63,498 nucleotides of DNA from a virus (lineage: Duplodnaviria; Caudoviricetes): the IMG/VR virus record IMGVR_UViG_3300025430_000019, positions 1 to 63,498 of that record; one strand, given 5' to 3'. The notes under the pieces are model-generated. The model saw only the letters and a list, made by a program, of their open reading frames with translations, did not search any database and had not been told where the DNA came from. Position numbers and translations under genes: made by a program. Below are positions 1-63,498 of this stretch, one piece after another. Positions within the stretch are counted from its first letter, which is position 1. Each line of letters begins with the position of its first letter.

Positions 1-140
1 TTAACTTCATTGACAGTCTTTTGTACATCTTTGACAAGTGCTTTGCCTTCGTTGTACATAGCGCACAACTCTTTGACCCCAGTGAATGCGGCATTGGCAG
101 CTTGGAAAAGAAGCAGGAATTCAATGGCTGATCCTTATGT
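1..140. repeat. Terminal direct repeat (circular overlap) with 63359-63498
   Basis: 1-140 aligns to 63359-63498; exact for 126 nt, then mismatches at 127/63485 and 138/63496. Confidence 0.95.
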
Positions 141-1673
141 TTTGATAATGAAGTAAATGCCTAAATATGGAGAAATCGTACTAAATGCAGTGCTTGATCC
201 AGTTGAGTTTGTACCTGTAATCCCAGTAGATGCAGCGTTGGTTCCATAAGAAACACTACCACGGGTAGCTCCTGAAAAGAACTGAATACCACCAGAATCA
301 CCTGAAGCCCATGTTGTTGGGAAGTTATTTGAGTGGTTATGGGTTGGATCCGTAATACTATGGACGTGGCTTGGAAGTTGTGCAGAAGACGTCAAAGCTG
401 TTGTGGCTGCACCACCCGTAGAAGCTAAGGCAATTGCAGATAAAGTTCCGGTCAAACTTGTAGAAGATAAAGTCTGGGTTACGCTGACCGTATAAACTCC
501 AACCCCACCAAAAGTACCAGATACAAAACCTGTAATAGTCGTGCCAGAAGCTACGCTACCTCCAGATAAAACTTGATTAACACCAATAGTTCCAGTTCCA
601 AGAGCAGATACAGTTAAAGTAGTACCCGATATACTTCCAGTAAAAGTCGATGTACTTCCAGAAGTTGCACCAATTGGCATAGCACCAGAATAATTAGGTA
701 GTAAGAAAGTGCCGCTTGAGCCGCCAAACGTATACCCAATAACCCCAAATAAAGTAGAGTAGGTAGAAGTAGAAACACCCTGGCCGTTGCATATTAAATA
801 TCCAGAAGGCGGGCTAGATACAGACCACATATTAATAGTTCCTGTTGGAACTCCAACGGGCGTAACAGTATTTTGAACAAAAGCTGTAGTAGCTATGTTT
901 ACTGAATTATCCCCAGTGGGCATAGTTGGAGCCGTTGCCCCCGCAGTGCCTGTAAATGTTGTTCCGCCCGATACCGTCTGAGATATATTAACTGTCCAGG
1001 TAGTACCACTTCCGCTGATAATCTCGGTTCCGCTTGTAACACCGGTTCCAGAAATCCTTTGACCAGGGAATATTACCCCACTGGCTATGGCGCTAACCGT
1101 TAAAGTTGTTCCAGAAATACCACCTGTAAATGATGCGGCAGTATAAGCTCCTAAAACCCCGGCAGCAGATAAATTGCCTACATCCGTTGAATTTCCAGTA
1201 ACGCTTAGGTTACCGTTGATATTAAAGTTACCGGCAGATCCTGTTTGTGCAGAGTAAAAGCCAGCTCCAGATCCTGTGGCATTTGCTGCATCGCAATAGC
1301 ACTGAGCCGTAGTTCCAGACGAGCCGTAAGGAATAGCTAAAGTAGTTGAACCGCCTGTAGCAGACATAGTTATAGTCTGACCGCACAAGTTAACAACAAT
1401 ATACATCTTATTAACCAGGGGAGCTACGATAGTTACCCCAGCACTTGGGCTTCCTGTAAACACAAGAACCATGCTCCTGGCGTCATCTACAGTACCGTTA
1501 TATGCCTGTAATGTATAGGTAGTTAAACCCGTTAAACTGATCGGCCTGACGCCGGAAATAGACTGTTCAAGCAAAGTTCCAAGGTTAGTATTGGTTGTAT
1601 TACCCCAGGTTCCTGACTGGTCGCCCGTGCCCATAATGGCCAGTCTTAGTGATGTTGAGTACGTTGTTGACAT
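135..1673 (-). CDS. Tail fibre protein with tail-collar domain
   Basis: Collar motif VPTGTINMW...[11 protein letters not shown]...[14 protein letters not shown]...FLLPN, HxH motifs, C-terminal [14 protein letters not shown]-rich. Confidence 0.85.
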
Positions 1674-1682
1674 AGTAAGTCC

Positions 1683-2408
1683 TTACTGACTGTTGTTTAT
1701 CTTTACCCAAACGGTTGTTTGACCGTTATTGAGCTGTGTCCAAGTTTCTGATTGACTGTCATTGATCTGCGCCCAAGATGTACTTTGAGCACTATTTACC
1801 TGGGTCCATGTCTCAGACTGTGCATCGTTTACCGCAGCCCAAGTCACTATCTGACTATCGTTGATTCTAAACCAACCCCCCACGGCGTTCAAGTCAAGGA
1901 ATGAAAGCAGCTCGGTTATAGCCTCGACAAACTGGGCGGTAATAGTTGGGGAATCTTTAAGGCTAAACGCCTCCGTTATGCTGACCGAGGTGTTGACATT
2001 AGCCGTTGAGGAGTCGGCTAAGCTGAAGTTCTGGGTAATAGACTGGAGGAAAGCTGAAGTCTGGGTGCTTGAGTCTGCAAATATCAGGTTTTCTGAGATA
2101 GAGTTAACAAAAGCCCAAGACTGCGTGTTGGAATCGGCTAAGCTAAAGTTCTCTGAGCGCGTCTCAAGGAATGAGGACTGCTGAGTATTTGAATCGGCAA
2201 AAGATACTGGCTCCCCGATACCTTCGATATAAGTGTCAATCTCGCTGTTAAAGTCAGTAAAGATTAAAGGCTCTGATAAAGCCAAAGGGAAATTGGCGGT
2301 AATGGTCGGAGTATCCGCAAACCCAACGTTCTGAGTAATCGTTAAGATGTACTGAGTTGACCCTAGGGAAGCAAAGGGTGGTTGGGCAAATGCGGCGTAT
2401 CCAAACAA
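1683..2408 (-). CDS. Virion structural protein with ~19-aa and 11-aa repeats
   Basis: Repeats ENFSLADSNTQ and C-terminal W..(I/V)N..Q; lies in tail module. Confidence 0.6.
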   Translation of the reverse strand: MFGYAAFAQPPFASLGSTQYILTITQNVGFADTPTITANFPLALSEPLIFTDFNSEIDTYIEGIGEPVSFADSNTQQSSFLETRSENFSLADSNTQSWAFVNSISENLIFADSSTQTSAFLQSITQNFSLADSSTANVNTSVSITEAFSLKDSPTITAQFVEAITELLSFLDLNAVGGWFRINDSQIVTWAAVNDAQSETWTQVNSAQSTSWAQINDSQSETWTQLNNGQTTVWVKINNSQ

Positions 2409-2861
2409 TTAAGCAGACCTCACTAAACAACCTGAAAAATTAGTATACGTTAACCCCGCAATAATTTGAGTTCCTCCAGAATAAACCCAAATTTCAAAAA
2501 AATCTGAAGTCCCGTTTGCTTGCATTAAAGTTGAAATATTTAAAATTTGAGAACTTGCTCCGGAGCCTGTTGGAGTTGAACTTCCTTGCATAATTACACT
2601 GTTGTTTTTGTAAAGTGCAATATATCCGTTAATACCGGAACCTCCAAGTTGCGCCTGACCGTTTAATTGATAGTAACCCGCAATAGTAGGTGTAAATCTG
2701 TATGTTGAGGTGTTATTAAAGTTTGTATTTGTATCAAATACTTTTGTATCGAAAAGAACTTTTGTCCATGTGTTTGCCGTAATTGTTTGTGTAGTACCTA
2801 AACTAACTAAAAAAGCAGGACCACCTAAAGACATTTGAGGCTGAACTTGGGTTAATGACAT
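2409..2861 (-). CDS. C1q/BclA-like beta-sandwich tail-fibre module
   Basis: PAF...TWTKVLFDTKVFDT..NF..STYRFTPTIAGYYQ pattern typical of C1q-like domains. Confidence 0.6.
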   Translation of the reverse strand: MSLTQVQPQMSLGGPAFLVSLGTTQTITANTWTKVLFDTKVFDTNTNFNNTSTYRFTPTIAGYYQLNGQAQLGGSGINGYIALYKNNSVIMQGSSTPTGSGASSQILNISTLMQANGTSDFFEIWVYSGGTQIIAGLTYTNFSGCLVRSA

Positions 2862-2890
2862 AGTTATTCCTTACTTATATAGTGTGTTGG

Positions 2891-3541
2891 TTACCATTCA
2901 AATATAACAATACCATTTCCGCCAGGCTGTGAATTTGGATAAGTAGCATTGAATGCGCCTCCTCCACCAGCCCCATAAGCATTTGAAGAGCCATAGTTTA
3001 GACCTCCAGCCGCACCTCCTCCGTTACCACCACCGCCACCACCGCCACCAAAAATACTTGCACCACCTAATCCCGCCACGTTGTAGTTCGTACCAACTGC
3101 TGAACCACCCGCACCACCTGGAATATTTAACGTTGCATTTGAACAAGTTCCACCAGGTCCCCCTCCATAAGCACTTACAGCACCAGTACCACCAGTGGCA
3201 GTAATAGTTGTAATAGTTTGAGTTCCTGAAGAAATGCTCGAACTAGTCCCTGAGTTTCCAAAAACACCTGCTGCGCTTACCGATGCACCACCCGATCCAA
3301 CAGTTACAGAAATTGTGTTTCCAGGAGTTAAGCTAGTAAGCCAAGAAATTCCAGCACCTGCAGCTCCTCCACCAGCTCCACCTTGGTTTCCAGCAATAGG
3401 GCCACCTCCAGAACCGCCACCGCCAACAACAGTAACTTTGAGTGCTGTAACTCCTGTCGGTATAGTAAATGTTCCACTGGATGTAAATGCTTGTCCGTAA
3501 ACACCGGGTAATACAGATGCTATGTATACTGCATTGGTCAT
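2891..3541 (-). CDS. Glycine-rich tail-associated protein
   Basis: FTSSGTFTIPTGVT..KVTVVGGGG...GGNGIVIFEW glycine-rich domain. Confidence 0.7.
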   Translation of the reverse strand: MTNAVYIASVLPGVYGQAFTSSGTFTIPTGVTALKVTVVGGGGSGGGPIAGNQGGAGGGAAGAGISWLTSLTPGNTISVTVGSGGASVSAAGVFGNSGTSSSISSGTQTITTITATGGTGAVSAYGGGPGGTCSNATLNIPGGAGGSAVGTNYNVAGLGGASIFGGGGGGGGNGGGAAGGLNYGSSNAYGAGGGGAFNATYPNSQPGGNGIVIFEW

Positions 3542-3807
3542 ACTGTTACTCCAGTCAAAGCTGTTATTTCAGCAGAGGTTAGTCCTAGTGCTGTTAGCTT
3601 AGATATTGCAGATGCTTTAGCCGTTGCTTGGGATTGTTCATTAGCAGTTTCTTGGGCTTGTAGCCTAACTATTTCATCTTCTATTTGTTTATCAGTCAAA
3701 TTGCATTCAGTTGGCTTAATCCATTGAACGACAACATCATTTTCCATGATAAGTTCTGCACCAGGTATTAAAGATACAATTGCATCATGTTTTCTTATTA
3801 TTCTCAT
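3538..3807 (-). CDS. Small tail-fibre-associated protein (paralog of 5343-5630)
   Basis: C-terminal ASAISKLTALGLTSAEI; overlaps neighbours. Confidence 0.6.
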   Translation of the reverse strand: MRIIRKHDAIVSLIPGAELIMENDVVVQWIKPTECNLTDKQIEDEIVRLQAQETANEQSQATAKASAISKLTALGLTSAEITALTGVTV

Positions 3808-4853
3808 CCTGCAATCTCCATAGCAATAAGTTGGTTCAAGTTAGTAGCACTATAGTCATTTAAATAAACCGTTGAGGAAGTTGTTGCTAAACCAATTTGA
3901 TAAGATATTGCAGAGGTTGTTGCAGGTGAGTCAACAAAATTATATGAGGTATTTGTCCAATTTCTATTAACGGTAAAACTATCCGTGAATATTCCATTAC
4001 CAGCAGAAACATTAGTTCCATTACGCATAAATGTAAAGTATGTATATGCGTTCATTTGAACACTTAAAGAGCAAAACAAAAATATTCTGCTACTCGTACT
4101 ATTTGGCGTAATAGATAGTGTCGGCCCAATTCCTGCAAAAGTTGCACTACTACTAGAATACCTTGCATTTATATTAGCTGTTACAACTTGCAGTATTCCG
4201 CCTGTTTGTGCCGCCATTGGTCTTCCACTACTATTAAGTATTGACCCGCTTGTTACAGTTGGCGTTGTCATAGATGGAGTAACTAAAGACAGGCTAGATG
4301 CTAATTGGCTAGACCCAACTGCGCCTGAAGCTATATAAGAACCTGTCACCGCGCCCGCAGTAGCAGGAATAGCATTAAGAACTGAGCTAACCAGGAAGCT
4401 CTCTATCGTTACCGTATCCCCTGTTGTACATCCATTGTTTAAAACTACCGTAGTTCCGTTGGTCGCTGTGTAGTCTGGGGTCGGCAGGTATACACCGTTT
4501 CTGTATACGTTAATAAATCCTGCTGTGTAGCTAGGCGGTGTAAATGTAGTCTGTCCTGATGTTGCAGTAAAGTTAGTTACTGTTCTGTAAGCCGTTGTTG
4601 TGACATTAGACGCAGGTATGCCTAAATACCTGGCTGATATATTTCCTGTTCCGCTTGGCGGTGCGCCCGAGAAGGTCAGCGTTGTACCTGATACTGAATA
4701 TGTACTCGGATCTTGAACGACACCTGATACAACCACCAAGACGGACGCAGTGTTCGCAGGTGCAACAGACATTGTAAAAACAGTAGTTGAGTTATTCCCG
4801 TTGAACGTATCTACTACGAACGCTATTTGGTACGGTTGATTTCCAATGTACAT
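3804..4853 (-). CDS. Tail-fibre-like protein (MYIGN family, copy 1)
   Basis: N-terminus paralogous to 5627-6667; C-terminal QVV...DSPATTS domain shared with 4854-5339. Confidence 0.7.
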   Translation of the reverse strand: MYIGNQPYQIAFVVDTFNGNNSTTVFTMSVAPANTASVLVVVSGVVQDPSTYSVSGTTLTFSGAPPSGTGNISARYLGIPASNVTTTAYRTVTNFTATSGQTTFTPPSYTAGFINVYRNGVYLPTPDYTATNGTTVVLNNGCTTGDTVTIESFLVSSVLNAIPATAGAVTGSYIASGAVGSSQLASSLSLVTPSMTTPTVTSGSILNSSGRPMAAQTGGILQVVTANINARYSSSSATFAGIGPTLSITPNSTSSRIFLFCSLSVQMNAYTYFTFMRNGTNVSAGNGIFTDSFTVNRNWTNTSYNFVDSPATTSAISYQIGLATTSSTVYLNDYSATNLNQLIAMEIAG

Positions 4854-5339
4854 TTAGCGAATTTCCTTAAGTATTATTATTGATGTTTGCCCATTGGCAT
4901 TTATAGTTCCTGTACCTGCATTAACACCCCAATATACAGTATAAGTTGTGCTTGAAGTTGTTGCAGGAGAATCTAAATATTGCCAAGACAAATTACTTTG
5001 TACTGAGCTTCCTGGTGAATATAAAAGCCCAAAACTTTGAGTAATACCTGAACCCCCAGCAAGATTTGTAGAATTTCTATAAGTAGTTGCTGAAACATAA
5101 TCACCCGCCCCAGGCGTATTAACATCAACTAAGGTTACAGCTATTAATATCTTACTTGTTGAGAACTGTGGAGTAATTGAAGCTGTTAATCCTAATGAAA
5201 CAAATGATGTTGAGGATGTAGTAAGTCCTCCTCCTATAGTACCCTGCACAACCTGAATCACCGACCCAGTTGGCATATTAACAGCCGTTATGATCTGACT
5301 TTGGGATAAACCTGTATTGTCTATTGTTGAGAGTGGCAT
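4854..5339 (-). CDS. Tail-associated beta-rich protein
   Basis: GSVIQVV...ITPQFSTSKILI...LDSPATTSSTTY. Confidence 0.6.
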   Translation of the reverse strand: MPLSTIDNTGLSQSQIITAVNMPTGSVIQVVQGTIGGGLTTSSTSFVSLGLTASITPQFSTSKILIAVTLVDVNTPGAGDYVSATTYRNSTNLAGGSGITQSFGLLYSPGSSVQSNLSWQYLDSPATTSSTTYTVYWGVNAGTGTINANGQTSIIILKEIR

Positions 5340-5342
5340 GGT

Positions 5343-5630
5343 TTAACCTAGTATAGATTTGATCTCATCTGCTGTAATGCCAAGCGCATTTAGTTTGGCC
5401 ATTGCTGACGCTCTTGTTGATGCTGCTGTTGTAATTAATGCTTGCAATGCTGTCTTATCTGCATCGTGTTGCGTTTGGTTATACACAATTTCCCCGTTAA
5501 CTAATGTTAAATACGGGTACTTATCAAACGTAAATGATGTAGGAATAAGCACCGCATCTGACGGTATAAGCGATACCTGCGTATCATCAAACCCCCAAGT
5601 TTTATTATCAGGTGTTATATAGTGGTTCAT
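5343..5630 (-). CDS. Small tail-fibre-associated protein (paralog of 3538-3807)
   Basis: C-terminal ASAMAKLNALGITADEI. Confidence 0.6.
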   Translation of the reverse strand: MNHYITPDNKTWGFDDTQVSLIPSDAVLIPTSFTFDKYPYLTLVNGEIVYNQTQHDADKTALQALITTAASTRASAMAKLNALGITADEIKSILG

Positions 5631-6667
5631 CGTAATTCAACCCAAGTATTAAGTGCGCCACTACCGCCATTCGTAGCCACGCTATATGTAGCACCGACTG
5701 GAACAACTCCGCAAACCGGACCAAAATAATTTGTTGTAGGAGCTTGCATACTTGTAAAAACAACAACACTGCTAACCGTTAAACTTGTTGCATATCCTAC
5801 AGTATTAGATCCAGTCATTACAAAAACAAATATGGGTCTTCCAGTTGAATTGGTGTAAGTTGTACCAAGTGCCCTACTTCCTGTTACGCTCGTCCATGTT
5901 TGAGGACTATATCCTAATGAAGTAGATGTTTGTGTGCTTGTATCTGAAAAAGTAATATATTTGCTTGAGCCTAATTGAACGCCTGTACTTGTTATTTGTG
6001 CAGAATATGCAGATTTAGCCTGACCAAATCCACCAGTGTAAAACTGAATGGCGTTAGATGTCCCTGTGCTGTCAGTAGCAATAACTAAATTACCCGTAGT
6101 TCCTGATCCGCTTGGAGCGGACATCAACAAATAACCTTCATTAGCACCTGTAGTCGTATAACTTGAATTGTTATATGTTGAGCTGGTAATGCCCATGTCC
6201 ACCCAGCCCGATGCGTCATTACCGTTATTTGGGTATGCTGAAAAATCAGCAGAACTATTCGCACCGTTAAAAGTGTTATAGATGTACGTTTGGATATAGT
6301 TATTAGCTGATCCGGTACTACCTGTAATTGGGTTTGTAGCGCCGCCCAAAGGAGCAGATGTGCCTGTGTAAACCGGCCCTGTTACCTGGTATGAATTCGT
6401 AGGAACAATAACCTGTACAAGTAAGCTCGTGTACTGAACCCAAATATTATTTGTACCGCTTGGGGGTGCAGAAGCAAACGTAATCGTATTGCCTGAAACT
6501 GTATAAGCTGATCCTGGGTTCTGTGTGACGTTAGCTACTACCACTAACATCTGATATGTAGATGCAACCGGACGAGACAGTGTAAAAACTGTGGTCGAGG
6601 CATTCCCGCTGAAGAAGTCTACAGCAGGTGTGTAAGCTTGGTTGTTTGGGGTATTGCCTATATACAC
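5627..6667 (-). CDS. Tail-fibre-like protein (MYIGN family, copy 2), GTG start
   Basis: Paralogous N-terminus; C-terminal RALGTTYTNSTGRPIFV...WVELR tip-like domain. Confidence 0.7.
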   Translation of the reverse strand: MYIGNTPNNQAYTPAVDFFSGNASTTVFTLSRPVASTYQMLVVVANVTQNPGSAYTVSGNTITFASAPPSGTNNIWVQYTSLLVQVIVPTNSYQVTGPVYTGTSAPLGGATNPITGSTGSANNYIQTYIYNTFNGANSSADFSAYPNNGNDASGWVDMGITSSTYNNSSYTTTGANEGYLLMSAPSGSGTTGNLVIATDSTGTSNAIQFYTGGFGQAKSAYSAQITSTGVQLGSSKYITFSDTSTQTSTSLGYSPQTWTSVTGSRALGTTYTNSTGRPIFVFVMTGSNTVGYATSLTVSSVVVFTSMQAPTTNYFGPVCGVVPVGATYSVATNGGSGALNTWVELR

Positions 6668-6676
6668 AACTAATCC

Positions 6677-7003
6677 TTAAATTGCGGTAAGGGCGCTAAT
6701 CCACACATCGCCAGAAGTAGCCGTGCCGTTTTGCACATACAAGGCATCACTTGCAATCAGTACTACTCTGCTTCCCTGAATCACCTCAAGAGAGCCGCCA
6801 GCCGGAACAGTGGCTTGATAGACCAAATAGTAATTAACCGCTGAACGCGTAATATATACAGAAGTCGTAATGGGGGATGCTGTTGTATTAGATACGATCA
6901 AACTGGCAATAGCTACTGTGCCCGAACTAATCGAAGAAATAACCGCCACCGCTGATGTACCAACGTTCTTATAGGCATAGGATGTATTTGCGTATGTGGT
7001 CAT
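6677..7003 (-). CDS. Virion structural protein
   Basis: Intact ORF with AAGG-type context in tail module; beta-rich. Confidence 0.6.
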   Translation of the reverse strand: MTTYANTSYAYKNVGTSAVAVISSISSGTVAIASLIVSNTTASPITTSVYITRSAVNYYLVYQATVPAGGSLEVIQGSRVVLIASDALYVQNGTATSGDVWISALTAI

Positions 7004-7004
7004 G

Positions 7005-7376
7005 TTAGCCCATCATAAAAGATTGAAAGTATGCGCTCTGATCCGGCACGTTTGAATATGCAGAAAACTCAGAGGGGTATGTACAGAACACCGTCAGTGT
7101 ATCTGATGTGCTAAAACTAATCAGTGAAGTGTTTCCTGAACTATTAGACAGCACCGTTGTGCGAGATAGCGTATTACCAGAGGAAGTATAAGAACCAATT
7201 CCAACTTCCCAAGTAGCCGCAGTAGGATCTACGATTGTGTAATAAGTGGAGTTGCCGTTACCAATCCCGTTAGAAAATGTCTGAAAGCTGTTTACTGCGC
7301 CCGATAGATTAACCGAGCCTGTGCCCGTGGCTACAGTGCCATTCTCCTGAACGCGATCCGCAACTACAAAAGCCAT
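7005..7376 (-). CDS. Virion structural protein
   Basis: MAFVVADRVQE...WEVGIG...LSRTTVLS...VFCTYP, common in tailed-phage tail modules. Confidence 0.6.
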   Translation of the reverse strand: MAFVVADRVQENGTVATGTGSVNLSGAVNSFQTFSNGIGNGNSTYYTIVDPTAATWEVGIGSYTSSGNTLSRTTVLSNSSGNTSLISFSTSDTLTVFCTYPSEFSAYSNVPDQSAYFQSFMMG

Positions 7377-7385
7377 TCATAATCC

Positions 7386-7997
7386 TTAAGACGTGGCAGT
7401 GGTCGAATATGTAACTGCTACAGTATCACCTGCGGTTGTTGTTTTAGCTACTGAGAACCCACCTGCACTCCAAAGAGTTCCAGTTGTTGAGCTTTGTGTG
7501 GAGCTTGCGCCTGTACCTGTAACCAAGAAACATCCTGTAATCGTACCGCCAGAACCTGTGATTGTGTAAGTAATAGCCGTTGCAGAACTCGTCACAATGT
7601 TAGAGCCTGAAGTCGTTACGTTATTGCCTGTAGCAGTAGCAAACACTGCTGTGCCGCGAACGGCAGAACCACCAACGGTATAGTTCGTAAACTCTGTCCA
7701 ATCTGAATGAGAAGACATTGTGTCTGTAGGTGAATACCCTGTACTTGTAGCAATAAGACCAAGATAAGGCCCAACAAGCGTATAACCTGAAGCAGTATAC
7801 AAAGTGGTGTTCATCATTAGAATCTTGCCAACCTGTACAACCTGGTTCTCAAACCCTTCTTCCCACTTCACATTACCGCTTGCGTCACGGCAAGTCATAG
7901 TCCAAAAGCCTTCTAAGCCAATTGGGTTTTCTGCTTTTGCATTTGTATGGAGCGTAGCTACTGCGTAATCTCCACATCCTTGTACTTCGTTAGCCAT
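7386..7997 (-). CDS. Virion structural protein (start revised to MANEVQ)
   Basis: AGGAG upstream of ATG at 7997; avoids overlap with 8006-8434. Confidence 0.6.
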   Translation of the reverse strand: MANEVQGCGDYAVATLHTNAKAENPIGLEGFWTMTCRDASGNVKWEEGFENQVVQVGKILMMNTTLYTASGYTLVGPYLGLIATSTGYSPTDTMSSHSDWTEFTNYTVGGSAVRGTAVFATATGNNVTTSGSNIVTSSATAITYTITGSGGTITGCFLVTGTGASSTQSSTTGTLWSAGGFSVAKTTTAGDTVAVTYSTTATS

Positions 7998-8005
7998 TGT
8001 GACTC

Positions 8006-8434
8006 CTAAGAAATTGTTATAACAGCAGTAGATGAAGTTGCTGCGGGCCAAGTTATTGTGAAGTTACTCATAGTAATATCACTGCCAAAATTTAAAACTG
8101 CTACCGAGTTTCCTGTAGTCGCATTGTAGATTAAAGCGCCCCTAGCTGTAATAGTTGCGCCCGTCCAGGTCACATTATTAAAGTAAGGAAATGCTACGTT
8201 ATTCGCTAAATCTACGCTTGGGTTTTGGGAGATTGTGATTGTATTTCCACCGGCTGTATAACCAGTAGCCACAACCTCATTGGAAGTTCCAGAATAGGTT
8301 GAAGTTGTATTGCCAAGAGTAGCTAACCCAGTATACAAAGCAACCTTATATGTATAAGGAGAGCTTGTTGTAAAGTTAACCAGACCGTTTAAGCAGTCTG
8401 ATTTAAACTGGGTAGTTTGGGTTTGGACGATCAT
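8006..8434 (-). CDS. Virion structural protein
   Basis: YKVALYT...NEV..TGYTAGG...ARGALIYN...VAVLNFG. Confidence 0.6.
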   Translation of the reverse strand: MIVQTQTTQFKSDCLNGLVNFTTSSPYTYKVALYTGLATLGNTTSTYSGTSNEVVATGYTAGGNTITISQNPSVDLANNVAFPYFNNVTWTGATITARGALIYNATTGNSVAVLNFGSDITMSNFTITWPAATSSTAVITIS

Positions 8435-9384
8435 ATAGCAGCATTACCTTTAATATTTGTATTGAGCTTTGTTTGACCATCCCTGTACGCATCGCCTCTC
8501 TCAAGTCCATCACCAAGGCGTTTAGCAAGTTGAAGTGCTTCAGAGTACTTATCTTCGTAGTACTTAACCATATCCTGCTCACCCTTCATGAATAGCATTG
8601 CTTCGCGCATAGATCCATATAAAAGCACGGGATCAAAGTTATCCCCCAACCAGCTTGTGCCAGTTGAGTTGTTAATCGTTGCAACTGGAACGGAAAAGCC
8701 AGAACCAGAGCCGCCAACATAGGTAGACAATACGCTCAATGTATCTCCTACCTGGTAGAAGTTACCACCATTTTGCAGAGTAACTGAAGAAACCGTTCCG
8801 CCAGAACCGATCAAAATATCTCCATAAGCGCCATTTCCAGATCCGCCAGACAACGGTACATTCTGATAAAGACCAGGAGTATATGTAGATCCAGCAGTTA
8901 CCGATCCAAGGCCAGTAATAATGCCTTGAACGATTGAGGGCGGATAAAAGAAATAGTGCAGTTCTACGTTATAAGTATTTGTAGAATCTGGGGTAGGACC
9001 AAGAATACAAGATAACTCATTAGCATTGCCGTACTGAGGGCCAAATATCGCATAATACTTAGGAACACCAGTAGCATTTGGGCTAGGATAAGCTTCTCTA
9101 ATAAAGTTAACGTCTTTATTAAGCAGATAAGTAAAAGGTACAGTCGTATAGTCAGACGTATAAACAGCTATTGAATAAGTAGATAGCCAATCTAATGGCA
9201 AAGATAAATACTGATTCCCGCCGGTTAAAGTACCTGTTACGTTCTTACGGAGTGAGGCAAAATTAATCGTGTTATACACACGCTCCTCACACTGCTGAAC
9301 GAATATAGGAATATTTGAAAGAAACAAAGACTCCGTATTCTCAGCATACGCTTGGATCGTGTTGTATAACGTCTCGTAGTTCAC
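8431..9384 (-). CDS. Head-tail adaptor / tail tubular-like protein with inserted beta domain
   Basis: KDVNFIREAYP...PKYYA..GPTPD...ELHYFFYP...WLGDNFDPVLLYG; position in morphogenesis block. Confidence 0.55.
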   Translation of the reverse strand: MNYETLYNTIQAYAENTESLFLSNIPIFVQQCEERVYNTINFASLRKNVTGTLTGGNQYLSLPLDWLSTYSIAVYTSDYTTVPFTYLLNKDVNFIREAYPSPNATGVPKYYAIFGPQYGNANELSCILGPTPDSTNTYNVELHYFFYPPSIVQGIITGLGSVTAGSTYTPGLYQNVPLSGGSGNGAYGDILIGSGGTVSSVTLQNGGNFYQVGDTLSVLSTYVGGSGSGFSVPVATINNSTGTSWLGDNFDPVLLYGSMREAMLFMKGEQDMVKYYEDKYSEALQLAKRLGDGLERGDAYRDGQTKLNTNIKGNAAI

Positions 9385-9623
9385 GCCATTGGCCCCCTAG
9401 CAATTCTGCCTTTAGTAGCAGCGCCATTTCCACGAGTTTCAATTCCTGTTGTCTCAACCATATCGTTGTGACCAATAGAAACACCACCGTTTAGTGGAGT
9501 CCAATTTTTACGGGTTGGCATTTCAACAGAGAAACCAATGTCTTTTTGCTCTAAAGCAGAACCATCCATTTTGTGTGGCGGCGCATACTCAGATGCTGGG
9601 CCATTAAACTTTTTAGTAGCCAT
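9381..9623 (-). CDS. Small basic virion protein
   Basis: C-terminal GIETRGNGAATKGRIARGPMA. Confidence 0.6.
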   Translation of the reverse strand: MATKKFNGPASEYAPPHKMDGSALEQKDIGFSVEMPTRKNWTPLNGGVSIGHNDMVETTGIETRGNGAATKGRIARGPMA

Positions 9624-9802
9624 TATTTGCTCCCAGGTTTTTGGTTGCGTGCACGTGCTAGATTACGGCCCATAGCTTTCATAGCTTTGCCTGTTACACC
9701 GCCCTTAGCCATTTTCTTTACGCCAAGTTTCTTTTCTTCTTTTTGAAGCATTGACTTAATAAGCTTTTTGTCTTCTGCTTCGTCTTCATGTTTTTTAGCC
9801 AT
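9623..9802 (-). CDS. Small basic protein, 59 aa (not in ORF track)
   Basis: Translated by hand: MAKKHEDEAEDKKLIKSMLQKEEKKLGVKKMAKGGVTGKAMKAMGRNLARARNQKPGSK; GGAG SD; TAATG coupling to next gene. Confidence 0.8.
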   Translation of the reverse strand: MAKKHEDEAEDKKLIKSMLQKEEKKLGVKKMAKGGVTGKAMKAMGRNLARARNQKPGSK

Positions 9803-9811
9803 TTTCTACTC

Positions 9812-10234
9812 CTACGTTATCGTTACAGAATTTACCGTGCCATTTGCAACCAAATAGTTTGGCGTTAACTTTCTATCAAACCCACTAGCCCCACCTACTG
9901 GACGCCAGCCCCACTGAATAACTCGACTTCCAGTCTCTGGATACCCAACTTCATTCAATGTGTTTAGCACGCCATTTTGGGTTTGCAAACCACTGTTACC
10001 GGAACCATAATAACTTATATCAGGTCTTGGCTCACGAACCGCTTGCGGATCGTTAACTGGATACATACCCAATTGTAGTTGTGGATGATCTGGGTCCCAA
10101 CATTCTCTGCAAACTTTAATCGAATAAGGTTTGGTTTTTATTGTCTCTTTTTTAAGCTCTACAAGTTTGTATCGTTGACCGCATCTGTCACATTCAGCAA
10201 TCGCAAACTTGCCAGAAGAATACTTACTTGGCAT
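9812..10234 (-). CDS. Zinc-finger morphogenesis protein
   Basis: CDRC...CRECWDPDHPQ. Confidence 0.6.
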   Translation of the reverse strand: MPSKYSSGKFAIAECDRCGQRYKLVELKKETIKTKPYSIKVCRECWDPDHPQLQLGMYPVNDPQAVREPRPDISYYGSGNSGLQTQNGVLNTLNEVGYPETGSRVIQWGWRPVGGASGFDRKLTPNYLVANGTVNSVTIT

Positions 10235-10236
10235 GG

Positions 10237-11169
10237 CTACCTCGAATAGAAGATGTTCCTAGGAACCCAACGAATCGGGGCAGTTTCTCTGTCTTCAGTA
10301 GCCGCTAAATTAAACTGATCCTCGTAATCTTGTTTAAGCATCATTACCCGATTTGGGTCAACTTCAGGCTTTTTAACGCTTATAAAATAAGCAAGCCCAG
10401 CCACAAAACAGTTAATAAACCTAAACGGTATATCCTGGATATTTACTCCACCGCCTGCATCTTGAATACGCCTCATGCGCCAATATACAAGTGTGTATGG
10501 GCCACCACCTGAATCTGGCGTGGGCCAAACGGTCAGGTTAGGAAGATATTGTATTGTTACAACTGCACCTGCAGTATGCGCTGCAGCGGTTGTTCCGTTT
10601 TGACCACGGTAACAGTTAACAATTTGGTTACCGCTAATATTAGCGTACCCAATAATTTCATTATCTAGCTGAATATACCCAGAAGACCGTAAGTTCTGGG
10701 TAGTGCTTAATGTTAAAGTCGTGTCTGTTGCAAGGCAAGTACTTGCAAGAGTTATAGTTGTTGTGTCTGAATTGCCAGTTTGGCGGTTATACCAAACTTG
10801 GATTGGGCGCCCAGTCGTTAATTTATTAGGTATAGTGGAATAGGTACTTTCACTAATACGGCTTAAATTAATGTCAGATTGATTAGAGGGGCTAGTATTA
10901 CTTGTACGGGTTACAAGATCAAGAATATCAATAGTATCAACTGGAACATTGTAAAAGGCTTGCCCCGTAACTAGGGGGATTACGCATTCTTCAACAGTCC
11001 AAAGATTAATACCGCGGTTTGACCACTCAATGGTCATAAGATTTATTGACCTACGCGCCGTGCGTAAGTCGTATCCAGACCGCATCTGAAGACCGCAACG
11101 CTCATACGACTCCTCGACTAACTCGGTGAGATCTAAATTAAACGCTGTGGTTCCAGATGTTTGTGCCAT
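10237..11169 (-). CDS. Head-tail adaptor-like protein (P22 gp4-like) with inserted beta domain
   Basis: EESYERCG...YDLRTARRSINL...W.NRGINLWT; position. Confidence 0.55.
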   Translation of the reverse strand: MAQTSGTTAFNLDLTELVEESYERCGLQMRSGYDLRTARRSINLMTIEWSNRGINLWTVEECVIPLVTGQAFYNVPVDTIDILDLVTRTSNTSPSNQSDINLSRISESTYSTIPNKLTTGRPIQVWYNRQTGNSDTTTITLASTCLATDTTLTLSTTQNLRSSGYIQLDNEIIGYANISGNQIVNCYRGQNGTTAAAHTAGAVVTIQYLPNLTVWPTPDSGGGPYTLVYWRMRRIQDAGGGVNIQDIPFRFINCFVAGLAYFISVKKPEVDPNRVMMLKQDYEDQFNLAATEDRETAPIRWVPRNIFYSR

Positions 11170-11171
11170 TA

Positions 11172-11474
11172 TTAATTGGCTTTATTAGATGCTGATTGTT
11201 CTTGAGCAACAGTCTGTGGAGCTTCAACTACTGGGGCTACAACTGGAGCAGCCACAATTACTGGGGCTTCTACTGTCGCAACTGGAGCCACTACTGGGCC
11301 TTCAATTACTGGAGCAGCAGGTTGTGCAATATCAAGGTGCTCTTCCAACTTAGCCAATAAGGCTTGAGTTTCTTGAGTTATTGCGCCGTGAGCAGCCTCT
11401 TGAGAAGCGGCTACATGCTTAATCAAAGCATATAAATGCTCAACGTTTGCTTCGATGTGTTTGAGTAAACTCAT
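11172..11474 (-). CDS. Hypothetical protein with Ala/Pro/Val-rich tail
   Basis: APVVAPV repeats; coupled ORF. Confidence 0.6.
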   Translation of the reverse strand: MSLLKHIEANVEHLYALIKHVAASQEAAHGAITQETQALLAKLEEHLDIAQPAAPVIEGPVVAPVATVEAPVIVAAPVVAPVVEAPQTVAQEQSASNKAN

Positions 11475-11725
11475 TTTTTCTTCCTTGTTTTGGCTGATTT
11501 AATAAAATCTTGTTTAGTAGGGGCGCCTTTTGCCCCTGGCTTTCTCATTTTTTCTTTTGAACCATGCTTAATCCGGTCTTGCTTTGCATGGATATTGGCA
11601 TAAAGTCCGATAGGTCCGCCGCTTTTGTATACCTCAACATCATTTGGATTGTCCTTTCGAACAATCTTCTTTTTATCAGGCATTTTGGACGGATTTACTG
11701 CACCCATCCCACGGCTGGCCATCAT
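11471..11725 (-). CDS. Small basic protein
   Basis: MMASRGMGAVNPSK...GLYANIHAK...MRKPGAKGAPT. Confidence 0.65.
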   Translation of the reverse strand: MMASRGMGAVNPSKMPDKKKIVRKDNPNDVEVYKSGGPIGLYANIHAKQDRIKHGSKEKMRKPGAKGAPTKQDFIKSAKTRKKK

Positions 11726-11913
11726 TTCTTTTTAGCCATTCCACCACCGCACATAGCTTTGACGTGCTCGTGGTGTTTCATGTGACCAGCAGCATGTTCG
11801 CCGTATACTTTGTGATGGTGAACATGACCACCGTCTTCCATTTTTTCCATCATATGCACGTTATGTGTATGAGCTGGAGTTGCTTCCTTCATCATTGGTA
11901 CTTCGCGTTCCAT
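11722..11913 (-). CDS. Small His-rich protein
   Basis: HVHHHK, HMKHHEH; GGAG SD. Confidence 0.6.
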   Translation of the reverse strand: MEREVPMMKEATPAHTHNVHMMEKMEDGGHVHHHKVYGEHAAGHMKHHEHVKAMCGGGMAKKK

Positions 11914-11922
11914 AATTACTCC

Positions 11923-12516
11923 TTAACAAAATTTACCACGGGTTTTGCCTTTTTGAGCAATACCATCTGCACGAGCTGAAGCTGTTCCGCCAGAAGCCAT
12001 CTTCTTAACAGTTTTGCCGCCACGTTTCATTCCGGTGTCGCTACCTGCCATTTTTTCTTCGAGGTCACGAGTATGTCCACGTTTTTGAAGTTTGGACTCA
12101 CCGAATTTACCATGTTTGTTTGATCCTTTTTCTACGTCTTCTGACATAGTTTTAGGACCCATAGTTTCACCACCTTTAGCCATTTTTTTCATAGATCCAC
12201 CTTTTTTCATACCAGGAGTTGGGGCCATACCGCCCATACCAGCTTGAGGTGGCATAGGAGCTTCAGCCATTGCAGGAGCAGGAGCGCCCATTTCTGGAGC
12301 AGCTGCAGGACGACGTTTAGCTGCGATCATTGCAGCTACCATTTTTGGGTTAATTTTTGACTTGGGCATATCACCACCTTTTGAGAACTTCTTACTTTTA
12401 TCAGCATCGCTGAAATCTTTCCCAACAGATTGTGGGATACCTACCTTTTTAGCAAACGCTGGGTTGTGCGCCACCGCCGCCATTAAGTTATGTTGAGCTT
12501 TGGACTTACTTGGCAT
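11923..12516 (-). CDS. Basic low-complexity protein with xxKGG repeats
   Basis: MPSKSKAQHNLMAAVAHNP; FSKGG/MKKGG/MAKGG/MKRGG/MASGG; ADGIAQKGKTRG. Confidence 0.65.
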   Translation of the reverse strand: MPSKSKAQHNLMAAVAHNPAFAKKVGIPQSVGKDFSDADKSKKFSKGGDMPKSKINPKMVAAMIAAKRRPAAAPEMGAPAPAMAEAPMPPQAGMGGMAPTPGMKKGGSMKKMAKGGETMGPKTMSEDVEKGSNKHGKFGESKLQKRGHTRDLEEKMAGSDTGMKRGGKTVKKMASGGTASARADGIAQKGKTRGKFC

Positions 12517-12691
12517 CTTTCTTTACCAACTTCTGAACTGTATCAGTTTCCCAAATACGAATTATTAAATACACCAATGATAAAACACTTGTTATAAAAA
12601 ACACGGTAGGCTCCATCCAACCCATCATTCCAAGGAACGTAGTTGTAACAGCAGCTCCATCAGCCATTTCTTTTACATCATGTCCATTCAT
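12506..12691 (-). CDS. Small membrane protein (holin-like)
   Basis: Hydrophobic segment followed by IRIWETDTVQ. Confidence 0.5.
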   Translation of the reverse strand: MNGHDVKEMADGAAVTTTFLGMMGWMEPTVFFITSVLSLVYLIIRIWETDTVQKLVKKDAK

Positions 12692-13338
12692 AAATATTTA
12701 CCCCTTGTATGTCCTCTCGATGCAATACCATCAGCGCGTTTAGAAGCATGTGAGCGAACTTTACCACCTCTACGCATATTTTCGCTACTGGGTTCTTTTG
12801 GCTTACCTATGTCATCTCTTGGGCCAGAATTAGATTCAGATGCGGTTTTAGACTTTAAACCTGGCATAGACCCAGATATTGACTTGCTTTCTAAATCACC
12901 CCGTGCAATGCGGTCTTTAGATTCTTTAGAAAGTTCTACTTTTTCGCTGGGGGCTGTTGCTTTATCAATTAAAGCACTTACGCCGGGATGTGCATTTCTT
13001 AAAGTTTCGTATGTTACTTTTCCAATAGAGCCTTCAGGCCTATCTTTTGTAGCGCGTTCAATAGCATTACCAATTTCATTTCCAGCGTCATAAGCAAGTC
13101 CAGCTGCACCAGCTCTATTAGCTGATCTTAATACAGAACGCCCACCAGCTTCTTGCTGTTGCTGTCTATTCCAGCTATTTTGAGCGTCGGAATTTAATCC
13201 TTTTTTAATGCGTTCTATATCATCTTTAATACCACTAAGATCTTCTTTAGGGTTAGGAACAATATCTTTAGCATTTGTCTTGCCAGAAGATTTAAAAGGT
13301 TCCATACCTTCTGGAGCTGATTTATTTAAACGTCCCAT
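12688..13338 (-). CDS. Hypothetical protein with C-terminal ADGIASRGHTRG motif
   Basis: Shares C-terminal motif with 11923-12516. Confidence 0.6.
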   Translation of the reverse strand: MGRLNKSAPEGMEPFKSSGKTNAKDIVPNPKEDLSGIKDDIERIKKGLNSDAQNSWNRQQQQEAGGRSVLRSANRAGAAGLAYDAGNEIGNAIERATKDRPEGSIGKVTYETLRNAHPGVSALIDKATAPSEKVELSKESKDRIARGDLESKSISGSMPGLKSKTASESNSGPRDDIGKPKEPSSENMRRGGKVRSHASKRADGIASRGHTRGKYL

Positions 13339-13339
13339 A

Positions 13340-13585
13340 TTAGCACTTCCAAGCTTTAAGAGATTTGTTAATTCTGCTATCTGGATCGTTCTTTTTCTTT
13401 TCGCCAGTTAACTTCTTTTTCATGCCTTCCATTCTGGCACAGAACGAATCTTTTCTTGAACCGCCTTCAGGTTGTGGGGGTTTCAAGTTATGTCCTTCTT
13501 TTTTAGCAGAAGCTCGCCCCTTAGCATTTAAACCGCCATTTGGGTTTTTACCTTCTTTGCGTTGCCATGCTGGGGACTTAGCCAT
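13340..13585 (-). CDS. Conserved small basic phage protein (DUF6321-like)
   Basis: MAKSPAWQRKEGKNPNGGLNAKGRAS...SFCARM...SLKAWKC. Confidence 0.65.
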   Translation of the reverse strand: MAKSPAWQRKEGKNPNGGLNAKGRASAKKEGHNLKPPQPEGGSRKDSFCARMEGMKKKLTGEKKKNDPDSRINKSLKAWKC

Positions 13586-14361
13586 TATGTATTTCCTGCG
13601 TCTGCTGCGTTTTTAATCAGATAACCTTCTTGCGAAACTGTCAAAGCCGCAGTACCGGTACTAACTTTTGCTTGCAATTGAATGTCTGTTTTTTCCGGTA
13701 CAGCCCTAGGCATTACTCGCTGTGTATGGTAGTTGTTTGTAAACGGAGCCACAATAGTAACAGTCGGTACACCTGTGCTACTTGTTTGGTAGTTTTGATA
13801 CGTTGCAAAACCTGCGGGGTTGGCGTTTAAGCTGGTGTTAATATCAATCCGGCTTAAATAGAACGTATATCCGGCAGGCACAGTGTAAATGCCCATCAAA
13901 GTGCGGCCATTACCCGCCGCAATCTCTGCATACAATGTTGTATCTGATGTGTCTTTTAACGTAATATTACCAGTAGGAGCGCCACTAGCTACTGACATAC
14001 TGTTGATACGGAAATAAGACTTAACCGTAGTTACAGCCGTTGTACCGTTAAGTTTTATGTTTTCAGAAATTTGGTTGTAGTTTGCGTCTAAACCGTTAAT
14101 AGTTATTAACGAAGTTGCATCTGCGCCAGTGTTAACAGAACTAACAAGGTGCATTTGAATAGCAGATGACGGGAAAGTATAGGAGGTATTACCTTCCCAC
14201 ACAGGCACAAACGATGTACCTACCGCTGTTTGATAACCATAAATGTTTAAAACACTATGTCCATATACTTGACCACGAGCTACTTGTAGGTCAAATGGTT
14301 CCGTCTTGTTTTGACGTGTTGATGACGATATTATGCCGCCGCTAGATAACGATGTTGCCAT
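13585..14361 (-). CDS. Putative virion beta-sandwich protein
   Basis: Intact ORF with AAGGAG SD; PFDLQVARG...YTVPAGYTFYL. Confidence 0.6.
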   Translation of the reverse strand: MATSLSSGGIISSSTRQNKTEPFDLQVARGQVYGHSVLNIYGYQTAVGTSFVPVWEGNTSYTFPSSAIQMHLVSSVNTGADATSLITINGLDANYNQISENIKLNGTTAVTTVKSYFRINSMSVASGAPTGNITLKDTSDTTLYAEIAAGNGRTLMGIYTVPAGYTFYLSRIDINTSLNANPAGFATYQNYQTSSTGVPTVTIVAPFTNNYHTQRVMPRAVPEKTDIQLQAKVSTGTAALTVSQEGYLIKNAADAGNT

Positions 14362-14380
14362 GAATAATCTCCTTAAAGGT

Positions 14381-14404
14381 TAAAGATAGGGGCCGAAGCC
14401 CCTA
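14381..14404 (-). terminator. Putative intrinsic terminator
   Basis: TAGGGGC-TTCG-GCCCCTA hairpin followed by TCTTT on minus strand. Confidence 0.6.
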
Positions 14405-14408
14405 GAGA

Positions 14409-15110
14409 TTAGTCAAAGTTACCGTATGGGTAAGCTGAGCTTGTACCAATGTTCATGTCATTTTGGTTGTAACGCATTGTTACCTCAATTTGACCTGATG
14501 TTGGAGTTGTTAAGCCAGTGTTAGTAATTTTAAGTGTTACAACAACTTGACCAAACCATGCTGGATCTGTACCAACTTGTGGGTTTTGGAAGTCTTGTAA
14601 TGTTGCACTAGCATAAGGCAATTGTGAGCCAACATAAGTTGCTGTTCCACGAGTAGCTGAAGTGATTGCAGCCATCGTAGCATATACACCAGTAGATGTA
14701 GCAAAGTTGTTAGAAACATAAGGCTGAATTGAATTAGCTGTTACGCTTCCATCAGTTGGCAATGTGCCAACGTCAACGATCACATCAGTGATATTGCAAG
14801 AATAAGGAATATAGAAAACTACGCCGCGATAAATAGTGCCTGTAGCGTCAGCAGTTGGGGCAGAAGCTTTAGTAGGTCCGCTATTGCTAAATACGCCAGC
14901 TTGTGGAGTATAAATAGTAGCAATGCTGTTTGGGATGTTATTAGATGCAACAAAAATACCAGAACCGCCACCGTAGTTAGCAGTGTTAGGTGTTGTTACA
15001 GAAAAATCTAATAGGGCCGTTTGAACGAGGTCTGTATAACCTACATCACGAATTGGGCCAAAACGATTTTGCCCAGATAGGATTGGGCCGGAGAATGTGG
15101 AACGTGCCAT
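14409..15110 (-). CDS. Putative capsid-associated protein
   Basis: MARSTFSGPI N-terminus; directly downstream of major capsid gene. Confidence 0.6.
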   Translation of the reverse strand: MARSTFSGPILSGQNRFGPIRDVGYTDLVQTALLDFSVTTPNTANYGGGSGIFVASNNIPNSIATIYTPQAGVFSNSGPTKASAPTADATGTIYRGVVFYIPYSCNITDVIVDVGTLPTDGSVTANSIQPYVSNNFATSTGVYATMAAITSATRGTATYVGSQLPYASATLQDFQNPQVGTDPAWFGQVVVTLKITNTGLTTPTSGQIEVTMRYNQNDMNIGTSSAYPYGNFD

Positions 15111-15118
15111 GACAAATG

Positions 15119-15193
15119 TCCTTATGCAAAAGTTACCTTGTTAATCGTTGCATCGTCTGCTGGGCCAGTGGCAACAAGGTGGAATTCCCAGAT
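15119..15193 (-). ncRNA. Putative structured 5' leader RNA (three interleaved helices)
   Basis: CTGGG/CCCAG, ACCTTGTT/AACAAGGT and ATGCAA/TTGCAT pairings; last strand abuts SD AAGGA. Confidence 0.55.
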
Positions 15194-15199
15194 AACTGA

Positions 15200-15227
15200 A
15201 ATATACACTAAAAAATACAAAAGTCAA
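15200..15227 (-). promoter_or_regulatory. Sigma70-type promoter
   Basis: TTGACT-16nt-TATATT right after the capsid-gene terminator. Confidence 0.6.
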
Positions 15228-15254
15228 TAAAAATGGGAGCCGAAGCCCCCATTT
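15228..15254 (-). terminator. Intrinsic terminator after major capsid gene
   Basis: ATGGGGGC-TTCG-GCTCCCAT then TTTT. Confidence 0.8.
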
Positions 15255-15258
15255 ATTT

Positions 15259-16161
15259 TTAGTAGGAACCGTAGATTCCTAATGGATCAGACCAGCCAAA
15301 GCTGTAACGCTCACGAGACTTGTAACGAACATTACCGGTATCGAAGTCCCCGTCCATAGAATTTTGCAATGGTGTACGAACGAAGTGCTTGAGACCGTTA
15401 GGTACGTCAGTTGTCAAGAACCAAGCATTGGTAGCTGTCAAGAAGTGGTTAATTGTATAACCTTCTGGAACAGAACCGTTGTTCTTGATTGCGTTGATGT
15501 CGTTGTTGTTTGTACCAACACGGAGTTCAGTATCGAGCAAACGTGTTGCAACGAACTGGAGTGCTGGAGGAACAACCAATTTCTTAGGTTTAGCAGCGAT
15601 CAAGAGGCCACGCTCATCTGTCCATGCAGCGATCTGAATAACAGCATTTTCAAGGGCTGTTTCGTTCAAGTCAGCAGGAGTAGAAGGAGTGTTAGCGTTA
15701 GTACCACCGTTAACGAGTGGGTGTGCTATGTTAAGTAAAGAAACACCATCACCACCAGCATAAGCAGCGTTGAATGCGTTGTTTAGAACAGCGGCTGCTT
15801 TAACTTGCTTGGTGTAAGCCATAGCACGAGCTAGACCTTTTGTATAACGCGCAGACAATGAGTCATACAAGTTATCCTCAATAGCCTCTTCTGTTAAGGA
15901 GAAGCCAAGAGCGATTGTCTCGTGGTTATAGCGGGCTGTCCATGCTTCTTGAGCATTGTCATAAGCGATGGCGTTGCCCTCGGCCTTAACAGGTGCTGCA
16001 GAGAAACCTGACAGTTTTGTTTCTTCTTCGAATGAACGCTCAGAGGTCTCTGTTTCATAGATCTCTTTGTGTTCTTCGCCGTAGCGTGCGTACTCTAATC
16101 CAAACAATGCGTTCAGTCCAGGGAGCAGCTCTTTGAGCAGTTGTGCGCGTGAAATTGCCAT
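15259..16161 (-). CDS. Major capsid protein
   Basis: MAISRAQLLKELLPGLNALFG...ETIALGFSLTEEAIEDNLY...RYKSRERYSFGWSDP; biased codon usage; followed by terminator. Confidence 0.9.
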   Translation of the reverse strand: MAISRAQLLKELLPGLNALFGLEYARYGEEHKEIYETETSERSFEEETKLSGFSAAPVKAEGNAIAYDNAQEAWTARYNHETIALGFSLTEEAIEDNLYDSLSARYTKGLARAMAYTKQVKAAAVLNNAFNAAYAGGDGVSLLNIAHPLVNGGTNANTPSTPADLNETALENAVIQIAAWTDERGLLIAAKPKKLVVPPALQFVATRLLDTELRVGTNNNDINAIKNNGSVPEGYTINHFLTATNAWFLTTDVPNGLKHFVRTPLQNSMDGDFDTGNVRYKSRERYSFGWSDPLGIYGSY

Positions 16162-16174
16162 TTTATGTTACTCC

Positions 16175-17011
16175 TTAAACAGCGGTTGCAGTGTAATACT
16201 CATGTATACCGAAATTCAATTTAACAAGAACTTCAGGATAGTTTGTAAACACAATGGTTGATGCGGAAGGAATAGCTGTTACGCCACCCGGTACTGCTGG
16301 AGCTACGTTTAAAGTTCCAGATGTTGCGCCGGCTGAAATAGCTGCGGTAACAAAAGATCCAGTTTCAATTAACTGTCCATTAGTTGCTAAGTAAGCTACG
16401 TCAGCACCTTGCAACACGTTGCCGTTAGGTCCGGTTGTCATAGTGATAGTAGTTGTGCTTGAGCTACCAACAGCAGAGTAAGATTGAGCTGTATCACGAA
16501 CAATATCAACAACGCGCACAGGGAATGTGTTTGTAGTCAAAGTTGCAGAGTAAAGCAATGCGTTAGCAGAGTCGCCAGTATTGACGTTACCAGTGTTGTT
16601 AATCATCTGGTAGTTTTGGCCAATCATGGGGATGCTTGCTGATGCAACAGTAGTTCCAGATGAGCAAACAACAGCTTTGAAAACTGTGTCAGGATCATCA
16701 CAAACAACTGCTTGTGCATCACCAGCTAAAGTGCTTGCAGGCCAGTATTGGCTGAAACGCTTTTGCTTAGTTACTGGGTCTGTATAGTTACAGCCAAGGA
16801 AAATACCAACCATGCCTGATGCACCGCCACCAGTAGAAACTGATTGACGTGTGATGAAGCCTTGGGCTAGTGCAACGAAATCGCCGTAAAAAATACTGGT
16901 AGCATAGCCGTACTGGATAGGCAACTGACGAGTTGATCCAGCAAAAACTTGTCCACCAATAAGATTTACAGGCTTTAGGCCGTAAGGGGCCGATACTGTA
17001 GGATATGCCAT
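16175..17011 (-). CDS. Capsid decoration / minor capsid protein
   Basis: APYGLKPV...IFYGDFV...GIFLGC.YTDP...DDPD; between scaffold and capsid genes. Confidence 0.6.
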   Translation of the reverse strand: MAYPTVSAPYGLKPVNLIGGQVFAGSTRQLPIQYGYATSIFYGDFVALAQGFITRQSVSTGGGASGMVGIFLGCNYTDPVTKQKRFSQYWPASTLAGDAQAVVCDDPDTVFKAVVCSSGTTVASASIPMIGQNYQMINNTGNVNTGDSANALLYSATLTTNTFPVRVVDIVRDTAQSYSAVGSSSTTTITMTTGPNGNVLQGADVAYLATNGQLIETGSFVTAAISAGATSGTLNVAPAVPGGVTAIPSASTIVFTNYPEVLVKLNFGIHEYYTATAV

Positions 17012-17027
17012 TTAAATCTCCAAAAAT

Positions 17028-17480
17028 TTATGAACCTTTTCCAAAGCTCACCTGCGTTTTGCCTTCTCTAAAGATCGGCATACGTGGGTCACTTTGACGC
17101 ATTAAATTGTTATCCACAGCTTCCGTCTGTTTCCGTGTTTGGTCAGCGTAGTAATCTTGCTGCTGTTGCACGAATTCTTCAGGTGTTTTGCAAAGTAACA
17201 ACCCGCCAATTTCAATGTTGCCTTTAAAGCGTCCATTGTCATCAACTAGCAGTTTGAATTTCGGTTGTTCCTCTACTGTCACAGGCTCCCAGCCTTCCCT
17301 CAGTCTTGAAGAAAGATTGCGGGGGTCCGCATTGTTCAGCATCGAAACACGAATCCATCTGTAAGCATAACCAGCCTGTTTGTCCGGCTCAGGTAAAAGT
17401 TCTGGTGGACGCCACTGCTTAGGGCGCTCAGTAAGTTCACGGTTATCTAGCTCACGGGTCAATCTTGTTTTGTCGGTCAT
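17028..17480 (-). CDS. Conserved head-morphogenesis protein
   Basis: WRPPELLP...YRWIR...REGWEPV...GGLLLCK. Confidence 0.6.
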   Translation of the reverse strand: MTDKTRLTRELDNRELTERPKQWRPPELLPEPDKQAGYAYRWIRVSMLNNADPRNLSSRLREGWEPVTVEEQPKFKLLVDDNGRFKGNIEIGGLLLCKTPEEFVQQQQDYYADQTRKQTEAVDNNLMRQSDPRMPIFREGKTQVSFGKGS

Positions 17481-17481
17481 G

Positions 17482-18432
17482 TTATAGCTCCAATTTTAAA
17501 AGTTCACGGGCGTACTGCTCATTAGTCAAACCAAGTCTTTTTGCGATAGCTTGTTGTGAGGTCTTTAACTTCACAGGCTGCTTTGCTGTGCTTCTGGTTG
17601 CAGACGCTACAACAGTGCTCGCTCTTCGACTCTGAGTTTTGGGTTCATTGTCTACTTCATCGACTTTAGTTTGAGGTTCCAAGGCTTCAAAATAGTCAGG
17701 GAACGCTTTGCGTACTGTTTTGTCCAGCCGCTCATAATACTGATCACTACCTATGAACTCTTTACCGTATTCGTCGGCAAGCTCTTCATGTACACCGAGT
17801 GCAAAAGCGGTCATAGATTTTTTACTTCCATACCACGGATTCTTTGCAGTCCAATTCTGAAGTTTGGGGTCAGTTGGACGTGCTTGTTCCTGCACTTGTG
17901 GCATTTGTACCTCATTTTCGAGGTTTTGTAAAGTAGGTCTGTAATTTTTCGCACTATTTAGTTTTAGTGTTGCGTCAGTCATACGCTGCTGAGCTTCAAT
18001 AATCTTGTCAGCTTCGCCTGTTTCTAACGCCTCCCTATACCCTCTTTTAGCGATTTCTACTGCCAATTCAGCCGCATTAGTGGCTGTAGACATGTATTCT
18101 TTCTCGCCAGAAGATAAAGTAGACCTAAGTCGCTTATTTTCTTCAAGAAGTTTTTGAGCAGCTTCAACAGCAGCTTGGCGCTCTCTAGTAGCGGCTTCTT
18201 TCTCACGACGCTCATCGTGCCAGACTTTCTTCATCTGGATAAGCTTTTCTTTAGCTTCTACGCTGTATTTATCTAGCTCATCTACTTCTAGCTTCTCAAC
18301 AATCTCTTTGGGCATAGGCTGGCGCCCACGGTCCTCGGGGGGAGTATCGTCTTCTAGTTCAATGTCTATTTCAACATCGGGTTTACCCTTATTTACAGGA
18401 TCTATCTCGTCTGGGAATTTGTATTGTTCCAT
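17482..18432 (-). CDS. Putative capsid scaffolding protein
   Basis: Acidic N-terminus, coiled coil, C-terminal AIAKRLGLTNEQYA; position. Confidence 0.6.
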   Translation of the reverse strand: MEQYKFPDEIDPVNKGKPDVEIDIELEDDTPPEDRGRQPMPKEIVEKLEVDELDKYSVEAKEKLIQMKKVWHDERREKEAATRERQAAVEAAQKLLEENKRLRSTLSSGEKEYMSTATNAAELAVEIAKRGYREALETGEADKIIEAQQRMTDATLKLNSAKNYRPTLQNLENEVQMPQVQEQARPTDPKLQNWTAKNPWYGSKKSMTAFALGVHEELADEYGKEFIGSDQYYERLDKTVRKAFPDYFEALEPQTKVDEVDNEPKTQSRRASTVVASATRSTAKQPVKLKTSQQAIAKRLGLTNEQYARELLKLEL

Positions 18433-18444
18433 TTTTGTTGGTCC

Positions 18445-18849
18445 TTAATTTTTACGTTTAATACCACGTGGATCATCGACCGTACCTTCGACTGTATCGT
18501 CGTTGATTAAGCGGAATTCTCTACCGTGAATGACTAAGCGAGTACCAGCATTGGGTCGTACAAGAATGAAGTCTCCTTGTTTGCACCAGGGTCCGGACGG
18601 AAATTTAGCAGTATCTTTATAAGCATCAGGTCCCATAGATACGACAAAGAGTACTGTTGTTAGCATCTCGTCAAATTGAATGGTCTGATCAGCTTTAATA
18701 ATACCGCTCTCGAACTCTTTTTCTTGTTCGGGAATTGCACACAGGATTTTGTAGCCTGCGGGTCTTGGTAATTGCTTAGCTTTTTCTTCTTCCGTTTTGT
18801 GAAAGATTCTGTCTAAGTCAACTGCCAAGGAGGGGTCGATTTTAGTCAT
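18445..18849 (-). CDS. groES: GroES-like co-chaperonin
   Basis: PAGYKIL...ESGII...VVSMGPDAY...GDFILV...GREFRLINDDTV. Confidence 0.75.
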   Translation of the reverse strand: MTKIDPSLAVDLDRIFHKTEEEKAKQLPRPAGYKILCAIPEQEKEFESGIIKADQTIQFDEMLTTVLFVVSMGPDAYKDTAKFPSGPWCKQGDFILVRPNAGTRLVIHGREFRLINDDTVEGTVDDPRGIKRKN

Positions 18850-19033
18850 CGTCGGAATGCTCCAAGTGTTTTATGAGGTCGTTTGCGTAATCACGTGCGA
18901 ACGATAGACCTCGAATCTCGCCGCACAATCTTGAATACTCGTTATGGTCAACGCATTGTCCTCCGCTAACCCATTGTCTTAACGAGTCAACTTTTTTGTC
19001 TATCTCGTTAATTACTGTTTCGAGTTCTCTCAT
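18842..19033 (-). CDS. Hypothetical protein
   Basis: EYSRLCGEIRGL motif; between portal and GroES. Confidence 0.6.
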   Translation of the reverse strand: MRELETVINEIDKKVDSLRQWVSGGQCVDHNEYSRLCGEIRGLSFARDYANDLIKHLEHSDDD

Positions 19034-21594
19034 TCTTTACCTTTCTTTGTTTCAGGTGTAGTTTGCTGATTCATCAAGTTTGCCATGTGTTGATGCGCAT
19101 GGTCGCTACGTTTTTGGTTTGTCTGATGCTCAAGGTTGCTTTTCTGTTGGCCTTGTTGGTGCTGCAAGTTTGTCATGTGCTTAGTTATATCAATTGCACT
19201 TGTTAGCCCTGCGCGTTGGGACTCCCTATCATGCAACATCTGATCTGCTTGGACTTTAGCCGCGGCGTTGAGTCCAGCTGTTTGTTGCTGCGTTTGAATG
19301 CGTTGTTGTTCAAGTTGTAGCTGTGCTTGTTTATAAGCTTGCTCCGCCTTGTCGTTAGCAATCTTGCGTTGCAGGTCTTGCGCTTTAATCTGCAAGTCTT
19401 GTTGCTGAAGCTGAATAAGCGGGTCTTGCGCTTGCTGTTGGTTTTGTTGCTGCTGGGCTTCTTGCTGGTGTTGTTGCAACAATTTTTGTGAAGCCTGGGC
19501 TGCAAGTTGAGATATGCGAACTTCCATATCTTTTGGAATATTTTCTTGTTCGCCGTACAAATTGTCGTCTTTCTCTTCGGGTAACGTGATACCCATTGCT
19601 TGTTCCATTTGCTTGCGGTACTCGTAGCCTAAATGCTCAGCAATATGAGCGTTCATAGCTGACTGCATCTGCTGCGCCATCGGGTTTTGACCAATAATTT
19701 GCATGATCTTCGGGTCTTGCATAGCTGACATATGGACTGTAATATGCGCCTGGTGATCCTGATATAAGAACGCTTTTACAGGTTTTAGCGCAATAATGTT
19801 CTGGTTTTCTGTAACTGGATCAGTCGGTAGCATATCTTCATCCAACTTAACCAGCTTCTGTGCGTTCTTAATACCCAGCACGTCTAGCATCTGCCTATAT
19901 AAGAGCGCCATATTAAATAGCTGAGGCTGGCCCTGGGCAAGTTGTAATACTGCTTGGTACTGCACAATCTTTTGCGCCATTGTCGCGGCGTTGGGATCGC
20001 TAACTGGGTGGATGTCACACATGTCATAGTCAGACTGTTTGGCACGACGGTCTGCATTGTCAGGCTCGTACTCATAATCTTCTGGCGTGTCGTCACGGAT
20101 AATGTCACGTAGCAAGCAAAGTTCTAACTTCATCGCATAGTGAATGCGAGCTTGAACAGCGCTCATCACCTTTAACGTTCTCTCTAAGATTGCCAACGTT
20201 GTGCCAACTGGAGCTGCAGCTGACATATCAGAGACAGTTAAATCAGCTGTGTTTGCAAACCTACGACCATCTTCTACGATCTGGTTAAGTAGCGTCATCA
20301 ATACTTGTGACGGTTCTTTATATGGCAACGGCATTACGTTGTCACGCATTGTTCCACTTGGAACATCTACATCACGGAACTCTCCGGGGCTTATTGGGGT
20401 GTCGTCACCTTTGATACGTAAACCTTTAGTTTTGAAGCCGCCAGGCAGATTAGATAATGTACCGGCGTCCACAAGCTGCCTAATAAGGCTAGTACCAGAC
20501 TTAGCAAAAGAACCAATAAGATGTATAAGCCCAAAAGCATAAAAACCAAAGCCTGGTATGTAAGAGTAATGAACAAAGTGATTACGCTTTTTGCGCAATT
20601 TATCCTCTTGTTTCCAGTTCCTACGAATTGATAAGACATTAGCGGTTCCTTTTTCGATTGTTATGACATATGGGAGAGCAATGCCATCATCGTCCTCGTA
20701 ACCTTCTAAGTCACGGTCAACGTGCATCTCAAGAATCTTATAGCGGTCATCGGCTGTTGCCCTAAACCCCATGTTTTCTGCGATCTTTTTCTCAACATCA
20801 TCAAGATTGTTAATTGGGTCGCCGAGGTCAATGTCGCGGTAAAAACCTGCCACTTGAAGTTTGCGCACCTCGTTCTCAGTCTTGCGCATGACATGGGTAA
20901 CACGTGGGCTTGTTTGCAAGCTTGACGCGCCATATGGCACAACTAAATCATCAGCGGATACAAACATAGCTGCTGGACGGTTTGTATCTGGGTCAAAATA
21001 AACTTTCTTAAATGCGTTACCAGCTAGACCCAAACCCCACACCATACGCTCATGCTCAGGTCTGTACTCAACCATCTCGTCCGTAATGCGGTAATTCATA
21101 TCGTCTTGTACGCGCTGAGCCGCATCTTTTTTCTCTGGCGTCTCACGCCCAATTATTTGGGTCTTAACAGGTCCAGTTGCGGGTAGCGTTTCCATAACTG
21201 TCTCAGCTTGAAACTTAACTATTGCTTCAGCAAGGAGTGGATGGTATACGCCACATGCGCCCTCCCAAGGCTCGCTTCGTTCTTCTATTTTTAAGCCAAG
21301 AAGTTCTAAGCCATCTACATATGTTTGCATCCAGTCTTTGCGGGACGAAATATCATCTTCAAAATCTGAAAGCAACTCACTTGCAATTGCTGCAAGCGTA
21401 CTCTCATCCATGAACTCAGCGAGGTTAGCATCAAAGTCATTCTTTGATGGGCCTGGCATCATCTCAATCTCAAAATCTCCAGCATGGATAGTTACATCGT
21501 CTGGGTTCTCAATTTCAATTTCGAGGTCTGGGCCTTCTTCTATAGGCAATTGATCTATGCCTTGCGGCGCCTGGGAGAGAGATTTATCTAACAT
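19030..21594 (-). CDS. Portal protein (P22-like, long Gln-rich C-terminus)
   Basis: 854 aa after TerL; EPWEGACGVYHPLLAEA, AFKKVYFD, LVDAGTLSNLPGG. Confidence 0.85.
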   Translation of the reverse strand: MLDKSLSQAPQGIDQLPIEEGPDLEIEIENPDDVTIHAGDFEIEMMPGPSKNDFDANLAEFMDESTLAAIASELLSDFEDDISSRKDWMQTYVDGLELLGLKIEERSEPWEGACGVYHPLLAEAIVKFQAETVMETLPATGPVKTQIIGRETPEKKDAAQRVQDDMNYRITDEMVEYRPEHERMVWGLGLAGNAFKKVYFDPDTNRPAAMFVSADDLVVPYGASSLQTSPRVTHVMRKTENEVRKLQVAGFYRDIDLGDPINNLDDVEKKIAENMGFRATADDRYKILEMHVDRDLEGYEDDDGIALPYVITIEKGTANVLSIRRNWKQEDKLRKKRNHFVHYSYIPGFGFYAFGLIHLIGSFAKSGTSLIRQLVDAGTLSNLPGGFKTKGLRIKGDDTPISPGEFRDVDVPSGTMRDNVMPLPYKEPSQVLMTLLNQIVEDGRRFANTADLTVSDMSAAAPVGTTLAILERTLKVMSAVQARIHYAMKLELCLLRDIIRDDTPEDYEYEPDNADRRAKQSDYDMCDIHPVSDPNAATMAQKIVQYQAVLQLAQGQPQLFNMALLYRQMLDVLGIKNAQKLVKLDEDMLPTDPVTENQNIIALKPVKAFLYQDHQAHITVHMSAMQDPKIMQIIGQNPMAQQMQSAMNAHIAEHLGYEYRKQMEQAMGITLPEEKDDNLYGEQENIPKDMEVRISQLAAQASQKLLQQHQQEAQQQQNQQQAQDPLIQLQQQDLQIKAQDLQRKIANDKAEQAYKQAQLQLEQQRIQTQQQTAGLNAAAKVQADQMLHDRESQRAGLTSAIDITKHMTNLQHQQGQQKSNLEHQTNQKRSDHAHQHMANLMNQQTTPETKKGKE

Positions 21595-21602
21595 GATAGT
21601 CC

Positions 21603-23132
21603 TTAATAATATGATTTGCGCCGGTTGGACTTGAAGTAAATTACTTCGTCCTCTTCGTCGGAGTCAAGGCGAATGAAGCCGCCCTTGCGAAAACGTATGA
21701 TTGCTTGGGATGTGGAGTCAACCAAGTCGTCGTGTTCTCCTGACGGGAAACTTGCTATTTCTTCAACTACTTCTTCAGCCCATGATGTTCTTGGCACCCA
21801 GACCCTGCCACTAGCAAATATATCCGCACAGGAATTTAACCTCGCTACTTTATCATTTCCTGCTGATGGTGTGAAGTCTTGAACGGGGATGCCCATCGCC
21901 CTCATCTCAGCTACTAGGGGAGCACCCGACGCCTTAGCCTCTATTATGATTGAATCTGGACTCCAGTCTTTATATTGTTCGTACGCAACTTTCTTGAGTT
22001 CTGGAAACTCCATGCGCCGTTTAAATGAATTAAGCAAAATAATATTTGCCTGGTTAACGCCTCTATCGTCTGGGCGGTCAAAGATACCCCACGTTGTACA
22101 AGCTGAGTAGTCGCTTCGCTGGGTTTTAAGAAATGCAGTATCCCAAGACTGAATAATGAAGTTGACGTAGGGCGGGTGATCTTCTTCCCACCACTGCCAC
22201 CATTCGCGTTTGATAATCGCTGATACATCGCTGGTTGGCTGCTGCATGTACTGCGCCATCCACTTAGCATTAGGAAGTTCTTGGTGAAGCGCTTCTAATT
22301 CATCAATGTTCCAAAATTCTGGCCATAGGGGTTTACCCGAAGGTAATATAGCTGGAAACTCGATCACTTCCCAGTTTTCCCCCGAGCGTTGTGCAGCTGC
22401 TTTTAAGACTTGTCCCGTTAAATCTTTCTTAGACCAGCGGGTCATAACCATAATAATAGAACCACCAGGCTGCAGACGCTGCCTTGGACCTGACGTATAC
22501 CACTCGTAAGTCTTGTCGTAAATCTCTGGGTTGGTTTCGCTTAGCGCCGCTTCTTGCTCAGAGTGCGGGTCGTCAATAATGAGAATGTCCGCGCCCTTAC
22601 CTGTGACAGCACCGCCCACACCGATAGCAAAATAGTCTCCGCCCTCGTTAGTTGCCCACCTGCCAGCTGCCTTGGAATCAGACTGGAGTCCAACTCCAGG
22701 GAAAATTGACTTATATACATCTGAGTCCACAAGATTACGGACCTTTCTTCCGAAACCCACGGCGAGTTCAGCAGTATGAGATGTCTGGATAACTTTTTTC
22801 TTTGGGAATTTACCCAAAAACCAAGCAGGTAATAAGTAAGAAGCAAATTCAGACTTAGTATGGCGCGGAGGCATATTAATAATAAGTCGTTTGATCTCCC
22901 CGTTAGCCACTCTTTCAAACGCCCTAGCCATTTTTGCATGATGTGCTCCGTCGATGAACCCAGGCCAGACTTTATGGGCAAAATCCATGAAGTTGTTCTG
23001 GCAGTTCTCTTTATGTTTAACTTCTAGCGTAGTATCTAGCTGCTCTAGCATCACACGTAGCTCAGAATCCGACAACTTGTCCAGATTATTAAGTAAAAAC
23101 TGGATCTCAGTTGCGTTATTCGGGCTGATCAT
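21603..23132 (-). CDS. terL: Terminase large subunit
   Basis: MPPRHTKS Walker A, IIDDPH Walker B, QSWDTA...HDDLVDS nuclease motifs. Confidence 0.93.
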   Translation of the reverse strand: MISPNNATEIQFLLNNLDKLSDSELRVMLEQLDTTLEVKHKENCQNNFMDFAHKVWPGFIDGAHHAKMARAFERVANGEIKRLIINMPPRHTKSEFASYLLPAWFLGKFPKKKVIQTSHTAELAVGFGRKVRNLVDSDVYKSIFPGVGLQSDSKAAGRWATNEGGDYFAIGVGGAVTGKGADILIIDDPHSEQEAALSETNPEIYDKTYEWYTSGPRQRLQPGGSIIMVMTRWSKKDLTGQVLKAAAQRSGENWEVIEFPAILPSGKPLWPEFWNIDELEALHQELPNAKWMAQYMQQPTSDVSAIIKREWWQWWEEDHPPYVNFIIQSWDTAFLKTQRSDYSACTTWGIFDRPDDRGVNQANIILLNSFKRRMEFPELKKVAYEQYKDWSPDSIIIEAKASGAPLVAEMRAMGIPVQDFTPSAGNDKVARLNSCADIFASGRVWVPRTSWAEEVVEEIASFPSGEHDDLVDSTSQAIIRFRKGGFIRLDSDEEDEVIYFKSNRRKSYY

Positions 23133-23718
23133 TAACTTCTACGTCCGTAATATCGAGAGAATTGGCTAATTTTTCGTGTGTTGGGGTGTTTTCGAACGTA
23201 TTTAACTGCATTAATGTTCGAATTCTGTCCCGAATTGCCTCTTTTAACTCGTCAGAAGTCTTGTGTGTGATGGTAATTTCTTGTTTTTCAGTGAATAAAT
23301 CGGACGCTTTGCCCAGTAATTCAAGCGCTTTTAGTGCAGTTCTGTTGTCATCGTCATTTGAGATCTGCAATAAGCGGTTCATTACTATTGTTCTGACCTG
23401 AACCTTGTCGCTTATGACCTGCTTCTCGTACTCATTAATATAACCAGCAAGTTGAAGTGCAACGCCGGGGCGTTTCATATCCTCGCGGGTCTGAGCCTGT
23501 GCAGTTTTATCTGTTTTTTTACCGAGATTTCGGAACATTTCAATGGCTTTTTCGTTTTCCTCCTCGGATAAATCGAAAGTGGCGCCATCACCTAGCTCTT
23601 GTAATAACAGAGCAGTGTTCCCCATGACTTTTGCATGGTCGTTTAGATCTTCCATTTCCATAGCGTCAGCTACGATGGGTATAGGTTTGTCGAGAGTTGG
23701 CTCAACTTGAATATTCAT
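23116..23718 (-). CDS. terS: Putative terminase small subunit (start revised to MNIQVE)
   Basis: ALKALELLGK...LFTEK motif; upstream of and overlapping terL; AAGGTG SD before ATG 23718. Confidence 0.6.
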   Translation of the reverse strand: MNIQVEPTLDKPIPIVADAMEMEDLNDHAKVMGNTALLLQELGDGATFDLSEEENEKAIEMFRNLGKKTDKTAQAQTREDMKRPGVALQLAGYINEYEKQVISDKVQVRTIVMNRLLQISNDDDNRTALKALELLGKASDLFTEKQEITITHKTSDELKEAIRDRIRTLMQLNTFENTPTHEKLANSLDITDVEVNDQPE

Positions 23719-23953
23719 AACACCTTTTTGTGGGTATCGGTGGGCGTAGTATAGCAAAAGTTTTTTGAAAAATATATACCCCCCGGGGGTCGAACGAAAT
23801 TTTAGTGACGGGGGGGTTTCGTATAACAGAGAATAGGATGAAGTGTAAGCAGCGCTTCCAAATCTATTTTTGGAAATCGAGTGAGCAAAGTAATGTGTGA
23901 AGTCTCCCCAGGGGCAAGGCGTCAAAATAGGGTCATAGGGGTATAGTGGGGTC

Positions 23954-23980
23954 GACATAGTAACAATACGTTATTTTGTC
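23954..23980. repeat. 27-bp palindromic site 1
   Basis: GACATAGTAAC-AATAC-GTTATTTTGTC. Confidence 0.85.
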
Positions 23981-24009
23981 CTTTTCTAAACTATTTTTGT
24001 TGTATTTAT

Positions 24010-24046
24010 ACAAACGACGATAAATAGTGGGAAAGTGTGGTAATAT
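24010..24046 (+). promoter_or_regulatory. Early promoter P1 (extended -10, degenerate -35)
   Basis: ACAAACG..GTGGG..TGTGG-TAATAT, aligns without gaps to P2 and P3. Confidence 0.65.
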
Positions 24047-24094
24047 CAACCCGTCGATTAATTCCGATCGACATAACTAACAGGAGATACTCAT

Positions 24095-24751
24095 ATGAGT
24101 ACAGAGAAAACAGTAGTTGAATCTACATTGACAGTCGATCAAACCGCATCCTTTGACGATATCGGTTCAACACTCGGCGCTAGTGATATCGACAGAGATA
24201 CAGCGATTGATCTATTCTTTAACCTAGTATTTGTCAATGGTAACGTTGACTATACATTATGGGTTGATGGTTCTAAGCGCATCATGAATGCTTATGCTAT
24301 TAAAAAAGGTATCAAGTGCATTATGAACGATGGAACATTAAACCCAACAGTTAAAACAATGTGGACAAGGTTTACAAAGGACGTAGCTGATAAACATGGT
24401 ATCGTAAAACCTACAAAGCCAACTACTGAGGCTAAAGCAAAAAGCGAGCAAAGGGCTAAAGCTGAAGCTAAACTCGAAGTACTCAAAGCTAAACCAGTAG
24501 AAGAGTTACAAGCTGAGTTAAAGTCTAAGCTGGCTAACCCTACTACTTCAAGTCTTAATGAGGCTAAAGCAATCACTAAAGCAATTGAGGCTAAAGCAAA
24601 GGATATCGAAAAGGCTGAGGATGAGGCTACGAAAACAGTCCGCAAATCGATCAAGGATATGCTAGCGAAAATTGATAGCTACTCTGATTTGGTTGATATT
24701 GAGACATACATTGTAGATATGATTAGCAACCATAGCCCTGCAACATTCTAA
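24095..24751 (+). CDS. Early protein, paralog A
   Basis: AGGAG SD; LNPTVKTMWTRF...HGIVKPTKPT shared with 25507-26142. Confidence 0.8.
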   Translation: MSTEKTVVESTLTVDQTASFDDIGSTLGASDIDRDTAIDLFFNLVFVNGNVDYTLWVDGSKRIMNAYAIKKGIKCIMNDGTLNPTVKTMWTRFTKDVADKHGIVKPTKPTTEAKAKSEQRAKAEAKLEVLKAKPVEELQAELKSKLANPTTSSLNEAKAITKAIEAKAKDIEKAEDEATKTVRKSIKDMLAKIDSYSDLVDIETYIVDMISNHSPATF

Positions 24752-24761
24752 AATCTAGTAA

Positions 24762-24788
24762 GACAGAGTTACAAATTGTAACTTTGTC
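24762..24788. repeat. 27-bp palindromic site 2
   Basis: GACAGAGTTAC-AAATT-GTAACTTTGTC. Confidence 0.9.
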
Positions 24789-24796
24789 CAATTAGC

Positions 24797-24821
24797 AAAG
24801 CCTCCCTAGGGAGGCTTTTTT
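24797..24821 (+). terminator. Intrinsic terminator
   Basis: AAAGCCTCC-CTAG-GGAGGCTTT then TTT. Confidence 0.85.
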
Positions 24822-24899
24822 GTTGTCTCTGCTTTGCGTGTAACGCAAAGTGTAGCATAGATTTTCAGCAAAATCAAATTATTTTTAAAATTTTTTTAG

Positions 24900-25300
24900 G
24901 GAACTGGTTGTAAGCGACGAACTAGCCCCAATCATAGAAAATCCTTAGCACCACGTGATTAAGACTTAGTTACAAAGTGTTACTTTGTCCTGTAATGTTC
25001 GAAAAATCGAGCAATGTTCGCCGTATTGTTCCACGTAAGTTGTTGATTTTAAAGCAAAGTTCTATTGTTCGTATTGTTCCGACAAAAAAAGTACTTTCTG
25101 AAATCTAAAACGGTCTTCGCATGGTGTAAGCAATCATAGAAAATCTTTAGCATCACGTGTTTAATTTCAGTTTCGAGATATAAATAATATAACAATATAA
25201 CATTAGAACACTATACTATTCAATACAATGTTCCTCAATGAAATCAACAACTTACAAAACTTGATAATGTTCCAAGCACTAGAACATTACAGAACATTGC
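24900..25300. other. Origin/packaging-like non-coding region
   Basis: 29-bp direct repeat (24929, 25131), 15-bp inverted repeat with IHF consensus (25035, 25241), multiple TGTTC/GAACA motifs, AT-rich tracts. Confidence 0.5.
24963..24989. repeat. 27-bp palindromic site 3
   Basis: GACTTAGTTAC-AAAGT-GTTACTTTGTC. Confidence 0.9.
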
Positions 25301-25383
25301 CACAAATTAATACTTCGTAACTAGTTTACACCTAACCCGTATTACATTACGTTTCAAATATCGCTGCCTAAATTTTAAGCAGG

Positions 25384-25420
25384 ACAAACGCTTGACATGA
25401 GTGGGATTTTGTGGTAATAT
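25384..25420 (+). promoter_or_regulatory. Early promoter P2
   Basis: TTGACA-17nt-TAATAT with TG extension. Confidence 0.85.
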
Positions 25421-25451
25421 AGGGCTTCGCCCGTTAGAAATAACGAAGCGA

Positions 25452-25478
25452 GACAAAGTTACATTTCGTTACTTTGTC
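25452..25478. repeat. 27-bp palindromic site 4
   Basis: GACAAAGTTAC-ATTTC-GTTACTTTGTC. Confidence 0.9.
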
Positions 25479-25506
25479 CTTAACCTAAACTTACTGGAGA
25501 GAAACC

Positions 25507-26142
25507 ATGTCATTAGAGAAAACAACAGTATCCGAAGCAGTTGCACAACTTACTGGGCAACAAGTTGCTATCTTCAAATCCCTCGGTGCAGTATTCGCAG
25601 AAAATGAGATGTCGCTTGATTCATCCCTTGATTCATTTAAAGACAACGTGATCATCGAATCGCAGGTTGATTATTATTTGTGGGAAGCAGGCTCACTTGA
25701 GTGGAAGCAGGGATATGCCGAGACAAAGCGAATTAAACTGTACATGACCGATAACACGCTTAACCCAACAGTCAAAACCGCATGGTCACGCTATACCAAA
25801 GCACTAGGTGATAGGCATGGTATCGTGAAGCCTACAAAGCCAACGAGTACTGCAAGCGCTAAGGCATCCCAACGTGCAGGGAACAAAGCGAAAGTGGACG
25901 AGTTGAAAACCAAATCGTTCGATGAACTTGAAGCATTGCTCAAGGGTAAACTAGTGCACCCAACAACGCAGTCCCTCAAGGAAGCAAAGCCCATTCAACA
26001 GGCAATCGAAGCCAAGAAACAAGATATTGTTAAGGCAGAGAATGAGGAGACAAAAGCAATTAAGAAAGCTCTAGTCGAGTGGATGAACGATCAGTCGTAC
26101 GAAACGCTTTACAACCTCGCCGTTAATTACGGTGCGATCTAA
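25507..26142 (+). CDS. Early protein, paralog B
   Basis: GGAG SD; LNPTVKTAWSRY...HGIVKPTKPT. Confidence 0.8.
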   Translation: MSLEKTTVSEAVAQLTGQQVAIFKSLGAVFAENEMSLDSSLDSFKDNVIIESQVDYYLWEAGSLEWKQGYAETKRIKLYMTDNTLNPTVKTAWSRYTKALGDRHGIVKPTKPTSTASAKASQRAGNKAKVDELKTKSFDELEALLKGKLVHPTTQSLKEAKPIQQAIEAKKQDIVKAENEETKAIKKALVEWMNDQSYETLYNLAVNYGAI

Positions 26143-26164
26143 GCAAATCCAACGCTCGGCAACT

Positions 26165-26182
26165 GCCCCTTCGGGGGCTATT
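26165..26182 (+). terminator. Putative weak terminator
   Basis: GCCCC-TTCG-GGGGC, poor U-tract. Confidence 0.5.
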
Positions 26183-26189
26183 GTCGTGG

Positions 26190-26226
26190 ACAAACGCTTG
26201 ACACAAGTGGGATTTTGTGGTATACT
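26190..26226 (+). promoter_or_regulatory. Early promoter P3
   Basis: TTGACA-17nt-TATACT with TG extension; near-identical to P2. Confidence 0.85.
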
Positions 26227-26258
26227 GTACGTTCAGTACAGTAAATTATTTCAACAAC

Positions 26259-26285
26259 GACAAAGTTACATCTCGTTACTTTGTC
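26259..26285. repeat. 27-bp palindromic site 5
   Basis: GACAAAGTTAC-ATCTC-GTTACTTTGTC. Confidence 0.9.
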
Positions 26286-26301
26286 CCAACAGGAGAGCAT
26301 C

Positions 26302-26496
26302 ATGCAAGTAAAACTTAACCCGACAATCCAAGCACTTGATCGCAAGTTCAACGTGCTATATACAAAACAACTAAGCGACATTCAAGGCATGGCATACGGT
26401 GTGCGTGAGGATTTCGAGCAGGGCGATCGACGCATTACGTTTAATCAATGCTATAACAATGCAAGTAAAACTATCGCATGGTGGATGCCAGTATGA
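26302..26496 (+). CDS. Hypothetical early protein (start MQVKLN)
   Basis: AGGAG SD before ATG 26302. Confidence 0.65.
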   Translation: MQVKLNPTIQALDRKFNVLYTKQLSDIQGMAYGVREDFEQGDRRITFNQCYNNASKTIAWWMPV

Positions 26497-26705
26497 GCGA
26501 CCATCCGCTTTGTACCCAATGCTTTAGCGACACCGTTTCCCCGAAGCGTGTGTTGCTAGGCTACACGGTATGCCTAGAGTGTGGCGAAGCAAACGCCGAG
26601 CGACAAGCTAGGTTGCGTACCGTAGTTCCGATGAACAAGTCCAACTATATATTAGTTAGCGACTTGTCACTTCTTAAACAACTTAACCCAAAGAGAACAA
26701 CATGA
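26493..26705 (+). CDS. Small C4 zinc-finger protein
   Basis: CTQC...R..LGYTVCLECGE; ATGA coupling. Confidence 0.65.
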   Translation: MSDHPLCTQCFSDTVSPKRVLLGYTVCLECGEANAERQARLRTVVPMNKSNYILVSDLSLLKQLNPKRTT

Positions 26706-26998
26706 CAATTAAACCACAGGCACTTAACATTGAGCGACTAATCAGCCTCGGTATGTACGAGACTAGGAATGAGAGCGCAGCACCCTCAGCATACGCTATG
26801 CTTGAGCAATGCGTGAGCGAAACGCTGGAAGAGATCGAGTCTATATCCGACGAGTTAATCTCTGTTCGCAAGAACGGCATCAGCCGTGACCACATCGACC
26901 TCGTAGTGTTCGATGCGCAATCAAGGCTAGCCAGACTAATGGTCAGACTGAACGACACAGTATCGGAATGCAACTATGTCCATGAGGGAGAAGTATGA
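26702..26998 (+). CDS. Hypothetical protein
   Basis: ATGA-coupled ORF. Confidence 0.6.
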   Translation: MTIKPQALNIERLISLGMYETRNESAAPSAYAMLEQCVSETLEEIESISDELISVRKNGISRDHIDLVVFDAQSRLARLMVRLNDTVSECNYVHEGEV

Positions 26999-27204
26999 GC
27001 CACTACCACTTACCGATATGCACGAACTGTTATAGCGTTCGTGTTCCACCACGCAATGCACATAGATTGCGTCCAGTTTGCGAGCGATGCGAAGACTCAA
27101 CTACGTTGATGCAAGACTCCAACTCCAAGCTATCCAAATGGTTAGCTACTCGTGTTGACTCACGACGCATCGTAACAACCAATACTAGGAAATCAAATGA
27201 TTGA
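26995..27204 (+). CDS. Small zinc-finger protein
   Basis: CTNC...CERC; GGAG SD. Confidence 0.6.
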   Translation: MSHYHLPICTNCYSVRVPPRNAHRLRPVCERCEDSTTLMQDSNSKLSKWLATRVDSRRIVTTNTRKSND

Positions 27205-27391
27205 AATATCAATGACCGAGTTATTATTATTTACGTGGGGCGCAGTCATGACTCTGCTCTATTTCAAAACCCAGACCGAATACAAGGAAGCTGAGTATCT
27301 GTTCAGTAAGACTTTGTATCTTATCGCAAAGAAGAAAGCCGTCCTCATTGACGACGGTGACACCTGCCACTTAAAGGGAATAGATGAATAA
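27197..27391 (+). CDS. Small membrane-anchored protein
   Basis: N-terminal hydrophobic segment; AGGA SD. Confidence 0.6.
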   Translation: MIEISMTELLLFTWGAVMTLLYFKTQTEYKEAEYLFSKTLYLIAKKKAVLIDDGDTCHLKGIDE

Positions 27392-27494
27392 AGAAAAAGT
27401 ACAACACTTCGTGGTTAATGCTATGTTCACAATCGTGTACGTATTTTGCATTGCCGTTATGTTTATGGATGCTCTAGTATGGCGTCCTCACTAG
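27384..27494 (+). CDS. 36-aa membrane peptide (not in ORF track)
   Basis: MNKEKVQHFVVNAMFTIVYVFCIAVMFMDALVWRPH; AAGGGA SD. Confidence 0.6.
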   Translation: MNKEKVQHFVVNAMFTIVYVFCIAVMFMDALVWRPH

Positions 27495-27520
27495 ACAAAG
27501 TTACATCCCGTAACTATGTC
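27494..27520. repeat. 27-bp palindromic site 6
   Basis: GACAAAGTTAC-ATCCC-GTAACTATGTC. Confidence 0.9.
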
Positions 27521-27540
27521 CAACAACCCAAGGAAACAAA

Positions 27541-27963
27541 ATGAAAAGAAGTAACTCAAAGAAAGCAACGGTTCTCAAGATGTTAGCCAAGCATCACTCA
27601 CCGAAAGACGTAGCCAAGCAAGCTGGTTGCTCTATTGCATATGTGTATAGCGTGCGTCATGCTGAGAAGATTAAATCTAAGTTCTCTCCGCCGAAGCTAC
27701 CCAAGCCTACGATTGTTGAGAAGCATTGGATACCCGACGCAACAATACCCGAAGGCTACATTCAAATCTCAAATGCCGAGCACGATATGTTAATCAAGAA
27801 CGCATCCAAGGGTAGAGCATACGATAGTGTGCGTGAACGCAACGAAGAACTCGAAGCGCAGTATGCACTATGCGAAGAACAACTCCACATGGAACAATGC
27901 AAAGTGTTTGACCTCAAAGCTATCGTTAAATATTTAGAGGAGAAACTAAATGCCAACAACTAA
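27541..27963 (+). CDS. HTH-containing protein with coiled coil
   Basis: SPKDVAKQAGCSIAYVYSVR helix-turn-helix pattern. Confidence 0.6.
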   Translation: MKRSNSKKATVLKMLAKHHSPKDVAKQAGCSIAYVYSVRHAEKIKSKFSPPKLPKPTIVEKHWIPDATIPEGYIQISNAEHDMLIKNASKGRAYDSVRERNEELEAQYALCEEQLHMEQCKVFDLKAIVKYLEEKLNANN

Positions 27964-28924
27964 GATCAATCTTGGTCATGGAAACTGTGCTAGTATCCCG
28001 CAAATCTCATCGTATGCTCAAGCACAGGCACATTACAACTTTGTCAAACCGATACGTGGCGACGACCAAGTGCGACCGATTGGGGCACGACGCTTTAAGT
28101 GGTATACCATTAACAAGCGAGACTACATCGAAGATGCACCGATGTATAGCGCAACGCTAGTTAATACGAACTTAGTCGAGTACTACCACGACGGACGTAT
28201 TAGCATAACCACAGGTGGTTATAGATCAGTGACGAACAACTCATTCCTCAACTTTGTGTTGATGGGCTTGGGCAATGTCGTATCTGTTAGTGGCAAATGG
28301 TATTGGAAACCACATCGTAGCGACAAGTACTATTACTTTCCGATACAACGAAACCATTGGTTGCACCTCGACGAGCAAGGCATACCGACTAATCCAGTAC
28401 AAGAGTACAAGAACTTGATCAACCGCAAAGCAATGAACGCAATACGAAAGAAGTATATGCCGATCATAGAATACGGTCGTCTGATGTTAACGGCTGACCA
28501 AGTTGTACCGTTAAGAATTGTTCATGAGTTACAGGCTGAGTTAAAAAATGTCTTGTCGTTCAAGGTAATGTCTAAACGTATGTATTTTTGGAATACTGAG
28601 TCTAAAGAGCAATACAAGAATGGTATTGCCAAATCCATTGAGTATCTTGACAAGGCGCTTGATACCAACGACTTAGATATGTTCTATAACATAACAATGC
28701 TTATGGCTAATCAGTATGGGCATTACTCATACGTTAGAGAAACAACTACTTGTTCACCCAAGGAGTTCAGAGCAGGATTCGACTTGTACCTCAGGGAAAT
28801 ATATTGGCAAGATGTATTCATCCAAGAGGAACAACCGATAGGCAAGGCGTTTTATGATGCGTACGCATCGTTTCTCGCCAATAAGAAGGACACAGTTACA
28901 GTTCGTAACTATGTCGTTAAGTAA
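27950..28924 (+). CDS. Hypothetical protein
   Basis: 324-aa ORF with GAGGAG SD. Confidence 0.7.
   Translation: MPTTKINLGHGNCASIPQISSYAQAQAHYNFVKPIRGDDQVRPIGARRFKWYTINKRDYIEDAPMYSATLVNTNLVEYYHDGRISITTGGYRSVTNNSFLNFVLMGLGNVVSVSGKWYWKPHRSDKYYYFPIQRNHWLHLDEQGIPTNPVQEYKNLINRKAMNAIRKKYMPIIEYGRLMLTADQVVPLRIVHELQAELKNVLSFKVMSKRMYFWNTESKEQYKNGIAKSIEYLDKALDTNDLDMFYNITMLMANQYGHYSYVRETTTCSPKEFRAGFDLYLREIYWQDVFIQEEQPIGKAFYDAYASFLANKKDTVTVRNYVVK
28889..28915. repeat. 27-bp palindromic site 7 (inside CDS 3' end)
   Basis: GACACAGTTAC-AGTTC-GTAACTATGTC. Confidence 0.85.
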
Positions 28925-28957
28925 GTTAGTTAATCATCCACAGAAAAGGAAATCAAA

Positions 28958-30052
28958 ATGTCAGAAGTATTCTTAAACAAAACCGCATCCCTCAAAGAAG
29001 CAGAGGACTTGATCGTAGCTTGTGGCGCAGATGCTACCATTCACCTAGTAGGCGAGCCTGGTGTGGGCAAAACATCTATGTTCAAAAATATTGTACAGAG
29101 AACGGATCATAAAGGGATTTACATCGACGCACCAAACATCGAGCTTGGCGAGTTAGGTATACCAATCCCTGATCACGCAACAAAAACAACTCGTATGTAT
29201 CCAAACGAGCAATGGGGTTTTCATCTCAACGAGCCACTTGTTATCTTTATTGACGAGTTCACCAAAGGTCATCAAGCAGTTCAGAATATGTTGCATCCTA
29301 TGCTCAACGAACCACGTATGATCATGGGCATACCGTTACATCCCGAAACTATTGTTGTAACCGCAGGTAACTTTACAGGCGACGGAGTAGGCGACAACAT
29401 GAAGGCGCATAGCCGTAACCGAGTATCAGTTGTTGCAGTACGCAAGCCACACGCAGGCTTTAACGTAGATGGTTCCGTTGATGAAGACTCATGGGGCGCA
29501 TGGGCAATCAAGCATGACATAGCCCCCGAGATTCTTGCATGGGTTAAGGAAACACCACATACTCTTGCATCATATCTTGACCCTGCACAAAGCGGTAACA
29601 AGTACATCTTCAATCCGAAGGAAGCACAGAAGTCTTTTGTTAGTCCACGTTCCCTTGCTAGAGCATCGCATATTTTGAAACGCAGATCCCAAAGCACCGA
29701 AAACGCAATCATTACTGCGCTCGAAGGTACGATAGGCGCACCTGCATCACGTGATCTTATGGCATACGTTAAGGTGGCTGACAGCTTACCGACGTGGGAA
29801 TCCATAGTGCGTGACCCTGACGTAGCGACTGTTCCGTCATCACCTGCGGCTCTGTGTTTACTTGCGTTTAGCGCCGTTCAACGCGTCGACCGAGACTCAA
29901 TCGGTAAGTTCTTTACGTATCTCAAACGTACACCGAAAGAGTTGCAGTCCGTGTTCTGTTTGACTGGCATGGCTAACGCTGACAAGAAGAAGCTATTCAT
30001 GACTAGCCAATCGTTCATTGACTGGATGCGTACCAATCAATACTTATTCTAA
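28958..30052 (+). CDS. MoxR-like AAA+ ATPase
   Basis: Walker A GEPGVGKT, Walker B IFIDEF, AGN sensor, SPRS. Confidence 0.85.
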   Translation: MSEVFLNKTASLKEAEDLIVACGADATIHLVGEPGVGKTSMFKNIVQRTDHKGIYIDAPNIELGELGIPIPDHATKTTRMYPNEQWGFHLNEPLVIFIDEFTKGHQAVQNMLHPMLNEPRMIMGIPLHPETIVVTAGNFTGDGVGDNMKAHSRNRVSVVAVRKPHAGFNVDGSVDEDSWGAWAIKHDIAPEILAWVKETPHTLASYLDPAQSGNKYIFNPKEAQKSFVSPRSLARASHILKRRSQSTENAIITALEGTIGAPASRDLMAYVKVADSLPTWESIVRDPDVATVPSSPAALCLLAFSAVQRVDRDSIGKFFTYLKRTPKELQSVFCLTGMANADKKKLFMTSQSFIDWMRTNQYLF

Positions 30053-30056
30053 ACAC

Positions 30057-30083
30057 GACAGAGTAACACTTTGTAACTTTGTC
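30057..30083. repeat. 27-bp palindromic site 8
   Basis: GACAGAGTAAC-ACTTT-GTAACTTTGTC. Confidence 0.9.
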
Positions 30084-30101
30084 TCAACCAAGGAAATATA
30101 A

Positions 30102-31295
30102 ATGAGTAACTTAACTGCAGAACAACGCATCGAAAGATGCCACGTTCAATTAATGAAACACCCAAGCTTTTGCTTGTTCTCAGGTTTGTTTATGGTGGGT
30201 AAGGTTAGTGTCGATGACAAGACACCGACTGCTAAAACCAACGGTCTTGACGTAACATACGGCAGAGATTTTGTTGGCTCACTCAACGACAAACAACTAG
30301 GCTTTCTTATTCTCCACGAGAATATGCACAAAGCGTATCGTCACCTGGTCGTTTGGAAGACTCTATACAAGCGTAATAGATGGCTTGCCAATGCAGCGTG
30401 CGACTACGTTATTAACTTACAACTCATGGACTATGACCCACATGGACAGGACATCGAGTTCCCAACCGATAAGGATGGCAACCAGATTGGTCTCGTTGAT
30501 GAGAAGTATCGGGGCATGGATGCACACCAAGTGTTTCTTAAATTACTTGAGGAACATGGCGACGTTCAACCCCCCGATGGTGACGAAGGACTCGACGATC
30601 ATGACTGGGAAAGTGCGGAGGAGATGACCGACAAGGAGAAAGAAGAAGCGGCGAAGGAAATCGAAGATGCTCTACGTCAGGGTCAGATACTTGTTGGCAA
30701 GATGAAGGGTAACGTATCACGTGAGGTTCAAGACTTACTTACGCCGAAGGTAGATTGGAAAGAAGCATTGCGTGACTTTATCAAATCAACAACTGCAGGT
30801 AAAGACCAGACGACATGGCGACGACTGCACAAGCGGTACATCGGTATGGATATTGTTATGCCTAGCACATTCGACGAGAAAGTCGGACCTATTACTGTGG
30901 CAATAGATACGTCAGGAAGTATCGGCCACGAGGAACTCGCTCAATTCTTATCCGAGGTTAAGCTAATCTGTGAAGAAGTCAGACCTGAGAAGTTGGACAT
31001 ACTGTACTGGGATACTCGCGTAGCAGGGCATGAGGTTTACTCCGATGCCGAACTTGCTAATGTTGTTTACGTAACCGAAGCCAAGGGCGGTGGTGGTACT
31101 GAACCTTCGTGTGTACCTAAGTATATGCGCAAGCACAACATGACTCCCGAGTGTCTTATTATGCTAACAGATGGTTACATTGGCGACCAGACTCGCAACG
31201 ACTGGTCAATCAATTCTCCAATCATGTGGTGTATCAAAGGCAACAACCACTTCGACAACGCTAGCGTGACAGGAAAGGTTGTTCATGTCGAGTGA
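30102..31295 (+). CDS. DUF2201-like metallopeptidase plus vWA domain protein
   Basis: HENMH (HExxH), NAACDYVIN, MIDAS DTSGS, GGGT, LTDG. Confidence 0.85.
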   Translation: MSNLTAEQRIERCHVQLMKHPSFCLFSGLFMVGKVSVDDKTPTAKTNGLDVTYGRDFVGSLNDKQLGFLILHENMHKAYRHLVVWKTLYKRNRWLANAACDYVINLQLMDYDPHGQDIEFPTDKDGNQIGLVDEKYRGMDAHQVFLKLLEEHGDVQPPDGDEGLDDHDWESAEEMTDKEKEEAAKEIEDALRQGQILVGKMKGNVSREVQDLLTPKVDWKEALRDFIKSTTAGKDQTTWRRLHKRYIGMDIVMPSTFDEKVGPITVAIDTSGSIGHEELAQFLSEVKLICEEVRPEKLDILYWDTRVAGHEVYSDAELANVVYVTEAKGGGGTEPSCVPKYMRKHNMTPECLIMLTDGYIGDQTRNDWSINSPIMWCIKGNNHFDNASVTGKVVHVE

Positions 31296-31509
31296 GATAA
31301 AAGATTGGTGTGTAATTCGGGTCTATCACCGTAGGCTCGAAACAGTCAGCAACGACTTTGTGCGGTACGAAGCCGCCAACGTATTCAATGCTCCACCACA
31401 CAAGCGTATGGGTGTGGAGTACTTGACCAAAGAAGAAGCAGAAGCAATGGCTAAATTTTTAAACTTTATTGAGGAATCAAATGAAAGAAACGATAGTACC
31501 CCAAGGTAG
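31285..31509 (+). CDS. Hypothetical protein
   Basis: ORF overlapping both neighbours; start uncertain. Confidence 0.5.
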   Translation: MSSEIKDWCVIRVYHRRLETVSNDFVRYEAANVFNAPPHKRMGVEYLTKEEAEAMAKFLNFIEESNERNDSTPR

Positions 31510-31666
31510 GAAGTTAGACAACAAAGTAAACATAAGTCTTAACCGTGAGACCGTTGAACAGTTGGCGAAGTTCAAAGACAGACTCGGAGAAGTGCTGGGT
31601 GTAGAGCTATCCTATGCTCAAGCTATACAGTACTTAATTAAACATCAACCAACCAAGACAGAGTAA
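31481..31666 (+). CDS. Putative ribbon-helix-helix-like DNA-binding protein
   Basis: KVNISLNRETVEQL...LSYAQAIQYLI; GAGGA SD. Confidence 0.5.
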   Translation: MKETIVPQGRKLDNKVNISLNRETVEQLAKFKDRLGEVLGVELSYAQAIQYLIKHQPTKTE

Positions 31667-31683
31667 CAGTTTGTAACTTTGTC
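31657..31683. repeat. 27-bp palindromic site 9 (contains stop codon of upstream gene)
   Basis: GACAGAGTAAC-AGTTT-GTAACTTTGTC. Confidence 0.9.
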
Positions 31684-31709
31684 CATCTTTAATACACAGG
31701 AGAATTCAT

Positions 31710-32579
31710 ATGACAACAGAAAACAGTATTTCAATCGCATCATCATCAATGCTAGTAGAGTTATCAATCAGTACTTGGACTGCACGTAAGTTAGACAAGC
31801 GTGTATCAGCCGAGGTTGATCTCGCAAAGGGTACTAAGACACAGGCAGGTAACTACAACAAGAATCTGCTTGCAGGTACAGGGGTGTTGGAAAACATTAC
31901 CAAGTACGCATCCAATGCGAGAGCATGGCATATTAAACAAACATTACCTTGGTCTGACAGTGGCTTGCGTTTGTTACCGATGACTAACTTCATTGCGTAC
32001 AAGGAACAACTCAATCAGCTAGAACAGAACTACGACGCTTTAGTTTCTAAGTTCCTGATAGCCTACCCTGAGTTGGTATCAGCAGCTGCGTTTCAATTAG
32101 GTTCACTCTTTAATAGAGACGAGTACCCTGAGTCACACAAGATTGCAACCAAGTTCAAGTTCTCTTACAACTTCCTTCCAGTACCAATGGCAGGTGACTT
32201 CCGTATCGACATCAACGAAGAAGCGAAGAACGAGATCATCGAGTCATGCCGTAAGATGTATGACGAGCGTCTTAACAACGCAATGCGTGATGCGTGGACT
32301 AGGTTGCACACTTGCCTCATTCACTTGAGCGAGAGGTTAGCCCCAACCGAACAAGGTGAACGTAAGATATTCAGAGACACATTAGTAGAGAATACGAAAG
32401 AGTTACTGGAGTTATTAAAACATTTTAATCTCACACATGACCCGAAGCTTGATCAGGCTAGGCAGGAATTGCAACAAGCGTTAGGCGCACACACGGCTGA
32501 CACATTGCGTGACATGGAGATGGCACGTGAGACAGTCAAGGCTAGAGTCGATGAGATTCTTGGTAAATTTAATTGGTAA
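31710..32579 (+). CDS. DUF3150-like protein
   Basis: MLVELSISTWTARKLD...TLPWSDSGLRLLP...LGSLFNRDEYP. Confidence 0.55.
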   Translation: MTTENSISIASSSMLVELSISTWTARKLDKRVSAEVDLAKGTKTQAGNYNKNLLAGTGVLENITKYASNARAWHIKQTLPWSDSGLRLLPMTNFIAYKEQLNQLEQNYDALVSKFLIAYPELVSAAAFQLGSLFNRDEYPESHKIATKFKFSYNFLPVPMAGDFRIDINEEAKNEIIESCRKMYDERLNNAMRDAWTRLHTCLIHLSERLAPTEQGERKIFRDTLVENTKELLELLKHFNLTHDPKLDQARQELQQALGAHTADTLRDMEMARETVKARVDEILGKFNW

Positions 32580-32588
32580 GGAAATATT

Positions 32589-33458
32589 ATGTTAACAATA
32601 AACAGAGATCAACTAAACATAGACAAACGGCAGACACCGATACATCCTGATTTGGAGAAGTTTGCAACGCAAGTATCATTCGCTAAACCTTTGTGTACAT
32701 TTATAGCATTGAAAGATTGTTTTAAGAACGTATACCATGAAGGGAATTGGAGTGACTATATATACAAGCTACATATCTACCAAAACGGTGATAAGGTAGG
32801 CGAAGTATTTGTAGATACCCATTACAAGCAAGGTACTAACGAGCGTGAATCAATCTACGGCATCAAGTCTTTTCGCATAGAAAAAAGCCGAGGTGATCGT
32901 AACTCAACTACATCCAGAGATATGAAGGTAGCCCTACGTATTGCTAAGAAAACGCTTGTTGCGAGAGAGCTGGAAGAAATGCGTAGTGTCATTGACGACA
33001 AGGTACGTGGTTGCATCGGTAATATAATGTACCGCACGACAGGTATGTTGACGTACACTATGGATATAAACCATGAAGCCCAGTTGTATGCAATATCAGC
33101 GTATCAAGCTAGGAAGAAAGGCGAAACAACTGTTACTGTACCTGCGCATCCCGTGACTGTAACCGCTAGCAAGCTTAACGACCACACCATTGCGTGCGAT
33201 TTGTATATGGAAATATATGCACTTAAACAGTATCTCAAAGCTAACACAGGATACGGCATTAAAGTAATGGCTGACGACAGTATCATAATGCTAACGTATA
33301 GTACGGGCGAATTGTCTCGCTTAAGTTCTTATCATGAGTTACCCGATAGTATTCAGTCTAAGTTTGCGATGTTCAAGGTACTCAAGGATGACGAGCCGTA
33401 TGCGCATCTTGGTTGTAAATTTAACGAGAATATATTTTATATAGCCCCCGATACTTGA
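32589..33458 (+). CDS. Hypothetical protein
   Basis: 289-aa ORF with AAGGA SD. Confidence 0.7.
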   Translation: MLTINRDQLNIDKRQTPIHPDLEKFATQVSFAKPLCTFIALKDCFKNVYHEGNWSDYIYKLHIYQNGDKVGEVFVDTHYKQGTNERESIYGIKSFRIEKSRGDRNSTTSRDMKVALRIAKKTLVARELEEMRSVIDDKVRGCIGNIMYRTTGMLTYTMDINHEAQLYAISAYQARKKGETTVTVPAHPVTVTASKLNDHTIACDLYMEIYALKQYLKANTGYGIKVMADDSIIMLTYSTGELSRLSSYHELPDSIQSKFAMFKVLKDDEPYAHLGCKFNENIFYIAPDT

Positions 33459-33464
33459 TACAAT

Positions 33465-33588
33465 ACACACAGAATCCTCCTGTGGATTTCTCTGGACTGT
33501 GATACGTTGACCTAACAGATGTTTGCGTAACTAAAACAAGTCTCTCCTCACCGCAAGTAGGATGCGGAATCTGTTTAGCCTACACACT
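33465..33588 (+). ncRNA. Putative structured RNA in 3' UTR
   Basis: AACAGAT/ATCTGTT stem enclosing TCCT/AGGA and CCGCA/TGCGG pseudoknot. Confidence 0.35.
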
Positions 33589-33613
33589 AAGCCCTCCTCG
33601 TGAGGGCTTTTTT
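33589..33613 (+). terminator. Intrinsic terminator ending early operon
   Basis: AAGCCCTC-CTCGT-GAGGGCTT then TTTT. Confidence 0.85.
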
Positions 33614-33617
33614 ATTG

Positions 33618-33644
33618 GACAAAGTTACATATTGTTACTTTGTC
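33618..33644. repeat. 27-bp palindromic site 10
   Basis: GACAAAGTTAC-ATATT-GTTACTTTGTC. Confidence 0.9.
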
Positions 33645-33672
33645 CTATTAGGGTTTTTTCCTAAAATATTTC

Positions 33673-33701
33673 TTGCAAAACCCTAGATTTAGGACTATAC
33701 T
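33673..33701 (+). promoter_or_regulatory. Sigma70-type promoter of replication operon
   Basis: TTGCAA-17nt-TATACT; overlapped by TAGGGTTTT/AAAACCCTA inverted repeat. Confidence 0.7.
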
Positions 33702-33735
33702 ATGTCAAGTCTTAAAACAATACAGGAAAAGCGAG

Positions 33736-34068
33736 ATGGCACAAACACCAGAAGCTAAGGTAAAGCGAAGCGTCACCGACTTATTAGACAAGTATAACGT
33801 CTATTACTTCAAGCCTGCCACTGGCGGATATGGTAGATCAGGTGTGCCCGATATAGTAGGGTGCTTTCATGGGTACTTCATAGCTATTGAATGCAAAGCC
33901 AACGGCGCAAAACCAACCGCACTACAAGAACGTGAACTCAAACGCATATATGAACACGGCGGTGTCACTGCCGTTGTAGGCGACGATGACGACTTAGACT
34001 TACTCAAGAAAAGCCTCGACACAATTTTGTTTGTCCGTTCGAGCCAGTTCCCTAAAAGGGAACAATAA
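33736..34068 (+). CDS. VRR-NUC / Holliday-junction-resolvase-like nuclease
   Basis: TPEAKVK...GVPDIVGC..G.FIAIECKA...PTALQ; AGGA SD. Confidence 0.8.
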   Translation: MAQTPEAKVKRSVTDLLDKYNVYYFKPATGGYGRSGVPDIVGCFHGYFIAIECKANGAKPTALQERELKRIYEHGGVTAVVGDDDDLDLLKKSLDTILFVRSSQFPKREQ

Positions 34069-34092
34069 CATCACTCTAGCCCAAGGAAAAAT

Positions 34093-34548
34093 ATGAACGC
34101 AGGAATTGAAATTTTAATCAAACGAATGGAAACTAACCCCGAGGAATTTTTAGATCACCCCGAGATAGATACGTTTAGTCATTGGCATACGATTGTACGA
34201 GAATTTGAAGGCGCATTTACAAAAGAAGATTTAGATGCTTATAACGAAGCACGTAGACAAATGCTTGAAAAACAATTTACCGAAACAGTACTATCAATGC
34301 TTACAGAAGGGAAGGATAGACTCCCAAAGCAACACTTCATAACAAGACCCAGCGGTACTCTTTCGGCTGGTCAGACTCAAGGGGGGTATTCAATTCATAA
34401 AATTAATAACCAAACATACACTCAAGCAGATTTAACTTCGCACTTGTTAGCTATTCAAAACAATGTGCTTAGACAAACTGATTTCAAACACACAGTACAG
34501 ACGAAGGACACACTATGGAACAAGATCAAAAACATATTGAGCAAATGA
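34093..34548 (+). CDS. Hypothetical protein (RMETxPEEF family)
   Basis: MNAGIEILIKRMETNPEEF. Confidence 0.65.
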   Translation: MNAGIEILIKRMETNPEEFLDHPEIDTFSHWHTIVREFEGAFTKEDLDAYNEARRQMLEKQFTETVLSMLTEGKDRLPKQHFITRPSGTLSAGQTQGGYSIHKINNQTYTQADLTSHLLAIQNNVLRQTDFKHTVQTKDTLWNKIKNILSK

Positions 34549-34754
34549 ACGATGGCATTGCAATAGTATTGCAACGCATGGAGACACATCCCGAAGAATT
34601 TTTTGGCACAGAAGACAAATGGAAGTTTATCTTTAAAGATTACTTTAGAGACTCAATGACCGAAACCGAAAAGGGTTTGATGTTTGACAAGATGAAGAAA
34701 TTACGTCGTGCTGAGTTTACTACGCTAGTAATGAAAACAATGGTGGAAGACTAA
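34545..34754 (+). CDS. Hypothetical protein (RMETxPEEF family, paralog)
   Basis: MNDGIAIVLQRMETHPEEF; ATGA coupling. Confidence 0.65.
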   Translation: MNDGIAIVLQRMETHPEEFFGTEDKWKFIFKDYFRDSMTETEKGLMFDKMKKLRRAEFTTLVMKTMVED

Positions 34755-36553
34755 TGCAAATAATTACAATCGACTTTGAGACTTATTACTCGCAAGAGTT
34801 TAGTCTCTCCAAGATGACGACAGAGGAATACGTTCGTGATGAGCGTTTCCAAGTTATTGGGTTTGCGTATCAGATAGATGATACTGAGCCACGTTGGGTG
34901 ACTGGAACAACTGAGCATATTAAAGCGCAACTCGAAGCCCTGCCTTGGAAGGACTCGTATGCCTTAGCACACAATGCTGTGTTTGACGGTGCAATTATGT
35001 CGTTTATTTTTGGCATCAAACCTAAGATGTGGCTTGATACACTTAGTATGGCAAGGGCAACCGATGGCTTAGAGGCAGGAAACTCGCTTGCTAAACTTGC
35101 TCAACGCTATGAGTTAGGTGTCAAAGGCACGGAAGTTGTACAAGCACTTGGTTATCGTCGTGAGAATTTTAATCCTGCGGAACTTGAAGCCTACGGAAAA
35201 TACTGTTGCAACGACGTCACTCTAACCTTTGACTTGTTTAATATATTGATTCAAAGGTTTTCTAAATCAGAACTGCAACTGATTGATCTGACTATTAGAA
35301 TGTTTACTGAACCTGTACTTAGACTCAACACGCCTGTACTGGAACAACATTTAATTAAAGTTAAAGCTCGCAAAGAAAAGTTACTTGAAGCTTGCGTATC
35401 AGATAAAGATACGTTGATGAGTAACCCAAAATTAGCTGAACTGCTTGAAGGACTTGGTGTTGAGATACCAATGAAGACCAGCCCTGCTACTGGAAAGGAA
35501 ACGTATGCCTTCGCAAAAAACGACGACGGGTTTAAAGCCCTTGCAGAACACCCTGACGAAAGAGTACAAGCGATTGTTGCAGCAAGATTGGGAACAAAAT
35601 CAACTCTTGAAGAAACAAGAACAGAAAGATTTATCTCTATCTCATTTCGAGGTGCGATGCCTGTCCCACTACGATACTACGCCGCACATACAGGACGTTG
35701 GGGAGGGGATGATAAACTCAACCTTCAAAATTTACCGAGACAATCACCTATTAAATCAGCAATTACGGCGCCTAATGGATTCAAGCTTATTGATGCCGAC
35801 TCGTCGCAAATCGAAGCAAGAACCTTAGCATGGCTTGCAGGGCAGAATGACTTAGTTGAAGCATTTGAAAAGGGCGAAGATGTATACAAGATTATGGCAT
35901 CGGCTATCTACGGCAAGGCTAGTGAAGAAATTACGAAGGATGAGAGGTTTGTGGGTAAGACGACCATCCTTGGTGCAGGCTACGGAATGGGGGCAGAAAA
36001 GTTTGCGCTTCAGCTTAAAACTTTTGGTGTTGAAATTGAGGTTGCGGAAGCAAAGCGAATCATCGATACGTATCGCAGCACATACCCACATATTGTTTCG
36101 CTATGGAAAGAAGCCAATAAATCGTTGGACGCATTGCGGTCATCGCAAACTACAACGGTTGGGGTACAACCCCAAGCGCTCTATATAACAGAGAATGGGT
36201 TTGTTCTACCAAGTGGGCTGTTTCTCAATTATCCTGATCTACAAAAAGATGACGAGAACCAATACAGTTATCACTCACGCCGTGGTCGCATTAAGATATA
36301 CGGCGGTAAAGTAGTTGAGAATATTTGTCAGGCTCTTGCTCGTTGCGTGATCGGTGAGCAAATGCTACGTATATCTAAGAAGTACAAAGTTGCTTTGACT
36401 GTACATGATGCGGTTATGGCAGTTGTACCTGAAGCTGAAGCTGAGGAAGCACAGAAGTACGTTGAAGAATGTATGCGTTGGAGACCTGAATGGGCTAAGA
36501 CATTACCACTCAACTGCGAGTCAGGTATCGGAGACAACTATGCAGAATGTTAA
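34754..36553 (+). CDS. polA: Family A DNA polymerase with 3'-5' exonuclease
   Basis: DFET, HNAVFD, YCCND exonuclease motifs; DSSQIEAR, KTTILGAGYG, TVHD polymerase motifs. Confidence 0.92.
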   Translation: MQIITIDFETYYSQEFSLSKMTTEEYVRDERFQVIGFAYQIDDTEPRWVTGTTEHIKAQLEALPWKDSYALAHNAVFDGAIMSFIFGIKPKMWLDTLSMARATDGLEAGNSLAKLAQRYELGVKGTEVVQALGYRRENFNPAELEAYGKYCCNDVTLTFDLFNILIQRFSKSELQLIDLTIRMFTEPVLRLNTPVLEQHLIKVKARKEKLLEACVSDKDTLMSNPKLAELLEGLGVEIPMKTSPATGKETYAFAKNDDGFKALAEHPDERVQAIVAARLGTKSTLEETRTERFISISFRGAMPVPLRYYAAHTGRWGGDDKLNLQNLPRQSPIKSAITAPNGFKLIDADSSQIEARTLAWLAGQNDLVEAFEKGEDVYKIMASAIYGKASEEITKDERFVGKTTILGAGYGMGAEKFALQLKTFGVEIEVAEAKRIIDTYRSTYPHIVSLWKEANKSLDALRSSQTTTVGVQPQALYITENGFVLPSGLFLNYPDLQKDDENQYSYHSRRGRIKIYGGKVVENICQALARCVIGEQMLRISKKYKVALTVHDAVMAVVPEAEAEEAQKYVEECMRWRPEWAKTLPLNCESGIGDNYAEC

Positions 36554-37214
36554 GTGGTCTTATTCCTCATTAACTTTGTTTCAACAATGCCCACGCAAGT
36601 ATTTCCATTTGCGTGTACTCAAAGATGTAGTTGAGCCTGAGTCACCTGCCATGCTATACGGTACGCAAGTACACGAAGCTGCTGAACTATATGTCAAAGA
36701 TGGAACGAAGATACCGGAGAAGTTTGCATTCATTAAGCCAGTATTGGATACTCTTATTGCTACACCTGGTACAAAGCTTTGTGAATACAAGATGGGTTTA
36801 ACAAAGGATAAAGAACCATGTGACTTCTTTGCTGAAGATGTTTGGTTCAGAGGTGTTGCAGATTTGCTTATATTAAATGGCAGTACGGCTTATGTTGTAG
36901 ATTACAAGACAGGCAAGAGCGCACAGTACGCTGATAAGAAACAACTCGAGTTAATGGCGCTGGCTGTATTTAAACATTTCCCTGTTATAGAAAGAGTAAA
37001 AGCGGGATTAGTATTTCTTGTATCCGAGGAGTTTGTGAGGGAGCAGTACAACGTAGACATACAGGATGAGCGTTGGGCTATGTGGGATAGTGAAATTAAG
37101 CGTATTGAAGATGCAATTGAAAACGATACGTGGAATCCGAAGCAGAACTTTACTTGCAAGAAGTTTTGCCTAATTGAACATTGTGAACATAACGGAAAAG
37201 GAACTTATAGATGA
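36540..37214 (+). CDS. Cas4-like PD-(D/E)XK exonuclease
   Basis: WSYSSL..F.QCP, RGVADL, VVDYKTGK, QL, C-terminal Cys cluster. Confidence 0.8.
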   Translation: MQNVKWSYSSLTLFQQCPRKYFHLRVLKDVVEPESPAMLYGTQVHEAAELYVKDGTKIPEKFAFIKPVLDTLIATPGTKLCEYKMGLTKDKEPCDFFAEDVWFRGVADLLILNGSTAYVVDYKTGKSAQYADKKQLELMALAVFKHFPVIERVKAGLVFLVSEEFVREQYNVDIQDERWAMWDSEIKRIEDAIENDTWNPKQNFTCKKFCLIEHCEHNGKGTYR

Positions 37215-37504
37215 GTAACGTACCAAATCAAATTGTAAATTTACAAAAGATACAAGATGAAGCTGATAAACATGAAGCGTTTGTCGCTGAACAATACCAA
37301 GAAGCAATTATCAGTAACGAAGGGCTTGATGCAGGTCTAACAGTTGAAGGTCAACTTGAACGTAGATTTAAAGAATTGTTTATGCGTGTGTATAGCACAC
37401 ATATATACCCCGAGATACACAGAGCCGTTAACACAGAAGTTGCTGACGCTGCAATGAGACTTGGTAGACAACTTGGCACAATAAACAACGTACCAAAAAA
37501 ATAA
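37211..37504 (+). CDS. Hypothetical protein
   Basis: Coupled ORF. Confidence 0.6.
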   Translation: MSNVPNQIVNLQKIQDEADKHEAFVAEQYQEAIISNEGLDAGLTVEGQLERRFKELFMRVYSTHIYPEIHRAVNTEVADAAMRLGRQLGTINNVPKK

Positions 37505-37710
37505 TGATTACAGATCAAGACAAAGAATACTTACGACATCTATATGCAATGTTTGTGCTAAATGGGTTGTTGTCAAGACTTAATCCTGATGAAGTACATA
37601 CAGATAAAGTATGGCAATTTGTAGATGAAATAATCGAAACAAGCGAACCAAAACAAGCAGGCATTGCATCAATAAAAAGGAAAAAGAAAAGTGAGACCAA
37701 CACCATATGA
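37504..37710 (+). CDS. Hypothetical protein
   Basis: TAATG-coupled ORF; LRHLYAMFVLNGLL. Confidence 0.6.
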   Translation: MITDQDKEYLRHLYAMFVLNGLLSRLNPDEVHTDKVWQFVDEIIETSEPKQAGIASIKRKKKSETNTI

Positions 37711-37903
37711 CACAGGCAAAGTAAAGATCGGTATCTACTATGAGCCGAAGGTTAACTACTACAACCCCGATCAAGACTGGGTACAGAAAGCATTGCTTGG
37801 TGTAGAGACATCATGGACAACCGACATCGTAGTTATAACGGCTATGTATGCACTATTGATCTATGCGTTTATGGGACTAATGACTAGGGGGTACTATGAA
37901 TAA
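37691..37903 (+). CDS. Small membrane protein
   Basis: PYDTGKVKIG; C-terminal hydrophobic helix. Confidence 0.6.
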   Translation: MRPTPYDTGKVKIGIYYEPKVNYYNPDQDWVQKALLGVETSWTTDIVVITAMYALLIYAFMGLMTRGYYE

Positions 37904-38213
37904 AGAAGTAACACAAGAGCAGGGTGAGCAGTTAGCAAGACTTGGATGGCAAGAAATTGATTGTCCGATTTGTGGAGGTGGTGCACGAGCGTTTCCAAAG
38001 CAAGAGCAAGGTGAGCCTGTGGGTAAGTTTGCAAAGTTTACCGATGGCATTTGGCGAGAAGTCACAGACGGGTCTGCTGGAGTGCCTCTCTATACTCATT
38101 CTAAAGAATGGGTAGGGTTAACTGATGAAGATGATATTGATTGGGAAGAAGGCGACAGTTTAAGAGATTTGTTTAAAGCAATAGAGTCTAAGTTGAAGGA
38201 GAAAAACACATGA
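37896..38213 (+). CDS. Mosaic hypothetical protein ending KLKEKNT
   Basis: QEQGE twice, CPIC, WVGLTDE. Confidence 0.65.
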   Translation: MNKEVTQEQGEQLARLGWQEIDCPICGGGARAFPKQEQGEPVGKFAKFTDGIWREVTDGSAGVPLYTHSKEWVGLTDEDDIDWEEGDSLRDLFKAIESKLKEKNT

Positions 38214-38437
38214 CACCCGCAGAATTACTTCACAAAGATGCGGCAGGGTATGCAACCAACCGCAAACTTGCTTACATCGGGCTGATGAATAAAAAAGAAG
38301 TTGATCATATGACTGAAGATGCTCTTAATGGGATATGGCTTGCTCACTATGAAGGCTACAGGGAGGGTTATTGGGTTGCCACTGGTGATGTTAAATTTTC
38401 AACCGACCCCGCTAAATTAAAGAATAAGAACACATGA
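38210..38437 (+). CDS. Hypothetical protein ending KLKNKNT
   Basis: ATGA coupling. Confidence 0.65.
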   Translation: MTPAELLHKDAAGYATNRKLAYIGLMNKKEVDHMTEDALNGIWLAHYEGYREGYWVATGDVKFSTDPAKLKNKNT

Positions 38438-38571
38438 TTACATTTACATACGGACAAATTTTTTTAATCATTGGGTTAAGCATTGTTGATGGCGTTTTGC
38501 TTGGTTTTATTTTGACCACGCATTTTATTAGCAAAGAAAGAAAAGCTAAATTAAAGGATAAGAACACATGA
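38434..38571 (+). CDS. 45-aa membrane peptide ending KLKDKNT (not in ORF track)
   Basis: MITFTYGQIFLIIGLSIVDGVLLGFILTTHFISKERKAKLKDKNT. Confidence 0.65.
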   Translation: MITFTYGQIFLIIGLSIVDGVLLGFILTTHFISKERKAKLKDKNT

Positions 38572-38681
38572 ATGATGTACTGGATGCGTTGATACTTATA
38601 GCAGTACTTGGGCTGGGTGCAGTATGGATAACCGCTGTATTTTGCTATGTGTTATTTATACTGGGGGTGTATGATGACTGA
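38568..38681 (+). CDS. 37-aa membrane peptide (not in ORF track)
   Basis: MNDVLDALILIAVLGLGAVWITAVFCYVLFILGVYDD; ATGA coupling. Confidence 0.6.
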   Translation: MNDVLDALILIAVLGLGAVWITAVFCYVLFILGVYDD

Positions 38682-38865
38682 AGAAGAGATATTTGCATTA
38701 GCCATAAAAGCAGATTTATACCTAGATTCAGATGAATCAGTTATTAAATTTGGGAAACTAATAGCAGAAAAAGAACGTGAGGAGTGTGCAAAGATATGTG
38801 AAGAATCTGAGTATCCTGATGGAATTGATTTAGCTTATTTAATTCGAGCAAGGGGACAAGAATGA
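38671..38865 (+). CDS. Hypothetical protein
   Basis: MTEEEI..LA...EREECAKICE...IRARG; start 38671 or 38674. Confidence 0.6.
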   Translation: MMTEEEIFALAIKADLYLDSDESVIKFGKLIAEKEREECAKICEESEYPDGIDLAYLIRARGQE

Positions 38866-39170
38866 GTGATGGTGGAAAAGGGTCTAAGCAAAGACCAACA
38901 GATCATAATAAGTTTGCAAGTAATTTTGATTTAATTTTTAGGAGTAAACCGATGGACGAAGAAACAAGAGAGATTGACCTACAACTTGGGGATGCGCTAT
39001 CAGAATTATCTTTGTATAAAGATGCAGTAAATGAAGCTACTGTTATATGCGAAAACGTAGATCATGGACGATATGGCGATGCACTTGTACACGTACAAAA
39101 ATTCTATGCTAAATTAGAAACTATACGCCAGTACAAATCTAAACAAGTTGACATGGATGGTAGATGCTGA
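38862..39170 (+). CDS. Hypothetical protein
   Basis: MSDGGKGSKQRP..FASNFDLIF; ATGA coupling. Confidence 0.6.
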   Translation: MSDGGKGSKQRPTDHNKFASNFDLIFRSKPMDEETREIDLQLGDALSELSLYKDAVNEATVICENVDHGRYGDALVHVQKFYAKLETIRQYKSKQVDMDGRC

Positions 39171-39337
39171 TGATTGAGAAGATTAATACGTTTGAGAGTA
39201 GGCGTGGAGAAGAACGCGGTACTTTAAAAACAATCCATAGAATAATTTATCGTTGCTCAGTCTGCGGAAAAATGTTTGGCTTAAAAGAAGAAGCCGAAGT
39301 TCATAAACATAACGAAATAAGCGAAGGAGACAAATGA
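39170..39337 (+). CDS. 55-aa C2H2-like zinc-finger protein (not in ORF track)
   Basis: YRCSVCGKMFGLKEEAEVHKH; TGATG and ATGA coupling. Confidence 0.6.
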   Translation: MIEKINTFESRRGEERGTLKTIHRIIYRCSVCGKMFGLKEEAEVHKHNEISEGDK

Positions 39338-39537
39338 AATGCCCGAAATGCGACCATACGAAATCGATGGTAGTGGAGTCAAGGAAATCTCCCGACCACG
39401 AGAACTTAAGGAAACGATACTGCCTGAAATGCTATGCAACATTTCTGACAAAGGAAGTACTGCACGAAGGAAAACTAAGCCGAGCAGACAAGATACAGAC
39501 ACGCAACAACAATGGCCTTTTCCAACCACGCTTTTAA
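39334..39537 (+). CDS. NrdR-N-like zinc-ribbon protein
   Basis: MKCPKC...VVESR...RKRYCLKC..TF.T.E; AAGGAG SD. Confidence 0.7.
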   Translation: MKCPKCDHTKSMVVESRKSPDHENLRKRYCLKCYATFLTKEVLHEGKLSRADKIQTRNNNGLFQPRF

Positions 39538-39592
39538 CAAAGATAGGCAAGCCATTAAAGTTTAACCCAAGTAACCATGAGGAGGCAACATT

Positions 39593-39823
39593 TTGAACGT
39601 AGATGAAAAACAAGTGGGCGGCACACACTATAAAGATATGTCAATACAACCTTGGACTGTAATGGAAGCAGTACTTTCTATAGAGGAATTTAGAGGGTTT
39701 TTAAAAGGAAACATAATTAAGTACTCTATGCGCCAAGGACGTAAGGATAGTGACGATGGCGGCAAAGCTTTGCATTATCTGCAAAAGTTGAAAGCTATGG
39801 AGGAAAAAGATACAATGTTCTAA
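39593..39823 (+). CDS. DUF3310 (SaV-like) protein
   Basis: QVGGTHYK...GFLKGNIIKY..R.G.K...KALHYL; GAGGAGG SD, TTG start. Confidence 0.75.
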   Translation: MNVDEKQVGGTHYKDMSIQPWTVMEAVLSIEEFRGFLKGNIIKYSMRQGRKDSDDGGKALHYLQKLKAMEEKDTMF

Positions 39824-39834
39824 AGGAGAACACT

Positions 39835-40113
39835 ATGCCATACGTTAACAAACCAAGACCGTACAAAAAAGAATACGAACAACAAAAGGCTCGTAATGAA
39901 CAACCAAAACGCAACGCTAGGGCAAGAGCAAGATATAAGCTTGATAGTGAAGGGGTGGACAGGACAGGCAAGGACATCGACCATTCCATACCATTATCAA
40001 AAGGCGGCACTAACGCACCCTCAAATCTCAAGCTCAAGTCCCCAAGTGCAAACCGCAGTTTCTCCCGTAATTCAGACCACACGGTCAAAGTCAACAAACC
40101 CAAGCGAAAGTAA
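39835..40113 (+). CDS. HNH-family endonuclease-like protein
   Basis: DIDHSIPLSKGGTN..NL....SANRS; AAGGAG SD. Confidence 0.75.
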   Translation: MPYVNKPRPYKKEYEQQKARNEQPKRNARARARYKLDSEGVDRTGKDIDHSIPLSKGGTNAPSNLKLKSPSANRSFSRNSDHTVKVNKPKRK

Positions 40114-40132
40114 TTTTGCGATTACGCTTCGG

Positions 40133-40636
40133 ATGTTCTTTGAAAAGAATGGATGGGAATTTAGGGAAGAATATGAAATTAAAAAGTCTGGTAAACGCAT
40201 AGACTTTTGTGTTAAAGCTCCGTATCAAGGCGGTCATATATTCTTTGGGGTTGAATGCAAGCGGGACCTCAATGATGCAACCAATGCTACAGTATTAGCC
40301 GATCACTTTGAGCAAGCCGTAGCATATTCCCGTTCTCTTAATATGCCAGTGTTTCTTGCACCGGTCATGACCCAATATACCCAGAGTAGTTTATACGCAG
40401 GTGGACATAAGCTTCGTGCTATGTCAGCATTATCTGTATTCGGCGGTAGGTGTAACGTAGGTTTATTGGCAATTAATAGAAGCGTATGGCAAAACAAAGT
40501 TAGCGTAAACACCTATATGATTTTACGTGGCGGTTCGTTTTGGAACGAACGAGACGGATTTAACCCACAGAGAATGCAGATGGTCACATCTACAGGCTCA
40601 TCAAAAGACAGAGAAGATATAAAGATATGGCGGTAG
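40133..40636 (+). CDS. PD-(D/E)XK nuclease-fold protein (start uncertain)
   Basis: E...RIDFCV...GVECKR...Q..AY. Confidence 0.6.
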   Translation: MFFEKNGWEFREEYEIKKSGKRIDFCVKAPYQGGHIFFGVECKRDLNDATNATVLADHFEQAVAYSRSLNMPVFLAPVMTQYTQSSLYAGGHKLRAMSALSVFGGRCNVGLLAINRSVWQNKVSVNTYMILRGGSFWNERDGFNPQRMQMVTSTGSSKDREDIKIWR

Positions 40637-42006
40637 TACAAAGATATACATGGCCTGGCGTACACCCACCGATGGCACATCAGAAAACAACGGCAGATTT
40701 CTTATCAACTAATCCACGTGCGTTTTGTTTTAATGAACAAGGCACAGGCAAAACAGCATCAGCTATCTGGGCATCAGACTTTTTGCTACTAACAAAACAA
40801 ATAAGACGAGTTCTTATTATTTGCCCACTATCCATTATGGATTCAGCTTGGAGAGCAGATTTGTTTAAATTTGCTATACACCGCAAAGCTAGTATTGCAT
40901 ACGGCACAAGAACAAAACGTCAAACAATTATTAATAGTGATGCCGAATACGTCATTATTAATTACGATGGTATTGAGATTGTTGCTAGTGAAATCAAAGA
41001 GGGTAACTTTGATTTAATCATAATAGATGAAGCTAACGCATATAAGAATCCGCAAACCAAACGTTGGAAAACTCTTAATCAAATCATAACGCCTGATACT
41101 TGGCTATGGCTTATGACGGGAACACCTGCTGCTCAGAGTCCAACCGATGCGTTTGGATTAGCTAAGCTTTGTGTACCACATAAAGTACCTCGGTTCTTTG
41201 GGTCGTTTAGAGATATGACCATGAGGAATATTAGCAAGTTCAAATGGATACCGAAGCCGGAAGCTAACGACATAGTATTCAATGCGCTTCAACCCGCTAT
41301 TCGGTTTACTAAAGAAGAATGTTTAGACCTTCCTGATGTTACGCATGTATTTAGAGATGCGCCACTTACTGCCCAGCAACAGAAGTACTATTCTATTTTA
41401 AAGAAGCAGATGTTAATAACCGCCGCGGGCGAGGACATATCAGGCGCAACTGCGGCAGTAAATATGAATAAGCTATTGCAAATATCAGGCGGTGCAGTCT
41501 ATTCCGATACAGGCGAAATAATTGAGTTTGATGTTAGCAACAGGCTTAGCGTAATTGAAGAAGTCATTAACGAAGCTAGTCATAAAGTATTGATCTTTGT
41601 GCCATTCACTCACACCATTAAATTATTATCCGACCATTTAACTAGGGTAGGAATATCAAACGAAATTATTAACGGTGATGTTCCAGTCGGTCAAAGGACT
41701 ACAATATTTAAACAATTCCAAGAACAAGACAACCCAAGAGTATTAGTTATACAACCGCAAGCTGCGGCACACGGGGTTACACTTACAGCTGCTAACGTTA
41801 TCGTGTGGTATTCTCCAGTCTCCTCAACCGAAACCTATCTACAAGCTAACGCACGTATTAATAGGAAAGGTCAAAAGAACTCTATGACTATAGTACATAT
41901 TAAAGGTAGTTCGATAGAGGAGCGTATGTATAACCTGCTTCAATCTAAGCTTGATGTACATACAAAGCTAATAGATTTATATAAAAATGAATTAGAAGAT
42001 ACTTGA
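40627..42006 (+). CDS. SNF2-family helicase
   Basis: EQGTGKT, IIDEA, MTGTP, QANARINRKGQ. Confidence 0.88.
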   Translation: MAVVQRYTWPGVHPPMAHQKTTADFLSTNPRAFCFNEQGTGKTASAIWASDFLLLTKQIRRVLIICPLSIMDSAWRADLFKFAIHRKASIAYGTRTKRQTIINSDAEYVIINYDGIEIVASEIKEGNFDLIIIDEANAYKNPQTKRWKTLNQIITPDTWLWLMTGTPAAQSPTDAFGLAKLCVPHKVPRFFGSFRDMTMRNISKFKWIPKPEANDIVFNALQPAIRFTKEECLDLPDVTHVFRDAPLTAQQQKYYSILKKQMLITAAGEDISGATAAVNMNKLLQISGGAVYSDTGEIIEFDVSNRLSVIEEVINEASHKVLIFVPFTHTIKLLSDHLTRVGISNEIINGDVPVGQRTTIFKQFQEQDNPRVLVIQPQAAAHGVTLTAANVIVWYSPVSSTETYLQANARINRKGQKNSMTIVHIKGSSIEERMYNLLQSKLDVHTKLIDLYKNELEDT

Positions 42007-42030
42007 CTTAGTAAAGTTTTAGTGTACAAT
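42003..42030 (+). promoter_or_regulatory. Sigma70-type promoter
   Basis: TTGACT-16nt-TACAAT. Confidence 0.65.
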
Positions 42031-42067
42031 ACTATCTCTCGTTAACAATAATATAAAGGAAAAGCAA

Positions 42068-42466
42068 ATGGACGGAACACCATCTGTCGATAAACTTGTC
42101 GACGTTTACATAAAGATTCGTGACGCTAAGGACGCAGCTAAGAGAGCATACGAAGAAAAGAATGCTGAACTTACTGAGCAAATGGACATCATAGAATCTG
42201 AAATCCTAGAGGTATGCAAAGCTACCGGTGCGGATAGTATTAAGACTCCACACGGTCTTGCTATGCGCTCTGTTAAAACTAGATACTGGACTAATGACTG
42301 GGATAAGTTCTATCAGTTTATGATGGACTATAAAGCACCCGAACTATTAGAAAGGCGTATACACCAAACAAATATTAAACAATTTTTAGTCGATAACCCC
42401 GAAGTGTTGCCACAAGGACTCAATGTGGACAACGCATATTCCATCACCGTAAGGAGAAGTAAATGA
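42068..42466 (+). CDS. Conserved phage replication-module protein
   Basis: LVDVYIKIRD...SIKTPHG...YWTNDWDKF...LLERRI. Confidence 0.65.
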   Translation: MDGTPSVDKLVDVYIKIRDAKDAAKRAYEEKNAELTEQMDIIESEILEVCKATGADSIKTPHGLAMRSVKTRYWTNDWDKFYQFMMDYKAPELLERRIHQTNIKQFLVDNPEVLPQGLNVDNAYSITVRRSK

Positions 42467-43380
42467 GTAAATTAGCCCTGTTCGAAAACAACCTGCCCGC
42501 ATACTTAAAGAATGTTGAACTTGACGATGTAACAAAAGCATTGTCTGGTGGTGGTAATAAAATTAAACGCATTGCCCTTGGTAATAACAAGTTCATACTT
42601 AAAGTTGGTGGCGTTGAAATATCTAAGAGCGCAAATGAAAAGATGAATGTTGTAGTTGTTAATGCTGCTAAAGATGTATCACGTACATTCTATGCTGCAG
42701 CATACGACCCAAGCGCAGAAGCAACTCCACCCGATTGCTGGTCACCTGATGGACGTACTCCTGATGCTTCTATCGAGAAACCACAATGCGCCACTTGCGA
42801 TAACTGCCCACAAAACATTGAAGGTTCTGGACAAGGTAAGAGCAAAGCTTGTAGATTTAACCGTCGTATCGCAGTTGTTCTTGCAAGCGATATTGGTGGT
42901 GATGTGTATCAAATGGAGTTAAAGTCTAAGTCATTCTTTTACAGCAAGAAAGAACCAGGCGATTTAGATCACATGCCGTTTGATCAGTACGCAAACTACG
43001 TCGGTTCACAAGGTTACAACCTTAACAATCTAGTAACTGAAATGCGCTTTGACGATGACTCAACGGTTGGCAAGTTATTCTTCCGTCCTATTGAGTTCTT
43101 ATCTGAAGAACAATGGGAAATTGCTAAGAAGCAAAAAGAAACTCCTGCAGCTAAGTCAGCAATTACTATGACTGTTGCACAAATTGATGGGGTTAAAAAG
43201 TTAGCTGCGCCTGAGCTTCCAAAGCTTGAGTCTGTTGCTAAACCTGCGCCTAAAGCTGTGAAGGTAGAAGTTGAAGTCGAAGAAGTACCAGAGCCTAAAA
43301 AGCGTAAAGAAGATAAACCTGTAGTTGCACCTAAGAAAGACTTAAAGTCAATCATGGGTGATTGGACTAACGAGGAATGA
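42463..43380 (+). CDS. Putative ssDNA-binding/annealing protein
   Basis: PDCWS.DG..PD...C..CPQN..GSG...KACR; acidic C-terminal tip; between helicase and primase. Confidence 0.5.
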   Translation: MSKLALFENNLPAYLKNVELDDVTKALSGGGNKIKRIALGNNKFILKVGGVEISKSANEKMNVVVVNAAKDVSRTFYAAAYDPSAEATPPDCWSPDGRTPDASIEKPQCATCDNCPQNIEGSGQGKSKACRFNRRIAVVLASDIGGDVYQMELKSKSFFYSKKEPGDLDHMPFDQYANYVGSQGYNLNNLVTEMRFDDDSTVGKLFFRPIEFLSEEQWEIAKKQKETPAAKSAITMTVAQIDGVKKLAAPELPKLESVAKPAPKAVKVEVEVEEVPEPKKRKEDKPVVAPKKDLKSIMGDWTNEE

Positions 43381-43628
43381 ACTTACGTGGGTTCAGTTTA
43401 AGACTTGTTGAAGCCAACCAAAATGCTGACTCCAATCTAATTGGGGTTCAGCTAGGTAGGTATTGCATTGCTAAAGATATATCGGCAGTTGAAGCTGCCG
43501 CTATATTCGGCGTATCAAAGATGACAATCTATCAATGGTTCGTAGGCAATTCAAAACCCCACAAGACTAAAGCTGAAAAAATAAAAAGAGTATTGACTAA
43601 GGCTAAGTTCAATAATGGCAAAGACTGA
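43377..43628 (+). CDS. Cro-like HTH protein
   Basis: ISAVEAAAIFGVSKMTIYQWF.G...P. Confidence 0.7.
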   Translation: MNLRGFSLRLVEANQNADSNLIGVQLGRYCIAKDISAVEAAAIFGVSKMTIYQWFVGNSKPHKTKAEKIKRVLTKAKFNNGKD

Positions 43629-46437
43629 TCTACTTGCGGCAGTGCTACCTCCAGATGGAGAAGGTAATTACTGTATCGTAGGTTTAAAACCAGGCGGGTA
43701 TCCAAAGCAAGAATTTGCAGATACTTTACTGGGAGCTGGGGAGCTTATAGATGATTTATTGAGTCAGGAATTTGATGTTTATTTTGCATGTGCTAAGTAC
43801 CTTGACCCAAACGAAGGACGAACACAGAAGAATAGCGCGTACTTTAAGAGCTTTTGGATTGACGTTGATTGCGGTGTGGGTAAACCATACGAAGATCAAA
43901 CTGTTGGACTTGCAGCGTTAAAGGAATTTTCTAAATCAATAAAGCTACCGTTACCGAGCGTAGTTAATTCTGGTCGTGGCATTCATGCTTACTGGACTTT
44001 GAACAAAACTATATCTCGTGATGAATGGTTACCTGTTGCAAAAAGACTTAAAGCCCTGTGCGAAGAACGAGGTTTCGAAGCTGACCCATCACGGACCGCT
44101 GAGAGCGCATCTATTCTTAGAGTATCAGAGACTTTAAATTTTAAGCAAGATCCCCCACTTCCTGTTGAGATTTTGCATATCAGCAAGGAGTTAGATTACG
44201 ATGAGGTTAAAAGAATACTTGGTGTGTTAGTTGCGCCGAGCTATATACCTCGGAATTACAGTGAAGCTGCTAAGATAAACAGAAGTAACACTCAAAGCAG
44301 ATTCAAAACCATCATGATGAAAACCATTGATGGCAAAGGTTGCAACCAGATTAAATATTTAGTTGAAAACCAAGATGCTTTAGACGAGCCGAAGTGGAGA
44401 GCAGTGCTTAGTATCGCTACACATTGTGTAGATAGGGATACTGCAATTCATGCGGTTAGTAAGGGGCACCCCGAATATAACTACGAATCCACAGAGGAGA
44501 AGGCAAATGATATTAAAGGCCCATACACATGCGATAAGATGGAGTATTACAACCCTGGACATTGCAAAGATTGTATCAACAAAGGAAAAATCTCCAACCC
44601 GATTCAACTCGGCAATGAGATCGCTGCGGCAGAACCAGAAGTTCCGATTATTGAGGAAACTCCAGAAGGAACAAAATCATATGAAGTGCCTACCTTACCT
44701 GAACCGTATTTCAGAGGCAAGAACGGCGGCGTATATCGGCTCCCTGCGGAAGAAGATGCGAAGCCTACATTAATATATGAACATGATTTATATGTAGTTA
44801 AGTTGCTACACGACCCCAAGCGAGGGGATGCAACTTGGATTAGACTACATCTCCCTAAAGACGGCGTACGAGAATTTGCGTTGCCGTTAACTGATGCTCT
44901 TACTCCAGAAAGATTACGTGAAAAATTAGCGTTTCACGGGGTTGCTGCCCCTAAGAAGCAGATGGACGGGATTATGTATTACATCATTATGTTCGTTAAA
45001 GAACTACAACATAAGACAAAGGTAGAAATTATGAGAACTCAATTTGGTTGGACACACGACAATGCAAAGTTCATTGTCGGTGAGAAGGAAGTCGGTGCAG
45101 AAAAAGTTGTTTATAGCCCGCCGTCGCAAGCAACGGGTAGCTTAGCTAACTATATGTTGCCCGTAGGAGATTATGACGAGTGGAAAAAGATTATTAATGT
45201 TTATAACCAACAAGGCTTTGAACCACATGCGTTTGCATTCTTTACAGCATTTGGCGCCCCGTTGCTTAAACATTTAAATCTTAAAGGCGCAATTATTAAC
45301 CTGATTAATAATACATCAGGTACAGGTAAGTCGACAGTACTTAAGATGTGCAATAGTGTTTGGGGCCACCCCGAAGAACTTATGTTGCAATGGAAGGATA
45401 CACCAAACTCAATGATGAATCGGCTTGGCGTTATGAACAATTTGCCGGTCACGATTGATGAAATTACAAAATTAACAGGGGATGTATTCTCAGACTTAGC
45501 ATACAGTATTTCGCAAGGCCGCGGTAAAAACCGACTAAAGCAACATGAAAATGCTGAGCGTATTAACGATACTAAGTGGGCAACAATTGCTTTATGCAGT
45601 TCAAACTCATCGTTCTACGATAAATTATCGTCACTTAAATCTACACCAGACGGTGAGTTTATGAGGTTGATTGAGTATCGTATTGAGATGACAAATAATC
45701 TTAGCAAAGAAGAAGCCGACATTATCTTTAATGCGCTATACAACCACTACGGTCATGCAGGGGTTGAGTATGCAAAATACTTAGTCGCTAATTTAGAAAC
45801 TGCATTGGACACAGTTAAACAAGTACAACAAAAGATTGACAAGGAAGTTGGGTTTACAGGGCGTGAAAGGTTTTGGTCTGGCGTTGCTGCTTGTAATATC
45901 GCCGGTGCTCTTATGGCTAAGGATATGGGCATTATCCCTGACTTTGATATTGGCAGAGTATATCGTTGGGTGATAAAAGAGATGAAGACTATGCGTGTAG
46001 AAGTTAAAGCGCCAGTCGAAGGAACATCTAGCATGATTGGCGAGTTCATGAATGAGCATAGAGCCGCTACGCTAGTTATAAATGGTGAGGTTGATGGCAG
46101 ATCAGGCATGGAACAATTGCCGATAGTTGAGCCGAAGTTTAATGAACTCCTGGTTAGGATTGAACCTGATACTAAGAAACTATTTATCAATGCCAAACAT
46201 TTGCGGGCTTATTGCGCCAAACACCAGATCGAGTTAAAGAATACTCTAAAGGGTTTAGCATCTGATAATATTTACATAGGTCAAGTTAAGAAGCGGCTAT
46301 CAAAAGGAACAAAGCTTCAGTCTCCTGCCATTGATGCGTATGTATTTTCGCTAGACAATGAGCACTTTTTAAACGCTGACTCTTTAATTGAAACTGCTAA
46401 ATCTACTCCAGATGTTGATTCACGGACTCAACTTTGA
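43615..46437 (+). CDS. Primase-helicase (RepB-like primase plus DUF927-type helicase)
   Basis: WIDVD, VNSGRGIHAYW, ILR; QFGW, SGTGKST Walker A, TIDE. Confidence 0.8.
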   Translation: MAKTDLLAAVLPPDGEGNYCIVGLKPGGYPKQEFADTLLGAGELIDDLLSQEFDVYFACAKYLDPNEGRTQKNSAYFKSFWIDVDCGVGKPYEDQTVGLAALKEFSKSIKLPLPSVVNSGRGIHAYWTLNKTISRDEWLPVAKRLKALCEERGFEADPSRTAESASILRVSETLNFKQDPPLPVEILHISKELDYDEVKRILGVLVAPSYIPRNYSEAAKINRSNTQSRFKTIMMKTIDGKGCNQIKYLVENQDALDEPKWRAVLSIATHCVDRDTAIHAVSKGHPEYNYESTEEKANDIKGPYTCDKMEYYNPGHCKDCINKGKISNPIQLGNEIAAAEPEVPIIEETPEGTKSYEVPTLPEPYFRGKNGGVYRLPAEEDAKPTLIYEHDLYVVKLLHDPKRGDATWIRLHLPKDGVREFALPLTDALTPERLREKLAFHGVAAPKKQMDGIMYYIIMFVKELQHKTKVEIMRTQFGWTHDNAKFIVGEKEVGAEKVVYSPPSQATGSLANYMLPVGDYDEWKKIINVYNQQGFEPHAFAFFTAFGAPLLKHLNLKGAIINLINNTSGTGKSTVLKMCNSVWGHPEELMLQWKDTPNSMMNRLGVMNNLPVTIDEITKLTGDVFSDLAYSISQGRGKNRLKQHENAERINDTKWATIALCSSNSSFYDKLSSLKSTPDGEFMRLIEYRIEMTNNLSKEEADIIFNALYNHYGHAGVEYAKYLVANLETALDTVKQVQQKIDKEVGFTGRERFWSGVAACNIAGALMAKDMGIIPDFDIGRVYRWVIKEMKTMRVEVKAPVEGTSSMIGEFMNEHRAATLVINGEVDGRSGMEQLPIVEPKFNELLVRIEPDTKKLFINAKHLRAYCAKHQIELKNTLKGLASDNIYIGQVKKRLSKGTKLQSPAIDAYVFSLDNEHFLNADSLIETAKSTPDVDSRTQL

Positions 46438-46609
46438 TATTAATTGGTCTAAATTTATAGTAGGCGCATCGTTCTTTATCCCTTGTTTGGATACGGACGG
46501 TGCAGCTATGCAGGTTAAACGGACCGCAAAGAGGTTACGCTATAAGATAAAAACACAAGTTGTTGTAGAAAAAGGCATACAAGGATTGCGAATATGGCGC
46601 ATTAAGTAG
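46412..46609 (+). CDS. Small conserved protein
   Basis: INWSKF..GASFFIPCLD...GLRIWR. Confidence 0.65.
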   Translation: MLIHGLNFDINWSKFIVGASFFIPCLDTDGAAMQVKRTAKRLRYKIKTQVVVEKGIQGLRIWRIK

Positions 46610-46621
46610 TATGATTGCACC

Positions 46622-46688
46622 TGCGATTCATTTCGCTTTTCCTTGGCAAGTTGCCATTTCGCCCTCACCCTCGTGGTGGGGGTTTTTT
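46622..46688 (+). ncRNA. Putative anti-Shine-Dalgarno small RNA
   Basis: Upstream TTGCGA-18nt-TATGAT; contains CATTTCGCTTTTCCTTGG complementary to several phage initiation regions; ends in terminator. Confidence 0.5.
46661..46688 (+). terminator. Intrinsic terminator at convergence of the two arms
   Basis: GCCCTCACC-CTCGT-GGTGGGGGT then TTTTT. Confidence 0.8.
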
Positions 46689-49600
46689 ATTCTTCATTTG
46701 CATAATTACGCCATCCTTCAAGTTGGGGTATCATTCTTTTATCTATACCCATACCACCTGTGATGTTAGAAAGCGCTCTATTTTTATAGCGAGTTTTAAT
46801 AGAATTTGTTAACGCATCTGGTGTAATGGCTTTGCCCGGATTAGTTTGGCTGAAATGCACGATCTTAGCAATGACTTTATCCATCATATATGTATCACCA
46901 GAATCTAAAGCAATAAAGAAGGCATTTAACAAATCATTATGTCTAGCAATAATTTCTTGTTCTGCATTTTTCATTTCAATATTTGCTTTTTGTGCTTGCG
47001 CGATTTTATCGGGCGTAAAACCAAGCATCTGTGCCAAAGCAAGGCGAGCAGGAACTTCTTCCATTAAAGTGTCACCTTTCATAGTAAGAGCTTGACCTTC
47101 TGAAAGATAGCGTAATCCAGTCATGACGTTTTTAATAGCAGATGGCATAGCGGTTTCAATAGCACGTTCTGTATGGCCTTGATTAAAACGATCTAATGCT
47201 TCAGCATAAGTTACTAACGCGCCAGCAGATGGGCCAAGCAAACTCATCATAGTATTTTGTAACGTAGTAAGGTCATCCTTACCTTTACGTACATCTTGGA
47301 ACCATAAGTCAGGTAAATTAGTGCTCATACGGTCTGCAAAGTTCAGTCCGCTGACTGTAGACAACGCGCCACGAGATAGTATTTCACCCGTAAACCCACC
47401 TAAATGTTTAAAGCACCAGTTCTTAAACCAATTTTCGGCATCAAACGGTTCGTCTGAATCACCAAATGCTGCATGAAAAGCTGAAGCAATGCCAGAGAAT
47501 ATAAACCAAAATGGTAAACCCGTCATGCCAGATGTAAGAAACGCCATGCCCATCATACCTAAGAACTGATCACGTGCTTCACGTTTAATACTTTCAAGTT
47601 CTTTAATCTTAGCTTTCATCAATTCTTCTTTATGCGGCGAGTTACGCATCTCTCGCTCATATGCAATAAGTTCAGCTTGCATACCATCGCCCAAAGATTT
47701 TTGAAGTGTTCTAAACATTAGCACAGTCATCTGTTGCGGATACATTTTAAATTGCAACAAAATATTACGGTAGTTACCGCGGAAATATCTTGGTTTATTG
47801 GTAGTGTTGTAGTTAAACAAAGTCTTTTTAACTAACGCATCGGCTTCTTGTATGGCTGTTTGGTAAGCTTGTTCTGCGGTATAACGTTGTTTACCATCAT
47901 GAGTTTTAGCATCTAACGCTTTATTATAGGCTAATTCAAATGTTGCCATAAACGTTGTCTCACGCATGTATTTTTCAGATGCGTGAAACGGTAAACTTGC
48001 GTAGTACATTATTTTGTTCCATCGACCAGTGTATTGGTTTGATGGTTTTTCACCGATTTGCGCAGCTTCATGCGATAGCGTAACATCAATAGTTCCGCGT
48101 CTAACGCCGTCTTGGTATACGTCGGCATAAGTCTTACCTATAGAATTACCGTTTTTATCTTTAACATCCATGCCTTCCATATTGGCTCTGGCTAGTGATA
48201 AAAACTCATATCTGCCTGATGTTTCATTTACAAATCCTGTTCCACCAAGCATACGATTAAACTTTGCAAACGCACTCGCTGTATTTTTTAACCCATACCT
48301 AGCATTTGCAGCAGGCGCCCATACGCCTCCAACACCAAGCAAGTTAATCATAAACGATGCTGGCGCAGTTAAGAAGTTTATAAAGCCAAATTGATTTAAC
48401 GCAGTGACAATTCCACTTTGTTTTGGTGGGTTAAGAATAGCAGTCTTAAGGTTTAACTCAAGTTCATGTACGTAATCTCTATACTTTAATGCCTCTCTAG
48501 CAGGCAGGCTTTTTAAACGTACTTGTGCTGAACGAAGGTCGGTGAATAGCTGTGGTAAATGCTCAAACCTAGAACGCTGATATGCCATACGTAAACGAGA
48601 CACTTCAAATGCACGAAGCATATCAATACTTGCACCAGGTATATTTTCACGGTGCATAAACATCTTACGAATACTTTCGTTTGGCATTAGCTCTAAATAC
48701 ATTTGGCCGAGTTGATCTTTAACTTGGTCGCGTAACGCCCCAATAGGGTCAGCTAATACTTTAGCATCTGAGCTACCTAAAATATCTTCCGTAGATTTAT
48801 CAACTAGAGATTTTAAACTTTCTAAATGCGCCCAGTCACTTAAATTACTATTAAGAATTTCGCTGAAATTATTTCCTGCTTGAATATCGCCACTTTCTTC
48901 AACTTGCCTAAGTACTTCTTCATCTGATGTGCCTTTTATAAAAGTACTTTTACCTTTTTCCTTTTTGATTAAGCGCTCTAATTCTTGTTCATAGGCATCA
49001 TCACGAGCACCGGCAGTTTCAAATTGCTGGAAAGTTTTACTTTTGCCTTTGCCTGTTTGCAACCAGAATTCGCCAAAACGTTTAAGCGGAAAGTAAATTT
49101 TAAGCGCGTCTTTAGCTATATTGTTTTTTAACTTAACTAATTCATCGTTAATTTCTTTTTCTGAAAGACCTTCACTTTTTAGTCTAGCATGAGTACGTTC
49201 TGCCTGGATTGCTATGTACTCATCCATACGTCTTTTATAAAAATCACGCACTTCACGATAAATTTTTAACGCTGTTCTACCGTCTTCAGTGCCGTCAACC
49301 ATTTTGTTCCAGGCATCTTTAAACCGTTTATCAACGTTGTGCCAGTTTGCGGCATCGTGTGCAGGGCCAGTAGTATCGGCTTCAATTTGATCAATCGTAG
49401 CATTAAGCATTACTTCATGCAACTGTTGAGCTTTATCAGGATTACTTTGAATTAATTGACTCCAAAGTTTAATTGCAGTATCGCCTTCCGCAAGTATTTT
49501 ATTGCGGGTATAAATCATTGCATCAACTTCTTTAACGTAATCTTTGAACTGTGGGATATTATCTCCAACAAGATCTGATAATTGGTCTAGTGTTAAAGCA

Positions 49601-52600
49601 CCAAGCAAAGCTCTGCGGTATTCTTCACGAACACTAGCTAAGTTAGAAACAAATTTACGTTTATTAACTTTGCTCCAAGGAGTATGGCTTCTTATTAAAT
49701 CTCCAATCGTGCCAAGCATACCTGTACGCTCAGCTGTATTAGCTCTAAATTTACCTTTTTTAGCCGCTATACTTTTTGCTATTTTTGGTTGTTTTTCGTC
49801 TTCAAACTTAGAAGTATTATCTAAAGATATAGAGTTTTGCGGTATAGCTGTACCCGGATTAAATGTATTAACGTTAGTTGTGCTTTCTTCTCTAGCAGAA
49901 AATAGTACATCTGTATTAGCCATAGTTTGGAACAATACATTATCTACACCAATTAATTTAGATATGTATTGAATAAACTTAGACCAAGTAGATTGGTTAG
50001 TTTTGTTTTCAGCATAAAGACTACGAAGTATTTTTTGAAAATCTCTATTGCTAAAAGCTTCAGCTATAAATTCATGTAAATTAAGAAGTCCATACTGTTC
50101 TGCATGTGGAGTTCCTTTAAGTTGTTTAACTGTGTTATGGTACAACGCTACTAAATTGTAATAAGCTCTACGTTGTTCTGGGTTTAACTTTTCAGGGTGC
50201 AACATTAAATCTGATACAGCAGCATGTGTAGACTCGTGCATTAGCACATAATTTGTTGTAACACCGCCATTTAAAGAATTATTAAGGGCAATAGACCCTT
50301 CGTAATAAAACCCAGCTGCAGCTAAAGACCCAACAGCTTCGTCTAATGATTTGTATGCAACTTTCGCTTGTTCCATCAAGCTTTTATTAGGCACTCTAAT
50401 TCTGCCGTCCATTAATCTGTTATAAGCTTCGGCCTTCAACAAAATTGGATTTATACTTGGGTCAAAGTTAGCTTCATTAAAATAACGATCCCATATGTGG
50501 TGGTAGTTAAGTTGCAGATAGGCTTCTACTTGGTTTCGTTGTACAGCCGTATGCGATAAAAAGTTTTCTAATACTTTATTAGTTATGTCATAGCCAATAT
50601 TTACAGTAAAGTTTAACCCAAGTAAACGATCAGCCAATTTGCTAAAGTACTCACCTCCGTAACGCACTATGCCTTTTAATGCGCCTCTAAAATCATTTGA
50701 ACGAATAGCATCATCAACTACTGGATGAACTGTAGCCTCTAACGTATTAATATCAGCATTTTGAACTTTAGGGCTACTAGACTTACTTTTCTTTTCTTTT
50801 TTATCTAAGCCTTTCTTTAGCTGCTGTTCTGTCTTACCCATTGCAATACGTGCTGGGTGGTTAACAGGCAGTTGAGGTTTTAATTCTTGCAGCTTTTTAG
50901 TAACCTCAGCTTTAGCTTCACGATCTATATTTTCGCCCGATCCAATAGCAACCGCTTGGTTAAACAAGTCATGGTATTGTTGAACAATAGGGTTGTTTTG
51001 TAAGTCGGCAGGGAGTTCTTCTATTCTTGGTGTTTGGCTTATGTGGCGAAGCTTTTCTTCTGTGCTTGACATAGGCTCAAGTTTTTTAGCTTCTTGTTCA
51101 GTTTCAACTTGTTCTGGCGTTGGCTCACCAAGTTCTTCTTCGTCTTGCTTACGCTGTTCTTCTTCAAGTTGAGATTGCTCTAATAACTTATCAGCTATTT
51201 CTTCATCAGTTGGTTCTTGATTTTGATTAAGTTCTTGGTCTAATTCATCTTGTAATGCAGCTTGTTCTTCTTCGCTAGGCGTTTCTTTGGTTTGTTCTTG
51301 GTTTGGCACACGAACCATGTAATCTACACGATCTTCAAACCCATTACGTGCATACCAGTCTTTTAGTTGTTCTTGATTAAGTCCGCCTAAAGAAGCATCG
51401 GGCTGCGCCGCAGGTACAAGAACTAAAGTTTTATCGTTAGTATCAGCCCAATTAGTAATTGCGCTTAATAATTTAGTACCCGCACCTTTATTTCTATTAG
51501 CTACATCCATGCCTGTTATCATGGTAGCGCCAATAAGATCATCAGATAAATCATTATCTTCGTCTAGCACTTTAAACCCGGCAGTAGCAAGTGGTTCTTG
51601 CCCTTTTGTAACTGAAGGTAGATACGCTCCTCTATCATTTACTCTAGCTGGTTTGGATTCAAAGGTTTCTTGTTCTTGCGTTTCTTTTGGTTGCAATGCC
51701 CCAACTTGTTCTGTATTTAGTTCAGCAGTGCTTGGTTGCGTTCCTCTTCCAGTTTGATCAGCAGGCTGTTCACTTCCCACCACATTACTTTGGGCATTTG
51801 TTTCAAGTCCTGGCTCAGTTCCTCGTTGGGAAGTAATCCCCTCAGATGTAGGAATGCCTGGCTGAGTAACTCCGGTGTTATCTCCAGTATTTCCTGCTGC
51901 ATTTTGTTCCTCCTGTATTTTATTACGGGCTTCAATATGTTTATCAATGTAATTGCTTAACTCTTCTTTAGTTGGTTCTTTGCCGTACTGTGCAACAAAA
52001 TCAGGTTTAACAATATCAGCAATCTGATTGCGTATTCTATTATTTGCAAGGTATCCTCGTATTCCACCAAGACCCGACATAGGAATGCCTTGTACAAATG
52101 TACCGACAACAGTCTCAATGTACTCCTTCATGGCATCAAGATCGGCGGTATCAAGACCTGCACCGAAACGTTCTGCCCATTGTTGTGCTAGCTCAGGTGG
52201 TATTTCTTTAGCTGTTGAAGCTGCGTATACTTTAGCAACGTCATATAACAAATTTTTACCTGCCGCGTCTAAACCACTTAACGCACCAAGACCAAATCTT
52301 TCTGAAAGAAAATCGGCGCCTGCATGGATTGCCATTGCTGGCGCAAGTTTAGTAAAGTTAAGTTCTTGGGCTATGTCTGCATTAGGATTTTTATTTTGTA
52401 TTTCTTCAATAGCACGGGAACCTGGTTCGCCAACACCGTGGAATGCAGCTTGCGTTGCCATACCAAGCATACTGCCTTTACTAAGCATAAGCTTTTTAGC
52501 GGAGTCAGCTACAAACTTAATGCCAGCTTTTGTGCCTTCTTTTTCAGCAACTTCTTCGGCTAACTTTTTAACACCTTGTTTAACTAATTGTTTTTCAGCA

Positions 52601-53115
52601 ATTCCAGCTAAACCTCCAGGTATTGCGCCAACACCACCAAAGAATGCTCCAAGCCCTGCGCCAACACCCGCTGACAATAAACTTTCACCAGCGTTAGCAA
52701 CACCTTGTCCCACCATATAAGGCAGGTACTCTGTTATAAAACCGTTGACGCTATCATTCCATGCAACTTTAGCTTGTAAAGGTTCTTCTTCTTTTTTAGC
52801 TTCCTCCATACCCTTTAAGCCATTAGCAATCATGTCGTGGCTAAAGTCACCTTCACCTGCTAATTTTTGTATGCCAGCTCCAGTTATAACTTTGGCAGCA
52901 TTCCATAGTTCTTTAGTTTGTGGGGCATAAGCTTTAATACCACGAACAAATGCGCTACTATCATCTTGATCGGCTACGGCTGCAGGGTGAACATTATCAA
53001 CAGTAGGCTTAGTATCCCAAGGAGCAGGACCGGCCATGCCACTTGGGTGTTGTTCCCAAGGCGCAACTTCATCTTCTTTAGTTGCTGCTTGTTCCCACGG
53101 CGCAAGTTGAGCCAT
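46687..53115 (-). CDS. Large polyvalent internal virion/ejection protein (GNAT-like and zincin-like domains)
   Basis: RNKGAGTKLL...WYARNGF; VLMHESTHAA...EFIAEAFSN; 2142 aa at end of late arm. Confidence 0.7.
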   Translation of the reverse strand: MAQLAPWEQAATKEDEVAPWEQHPSGMAGPAPWDTKPTVDNVHPAAVADQDDSSAFVRGIKAYAPQTKELWNAAKVITGAGIQKLAGEGDFSHDMIANGLKGMEEAKKEEEPLQAKVAWNDSVNGFITEYLPYMVGQGVANAGESLLSAGVGAGLGAFFGGVGAIPGGLAGIAEKQLVKQGVKKLAEEVAEKEGTKAGIKFVADSAKKLMLSKGSMLGMATQAAFHGVGEPGSRAIEEIQNKNPNADIAQELNFTKLAPAMAIHAGADFLSERFGLGALSGLDAAGKNLLYDVAKVYAASTAKEIPPELAQQWAERFGAGLDTADLDAMKEYIETVVGTFVQGIPMSGLGGIRGYLANNRIRNQIADIVKPDFVAQYGKEPTKEELSNYIDKHIEARNKIQEEQNAAGNTGDNTGVTQPGIPTSEGITSQRGTEPGLETNAQSNVVGSEQPADQTGRGTQPSTAELNTEQVGALQPKETQEQETFESKPARVNDRGAYLPSVTKGQEPLATAGFKVLDEDNDLSDDLIGATMITGMDVANRNKGAGTKLLSAITNWADTNDKTLVLVPAAQPDASLGGLNQEQLKDWYARNGFEDRVDYMVRVPNQEQTKETPSEEEQAALQDELDQELNQNQEPTDEEIADKLLEQSQLEEEQRKQDEEELGEPTPEQVETEQEAKKLEPMSSTEEKLRHISQTPRIEELPADLQNNPIVQQYHDLFNQAVAIGSGENIDREAKAEVTKKLQELKPQLPVNHPARIAMGKTEQQLKKGLDKKEKKSKSSSPKVQNADINTLEATVHPVVDDAIRSNDFRGALKGIVRYGGEYFSKLADRLLGLNFTVNIGYDITNKVLENFLSHTAVQRNQVEAYLQLNYHHIWDRYFNEANFDPSINPILLKAEAYNRLMDGRIRVPNKSLMEQAKVAYKSLDEAVGSLAAAGFYYEGSIALNNSLNGGVTTNYVLMHESTHAAVSDLMLHPEKLNPEQRRAYYNLVALYHNTVKQLKGTPHAEQYGLLNLHEFIAEAFSNRDFQKILRSLYAENKTNQSTWSKFIQYISKLIGVDNVLFQTMANTDVLFSAREESTTNVNTFNPGTAIPQNSISLDNTSKFEDEKQPKIAKSIAAKKGKFRANTAERTGMLGTIGDLIRSHTPWSKVNKRKFVSNLASVREEYRRALLGALTLDQLSDLVGDNIPQFKDYVKEVDAMIYTRNKILAEGDTAIKLWSQLIQSNPDKAQQLHEVMLNATIDQIEADTTGPAHDAANWHNVDKRFKDAWNKMVDGTEDGRTALKIYREVRDFYKRRMDEYIAIQAERTHARLKSEGLSEKEINDELVKLKNNIAKDALKIYFPLKRFGEFWLQTGKGKSKTFQQFETAGARDDAYEQELERLIKKEKGKSTFIKGTSDEEVLRQVEESGDIQAGNNFSEILNSNLSDWAHLESLKSLVDKSTEDILGSSDAKVLADPIGALRDQVKDQLGQMYLELMPNESIRKMFMHRENIPGASIDMLRAFEVSRLRMAYQRSRFEHLPQLFTDLRSAQVRLKSLPAREALKYRDYVHELELNLKTAILNPPKQSGIVTALNQFGFINFLTAPASFMINLLGVGGVWAPAANARYGLKNTASAFAKFNRMLGGTGFVNETSGRYEFLSLARANMEGMDVKDKNGNSIGKTYADVYQDGVRRGTIDVTLSHEAAQIGEKPSNQYTGRWNKIMYYASLPFHASEKYMRETTFMATFELAYNKALDAKTHDGKQRYTAEQAYQTAIQEADALVKKTLFNYNTTNKPRYFRGNYRNILLQFKMYPQQMTVLMFRTLQKSLGDGMQAELIAYEREMRNSPHKEELMKAKIKELESIKREARDQFLGMMGMAFLTSGMTGLPFWFIFSGIASAFHAAFGDSDEPFDAENWFKNWCFKHLGGFTGEILSRGALSTVSGLNFADRMSTNLPDLWFQDVRKGKDDLTTLQNTMMSLLGPSAGALVTYAEALDRFNQGHTERAIETAMPSAIKNVMTGLRYLSEGQALTMKGDTLMEEVPARLALAQMLGFTPDKIAQAQKANIEMKNAEQEIIARHNDLLNAFFIALDSGDTYMMDKVIAKIVHFSQTNPGKAITPDALTNSIKTRYKNRALSNITGGMGIDKRMIPQLEGWRNYANEE

Positions 53116-56100
53116 TATTTAACTTTCCAATTTTCTTGTTTAGATGGATCACCACCTTGGAATACATAAGTTTTACCGTTGTAAGGTTTTTCTGTACCTA
53201 CAAGTATAGATCCAAGCGTTGACTGTGGCGCGGTTGTGTTTGGTGTAGTATAACCTTTTGAAAGTTTTTCAGCTATTTTTTCTTCATATGCACGAATTTT
53301 ATTTACGTCGCCTGTTGCCTTAACTTTACTATATTCTGTATCGTATATAGCAGAGTTAGCTAACCAATCTTTAAATGCGTTACCCCTAGCAATAGCAAGA
53401 CGTGTTTCGTTAGATTCAGCAGTGGGTGTGGTTGCAGCTGTGTATCTACGTAACGCTTCTTCTTTACTGACATTATTTTTTTCCATAATGTCTTTAATAA
53501 CTTCTTGTTTATTTTTCTCAGGTAAATTCTGACCTTCAAGGCGCATTTGTTCAACTTCTTTAGCGCTAGTACTGCGAGCACCTTCAACTTTTTCATTGCT
53601 TGTTGCACGCATTTGCTCAACTTCTTTAGCGCTTGCAGCATGTTTATCGGCAACTTTAAGGTCAATATCGCCTTTCATCTTAGTTGCTTTTAAGTTAGCC
53701 GCAATTTCTGAAGCTTTATCGTAATGTTGAGCCGCAAGTGTCCAAAGACCAAGCTCTTCAGCACGTTTACCTTTTTCAATTTCAGCCTGACCTTTAAGCG
53801 CCTCCATTTTCATTGCTTGCATTTTGTCTTGTAAATTAGCTTCGCTACTTGCAAAGTCTCCCATTGCCGCAGCAATACCAGCACCGACTGGCCCACGGAA
53901 GTTTGCGAGCTTGCCAAAAGTTTGAGCAGCGTTAAGGTTGCGCATAATATATGCTTGCTTATCCATACCTAGTACTTGATCTTCATAAGCTTTATTAAGC
54001 GCATCCATTTTCTTATATGAATCCGGACCAAGCCCAATAGCTTTCTTCAAATCATCTGTATAAGACTTAACATCTGTGCCATAGTTCTTCGGCATAAAGT
54101 CGTTACTTTCTGCAGCTTCATCAAGTTTCTTAACGGCTTTGTCTTCGTCTTTAGCAAGAGTTTTAGCAGTGGCTGTTTCCTTAGCCAAAACAGTTTGTTT
54201 AAGTTTTTCTTTTGGTGCGGCAGCTGCAACTGCTTTAGCTTCGGCAGCTTTAGCTTCTGGTGTTCCTGCTAAGCCTGCAGCAGATACGGGTATAACTCCG
54301 CTTCTACCTGGATACTGTGTTGGATTATTGTTTGGCCCTTGTGGCGCACCAAGTCCAGGGCCGCCAGGTGTTTGAACTGGCGCCGTAGCTTGTGGGTTCA
54401 TTACCGATGCAGATTGGTTTTGTAACGCCATACCTTGTTCTGGAGTTAATTGCCTTACTCCAAGCCCAGCATTTGGCGCAGTGGTATCAACCGGTCTCGA
54501 TGTAGGAGCAGCTTGGGCTATTCCTCCAGGAGTGGGGGTTTGAGGTTGTTGAGCACTATCGATGCTGTTACCTACATAACTTAAAATTTTATCGCCAGAA
54601 CCTTTACCCATTGCTTGATCCGCTTGTTCACGAATTGCATTTTGATATGATTGAGCTGCATTAGTAAATGCAGTAGCCTTAGCTGTATCTCCGGCTTGAA
54701 ATGCACTTAGTTGTTGAGCTTTTACATCAGCTAGATTTTGAATTAATGGTGCGAATTGAGCAGTTGACGCTGGGTTATCTTTCATTAACTGGGCACCTGC
54801 CGCTATAGGTGGTGTCGTATTGCTAGACGTAAAAGGCGTAATAGCCCGCATTAAATCCCCACCTTCATATCTTGGTACACCGCCCTCGGCTAAAGCAACA
54901 ATGCCCCCGCTAGGAGCCGCACCGCCCATATTTGTAGGTGCAAGTGGTATACCTGCTTTCTCTTGAATTAAACGTTTAAGCTCTGGGCTTTTTGTTTGTG
55001 AAGCATATTTAGCTAATGCAGATGGATCTGTTGCTGCTATATCTTCAAGCTCATTATTTAAACTTGCAAGTACACCTGCATAATGCCGTGGCACGGCTTC
55101 GGTAATACCGCCTTTTTTCTTACTCTGTGGGTTTAGTGAATTATATATAGACGCAGCAGCACCACCGGCACCAACGCCTTGTAATATTGAATTAGGCGCT
55201 GCTTGATATTGATTAGTTGTAGTTGACTGCATTGGTAAACCATGCAGCATATTGGACATCATGCCCAATTCCATTAACGGATATTGTTGTGCATTACTGT
55301 AATTTTGAATAGCTTGGTTAATTACTTGCTGTTGGTTAGCTTGTTGTAATTGACCTTGCTGTGCTTGTGTACCAAGTATGCTTTGTTGTGCGGCAAGATT
55401 TTGCCCACCGATATTAGCAAGTTGATTAGCGCCTTGCATAGCTTGATTAGTGGCACCGAGACCAGCTTGTAAACCTTGTAATTGAAATGCGTCGTTTTGA
55501 TTGTATTGATTTTGAGCTGCGCCAAATGCGTTGTTATACGCATTGCCAATCATTTGTTGTTGCGCAAGGTTTTGGTTTTGTGAATTTAAAGCGTTCATTA
55601 CCGCTTCACGGCTTCCGCCAAAAGCGCCAGCATGTGTAGCATTACCTTGCTCTTGTGCACCTTGCATACCGTACTGCTGATTCAACAACTGTAGGGATGG
55701 ATTAAGCGCACTTGTGATATACGGATTCATATATCCGCCAACTTGCTGCTGGAAGTTTTGTGGGGTAGCAGAATTAGCAAGCTGATTCATCTGATTGGCA
55801 TAGCCCATAGACTGACCAATACCCATTCCAGTAACATCTTCTGCTTGACCATATTGGCCAGGCGTCTGTAAGTTTGCTGCCGATGATTGTGCTTGTTGTT
55901 GAAGTGGGCTAAACCCTGCTACTGCAGCTTGAGCAGCTTGTGTCGGCGTGGCTGGAGTTCCGTCAGGGTTTGTTGAACCGTATGCTTGATATGGTTGAAA
56001 ACCATTAATGTTATAAATTTGGTTTCCGTTAGAATCTGTACCGCCAGGCGTAGTTTGGAACAATTGTTGCTGCGTTGCTCCCAGCATTGTTTCTACATAT

Positions 56101-56267
56101 GGTTGAGCATATGATGGGATATTAGATGTATTTGTCGTAGACGTTGTATTTGTCGGTTGGCTTCCGCCGCCTTGAGGTATGATACCTCCGCCTGCTTTAC
56201 GTATAAAAGCACGGTCAGGTAAATCTGGAATACCTAACAAAGCCATTGAACTATTATTAAATCTCAT
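53115..56267 (-). CDS. Putative DNA ejection/internal virion protein
   Basis: Gln/Ala/Gly-rich; YMNPY, AGAFGGSR motifs; position. Confidence 0.6.
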   Translation of the reverse strand: MRFNNSSMALLGIPDLPDRAFIRKAGGGIIPQGGGSQPTNTTSTTNTSNIPSYAQPYVETMLGATQQQLFQTTPGGTDSNGNQIYNINGFQPYQAYGSTNPDGTPATPTQAAQAAVAGFSPLQQQAQSSAANLQTPGQYGQAEDVTGMGIGQSMGYANQMNQLANSATPQNFQQQVGGYMNPYITSALNPSLQLLNQQYGMQGAQEQGNATHAGAFGGSREAVMNALNSQNQNLAQQQMIGNAYNNAFGAAQNQYNQNDAFQLQGLQAGLGATNQAMQGANQLANIGGQNLAAQQSILGTQAQQGQLQQANQQQVINQAIQNYSNAQQYPLMELGMMSNMLHGLPMQSTTTNQYQAAPNSILQGVGAGGAAASIYNSLNPQSKKKGGITEAVPRHYAGVLASLNNELEDIAATDPSALAKYASQTKSPELKRLIQEKAGIPLAPTNMGGAAPSGGIVALAEGGVPRYEGGDLMRAITPFTSSNTTPPIAAGAQLMKDNPASTAQFAPLIQNLADVKAQQLSAFQAGDTAKATAFTNAAQSYQNAIREQADQAMGKGSGDKILSYVGNSIDSAQQPQTPTPGGIAQAAPTSRPVDTTAPNAGLGVRQLTPEQGMALQNQSASVMNPQATAPVQTPGGPGLGAPQGPNNNPTQYPGRSGVIPVSAAGLAGTPEAKAAEAKAVAAAAPKEKLKQTVLAKETATAKTLAKDEDKAVKKLDEAAESNDFMPKNYGTDVKSYTDDLKKAIGLGPDSYKKMDALNKAYEDQVLGMDKQAYIMRNLNAAQTFGKLANFRGPVGAGIAAAMGDFASSEANLQDKMQAMKMEALKGQAEIEKGKRAEELGLWTLAAQHYDKASEIAANLKATKMKGDIDLKVADKHAASAKEVEQMRATSNEKVEGARSTSAKEVEQMRLEGQNLPEKNKQEVIKDIMEKNNVSKEEALRRYTAATTPTAESNETRLAIARGNAFKDWLANSAIYDTEYSKVKATGDVNKIRAYEEKIAEKLSKGYTTPNTTAPQSTLGSILVGTEKPYNGKTYVFQGGDPSKQENWKVK

Positions 56268-56677
56268 ATCTTTGCCTCTACAGTTATATAGCGTTCAGTT
56301 AATCCGTAACGTTTCCACAACCGAACAACGGATGGACGGGAAGCGCCTTGAATTTTTGTTGCACCTAAATTTTTTAAAATTACTTTTAGTTGGGCAAAGG
56401 TATCTTGGTTTGTAATTAGTTTGCCACCCATTGTAGTTATGAAAGCATTACGATCATTTGGACCGTTATTAAACTGAACAGTTGCAGCACCATGAATAGT
56501 GCCGGTTTCATCGACGGCTACTAATAAAATCCACTGCCCAGTATTAACATACATTTTAACTTGATCTAACGTATAGTCGTCCCCAGCATGTTTTCTTGCA
56601 GACTCAATAAACCCCTCAACTTTTGGCCAAAATTGAGCTGCAAAATTGCTGTTAACGTACTGTATAGTTAGAGTCAT
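56264..56677 (-). CDS. Conserved virion-module protein, possibly GNAT-like
   Basis: WILLVAVD..G.IHGAATV..AFITTMGG...RLWKRYG. Confidence 0.5.
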   Translation of the reverse strand: MTLTIQYVNSNFAAQFWPKVEGFIESARKHAGDDYTLDQVKMYVNTGQWILLVAVDETGTIHGAATVQFNNGPNDRNAFITTMGGKLITNQDTFAQLKVILKNLGATKIQGASRPSVVRLWKRYGLTERYITVEAKI

Positions 56678-58236
56678 GCTGGTAAATATTTTTCTGCTTT
56701 AATTTCTTTACCTTGTTCTTTAGAGCCAGTTCTTGCTTCTCTAACTTTATCCATCATTGAATAAAGACGTTTTGCACCTGCATCAGTAGAGCCGTTGCCG
56801 AGGTGAGATACAACATCAGCAGGCACAACAAACTCCCCGTCCGCAAGCCTGGCAGGCTGCTTATGTGCAATAGTAGCAGGTATATTATCAGACATACCGT
56901 CGCCAGGGCCTTTAAGTAATCGACCACCATCTGAATAGCCTCCTAAGTTAAATCCGCCAGGCACGCCACCGCCAGCATAAGCGTTCATAATCCCGCCTTG
57001 CGCAGCTGAAGTTGGTGGAGTTGATGGAGTTGATGGGGCTAAATTTAATGCGCCAAGTGCTCCAGTGTTTTGTTGGGGTAAACCCTGCATACCGGTAACT
57101 CCTGCTAATTTAGCATTCATTATTTGTGCTCTTTGATAAGGGTTTTTACCGCGCAAATCTGGGTCATCATTATTCACAATACCCTGCCCCATGCCGTACG
57201 AAGAACCTCCAGCTGTTCCATAACCTGTATTAAATGGATCTGGATTTGTGGCTAAGTTTATATATTGGTTTAGTTCTTGTGATAGTGCATCAGTATAGTG
57301 CCCGCTAGTAGAACCACCGGATGCCATAGAATTAGCAATAGGTTGAGCCATTGGCATATTACTTGGCTGGTATCCCATCATCTGATTTGCAGATGTAGGC
57401 ATTTGTGTAGGGGCATGATATATATTATTTGATATATTGCTCTGTGGGTACATTTCGCCAGGAACGCCGCCCATAGCCATACTTGCAATTCCCCCACTTG
57501 AACCTGTATACGGATTGTTTTGATAGTTACGGTACGAAGAAGGGTTAATTGCTGTTGGGTTTGCATTACCGCCTGGCTTAAAATTAGGAGACAATTTGTA
57601 CCCAGTTAGTGGGCCTGTGTACGTAGTGTTAATTCCTGGGCTTGTACCTTTATTTAGTAAACCCATCTTACTTGCAAGAATTCCTCCGCCAATTGCAGTT
57701 GCAGTTTTATTTTGGCTCATCCAATCAAGGGCGCTATTAAAATAACCCATAACCCCACTAGGGGCTGCGGCTTCGCCAGATCCTAACGCAGCTCCACCAC
57801 CAATTCCAGCACTAGCTCCGCTAGTTCCTAGTACATACGGATTTCCTGAACCCATAACACTTTGTAAATATGACGGTGATGATGCCCCTGTCCCTAATGC
57901 GTTTGCGTCGGGAAAATATGAAGTTGCCCCAATGCCAGCACTACTAGCACCACCAGGTGCAGTTAAACCAGGTCCAACTAATGAGCTTGTTCCATCTAAA
58001 GCTGAAATTTGATCTGGGGCCAAAGCTACAACATTAGAAGCAGCGGCTGGAGCAGCGGCTGGAGCAGCGGTAGCTCCAGGTATTACGGTGTCTGTAATAG
58101 CCTCAGTACCGCCTAATCCAAGTAGCTCAGGATTCGTTATTCCAACGGCTAATGCCCCAAGAGCAAGCGCGTCGAGTCCTTTAGAGCCACCTAAAGTGTC
58201 GCTAATACTACCTACTGGATCAGACCAAAAACTCAT
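56674..58236 (-). CDS. Putative DNA ejection/internal virion protein
   Basis: Gly-rich; C-terminal GPGDGMSDNIPA...ARLADGEFVVPADVVSHLGNGS. Confidence 0.6.
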   Translation of the reverse strand: MSFWSDPVGSISDTLGGSKGLDALALGALAVGITNPELLGLGGTEAITDTVIPGATAAPAAAPAAASNVVALAPDQISALDGTSSLVGPGLTAPGGASSAGIGATSYFPDANALGTGASSPSYLQSVMGSGNPYVLGTSGASAGIGGGAALGSGEAAAPSGVMGYFNSALDWMSQNKTATAIGGGILASKMGLLNKGTSPGINTTYTGPLTGYKLSPNFKPGGNANPTAINPSSYRNYQNNPYTGSSGGIASMAMGGVPGEMYPQSNISNNIYHAPTQMPTSANQMMGYQPSNMPMAQPIANSMASGGSTSGHYTDALSQELNQYINLATNPDPFNTGYGTAGGSSYGMGQGIVNNDDPDLRGKNPYQRAQIMNAKLAGVTGMQGLPQQNTGALGALNLAPSTPSTPPTSAAQGGIMNAYAGGGVPGGFNLGGYSDGGRLLKGPGDGMSDNIPATIAHKQPARLADGEFVVPADVVSHLGNGSTDAGAKRLYSMMDKVREARTGSKEQGKEIKAEKYLPA

Positions 58237-58246
58237 AACTATCCCC

Positions 58247-58585
58247 TTAAGATGTTCTTACTTTAAGCACGTTACCTGCGCTTGTATCTACATAAATATC
58301 GCCAACTCTTAACAAACCATTTGCGTAATCCGTCTGCGTAGGTAAGCTAATAACTTGTCCAGTACCTGAAGTCCCAGGTTGGCTAAAATTTAAAGCAGAA
58401 ATAACCTGAGAAACTGTTGTTGAGTTTGGCGCGGTTACTCTTTGCGTAGCCATAGCAGATGGACCTGGACTATCTAACTGCGTAAAGTAAAGGCGCAGAG
58501 CATTTGTTAGCTGGTTAATATAAGCAGGATCATACTCAGCGGGTGCAATTGGTATGTTGGGTTGATGTGTAGTTCCAGTTGACAT
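58247..58585 (-). CDS. Small tail-associated protein
   Basis: P.AP.EYD...L.NALRLYF.QLD. Confidence 0.55.
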   Translation of the reverse strand: MSTGTTHQPNIPIAPAEYDPAYINQLTNALRLYFTQLDSPGPSAMATQRVTAPNSTTVSQVISALNFSQPGTSGTGQVISLPTQTDYANGLLRVGDIYVDTSAGNVLKVRTS

Positions 58586-61029
58586 TACCTTCTCCCATCC
58601 GGTCTAATATCAAACCTAGGAACACCGAGCTGCCACGCTGTTCCAATTGTATTGGACTCAATTCTAAACGCCATTTGACGTCCTCTGAGCCTTGTATAAA
58701 CCTGGCCAGTAAACTGTTGTATGTTGTACGCGTTTGTGGCTGCGTAATTGTTTGCACTGACAACCTGTGGAGTTGCCGCCGCGCCGTAAGCAGTTCCAGA
58801 ATTCTCTCTTGGTTTAACCGTCATCGTCACATAAGGTTCAGCAGGTGCTCCAGCTTGGTTTGAATTAGACCCGTTAAAGTTAACGTCCGGTAATATTCTC
58901 CAAACAAACCCAAAGTTCTGACCTTCTGCAATCTCAAAGTCGGATGATTGAATATAAGCATCTATTGGCAAAACGGCGGCAGTAGACAAATCATCTGTAC
59001 CGCTTTCATGGTTTAACAATAAACCATTTCCGTTGGTTGTCAATACTGTAATCTGGCTATTAGAAGACCCAACAACCTGGCTAGGAGATATCGTATAAGT
59101 GCCAACTCCGCCTGTTCCGGTTCCAAGAGCCGTAATGGTTGTATTTGGAGCTATTCCAGGTCCTGTTAACGTTTGTCCAACAGCTAAAGTACCAAGTGTA
59201 ATAGCGGTAACATGTAATGTAGTTGCAGATATATACCCAGTAAAAATACAGTTTGTGTTGTAAGAAGCGGCAACGGGATAGAACTCAATACCGTTCTGTA
59301 TCCATGCGGTTCTGGACATTTCCCCGTAATACCAAATATTCTCTAAGTAGTTATAGACTACATAAGAGTCAACAATCGTATTTGGATTTGCGGATGTGCC
59401 TGTACCGTTTGGCCCGGCAATAGAACAATAGAACCACCAAATCTCATTAAACTGCTCATTAGCACCGGCAAATACTTGATAAGACTGCTGTTGGTTTAAC
59501 TGCTCAAATACATATTGACGCACTGCACAATCAAGCGTAGATACCGTACCTGTATACCGATAGAACTTATCCTGCCCCATCCAATAGGTCGTATTGTTAA
59601 TCGTCACCATGCAATTGGGAGACATAACAGATATATTGTCCATCATGATCTGGAAGCCCCAAACATATGGGGCGCCAATATACTGCATAGAATAAAGAGC
59701 AGAATCAGTCCAAACTAATATCTCCTGACGGGTCGTTCTGGCTCCAACAATATAAGAACCGTTACTTAATATGTAATCACCTGCCTGGTTTGTTACGCTA
59801 GGCGTCCATTGCTGAGGATTGGCCTGGTCTGACCAGCGAACGCACATTGGGTTAAATGTAGAAGAGCCATACGGGTTAGCTCCAAAAGCAATAACAAACT
59901 GCTGAATGGAAGACGCTATGACCTGATATGTTTGGGTTGGTACATTAGAAGCGCCAGACAAAGAAGATAATGGGATAGCCCTGGTTCCTACTCCGTTTGC
60001 GTCTTGCCAATAATATATAGCACCGCCTCTAGGGGCAATAACTAAATCTTGACCGTAGTTATCGTTAGACCAAAGCCTGAGCTGAGATCCAACACCCGCT
60101 CCGGCGTAAGACGTCCCCCATCCACGAGTACCTGTTTGCTCTTGTACAACTACAGAAGATCCACCGCCGCTACCCGTAGAAGTAGCAGTTAATGTGCTAG
60201 AAATTGTGGATGTAGAAATCGTATATGTGTTTGTGCCGGTAGAAGTAATTTGATATGCAAAATTATTAAGCACTGATGCCGGTATGCCGTTAGTCGTTGT
60301 AGCTCCTGTAAAAATAACAAAAGTACCAGTCGTTAAACCGTGAGCAGTCTGGGTAACCGTAATAGTCCCGCTTGTATTTGTAGTTGCAAATGGGTTAGAT
60401 CCTAAAGATACGCTTAAAGGCTGAGAAGCTCCGCCCCAAGGACCTGCGCCCCATCCGTTACTGACCGTATATACATCAAGACCTACTGGGACTTCATACC
60501 CCGCAGATACCGATCCGCCGCCAGTAGCACTTGAAGATGCAGTAGTTGACGCAGTAATCGTATATGTATTAGCACTTGGGTTAATGGATACGACTTGATA
60601 TTCACCACTTATGGTTAATCCGCCAACAGCAGAACCGCCGCTAAATACAACATAGTCCCCAACACTAGGGTCATAGCTTCCATCCGTTACAGTAACCGTT
60701 GCAGAACCGGAAGTAGTTGTAAAAGGATTGGTTAGCGAATCAGACTGGATAAAAGGAGTTATATCGTTATAAGTACCACCTTGATAGATGTAATACTTAA
60801 TTTGGGTTCCTACGCCTATTAGATTATTTCCCGCAAGGTCAACCCAATTCCAAAGCGCGCGGGCATGGCCTAAGTACTGATTAGGGCTAACCTGGCTCCA
60901 TCCGCCTATCTTTTCTGGAAACCCAGAGCGGAACCGAATGTTATTACAGTCGAACCATCCACCAGTGTTGGCAAAATCTGTGCCTTCACGGTTAACTCCT
61001 GGTCTGAACTGTAATTTCTGTAAGGGCAT
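58585..61029 (-). CDS. Tail hub / DNA stabilization protein (P22 gp10-like)
   Basis: [11 protein letters not shown]...PEKIGGW, VRWSDQ, EIWWFY, RLRGRQ...PDGRR. Confidence 0.65.
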
Positions 61030-61036
61030 AGATTCC

Positions 61037-61642
61037 TCAAGCTAAAACGGACATGGCATGTTGATACCTCGCCATGCGATCCTCTTGCCCAATTGTCCCA
61101 CCATTTATAGCTTTTGTCAGCCCCGTAAAGTCATTATTATCCACATGACGGTTTAGATTGTGCTTTTCCCAAAAAACTGCGGCGGAAATAGCTGATCCCT
61201 CCGGCGTAGCTACAGCATCAGGATTAGATACAAAGTCAATCTGTGTAGCATCTGATAACTGTTCGTATCCTGCTTTACCTGTCGTTTGGAGCCATCCGCG
61301 ACCACGGTAATTCCACCCATCCCCAGATTCTTCGTCACCGTTCGACATACGGTTAGCGTAAGCACGGTTAGCTATCTTTTCAGGATTATGAGCATATTCG
61401 CTTGCGTTTTCTTCATTGAAATGGCTAGGCCATGTGCGAATAAGCGACTCGGCTTTATAGTTTAGGTTTTCTTCCATGAATCGAAAACTGTCGGACTCAT
61501 GCCCGCACTGCGCAATAAAGGCAGCTAACCTTTCAGGCGTAGATAAATCGGCCTTTTCAATAGCCATGTTCATCGCACCGATCAATGCCTCGGCATGACC
61601 AATATCTATTTTTGCTGCTTCAGCGAGTTGTTGAGCTTCCAT
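61037..61642 (-). CDS. Endolysin, glycoside hydrolase family 19
   Basis: [11 protein letters not shown]...ENLNY...YRGRG.LQTTG...TKAINGG..G..DR. Confidence 0.88.
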
Positions 61643-62096
61643 TGATTAATTCCTTTACTTGATTATAGGTTGCGATACAAGCGTTTAGTTTCCTGATTGC
61701 GAGGTCCCCATCGTCTGTGACGGAGACAAGATCTGTAGCAGTCTTTGGGTCAAGTTGGGCTGTTGCGGTGTCAGATCCGCTGGAAGGTCCGGCATCCTTG
61801 GAGGGACATACTGTGCCTTTAGTTTTGACGAAGAGCTGCAACTTGCCAGTAGCAATATCAGCATCACGCTTAGCAATTTGTTTTTGAGCTTCATTTTGCA
61901 CCTTGTCTAATTGTGTTGATAAGTCTGTAATCTTTCCGTTAAGCTCTTGTTCTGTAGCCCTTGCTTGTTCGTTAGCCTTAGCTATTTGTAAAGCTACTTC
62001 AGTCTGAGATTCATCATACCCTTTATGATGGCCGTAGAAATACGAAACAGATCCAATCAATATAAAGAGGATGAGTTCTATCTGCGCTCTATTCAT
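61620..62096 (-). CDS. Rz: Inner-membrane spanin
   Basis: N-terminal TM helix, coiled coil, GD.AIRKLNAC. Confidence 0.75.
   Translation of the reverse strand: MNRAQIELILFILIGSVSYFYGHHKGYDESQTEVALQIAKANEQARATEQELNGKITDLSTQLDKVQNEAQKQIAKRDADIATGKLQLFVKTKGTVCPSKDAGPSSGSDTATAQLDPKTATDLVSVTDDGDLAIRKLNACIATYNQVKELINGSSTTR
61685..61894 (-). CDS. Rz1: Outer-membrane spanin lipoprotein embedded in Rz
   Basis: Signal peptide with lipobox LLASC, Pro-rich mature part, fully nested in another frame. Confidence 0.75.
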   Translation of the reverse strand: MKLKNKLLSVMLILLLASCSSSSKLKAQYVPPRMPDLPADLTPQQPNLTQRLLQILSPSQTMGTSQSGN

Positions 62097-62464
62097 AGTG
62101 CTGGCCTATCATTTGGGTTGCCAAAATGGGGAGAAGAAGTTGTTGGGGCAAACGTCTTAGGAGCAGTCGGAACAGAACTTCCAAAAGAAGTGGCACAAGA
62201 CGTTGTAGGTATTGTAGGCTTCGGTAGCGTATTAGAACCTTTTGCAATGTAATTTGCCAATATCTGAAGAAGCTGCCCGGCAACTAGGGTAAGTACTGTA
62301 AAGATCTGCTTATCAGCGGGAGCTTCATTAAACAAGGGTTGCTCTGTAAATACGATGCTATAGCCAAAAAGAATAACAATAAATACCAAGGCGATACTGA
62401 ACATCCGGATTACGAACCGGTTTGTCTCTGCGTTTAACTGCTCAGTTGTCTTGTGATTTGCCAT
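62093..62464 (-). CDS. Two-TM membrane protein (holin candidate)
   Basis: Two hydrophobic segments; start revised to MANHKT; lysis cluster. Confidence 0.5.
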   Translation of the reverse strand: MANHKTTEQLNAETNRFVIRMFSIALVFIVILFGYSIVFTEQPLFNEAPADKQIFTVLTLVAGQLLQILANYIAKGSNTLPKPTIPTTSCATSFGSSVPTAPKTFAPTTSSPHFGNPNDRPAL

Positions 62465-62621
62465 TAGTTGGTTTGTTAAAGTATTCAGGACACGTTTGAG
62501 TAGCGACACATAAGGGCGGTTTGCAGTCATCATCACTCCAATGCTTGGGGTCTTGGCAGTGGTATCTGTACCTGTCGGAGCACCCCACTAACAACATAAT
62601 CAATAAAGCGCATATTTTCAT
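62442..62621 (-). CDS. 59-aa Cys-rich lipoprotein (not in ORF track)
   Basis: MKICALLIMLLVGC-SDRYRYHCQDPKHWSDDDCKPPLCVATQTCPEY; AAGGA SD; ATGA coupling. Confidence 0.75.
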   Translation of the reverse strand: MKICALLIMLLVGCSDRYRYHCQDPKHWSDDDCKPPLCVATQTCPEYFNKPTNGKSQDN

Positions 62622-62809
62622 TTGTCCTTCTGAGCCTCAAGTTCTTTCTTCAGCTTTTCAATTCTTTTGAGATCATTTGCAATTAATATCCTATCCTGGT
62701 GTACATCCATGTACATAATACCAATCACCGGCAAAATCAGGACGAAGAGAAGCGCCAAGATAATTATAGTGATTACATATCCCCATGACTCGCTCGATTT
62801 ATTGCCCAC
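62618..62809 (-). CDS. Single-TM protein with coiled coil (start uncertain, GTG)
   Basis: YVITIIILALLFVLILPVIGIMY. Confidence 0.55.
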   Translation of the reverse strand: MGNKSSESWGYVITIIILALLFVLILPVIGIMYMDVHQDRILIANDLKRIEKLKKELEAQKDK

Positions 62810-63483
62810 ATCAGTCCCGCCAAATATATTGCTACAAAGATGACCACCACCGTGTAAGCACTCATCAACCAAGCCCTATCTGCTAAATCTCTTGCTTCTG
62901 CTTCCCGCTGAGCTTTCTTCCTAAGCTCCGCCTTCCTTGCGATCTCCTGCTTTGCCTTAACCGTACCGATCATTTCATTGACGCGCGTATAAAGATCTTT
63001 TAGTTCTGGGGGGACATGGTAGATCATGAATTCTGTTAGATCTGTACCCATCTGCTCCAACTGCGTCTTTGCCAAAACCAACCGAATCGCTATCTCATAC
63101 GTCTCACCATCTGGATCGTAGATCTTCTCAATCCGTTCTTCTTCAGTCCTAATTGCATCTGCACAAGCTTTGTAGTTCTTGAAGAATGAAACTAGCTGAT
63201 CTCCAATCTCTGCGTAAATAGCCTTTTCGTCAAACTTTACCTTTTCCTTTTTCTGATTCTTAGGATTAATATCTTGCAGTGTTTTCTTCTCTTCCACCGG
63301 AGGGGAAAACAGATTTATTATCCACCCCCATATCCCCTTTACCTCTTTCCCTATTTGTTTAACTTCATTGACAGTCTTTTGTACATCTTTGACAAGTGCT
63401 TTGCCTTCGTTGTACATAGCGCACAACTCTTTGACCCCAGTGAATGCGGCATTGGCAGCTTGGAAAAGAAGCAGGAATTCAAT
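62773..63483 (-). CDS. Coiled-coil protein with C-terminal TM; probable ATT start
   Basis: Frame open to 63492; AAGGA SD 6 nt before ATT at 63483. Confidence 0.65.
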   Translation of the reverse strand: MEFLLLFQAANAAFTGVKELCAMYNEGKALVKDVQKTVNEVKQIGKEVKGIWGWIINLFSPPVEEKKTLQDINPKNQKKEKVKFDEKAIYAEIGDQLVSFFKNYKACADAIRTEEERIEKIYDPDGETYEIAIRLVLAKTQLEQMGTDLTEFMIYHVPPELKDLYTRVNEMIGTVKAKQEIARKAELRKKAQREAEARDLADRAWLMSAYTVVVIFVAIYLAGLMWAINRASHGDM

Positions 63484-63498
63484 GACTGATCCTTAAGT
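63359..63498. repeat. Terminal direct repeat copy
   Basis: Matches 1-140 at 138 of 140 positions. Confidence 0.95.

Follow-up and report, generated by a model that had tools for sequence, protein, structure and literature searches.

The window, by which we mean the whole stretch of DNA analysed, is 63,498 bp long and is the entire virus record, rated 100% complete by CheckV. Between 23954 and 33644 it carries an array of short interrupted palindromes set among early genes, promoters and terminators. The features are as follows, the palindromes being given without strand.

23954..23980, site 1, a pattern match, GACATAGTAAC-AATAC-GTTATTTTGTC, at the divergent junction of late (-) and early (+) genes, 37 nt 5' of the -35 of predicted weak promoter P1; it overlaps the ATG of the minus-strand ORF 23116-23958
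24095..24751, + strand, early paralog 1, 218 aa, of a universal, fast-evolving first-early family; candidate binder
24762..24788, site 2, 10 nt past the stop of the paralog gene 24095-24751, with T1 9 nt further on
24797..24818, + strand, predicted intrinsic terminator T1
24963..24989, site 3, non-coding, 3' of T1, with the weakest arms (8/11 pairs)
25382..25387, + strand, lone outer-arm element GGACAA, 4 nt 5' of the P2 -35
25392..25420, + strand, early promoter P2, TTGACA-17-TAATAT with TG extension, 10/12 matches
25452..25478, site 4, in the P2 5' leader (about +25..+52), with ATG 25507 28 nt on
25507..26142, + strand, early paralog 2, 211 aa, of the paralog 1 family
26188..26193, + strand, lone outer-arm element GGACAA, 4 nt 5' of the P3 -35
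26198..26226, + strand, early promoter P3, TTGACA-17-TATACT with TG extension, 11/12 matches
26259..26285, site 5, in the P3 5' leader (about +27..+53), with ATG 26302 16 nt on
26954..26980, eleventh, degenerate site, within ORF 26702-26998; intact in relatives
27494..27520, site 6, with ATG 27541 of a variable "slot" gene 20 nt on
28889..28915, site 7, in the final codons of ORF 27950-28924, 7 nt short of its stop; the AAA ATPase start at 28958 is 42 nt on
30057..30083, site 8, 4 nt past the AAA ATPase stop, with ATG 30102 18 nt on
31657..31683, site 9, across the stop of the RHH-like ORF 31469-31666, with ATG 31710 26 nt on
33589..33609, + strand, intrinsic terminator T2, at the end of the early operon
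33618..33644, site 10, directly 3' of T2 and 28 nt 5' of the P4 -35, at the end of the early block
33673..33701, + strand, promoter P4 of the replication module, TTGCAA-17-TATACT

The initial annotation reported ten 11-5-11 palindromes, present in the early region only, and all ten are there. A pattern search of the window on both strands, with up to 3 mismatches allowed, gave 22 matches at 11 places, as against a mean of 0.02 matches (sd 0.20, largest 2) in 100 dinucleotide shuffles. The ten each match at 0-1 mismatch; the count is one short, as a further decayed copy at 26954-26980, matching at 2-3 mismatches, had been missed. At up to 2 mismatches the whole record gave 11 forward and 10 reverse matches, and 0 and 0 for the backwards control pattern. 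The restriction to the early region also holds, with no match outside 23954-33644 in the pattern scan of the whole 63.5-kb record. Site 1 is rejected by a stricter filter on account of its right-arm inner GTTAT. As to the setting of the sites, it is true for the window that none overlaps a -10 or -35 element, and in three relatives (G001, L053, L078) one site ends 9-12 nt 5' of a -35. Two sites had been thought to overlap stop codons, but only site 9 does so (TAA 31664-31666); the stops near sites 2 and 8 end before these sites begin, 10 and 4 nt past them.

For comparison 38 related loci were retrieved by means of the AAA ATPase. The phage family is uncultured and from fresh water. Arrays were found in 35 of the 38 loci, with 3-11 palindromes of 27-29 bp in each at syntenic gene boundaries and in the early block only, and the 199 unique sites fall into at least 14 lineage-specific arm types. 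If a strong site is taken as one with at least 8/11 pairs, then in four near-complete genomes (G004, G006, G007 and G008) almost all strong sites lie within one 9-10 kb block, the lone strong site off the block being one 8/11 match in G006. All 36 typed entries have a palindrome orthologous to site 7, 49-70 nt 5' of the AAA gene, and the orthologue of site 6 lies at about -1500 to -1700 from the AAA gene in most relatives, while site 8 has an orthologue in types A, B and C and none in the other types. The promoter-leader-site cassette of P2 and P3 recurs in types A, B, F, K6 and others. G001, with DNA about 70% identical, has kept 10 sites, none with more than 1 mismatch, at syntenic gene boundaries, and also has a site at the gene end orthologous to that holding the 26954 site. 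The orthologue of the 26954 site is perfect in L018 and in contigs of run X17, which differ from the window there by 26963 T>A and 26965 G>A. At site 2, runs X17, X18 and X20 have variant letters at 24775, 24776 and 24784. In L018 (85% identical) site positions differ by 5.9% and flanks by 14.2% (p=0.0045). The retention in G001 and the low divergence in L018 point to selection on the sites. The suggestion that the array is a scaffold on the first-entering DNA finds no support, as G007, a relative with terminal repeats of 127 bp, has the block 4.6-14.6 kb in from an end.

The outer nAC(A/T) of the arms is conserved across types, occurring in the classes GACA, CACA/AACA, CACY and nACTT, and the inner 4-5 bp are type-specific. 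Arm positions 5 and 6 are Watson-Crick paired in 72 and 103 of the 199 sites. We propose that the 11-bp arm is bipartite, the outer element being joined by a short, A/T-rich linker without contacts to an inner core of 4-5 bp that is specific to the lineage. Variation between the arms is non-compensatory, as had been claimed: of 27 unique type A sites 16 have a mismatch at position 9, and of 62 type B sites 25 have one at position 10, where independent arms would give about 22, so that the two arms behave as independent half-sites. The spacer is of 5-7 nt and differs by 1-2 nt inside single genomes (8 sites with 6 nt and 7 with 7 nt in type F6; 58 with 5 and 4 with 6 in type B), which is ill suited to a classical rigid dimer and easy for a hairpin loop. 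All window copies have a spacer beginning with A and ending in a pyrimidine, but the statistics behind the co-orientation deduced from this are weak (10/10 with A at position 12 and 5/10 with T at position 16, Fisher p=0.03; 5/5 on one side, p=0.06) and it fails in relatives: site 1 of L007 and L008 has A..G, three G001 sites have G..T, and site 10 is flipped in L021, L033, L030 and run X20. The site 9 spacer is inverted in L030.

A lone copy of the outer arm just 5' of the -35 of strong sigma-70 early promoters covaries with the arms. Among unique promoters, 16 of the 18 from GACA-type lineages have GACA 4 nt 5' of the -35 and 0 of the 10 others do (Fisher p=5e-6); counted by type the figures are 5/6 and 0/8 (p=0.003). 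The echo is TACTTGG in type C, CCACCAA in F6 and TAACATA in M6. Sites 4 and 5 are about 25-53 nt 3' of the predicted starts of the near-consensus promoters P2 and P3. At the other end of the block, a terminator-like hairpin and T-run precede the terminal site in 27 of 28 loci, as against 4 of 213 other sites. Site 10 and the P4 -35 are 23-67 nt apart, depending on the locus, so a phased activator role cannot be argued. N4-like phages have hairpin early promoters, lineage-specific inverted repeats confined to the early region, for which the virion RNA polymerase is needed, and in such phages there are distant homologues, at about 25% identity, of the AAA ATPase/VWA gene pair of this family. However, here near-consensus sigma-70 promoters drive the early block; no virion RNA polymerase was detected and no DxDGD motif found, and the 2142-aa virion protein is an LPD39/"DarB-like" polyvalent protein.

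The sites might instead be RNA hairpins in a polycistronic early mRNA that set the fate or translation of each downstream cistron, as processing or stability signals, in the manner of the T7 RNase III sites or of stem-loops that protect a 5' or 3' end, or as operators bound by an RNA-binding protein of the phage, for instance one of the two small C4 zinc-ribbon proteins; the block does encode a universal small zinc-ribbon family. Palindromy is kept through 14 sequence types, the 5-7 nt spacer is loop-like and free in sequence, 9 of the 11 copies have predicted energies of -8.5 to -14.5 kcal/mol with z-scores of -3.5 to -7.4, and sites lie 14-42 nt 5' of start codons, followed by a C/A-rich leader and SD. 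Mismatches also have a modest bias to the sense strand (G.U 63 and A.C 35; A.A 154 and T.T 57). However, uncompensated U.U, A.A, G.A or U.C break the inner stem in 40-59% of type A and B sites, a rate equal to the independent half-site expectation, and an Rfam search gave no family at gathering score. Further, the lone element covaries with the arms yet is outside the transcript of its promoter, the terminal sites lie just past an intrinsic terminator (27/28) and site 1 is 5' of the first promoter. The RNase III processing hairpins of T7 are likewise repeated between early cistrons, which are transcribed by the host polymerase, but the stems here are just 11 bp, interrupted and with uncompensated mismatches, and some copies are outside predicted transcripts. 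We consider the RNA reading unlikely. The lone promoter element, the terminal site past the terminator and the independent half-site variation together favour recognition as double-stranded DNA, in agreement with the initial annotation, which preferred a DNA-level protein site.

It had also been suggested that the sites are recombination joints. In this case their primary role would be exchange of early gene cassettes between co-infecting relatives, either through homologous recombination between short stretches of common sequence, which has been proposed for T4-type PeSLs, or through a site-specific enzyme that escaped recognition and for which 11-(5-7)-11 sites with heterologous spacers would serve as core-like targets. 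Sites are at almost all gene boundaries with variable gene content between, and some breakpoints do fall at or near them, but the support is anecdotal: genes differ between the window and G001 following sites 5b, 6 and 8; the slot gene after site 6 has swapped N-terminal domains; site 2 of L008 and L046 is interrupted by an insertion of about 250 bp, with a small ORF, that replaces its left arm and spacer; a mosaic breakpoint lies 31 nt past site 7 in contigs of runs X18 and X20; a 194-bp deletion begins 23 nt past site 5; and there is exchange between sites, L018 site 2 being an inverted site 4 and L022 site 1 resembling site 2. The arm-spacer-arm geometry also resembles that of recombinase core sites. 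However, no recombinase, integrase or transposase was detected among those proteins that were scanned with Pfam or PHROGs, just one indel is truly within a site, and intergenic breakpoints are expected to survive regardless. Recombination, which could be a by-product of repeated sequence and not its function, leaves the lone promoter elements and the fixed post-terminator place unexplained, and as primary role it is in our view improbable.

The least probable reading, to which we give little credence, is that the palindromes propagate or homogenise themselves in REP-like fashion, depending little or not at all on a sequence-specific reader. The symmetry of the arms and the likeness of the copies would then be due to hairpin-templated correction and gene conversion, with molecular drive giving rise to lineage-specific types. 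Evolution is concerted within each genome with no covarying protein detected, there are single-event flips of the central 9-11 nt between otherwise 98-99% identical genomes, site 10 holds 5 of the 12 differences of a 4.6-kb contig, sequence is exchanged among sites, and the copy at 26954 is decaying. Against this reading, positions are syntenic in all lineages and not scattered, they are confined to one transcription unit class, arms are more conserved than flanks in diverged relatives, and the covarying promoter element of 6-8 nt is hard to obtain by conversion. REP/BIME elements are short imperfect palindromes in the intergenic parts of bacterial operons, alike within a genome and different between lineages, but they are numerous, not syntenic and linked to RAYT transposases, whereas the present array is one block of about 10 syntenic copies, and a RAYT-like enzyme was not detected.

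With regard to the protein that would bind, tests of similarity, shared residues, covariation, universality and Foldseek matches found none. Among early-region proteins of the window none is closer to G001, which is of the same type A, than to phages of other types, and no universal family has an excess of residues exclusive to the two type A genomes. Three of the binders first put forward are disfavoured by covariation or universality. The RHH-like protein (31469-31666) is present in just 19 of 36 entries (types A, B, E, H, I, J, M6 and N), with a beta-strand near-identical across types; the HTH protein (27541-27963) lacks a homologue in G001 although the motif there is the same, and its family is a modular one in which the N-terminal domains do not track motif type; and the Cro-like protein (43377-43628) has a recognition helix almost invariant over 8 motif types. 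The early paralogs may still be binders, although Foldseek gave no DNA-binding fold match for models of the paralogs or the 324-aa protein, and the 24095/25507 family is the best remaining candidate.

Several phage arrays offer comparisons. Cluster A mycobacteriophage repressors stop elongation at 13-bp sites in promoters and short intergenic spaces, binding as monomers with two DNA-binding domains to a lineage-specific consensus (PMC9283540, PMC6550527). The stoperators of L5, Bxb1 and TipsytheTRex resemble the present array in having many copies of a short motif in such places that differs between related phages, in the proposed block of both initiation and elongation, and in a unit of about 11-13 bp that could be read by two adjacent recognition modules (PMC9283540, PMC6550527). 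However, stoperators are described as asymmetric 13-mers for a monomeric immunity repressor, genome-wide in temperate phages and oriented with transcription, whereas here there are inverted pairs with a 5-7 nt spacer in an early block of about 10 kb only, and no integrase, immunity repressor or homologue of the Cluster A repressor was found in these phages. The ESAS (extended start-associated sequences) of Cluster K mycobacteriophages, which have no known function, are likewise syntenic in relatives with a genome-specific consensus, but their arms are of 17 bp and are coupled with an asymmetric SAS of 13 bp that lies at the ribosome-binding site (PMC3203893); here the arms are 11 bp and bipartite, with no SAS-like partner and a lone arm element at promoters. 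T4-type PeSLs (promoter-early stem-loops) are small repeated cassettes of a strong sigma-70-like early promoter and a stem-loop, found between variable early genes and implicated in gene insertion, deletion and replacement (PMC2839356, PMC4122927). The P2 and P3 promoter-leader-palindrome units are duplicated cassettes of this general kind, but PeSL stem-loops are described as effective terminators sited with the promoter (PMC2839356, PMC4122927), whereas here 8 of 10 palindromes are without a promoter and 0 of 10 have a T-run, arms are strictly type-specific and terminators are separate.

We favour, with moderate confidence, an operator or roadblock array at which a phage regulator, itself evolving fast, shuts off or insulates early transcription in a stoperator-like manner, and the roadblock hypothesis of the initial annotation likewise ranks first among the readings. 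The palindromes would be double-stranded DNA operators, through which an early operon driven by host RNA polymerase would be regulated by one or more phage-encoded proteins that co-evolve rapidly. We infer that each arm is bound largely independently, like half a stoperator, so that an inverted pair would stop polymerase from both sides and spacers of 5-7 bp would be tolerated. The places occupied would be the leaders of strong early promoters, the position beside the -35 by way of the lone outer element, almost all early gene boundaries and the stretch right behind the terminal terminator. As the binder, made early, builds up, early transcription would be shut off or insulated at the array and would not pass into the replication module. 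In these phages the palindrome sets thus look like co-evolving DNA binding sites for a regulator of early transcription.

All ten of the 27-bp palindromes picked out in the initial annotation are present, each consisting of two 11-bp arms around a 5-nt spacer, with starts at 23954, 24762, 24963, 25452, 26259, 27494, 28889, 30057, 31657 and 33618 (sites 1 to 10). The pattern GACANAGTWAC-N5-GTWACTWTGTC at up to 3 mismatches matches 11 places, against a mean of 0.02 in shuffled sequence, the eleventh being a degenerate copy at 26954-26980. The proposed confinement to the early region also holds, as there are no matches outside 23954-33644 in the 63,498-bp record, which is estimated to be complete, and a backwards control pattern likewise gave none. 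The block is the plus-strand early region, lying between the minus-strand packaging and structural genes and the replication module, with the following landmarks.

19030-21594, minus strand: portal, on the packaging/structural side of the block
21603-23132, minus strand: terminase, on the same side
24797-24818, plus strand: T1, intrinsic terminator, 9 nt past site 2
25392-25420: P2, near-consensus sigma-70 promoter with TG-extended -10; site 4 is about 25-53 nt downstream of the predicted start
26198-26226: P3, near-consensus sigma-70 promoter with TG-extended -10; site 5 is about 25-53 nt downstream of the predicted start
33589-33609, plus strand: T2, intrinsic terminator, 8 nt ahead of site 10
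33673-33701, plus strand: P4, promoter of the replication genes, 28 nt past site 10
34754-36553: family A DNA polymerase of the replication module, which also has a Hjc-like nuclease, exonuclease, helicase and primase-helicase

The remaining sites are 14-42 nt 5' of start codons, with a C/A-rich leader and Shine-Dalgarno sequence in between. Site 7 is within the final codons of ORF 27950-28924, the stop codon of an RHH-like ORF is inside site 9, and site 1 overlaps the ATG of the minus-strand ORF 23116-23958. Promoter and terminator prediction leaves sites 1, 3 and 10 outside the transcripts. Many copies in promoters and intergenic spaces are what is expected of an operator array, and the window has 11 of them, at gene boundaries and within two 5' leaders, with lone elements in addition beside two -35 hexamers. 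The suggestion that the spacer gives all copies one orientation is a weak one: the bias is slight (p=0.03-0.06), relatives break or flip it, and the sites are inverted repeats.

The region has other repeats. A 34-nt direct repeat (91% identical) is found at 24929-24962, where it abuts site 3, and at 25131-25164 with no palindrome behind it. The non-coding gap of about 400 nt from site 3 to P2 contains (at 24990-25300) repeats of WTGTTCY/RGAACAW, about a dozen in all and facing either way, which may be an iteron-like array or origin, and in several relatives no words are repeated more often than the related 9-mers TTGGAACAA, AGAACAATA and AATGTTCCA. A non-coding element of about 32 nt, TTAGGGAACTGGTTGTAAGCGACGAACTAGCC at 24896-24927, is conserved between motif types in the vicinity of sites 1 and 3, and is also found upstream of the first sites in two further loci (L079 and L080). 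A second inverted repeat, TTAGGG-N6-CCTAA in the window, lies between site 10 and P4 at 33648-33664. In most relatives it is cTAGGG-N5-7-CCCTA, and it is present in nearly all lineages (L047-L084) independent of type. It may be the operator of a conserved regulator, and the Cro-like HTH protein, with its unvarying recognition helix, is one possibility.

Pattern scans of IMG/VR gave near-identical fragments and one contig of about 70% identity, and metagenomes gave 29 stretches. Among the 36 loci compared (L011-L046), blastn aligned 11 to the window and tblastx one more (L031), the others being isolated chance palindromes. The relative G001, at about 70% DNA identity, keeps ten sites at orthologous gene boundaries with at most 1 mismatch each, and between some of those boundaries the genes of the two phages are unrelated. 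In L018, a locus 85% identical to the window, the sites differ at 5.9% of positions and the flanks at 14.2% (p=0.0045), and the counterpart of the decayed copy at 26954 is a perfect palindrome. Site 10 is reverse-complemented in L021, L033, L030 and one contig of run X20, and in the X20 contig 5 of the 12 differences over 4.6 kb fall in the 27 bp of this site. Site 2 of L018 has the sequence of site 4, inverted. We considered general hypermutability of the sites and reject it, as the excess in L021/L033 is a single flip event, and in farther relatives the sites are more conserved than their flanks. That the palindromes homogenise themselves we regard as highly improbable; each of the rival readings, this one, the recombination joints and the RNA hairpins, covers part of the data.

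Several differences between close relatives are near the sites. In L008/L046 an insertion of about 250 bp with a small ORF stands in place of site 2's left arm and spacer, a 194-bp deletion polymorphism starts 23 nt past site 5, and there is a mosaic breakpoint 31 nt past site 7. One insertion is inside a site and the other breakpoints are 23-31 nt downstream or elsewhere. Such breakpoints bear on the reading of the sites as joints for site-specific recombination, or as cassettes like the PeSLs of T4-type phages, which in the passages of the source drawn on here are composites of promoter and stem-loop tied to gene shuffling. We think it very unlikely. No integrase, resolvase, transposase or other recombinase family was found among the scanned proteins, and thus no recombinase for which the palindromes would be core sites. 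As the PeSL is described in those passages, with a sigma-70-like early promoter and a terminator stem-loop, the composite is absent here: a promoter precedes sites 4 and 5 only, and the palindromes are without T-runs, T1 and T2 being separate hairpins.

Two of these polymorphic segments have coding potential. The insertion in site 2 (L008 7853-8114, the same in L046, compared with window 24757-24781) has an A/T-rich ORF of about 70 codons with its own upstream palindrome, AACCTAGGG-GAAA-CCCTAGGTT. A 64-codon ORF at 26302-26496 (window 26308-26503) is polymorphic for presence and absence. L018, L039 and one contig of run X17 have it deleted, and 3 other letters stand where the ends join.

To look beyond close relatives the AAA ATPase gene, which starts at 28958, 42 nt past site 7, was used as probe. 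It gave 38 viral loci, of which 35 (AAA 72-84% identical) have 3-11 palindromes each, all within about -5600 to +6000 of the AAA start and with recurring positions at about -55, +1100, +2700 to +3000, +4800 to +5200 and -1600. The remaining three (L076, L081 and L083, AAA 31-44% identical) were left out of typing. Lineages differ in palindrome sequence, with at least 14 types. Examples of their arms are GACAnAGTWAC (type A, the window and G001), GACAnAGTGKC, yACTTrGCGAC, yACATTCAGwC, CACAAATCGAA, GACAnnnTGAC, GACAAACTTAG, AACAAATCGAC and CACyAnnTGAC. In a set of 199 unique sites, which lacks two copies of the window (site 1 and the degenerate one) because they failed its filter, conservation of the outer nAC(A/T) is wide, positions 5-6 are rich in A/T and mostly unpaired, and type specificity lies in the inner 4-5 bp. 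Spacers of 5, 6 and 7 nt occur, and one genome may have more than one length. In four near-complete relatives the strong sites are nearly all in one 9-10 kb block, the sole outlier being an 8-of-11 hit in G006, and in G007, a genome with terminal repeats of 127 bp, it is found 4.6-14.6 kb from an end.

The probe gene is one of a conserved pair at 28958-31295, for a MoxR-like AAA ATPase and a DUF2201 metallopeptidase/VWA protein, and the only cultured relatives of the pair found are genes of about 25% identity in phages of about 70 kb from Vibrio, Pseudomonas and others. The distant loci L081 and L083 (AAA 31-33% identical) have 6-8 copies of a different 8-1-8 palindrome, TTCTGACA-A-TGTCAGAA, and contigs of runs X18 and X20 have a similar one, CCCTAACA-A-TGTTAGGG, at a mosaic junction. 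The tail-fibre-like genes at 14409-17011 (minus strand) are up to 92% similar to those of G001, G007 and G008, well above the genome average, and are missing in G004 and G006. This similarity suggests, going by sequence, that hosts may be shared across different motif types.

The initial annotation favoured a DNA-level site over an RNA hairpin, and three results support it. The first is that arm variation is non-compensatory. From type to type both arms change together, but inside a type mismatches at the variable positions are about as frequent as chance predicts, which is not the covariation of a structured RNA: arm position 10 of type B fails to pair in 25 of 62 unique sites, with about 22 expected for independent arms, position 9 of type A is mismatched in 16 of 27, and over all sites Watson-Crick pairing is found in 72/199 at position 5 and 103/199 at position 6. 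Secondly, a terminator-like hairpin with T-run precedes the terminal site in 27 of 28 loci, as against 4 of 213 other sites. The third is a lone element 4 nt 5' of the -35 of strong early promoters, which is the outer part of the arms of the same lineage. In a per-type scan of 27 of the 36 entries it is GGACAA in types A, B, F, G and K6, GGGCAA in H, CCACC(A/T)A in F6, TACTTGG or TACTTAA in C, CCACAAA in D, TCACAAA in E, TAACAAA in I, CTACAAA in J, TAACATA in M6 and GAACCAAA in N. Counted in all 36 entries, GACA is at 16 of 18 unique promoters in GACA-type lineages and 0 of 10 in others (p=5e-6), or 5 of 6 and 0 of 8 when counted by type (p=0.003). As the lone element is 5' of the transcription start, its covariation cannot be explained by a reader of RNA. 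RNA hairpins as the functional form do have points in their favour, with folds of -8.5 to -14.5 kcal/mol predicted for most copies, a spacer that behaves like a loop, sites just 5' of ribosome-binding regions and a modest sense-strand bias among mismatches. Rfam gave no family at threshold, the best being Phe_leader at 41.4 bits (threshold 55) across site 2 and T1, with nothing for other sites. No RNA run is listed as containing the phage, and the run contigs compared above are all of DNA. Taken together we consider the RNA reading rather unlikely.

Other explanations could be rejected. The possibility had been raised that the motif is a host regulator box, and the full 27-bp pattern was looked for in 185,579 species genomes. 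It gave 7 stretches only, six being singletons in unrelated taxa and the other a mis-binned fragment of this phage group, and the host box is therefore rejected for the full pattern. A promoter for a phage RNA polymerase is also rejected, since no polymerase was found by PHROGs, Pfam, tblastn against phages, PDB sequences or a DxDGD scan. The N4-type hairpin promoter needs a single-subunit RNA polymerase packaged in the virion, and the large virion proteins here gave no hit to an RNA polymerase family, the 2142-aa one being an LPD39/'DarB-like' polyvalent protein. Site 10 is not a phased activator site for P4, as its distance to the -35 ranges from 23 to 67 nt. The inner hexamer as a decoy -35 would suit types F, M6 and C (CTGACA, TCGACA and GCGACA), and fails for K6, H, G, J and N.

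The reading that we prefer, and to which we give about an even chance, is that the array is an operator array or roadblock. Each bipartite arm, comparable in length to a Cluster A stoperator, would be bound independently, and we propose that the inverted pair would then be an orientation-free roadblock, which would account for the independently assorting half-site variants and the tolerated spacers of 5-7 nt. The placement in promoter leaders, beside the -35 and behind the terminal terminator would fit early shut-off and insulation, with an early-made protein as the agent. In the sections of the published accounts relied on here, a monomeric protein with two DNA-binding domains reads the Cluster A stoperator, which acts in promoters and intergenic spaces (PMC9283540, PMC6550527). 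As there described, stoperators resemble the present sites in logic and differ in symmetry, distribution and life style, being asymmetric and oriented with transcription, whereas the window sites are inverted repeats. The ESAS repeats of Cluster K are similar in anatomy, and in the part of their description used here their function is given as unknown. A literature search gave nothing describing this phage family or such an array.

With regard to the binder, motif types diverge between lineages and no protein family follows them convincingly. Identity matrices against all loci and against complete relatives, regression of family identity on same-type status, residues exclusive to the two type A genomes, and alignments of recognition helices and beta-strands did not single out a protein. 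Three of the binders first proposed do badly. Of 18 relatives, 14 cover the locus of the Cro-like protein (43377-43628) and all of these have it, but its recognition helix hardly changes among 8 motif types. Only 19 of the 36 entries have the RHH-like protein (31469-31666), and there is little variation in its beta-strand. The HTH protein encoded after site 6 (27541-27963) has N-terminal DNA-binding domains that are not matched to type, the window and G001 having one motif and different domains. This gene slot, found in 30 loci, is occupied by a modular family with a common C-terminal zipper-like motif (...LKAIVKYLEEK or ...LKVIVSYLEGK) and at least four N-terminal putative DNA-binding domains, unrelated to one another and swapped regardless of lineage.

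The two first-early paralogs (24095-24751 and 25507-26142), the universal proteins of 324 and 289 aa and the C4 zinc-ribbon proteins remain candidates. For none of them do the two type A genomes resemble each other more than they resemble other types, and the searches recovered no known DNA-binding fold. The paralogs stay candidates because their family is universal, very fast-evolving and all-helical. Homologue searches with it gave solely unnamed metagenomic proteins, and a protein atlas search gave no named relatives. The AlphaFold model of the paralog (pLDDT 91) has no Foldseek match at E<=0.001 in PDB or BFVD, nor has that of the 324-aa protein (pLDDT 87) in PDB. The paralog profile gave only a weak bZIP match among PDB sequences, to TGA7 (E=0.0095), which is probably coiled-coil bias. 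The small zinc-ribbon proteins are themselves paralogous (26478-26705 and 26995-27204), and the family of the first is found in 33 loci. Their CxxC-16-CxxC spacing is presumably that of the Mu Com RNA-binding protein, for which there was no Pfam hit.

We can only speculate that conflict between relatives is behind the fast and concerted diversification of types in phages with core genes, and partly also tail-fibre-like genes, in common. Conflict would account for at least 14 specificity types despite core proteins 72-84% identical, and tail-fibre-like genes about 90% identical in some, for the joint switching of all copies in one genome together with the promoter elements, and for a binder evolving too fast to be tracked by overall similarity. 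In its full form, which we hold to be decidedly unlikely, the array would be a type-specific lock on the early operon, each arm having a class-conserved outer element and a hypervariable inner core and being bound by a fast-evolving first-early protein. The first infector would thus silence latecomers with the same lock, giving heteroimmunity without lysogeny.

Whatever the mechanism, the covariation of the arms with the -45 promoter element and the strict placement of one site behind the terminal terminator still demand explanation. If our preferred reading of an operator array is true, this uncultured freshwater phage family would have an early operon driven by host polymerase under a modular operator code, with inverted bipartite stoperator-like half-sites at every gene boundary and the code echoed at promoters. 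The code would have diversified into many orthogonal specificities, that is natural orthogonal repressor/operator pairs, and would be a test case for how a regulator and about ten dispersed sites switch specificity together. It would possibly also be an exclusion mechanism between lytic phages.

What the first reader, a model, noticed from the sequence alone, without database searches (positions are those of the whole stretch)
46586..46688. Putative phage sRNA antisense to the SD and AUG of multiple early and middle genes
Seen: promoter-like TTGCGA-18-TATGAT, then ~67 nt ending in a terminator. 46627-46646 reverse-complements to CCAAGGAAAAGCGAAATGAA. Matches: AGGAAAAGCGAGATG at 33724-38 (14 Watson-Crick pairs plus one G-U), AAGGAAAAGC-AAATG at 42056-70 (one bulge), CCAAGGAAAA at 34081, CCAAGGAAA..AAATGA at 30088 and 27528, and AAGGAAA at 28947 and 32578. 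A second tract GCCATTTCGC (46653-62) also pairs with GCGAGATGGC at 33731-40. The predicted fold exposes UUCAUU in a GCGA/UCGC loop and UUUUCCU between hairpins. The two best targets are the first genes after the 33673 and 42003 promoters. Inference: a trans-acting multi-target translational repressor that shuts off early and replication operons, whose genes use an AGGAAA-type SD as an address.
Basis: partly seen in the sequence, partly recalled or inferred. Interest (0 to 1): 0.8.

Follow-up and report, generated by a model that had tools for sequence, protein, structure and literature searches.

The report
Phage small RNA co-evolving with targets
A roughly 70-base non-coding RNA gene at the end of a freshwater phage's replication operon belongs to a large unnamed family whose exposed pyrimidine-rich stretch changes in step with the ribosome-binding sites of two phage genes, so it most likely switches those genes down.

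Summary
Window 46586-46690 (+) holds a sigma-70-like promoter, a 5' hairpin, an unpaired UUUUCCU linker and the operon's only terminator.

The same layout recurs in relatives. It is in 16 of 16 distinct variants found through the neighbouring primase. Of 89 further variants from a pattern scan, 89 have the terminator, 88 the CU-rich run and 84 the 5' hairpin. No Rfam family reaches threshold.

The RNA's seed co-varies with two translation-initiation regions, those of 42068 (first gene of the operon it terminates) and 33736 (Hjc-like nuclease). For 42068 orthologs, over 48 lineage clusters, the longest exact complement averages 8.96 nt for cognate pairs and 6.46 nt for swapped pairs. None of 200,000 permutations reached the observed sum. 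For 33736 orthologs, over 14 lineages, the values are 8.5 and 5.88 nt, again 0 of 200,000. Control genes show nothing.

Best reading: a base-pairing sRNA with its own promoter, embedded in the operon's 3' end, that represses these two genes. Expression is unproven, because no RNA runs exist. The wider 'AGGAAA address' regulon is not significant. It is a new family of a known kind.

The parts
46586..46591 (+). -35-like hexamer TTGCGA, inside the last codons (G-L-R) of the small ORF 46412-46609
   Evidence: The Leu codon is TTG in all 21 primase-anchored loci that carry the RNA body. It is CTG or CTT in the 4 that lack it. Coding constraint and G+C content confound this.
46610..46615 (+). -10-like hexamer TATGAT, directly after the TAG stop codon
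   Evidence: TAnnAT sits at the same place in 16 of 16 distinct primase-anchored variants and is absent in L019, L021, L023 and L024, which also lack the RNA body. Columns T4, A5, A8 and T9 are invariant in alignment A1, while the next 6 nt vary.
46622..46690 (+). Predicted sRNA of about 67-69 nt. The start is inferred as 6-7 nt after the -10 hexamer, and the end lies in the U-run
   Evidence: Fold of -26 kcal/mol with z = -4.37. The layout is conserved in relatives. No transcript data exist.
46623..46636 (+). 5' hairpin GCGA-UUCAUU-UCGC
   Evidence: Relatives hold a hairpin at the same place with different sequence. On 58 aligned sequences, 4 of its 6 pairs show changes on both sides.
46627..46646 (+). 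Seed: hairpin loop and 3' arm plus the unpaired UUUUCCU linker and UGG, complementary to the SD-to-AUG region of the targets
   Evidence: Across 48 lineage clusters the seed is 75% unpaired, against 53% for the whole RNA body.
46653..46662 (+). Second copy of the AUUUCGC word (GCCAUUUCGC), an alternative pairing site for GCGAGAUGGC at 33731-40
   Evidence: Read directly. Not tested further.
46661..46690 (+). Rho-independent terminator shared by the operon mRNA and the sRNA
   Evidence: It is the only + strand terminator-like site between 42000 and 46700. None lies between 33610 and 43700 either.
42056..42075 (+). Target 1: SD, AUG and first codons of gene 42068-42466 (132 aa), the first cistron of the operon that ends in the sRNA
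   Evidence: AAGGAAAAGC(-)AAATG. Net cofold gain is -11.3 kcal/mol. Co-variation is shown.
33724..33741 (+). Target 2: SD, AUG and second codon of gene 33736-34068 (110 aa, Hjc-like nuclease)
   Evidence: It is the best of 89 initiation regions in the window, at -14.8 kcal/mol. Co-variation is shown. Pfam PF01870 matches at E = 1.6e-5.
42003..42030 (+). Promoter-like TTGACT-16-TACAAT upstream of target 1
   Evidence: 10 of 12 match. Distant relatives hold TGTATAAT-type boxes at the same place.
33673..33701 (+). Promoter-like TTGCAA-17-TATACT upstream of target 2
   Evidence: The TATACT box followed by (c/a/t)tgtca is conserved in relatives.
46412..46609 (+). Conserved small ORF (65 aa) that overlaps the primase end and carries the -35 hexamer
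   Evidence: No Pfam or PHROG match.
34081..34090 (+). Candidate extra site CCAAGGAAAA before gene 34093. Sites 27528-36 and 30088-96 are similar
   Evidence: Not supported by co-variation: the orthologs in G001 and G002 do not match their own sRNAs, and the regulon test is not significant.

Best explanation
A small regulatory RNA gene sits in the 3' end of the phage's replication operon. The operon runs from 42068 through the primase-helicase to the small ORF ending at 46609.

Transcription is proposed to start about 7 nt after a -10 box that abuts the stop codon, giving an RNA of about 68 nt that ends at the operon's own terminator. The RNA has a 5' hairpin, an unpaired CU-rich linker and a terminator hairpin.

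The linker plus the adjacent hairpin arm pairs over 15-24 bp with the Shine-Dalgarno sequence, the start codon and the first codons of two phage mRNAs. One is the first cistron of its own operon (42068). The other is the Hjc-like nuclease gene (33736). Each is the first gene after a sigma-70-like promoter.

Pairing there should block 30S binding. It would lower translation of these cistrons and, through translational coupling, probably of the genes behind them. That amounts to negative feedback, or a timed shut-off, of the replication module.

What is shown: conservation of the unit, hairpin co-variation, and co-variation of seed and targets. What is inferred: the transcript itself, action in trans, and the direction of the effect (repression).
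For: 1. Architecture is conserved.
- TAG, then TAnnAT, then about 6 nt, then a hairpin, a CU-rich run and a terminator occur in 16 of 16 distinct primase-anchored variants.
- Of 89 pattern-anchored variants, 89 have the terminator, 88 the CU-rich run and 84 a hairpin starting within 4 nt of the predicted start.
- The 4 relatives without the RNA body also lack the -10 box.

2. The structure is supported. On 58 aligned sequences:
- 89.0% of cells are paired, against 82.3% in shuffles (0 of 500 as high) and 31.6-48.2% when partners are slid.
- 60 cells are changed on both sides, against 22 in shuffles (0 of 500).
- 4 of the 6 pairs of the 5' hairpin are changed on both sides.

3. Target 1 (42068 orthologs) co-varies with the seed.
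- Among the genome-wide exact-match lists of 10 contigs, the longest exact complement (12 nt) is this initiation region in G001, G003 and G004. It ties for longest in G008 (12 nt) and G005 (10 nt).
- Over 9 lineages, 12, 22 and 2 of 362,880 permutations reached the observed value for three different scores.
- Over 48 clusters, cognate pairs average 8.96 nt and swapped pairs 6.46 nt, with 0 of 200,000 permutations as high. Within the AAGGA-type lineages alone (34 clusters) it is also 0 of 200,000. The cognate sRNA ranks first for 19 of 48 initiation regions.

4. Target 2 (33736 orthologs) co-varies as well.
- In the window the duplex is 16 bp with one G-U. In G001 it is 6 + 15 bp built from an entirely different sequence, CCGAAACCAAAUGGC.
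- Over 14 lineages the means are 8.5 and 5.88 nt, with 0 of 200,000 permutations as high.

5. Controls are flat. Neighbouring genes 42463, 43615, 43377, 34754 and 46412 show no cognate excess.

6. Matches sit on the SD. The median span is -12 to -5 relative to the A of the start codon.

7. The operon is continuous, with no other + strand terminator.
Against: - No RNA data exist: no RNA run is listed for this phage.
- As a bare match the promoter is at chance level, and its -35 lies in coding sequence.
- The pattern-anchored set was selected for the -10 box, so only the 16 primase-anchored variants test its conservation.
- Several lineages show only 5-8 nt of exact complement, little more than the SD itself. 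These are the L010-L014 type, L026, L133 and L116 for target 1. For target 2 the weak lineages include L100, L102, L108, L119 and L133.
- Within the GGAG-type lineages the target 1 test is weak: 3356 of 200,000 permutations over 11 clusters.
- Target 2 is leaderless in G002, L106 and L156, so it cannot be regulated this way there.
- A test for excess G-U-compatible mismatches, which would separate RNA pairing from a DNA-level repeat, was uninformative: 67 against 53, p = 0.24.
- Lineage clusters are not fully independent.
Confidence: 0.65

Rival explanations
1. The element acts in cis. As the 3' UTR of the long operon mRNA, it folds back onto the initiation region(s) of the same molecule, a 5'-3' long-range pairing, with no separate small RNA.
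For: It shares the terminator with the operon. No + strand terminator lies between 33610 and 46660, so both targets could sit on one transcript with it. Co-variation cannot separate cis from trans.
Against: The -10 box is invariant at T, A, A, T directly after the stop codon, and the spacing to the 5' hairpin is a constant 6-7 nt. Both are unexplained for a plain 3' UTR. The box is lost together with the RNA body in 4 relatives. For the analogous OppZ RNA, experiments excluded intramolecular pairing (PMC7398697, passages read). That is an analogy, not a test here.
Confidence: 0.12
2. The RNA is real, but its main job lies elsewhere, for example on host mRNAs or in titrating a host RNA-binding protein. 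Pairing with the two phage leaders would be secondary.
For: The host is unknown, so no host targets could be scanned. Some lineages carry 2-3 CUCCU-type words, as in L031, L026 and the L006 group, more than two targets would need.
Against: Seed and flanks track the two phage leaders lineage by lineage. That requires selection on exactly these pairings.
Confidence: 0.1
3. The signal is at the DNA level. The shared words would be operators for a phage DNA-binding protein, for example the HTH protein 43377-43628, placed downstream of three promoters in either orientation.
For: An inverted DNA repeat and RNA complementarity are the same thing in sequence terms. All three sites lie 5-35 nt downstream of promoter-like boxes. 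The G-U asymmetry test did not decide between them.
Against: The matched words always include the SD and often the AUG at a fixed register. They are not palindromic. The sRNA side has promoter, hairpins with compensatory changes and a terminator, which are RNA features. Different parts of the RNA are used for the two targets in L128 and G001.
Confidence: 0.04
4. It is an ordinary terminator region, and the matches to ribosome-binding sites arise by chance because any CU-rich stretch complements an SD.
For: AAGGAAA-type 7-mers are trivial. Promoter and terminator counts are at chance level in the local scan.
Against: Swapping sRNAs between lineages, each of which carries an anti-SD core, removes the excess: 0 of 200,000 permutations for each of the two targets. 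The unit is conserved in every variant examined.
Confidence: 0.02

Closest known systems
OppZ and CarZ of Vibrio cholerae, autoregulatory sRNAs from operon 3' ends (PMC7398697; abstract and passages read)
   Same: The sRNA lies at the 3' end of a polycistronic mRNA and shares its terminator. It pairs with the translation initiation site of a cistron of that same operon, which gives negative feedback.
   Different: OppZ is cut out by RNase E and has no promoter of its own. It targets the second cistron, needs Hfq and triggers Rho termination. Here a conserved -10 box suggests independent transcription, the first cistron is the target, a second unlinked leader (33736) is also matched, and the genome is a phage's. 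Hfq, RNase E and Rho could not be tested.
3'-end sRNAs with a promoter inside the upstream coding region, such as DapZ and MicL (class and examples recalled; no paper on them was read here. The review PMC9438474 was seen only in a search listing)
   Same: The -35 lies within the upstream ORF, the terminator is shared with the mRNA, and a base-pairing seed lies upstream of the terminator.
   Different: Those are host sRNAs acting on unlinked host mRNAs. This one is phage-borne and matches its own operon.
Phage sRNAs that regulate phage or host genes: VpdS (VP882), PreS (lambda), sar (P22), OOP and aQ (lambda) (review PMC12197685, section 2 read)
   Same: They are phage-encoded small RNAs that tune phage development by base pairing. 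sar blocks translation initiation of ant.
   Different: sar, OOP and aQ are cis-antisense, transcribed opposite their target. Here the targets lie 4.6 and 12.9 kb away on the same strand. VpdS and PreS are Hfq-dependent and act largely on host genes. No sequence or Rfam relation exists.
C/U-rich-seed sRNAs of Gram-positive bacteria that pair with SD sequences, such as RsaE/RoxS and RNAIII (recalled; no paper read)
   Same: Unpaired pyrimidine-rich words in loops or linkers complement SD sequences. Some relatives carry 2-3 such words.
   Different: Those are host-encoded, with conserved seeds and broad regulons. Here the seed flanks vary and track two specific leaders.

Membership tests
Any Rfam 15 family | Score at or above the family's gathering threshold | tested here: not met
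   There were 0 matches at gathering threshold over the whole window. The best local hit was anti-hemB at 23.1 bits against a threshold of 49.5.
Trans-acting base-pairing sRNA | Discrete transcript with its own 5' and 3' ends | not testable with these tools
   No RNA run is listed. The only support is indirect: the conserved -10 box, the constant spacing to the hairpin, and the terminator.
Trans-acting base-pairing sRNA | Complementarity to target mRNAs that is kept through compensatory change | tested here: met
   Searches show a cognate excess: 0 of 200,000 permutations for each target. Control genes are flat.
Trans-acting base-pairing sRNA | Conserved secondary structure with an accessible seed | tested here: met
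   Co-variation is shown. The seed is 75% unpaired, against 53% overall.
3'-end sRNA with its own promoter in the upstream ORF | Promoter inside or at the end of the upstream coding region | tested here: inconclusive
   The promoter-like site is a 9 of 12 match. The -10 box is conserved in 16 of 16 variants and lost together with the RNA body. No start-site mapping was possible.
3'-end sRNA with its own promoter in the upstream ORF | Terminator shared with the upstream mRNA | tested here: met
   It is the only + strand terminator-like site from 42000 to 46700.
Autoregulatory 3'-UTR sRNA (OppZ/CarZ type) | Pairs with the initiation site of a cistron of the operon it derives from | tested here: met
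   The 42068 leader is matched. This is computational only.
Autoregulatory 3'-UTR sRNA (OppZ/CarZ type) | Released by RNase E; depends on Hfq; causes Rho-dependent termination | not testable with these tools
   The host is unknown and there are no RNA data. The conserved -10 box points to a different origin of the 5' end.
Cis-antisense RNA (sar, OOP type) | Transcribed from the strand opposite its target | tested here: not met
   The targets are on the same strand, 4.6 and 12.9 kb upstream.
Small protein gene (minus-strand MNRRCNHTT) | Conserved ORF with a start codon after an SD | tested here: not met
   Only 45 of 85 variants have any start codon after an SD-like word, and 33 of 85 have an ATG. 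Lengths run from 1 to 42 codons and the peptides are unrelated.

The most novel reading that the evidence does not exclude
Each phage lineage would keep its own 9-12 nt word on a whole set of early and middle leaders: CCAAGGAAA in the window, CGAAAGGAA in G002, CCAAGAGGA in G005. One 3'-end sRNA that co-evolves with that word would then switch the set off together. This would be a phage-private, evolvable translation shut-off code. It might work without Hfq if the host is a freshwater actinobacterium.
Probability: 0.2. Interest if true: 0.8.

Novelty: new member of a known kind. Interest (0 to 1): 0.68.

Why it matters
Few phage-encoded small RNAs with known targets are described, and most come from temperate model phages (review PMC12197685, section 2 read).

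This is an unnamed family present in well over a hundred contigs of uncultured, mostly freshwater phages. Its two targets can be read from sequence alone, because seed and target change together.

It offers three things:
- A natural, many-fold replicated compensatory-mutation series for sRNA-target recognition.
- A case of RNA-based feedback on a phage replication operon.
- A ready test set for target-prediction tools.

The four searches made here found no description of it. Supplements of papers were closed and might hold sRNA lists I could not see.

Tried and rejected
- DNA searches of the phage collection found nothing: distant blastn with 601 bases and megablast with 10 kb. The best protein relative of the primase is Pseudomonas phage Rollin at 30.3% identity, so no annotated relative was available.
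- RNA evidence: no RNA holder is listed. All 20 runs that hold the stretch are on record as DNA, from freshwater metagenomes.
- The metagenome scan gave only 17 loci and no new lineage of note.
- A genome-wide sliding duplexfold scan timed out with no output. An exact-complement scan replaced it.
- Plain duplexfold over whole RNA bodies was noisy. It gave -28 kcal/mol even against the leader of G006, which has no sRNA. I therefore relied on net cofold energies and exact complements.
- The G-U asymmetry test, meant to separate RNA pairing from a DNA repeat, gave 67 compatible against 53 incompatible transitions (p = 0.24) and was uninformative.
- Wider regulon: with the two main targets removed, the cognate excess of sites of 9 nt or more is not significant (11 of 120 permutations; 25 of 120 at 10 nt). 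In the window, 6 of 38 + strand and 0 of 51 - strand initiation regions hold 8 nt or more (Fisher p = 0.005). SD type and a repeated leader cassette confound this.
- The minus-strand micro-ORF was rejected.
- The second sRNA-like unit at 33465-33615 has fold z = -1.18 and no complement of 9 nt or more to any called initiation region. It is left open.
- The PDB sequence search for the 132-aa target protein gave only chance-level hits. Its Pfam match (DUF7307, 17 bits against a cut-off of 27) is below threshold.
- Host: one relative sits on a contig binned with a Ca. Nanopelagicales MAG. This is a hint only.
- Rows dropped before counts. L121 was dropped because the start codon was mis-called. 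L106 and L156 were dropped as leaderless and L090 as the same lineage as G001. G002 (leaderless) and L092 (same as G001) were never entered.
- My gene calls come from a simple script of my own, not a trained gene finder. Some starts are wrong.

Full report
**Setting**

The window is a complete virus record of 63,498 bases. It is a tailed phage with the following genes:
- terminase, portal and head genes on the minus strand;
- a + strand block from 24095 to 46609 with a DNA polymerase, an SNF2-type helicase and a DUF927 primase-helicase.

The finding lies where this + block meets a convergent 2142-aa minus-strand gene that stops at 46687.

Genes 42068-42466, 42463-43380, 43377-43628, 43615-46437 and 46412-46609 overlap one another. 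The only + strand terminator-like site between 42000 and 46700 is 46661-46683. No such site lies between 33610 and 43700. The element is therefore the 3' end of that operon.

**The observation**

- The promoter-like site is a 9 of 12 match and is not remarkable on its own: 6 were found in the scanned region and 6.3 expected.
- The -35 hexamer lies in the last codons of a conserved 65-aa ORF, and the -10 hexamer directly follows its TAG stop codon.
- The 73-nt stretch folds into a 4-bp hairpin with loop UUCAUU, an unpaired UUUUCCU, a second small hairpin and the terminator. The z-score is -4.37, and 0 of 200 shuffles folded as well.

**Relatives**

The primase protein retrieved 37 loci from viral contigs at 53-71% identity and 17 from metagenomes.

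Twenty-five of the viral loci reach past the primase.
- Twenty-one carry the unit and four do not (L019, L021, L023, L024). In those four the stop codon is followed at once by the terminator, there is no TAnnAT box, and the Leu codon that forms the -35 is CTG or CTT instead of TTG.
- The loci with the unit give 16 distinct sequences. All 16 have TAnnAT at bases 4-9 from the stop codon, about 6 variable bases, a hairpin of lineage-specific sequence, a CU-rich word (UUCCUUU, UCCUUUC, CUCCUC and the like) and a terminator.

- These gave 89 distinct variants with enough sequence.
- Of those, 89 have the terminator, 88 the CU-rich run and 84 a hairpin that starts within 4 nt of the predicted start. 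The median predicted length is 70 nt.
- This second set was chosen by the box, so it says nothing about conservation of the box.

No Rfam family matches.

**Structure**

On a plain MAFFT alignment of 58 sequences I counted a structure of 12 pairs, covering the 5' hairpin and the terminator:
- 89.0% of cells are paired, against 82.3% in shuffles (0 of 500 as high) and 31.6-48.2% when the partners are slid.
- 60 cells are changed on both sides, against 22.0 in shuffles (0 of 500).
- In the 5' hairpin, 4 of 6 pairs show changes on both sides.
- About a fifth of the hairpin cells are unpaired, partly because some rows are misaligned.

**Targets**

I fetched ten relatives' contigs whole, called genes with a simple script and mapped orthologs.

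*Target 1, the 42068 orthologs.*
- In G001, G003 and G004 the longest exact complement to the RNA body anywhere on either strand (12 nt) is the initiation region of the 42068 ortholog. It ties for longest in G008 (12 nt) and G005 (10 nt).
- The words differ between lineages:

| Lineage | Matched word in the leader |
|---|---|
| window | AAGGAAAAGC(-)AAATG |
| G001 | TGAAAGGAAGTA |
| G003/G004 | AAGGAAAAACTT |
| G005 | ACCAAGAGGA |
| G008 | TTAACAAGGAAA |

- Predicted duplexes run from the SD through the AUG into codons 2-3, with 15-24 pairs.
- I swapped sRNAs among nine lineages. For duplex energy, net cofold energy and longest exact complement, 12, 22 and 2 of 362,880 permutations respectively reached the observed value.
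- With the larger set there were 94 pairs, 73 distinct, falling into 48 clusters. Cognate pairs average 8.96 nt and swapped pairs 6.46 nt. None of 200,000 permutations reached the observed sum of 430; the largest was 357.
- Within the 34 AAGGA-type clusters the result is again 0 of 200,000. Within the 11 GGAG-type clusters it is 3356 of 200,000.
- Five control ortholog groups in the same loci show no cognate excess.

*Target 2, the 33736 orthologs.*
- In the window this leader is the best of 89 initiation regions, at a net -14.8 kcal/mol.
- In G001 its ortholog is also the best, at -17.8 kcal/mol. There it pairs with the loop and arm of a completely different 5' hairpin, through CCGAAACCAAAUGGC plus AAGGAA.
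- Further long contigs gave exact complements of 10-12 nt in L151, L099, L128 and L134. They gave only 5-7 nt in L121, L153, L108, L133, L119, L100 and L102.
- The gene is leaderless in G002, L106 and L156.
- Over 14 lineages with a leader, cognate pairs average 8.5 nt and swapped pairs 5.88 nt, with 0 of 200,000 permutations as high.

*Why this indicates selection.* Under neutral drift a cognate pair should be no better matched than a swapped pair. The excess therefore means the two sides change together.

**What remains open**

- There are no RNA data. The transcript, its start and its action in trans are inferred.
- Co-variation cannot tell a free sRNA from a 3' UTR that folds back on its own mRNA. 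The conserved box, and its loss together with the RNA body, favour a separate transcript.
- A DNA-level reading, with shared operators, is unlikely given the RNA features and the fixed register on SD and AUG. The G-U asymmetry test did not exclude it.
- The sites at 27528 and 30088 lie in a repeated leader cassette, AACT(T/A)TGTC(C/T), that may explain them.
- The minus-strand micro-ORF is not conserved.

**Comparison with known systems**

- In layout and logic the nearest case is OppZ/CarZ of Vibrio cholerae. These are sRNAs from operon 3' ends that repress a cistron of their own operon (PMC7398697, abstract and passages). The difference here is an apparent promoter of its own, like the 3'-end sRNAs with internal promoters (recalled).
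- Among phage RNAs, sar, OOP and aQ are cis-antisense, while VpdS and PreS act with Hfq and largely on host genes (PMC12197685, section 2).
- I found no description of this family in four literature searches. Supplements were closed.
- I file it as a new family of a known kind: a base-pairing sRNA that occludes ribosome-binding sites.

**Tool note**

Noticed in passing
window 33465-33615 (+): A second sRNA-like unit lies between gene end 33458 and the 33673 promoter. It has a TG-extended -10 box (TGATACAAT), CCUCC/CUCCUC words and a terminator at 33589-33609. G001 and G002 hold an analogous unit with AAUUUCCUUUCAC. The fold z-score is only -1.18, and there is no complement of 9 nt or more to any called initiation region.
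   Followed up: partly
window, upstream of + strand genes 25507, 26302, 26995, 27541, 30102 and 31710, and at 33640-33650: A recurrent word AACT(T/A)TGTC(C/T) lies 15-25 nt before the SD. G002 has its own version, GAATGTTCC(A)A. This may be a phage-specific promoter or leader cassette. Two of the extra CCAAGGAAA sites lie in it.
   Followed up: no
window 46412-46609 (+): A conserved 65-aa ORF overlaps the primase end by 26 nt in another frame. It has no Pfam or PHROG match, and its last codons carry the -35 hexamer of the sRNA promoter.
   Followed up: partly
G002, L106 and L156 (orthologs of window gene 33736): In these relatives the nuclease gene starts 6 nt after the TATACT box (TATACTttgtcaATG). 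It is apparently leaderless and without an SD, so it is out of reach of the sRNA.
   Followed up: no
Leaders of 42068 orthologs in many relatives (e.g. L017, L012, L139); not in the window: A 4-bp hairpin of variable stem with a conserved loop CA(A/T)AGA lies 12-20 nt upstream of the SD.
   Followed up: no
L064 compared with window 46688-46720: This relative has a 99% identical primase and an identical sRNA, but a different 3' end of the convergent minus-strand gene. There appears to be a recombination joint at the terminator.
   Followed up: no
L206 (genome contigs): One relative (primase 69% identical, sRNA with a compensated GGUGC/GCACC hairpin) lies on a 16.7-kb contig binned in a Candidatus Nanopelagicales MAG. 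The locus has 43.6% G+C. This is a weak hint at a freshwater actinobacterial host.
   Followed up: partly
window 46687-53115 (-): In this 2142-aa protein, residues about 1836-2131 match a PHROG annotated as DarB-like antirestriction, E = 1.1e-53.
   Followed up: no
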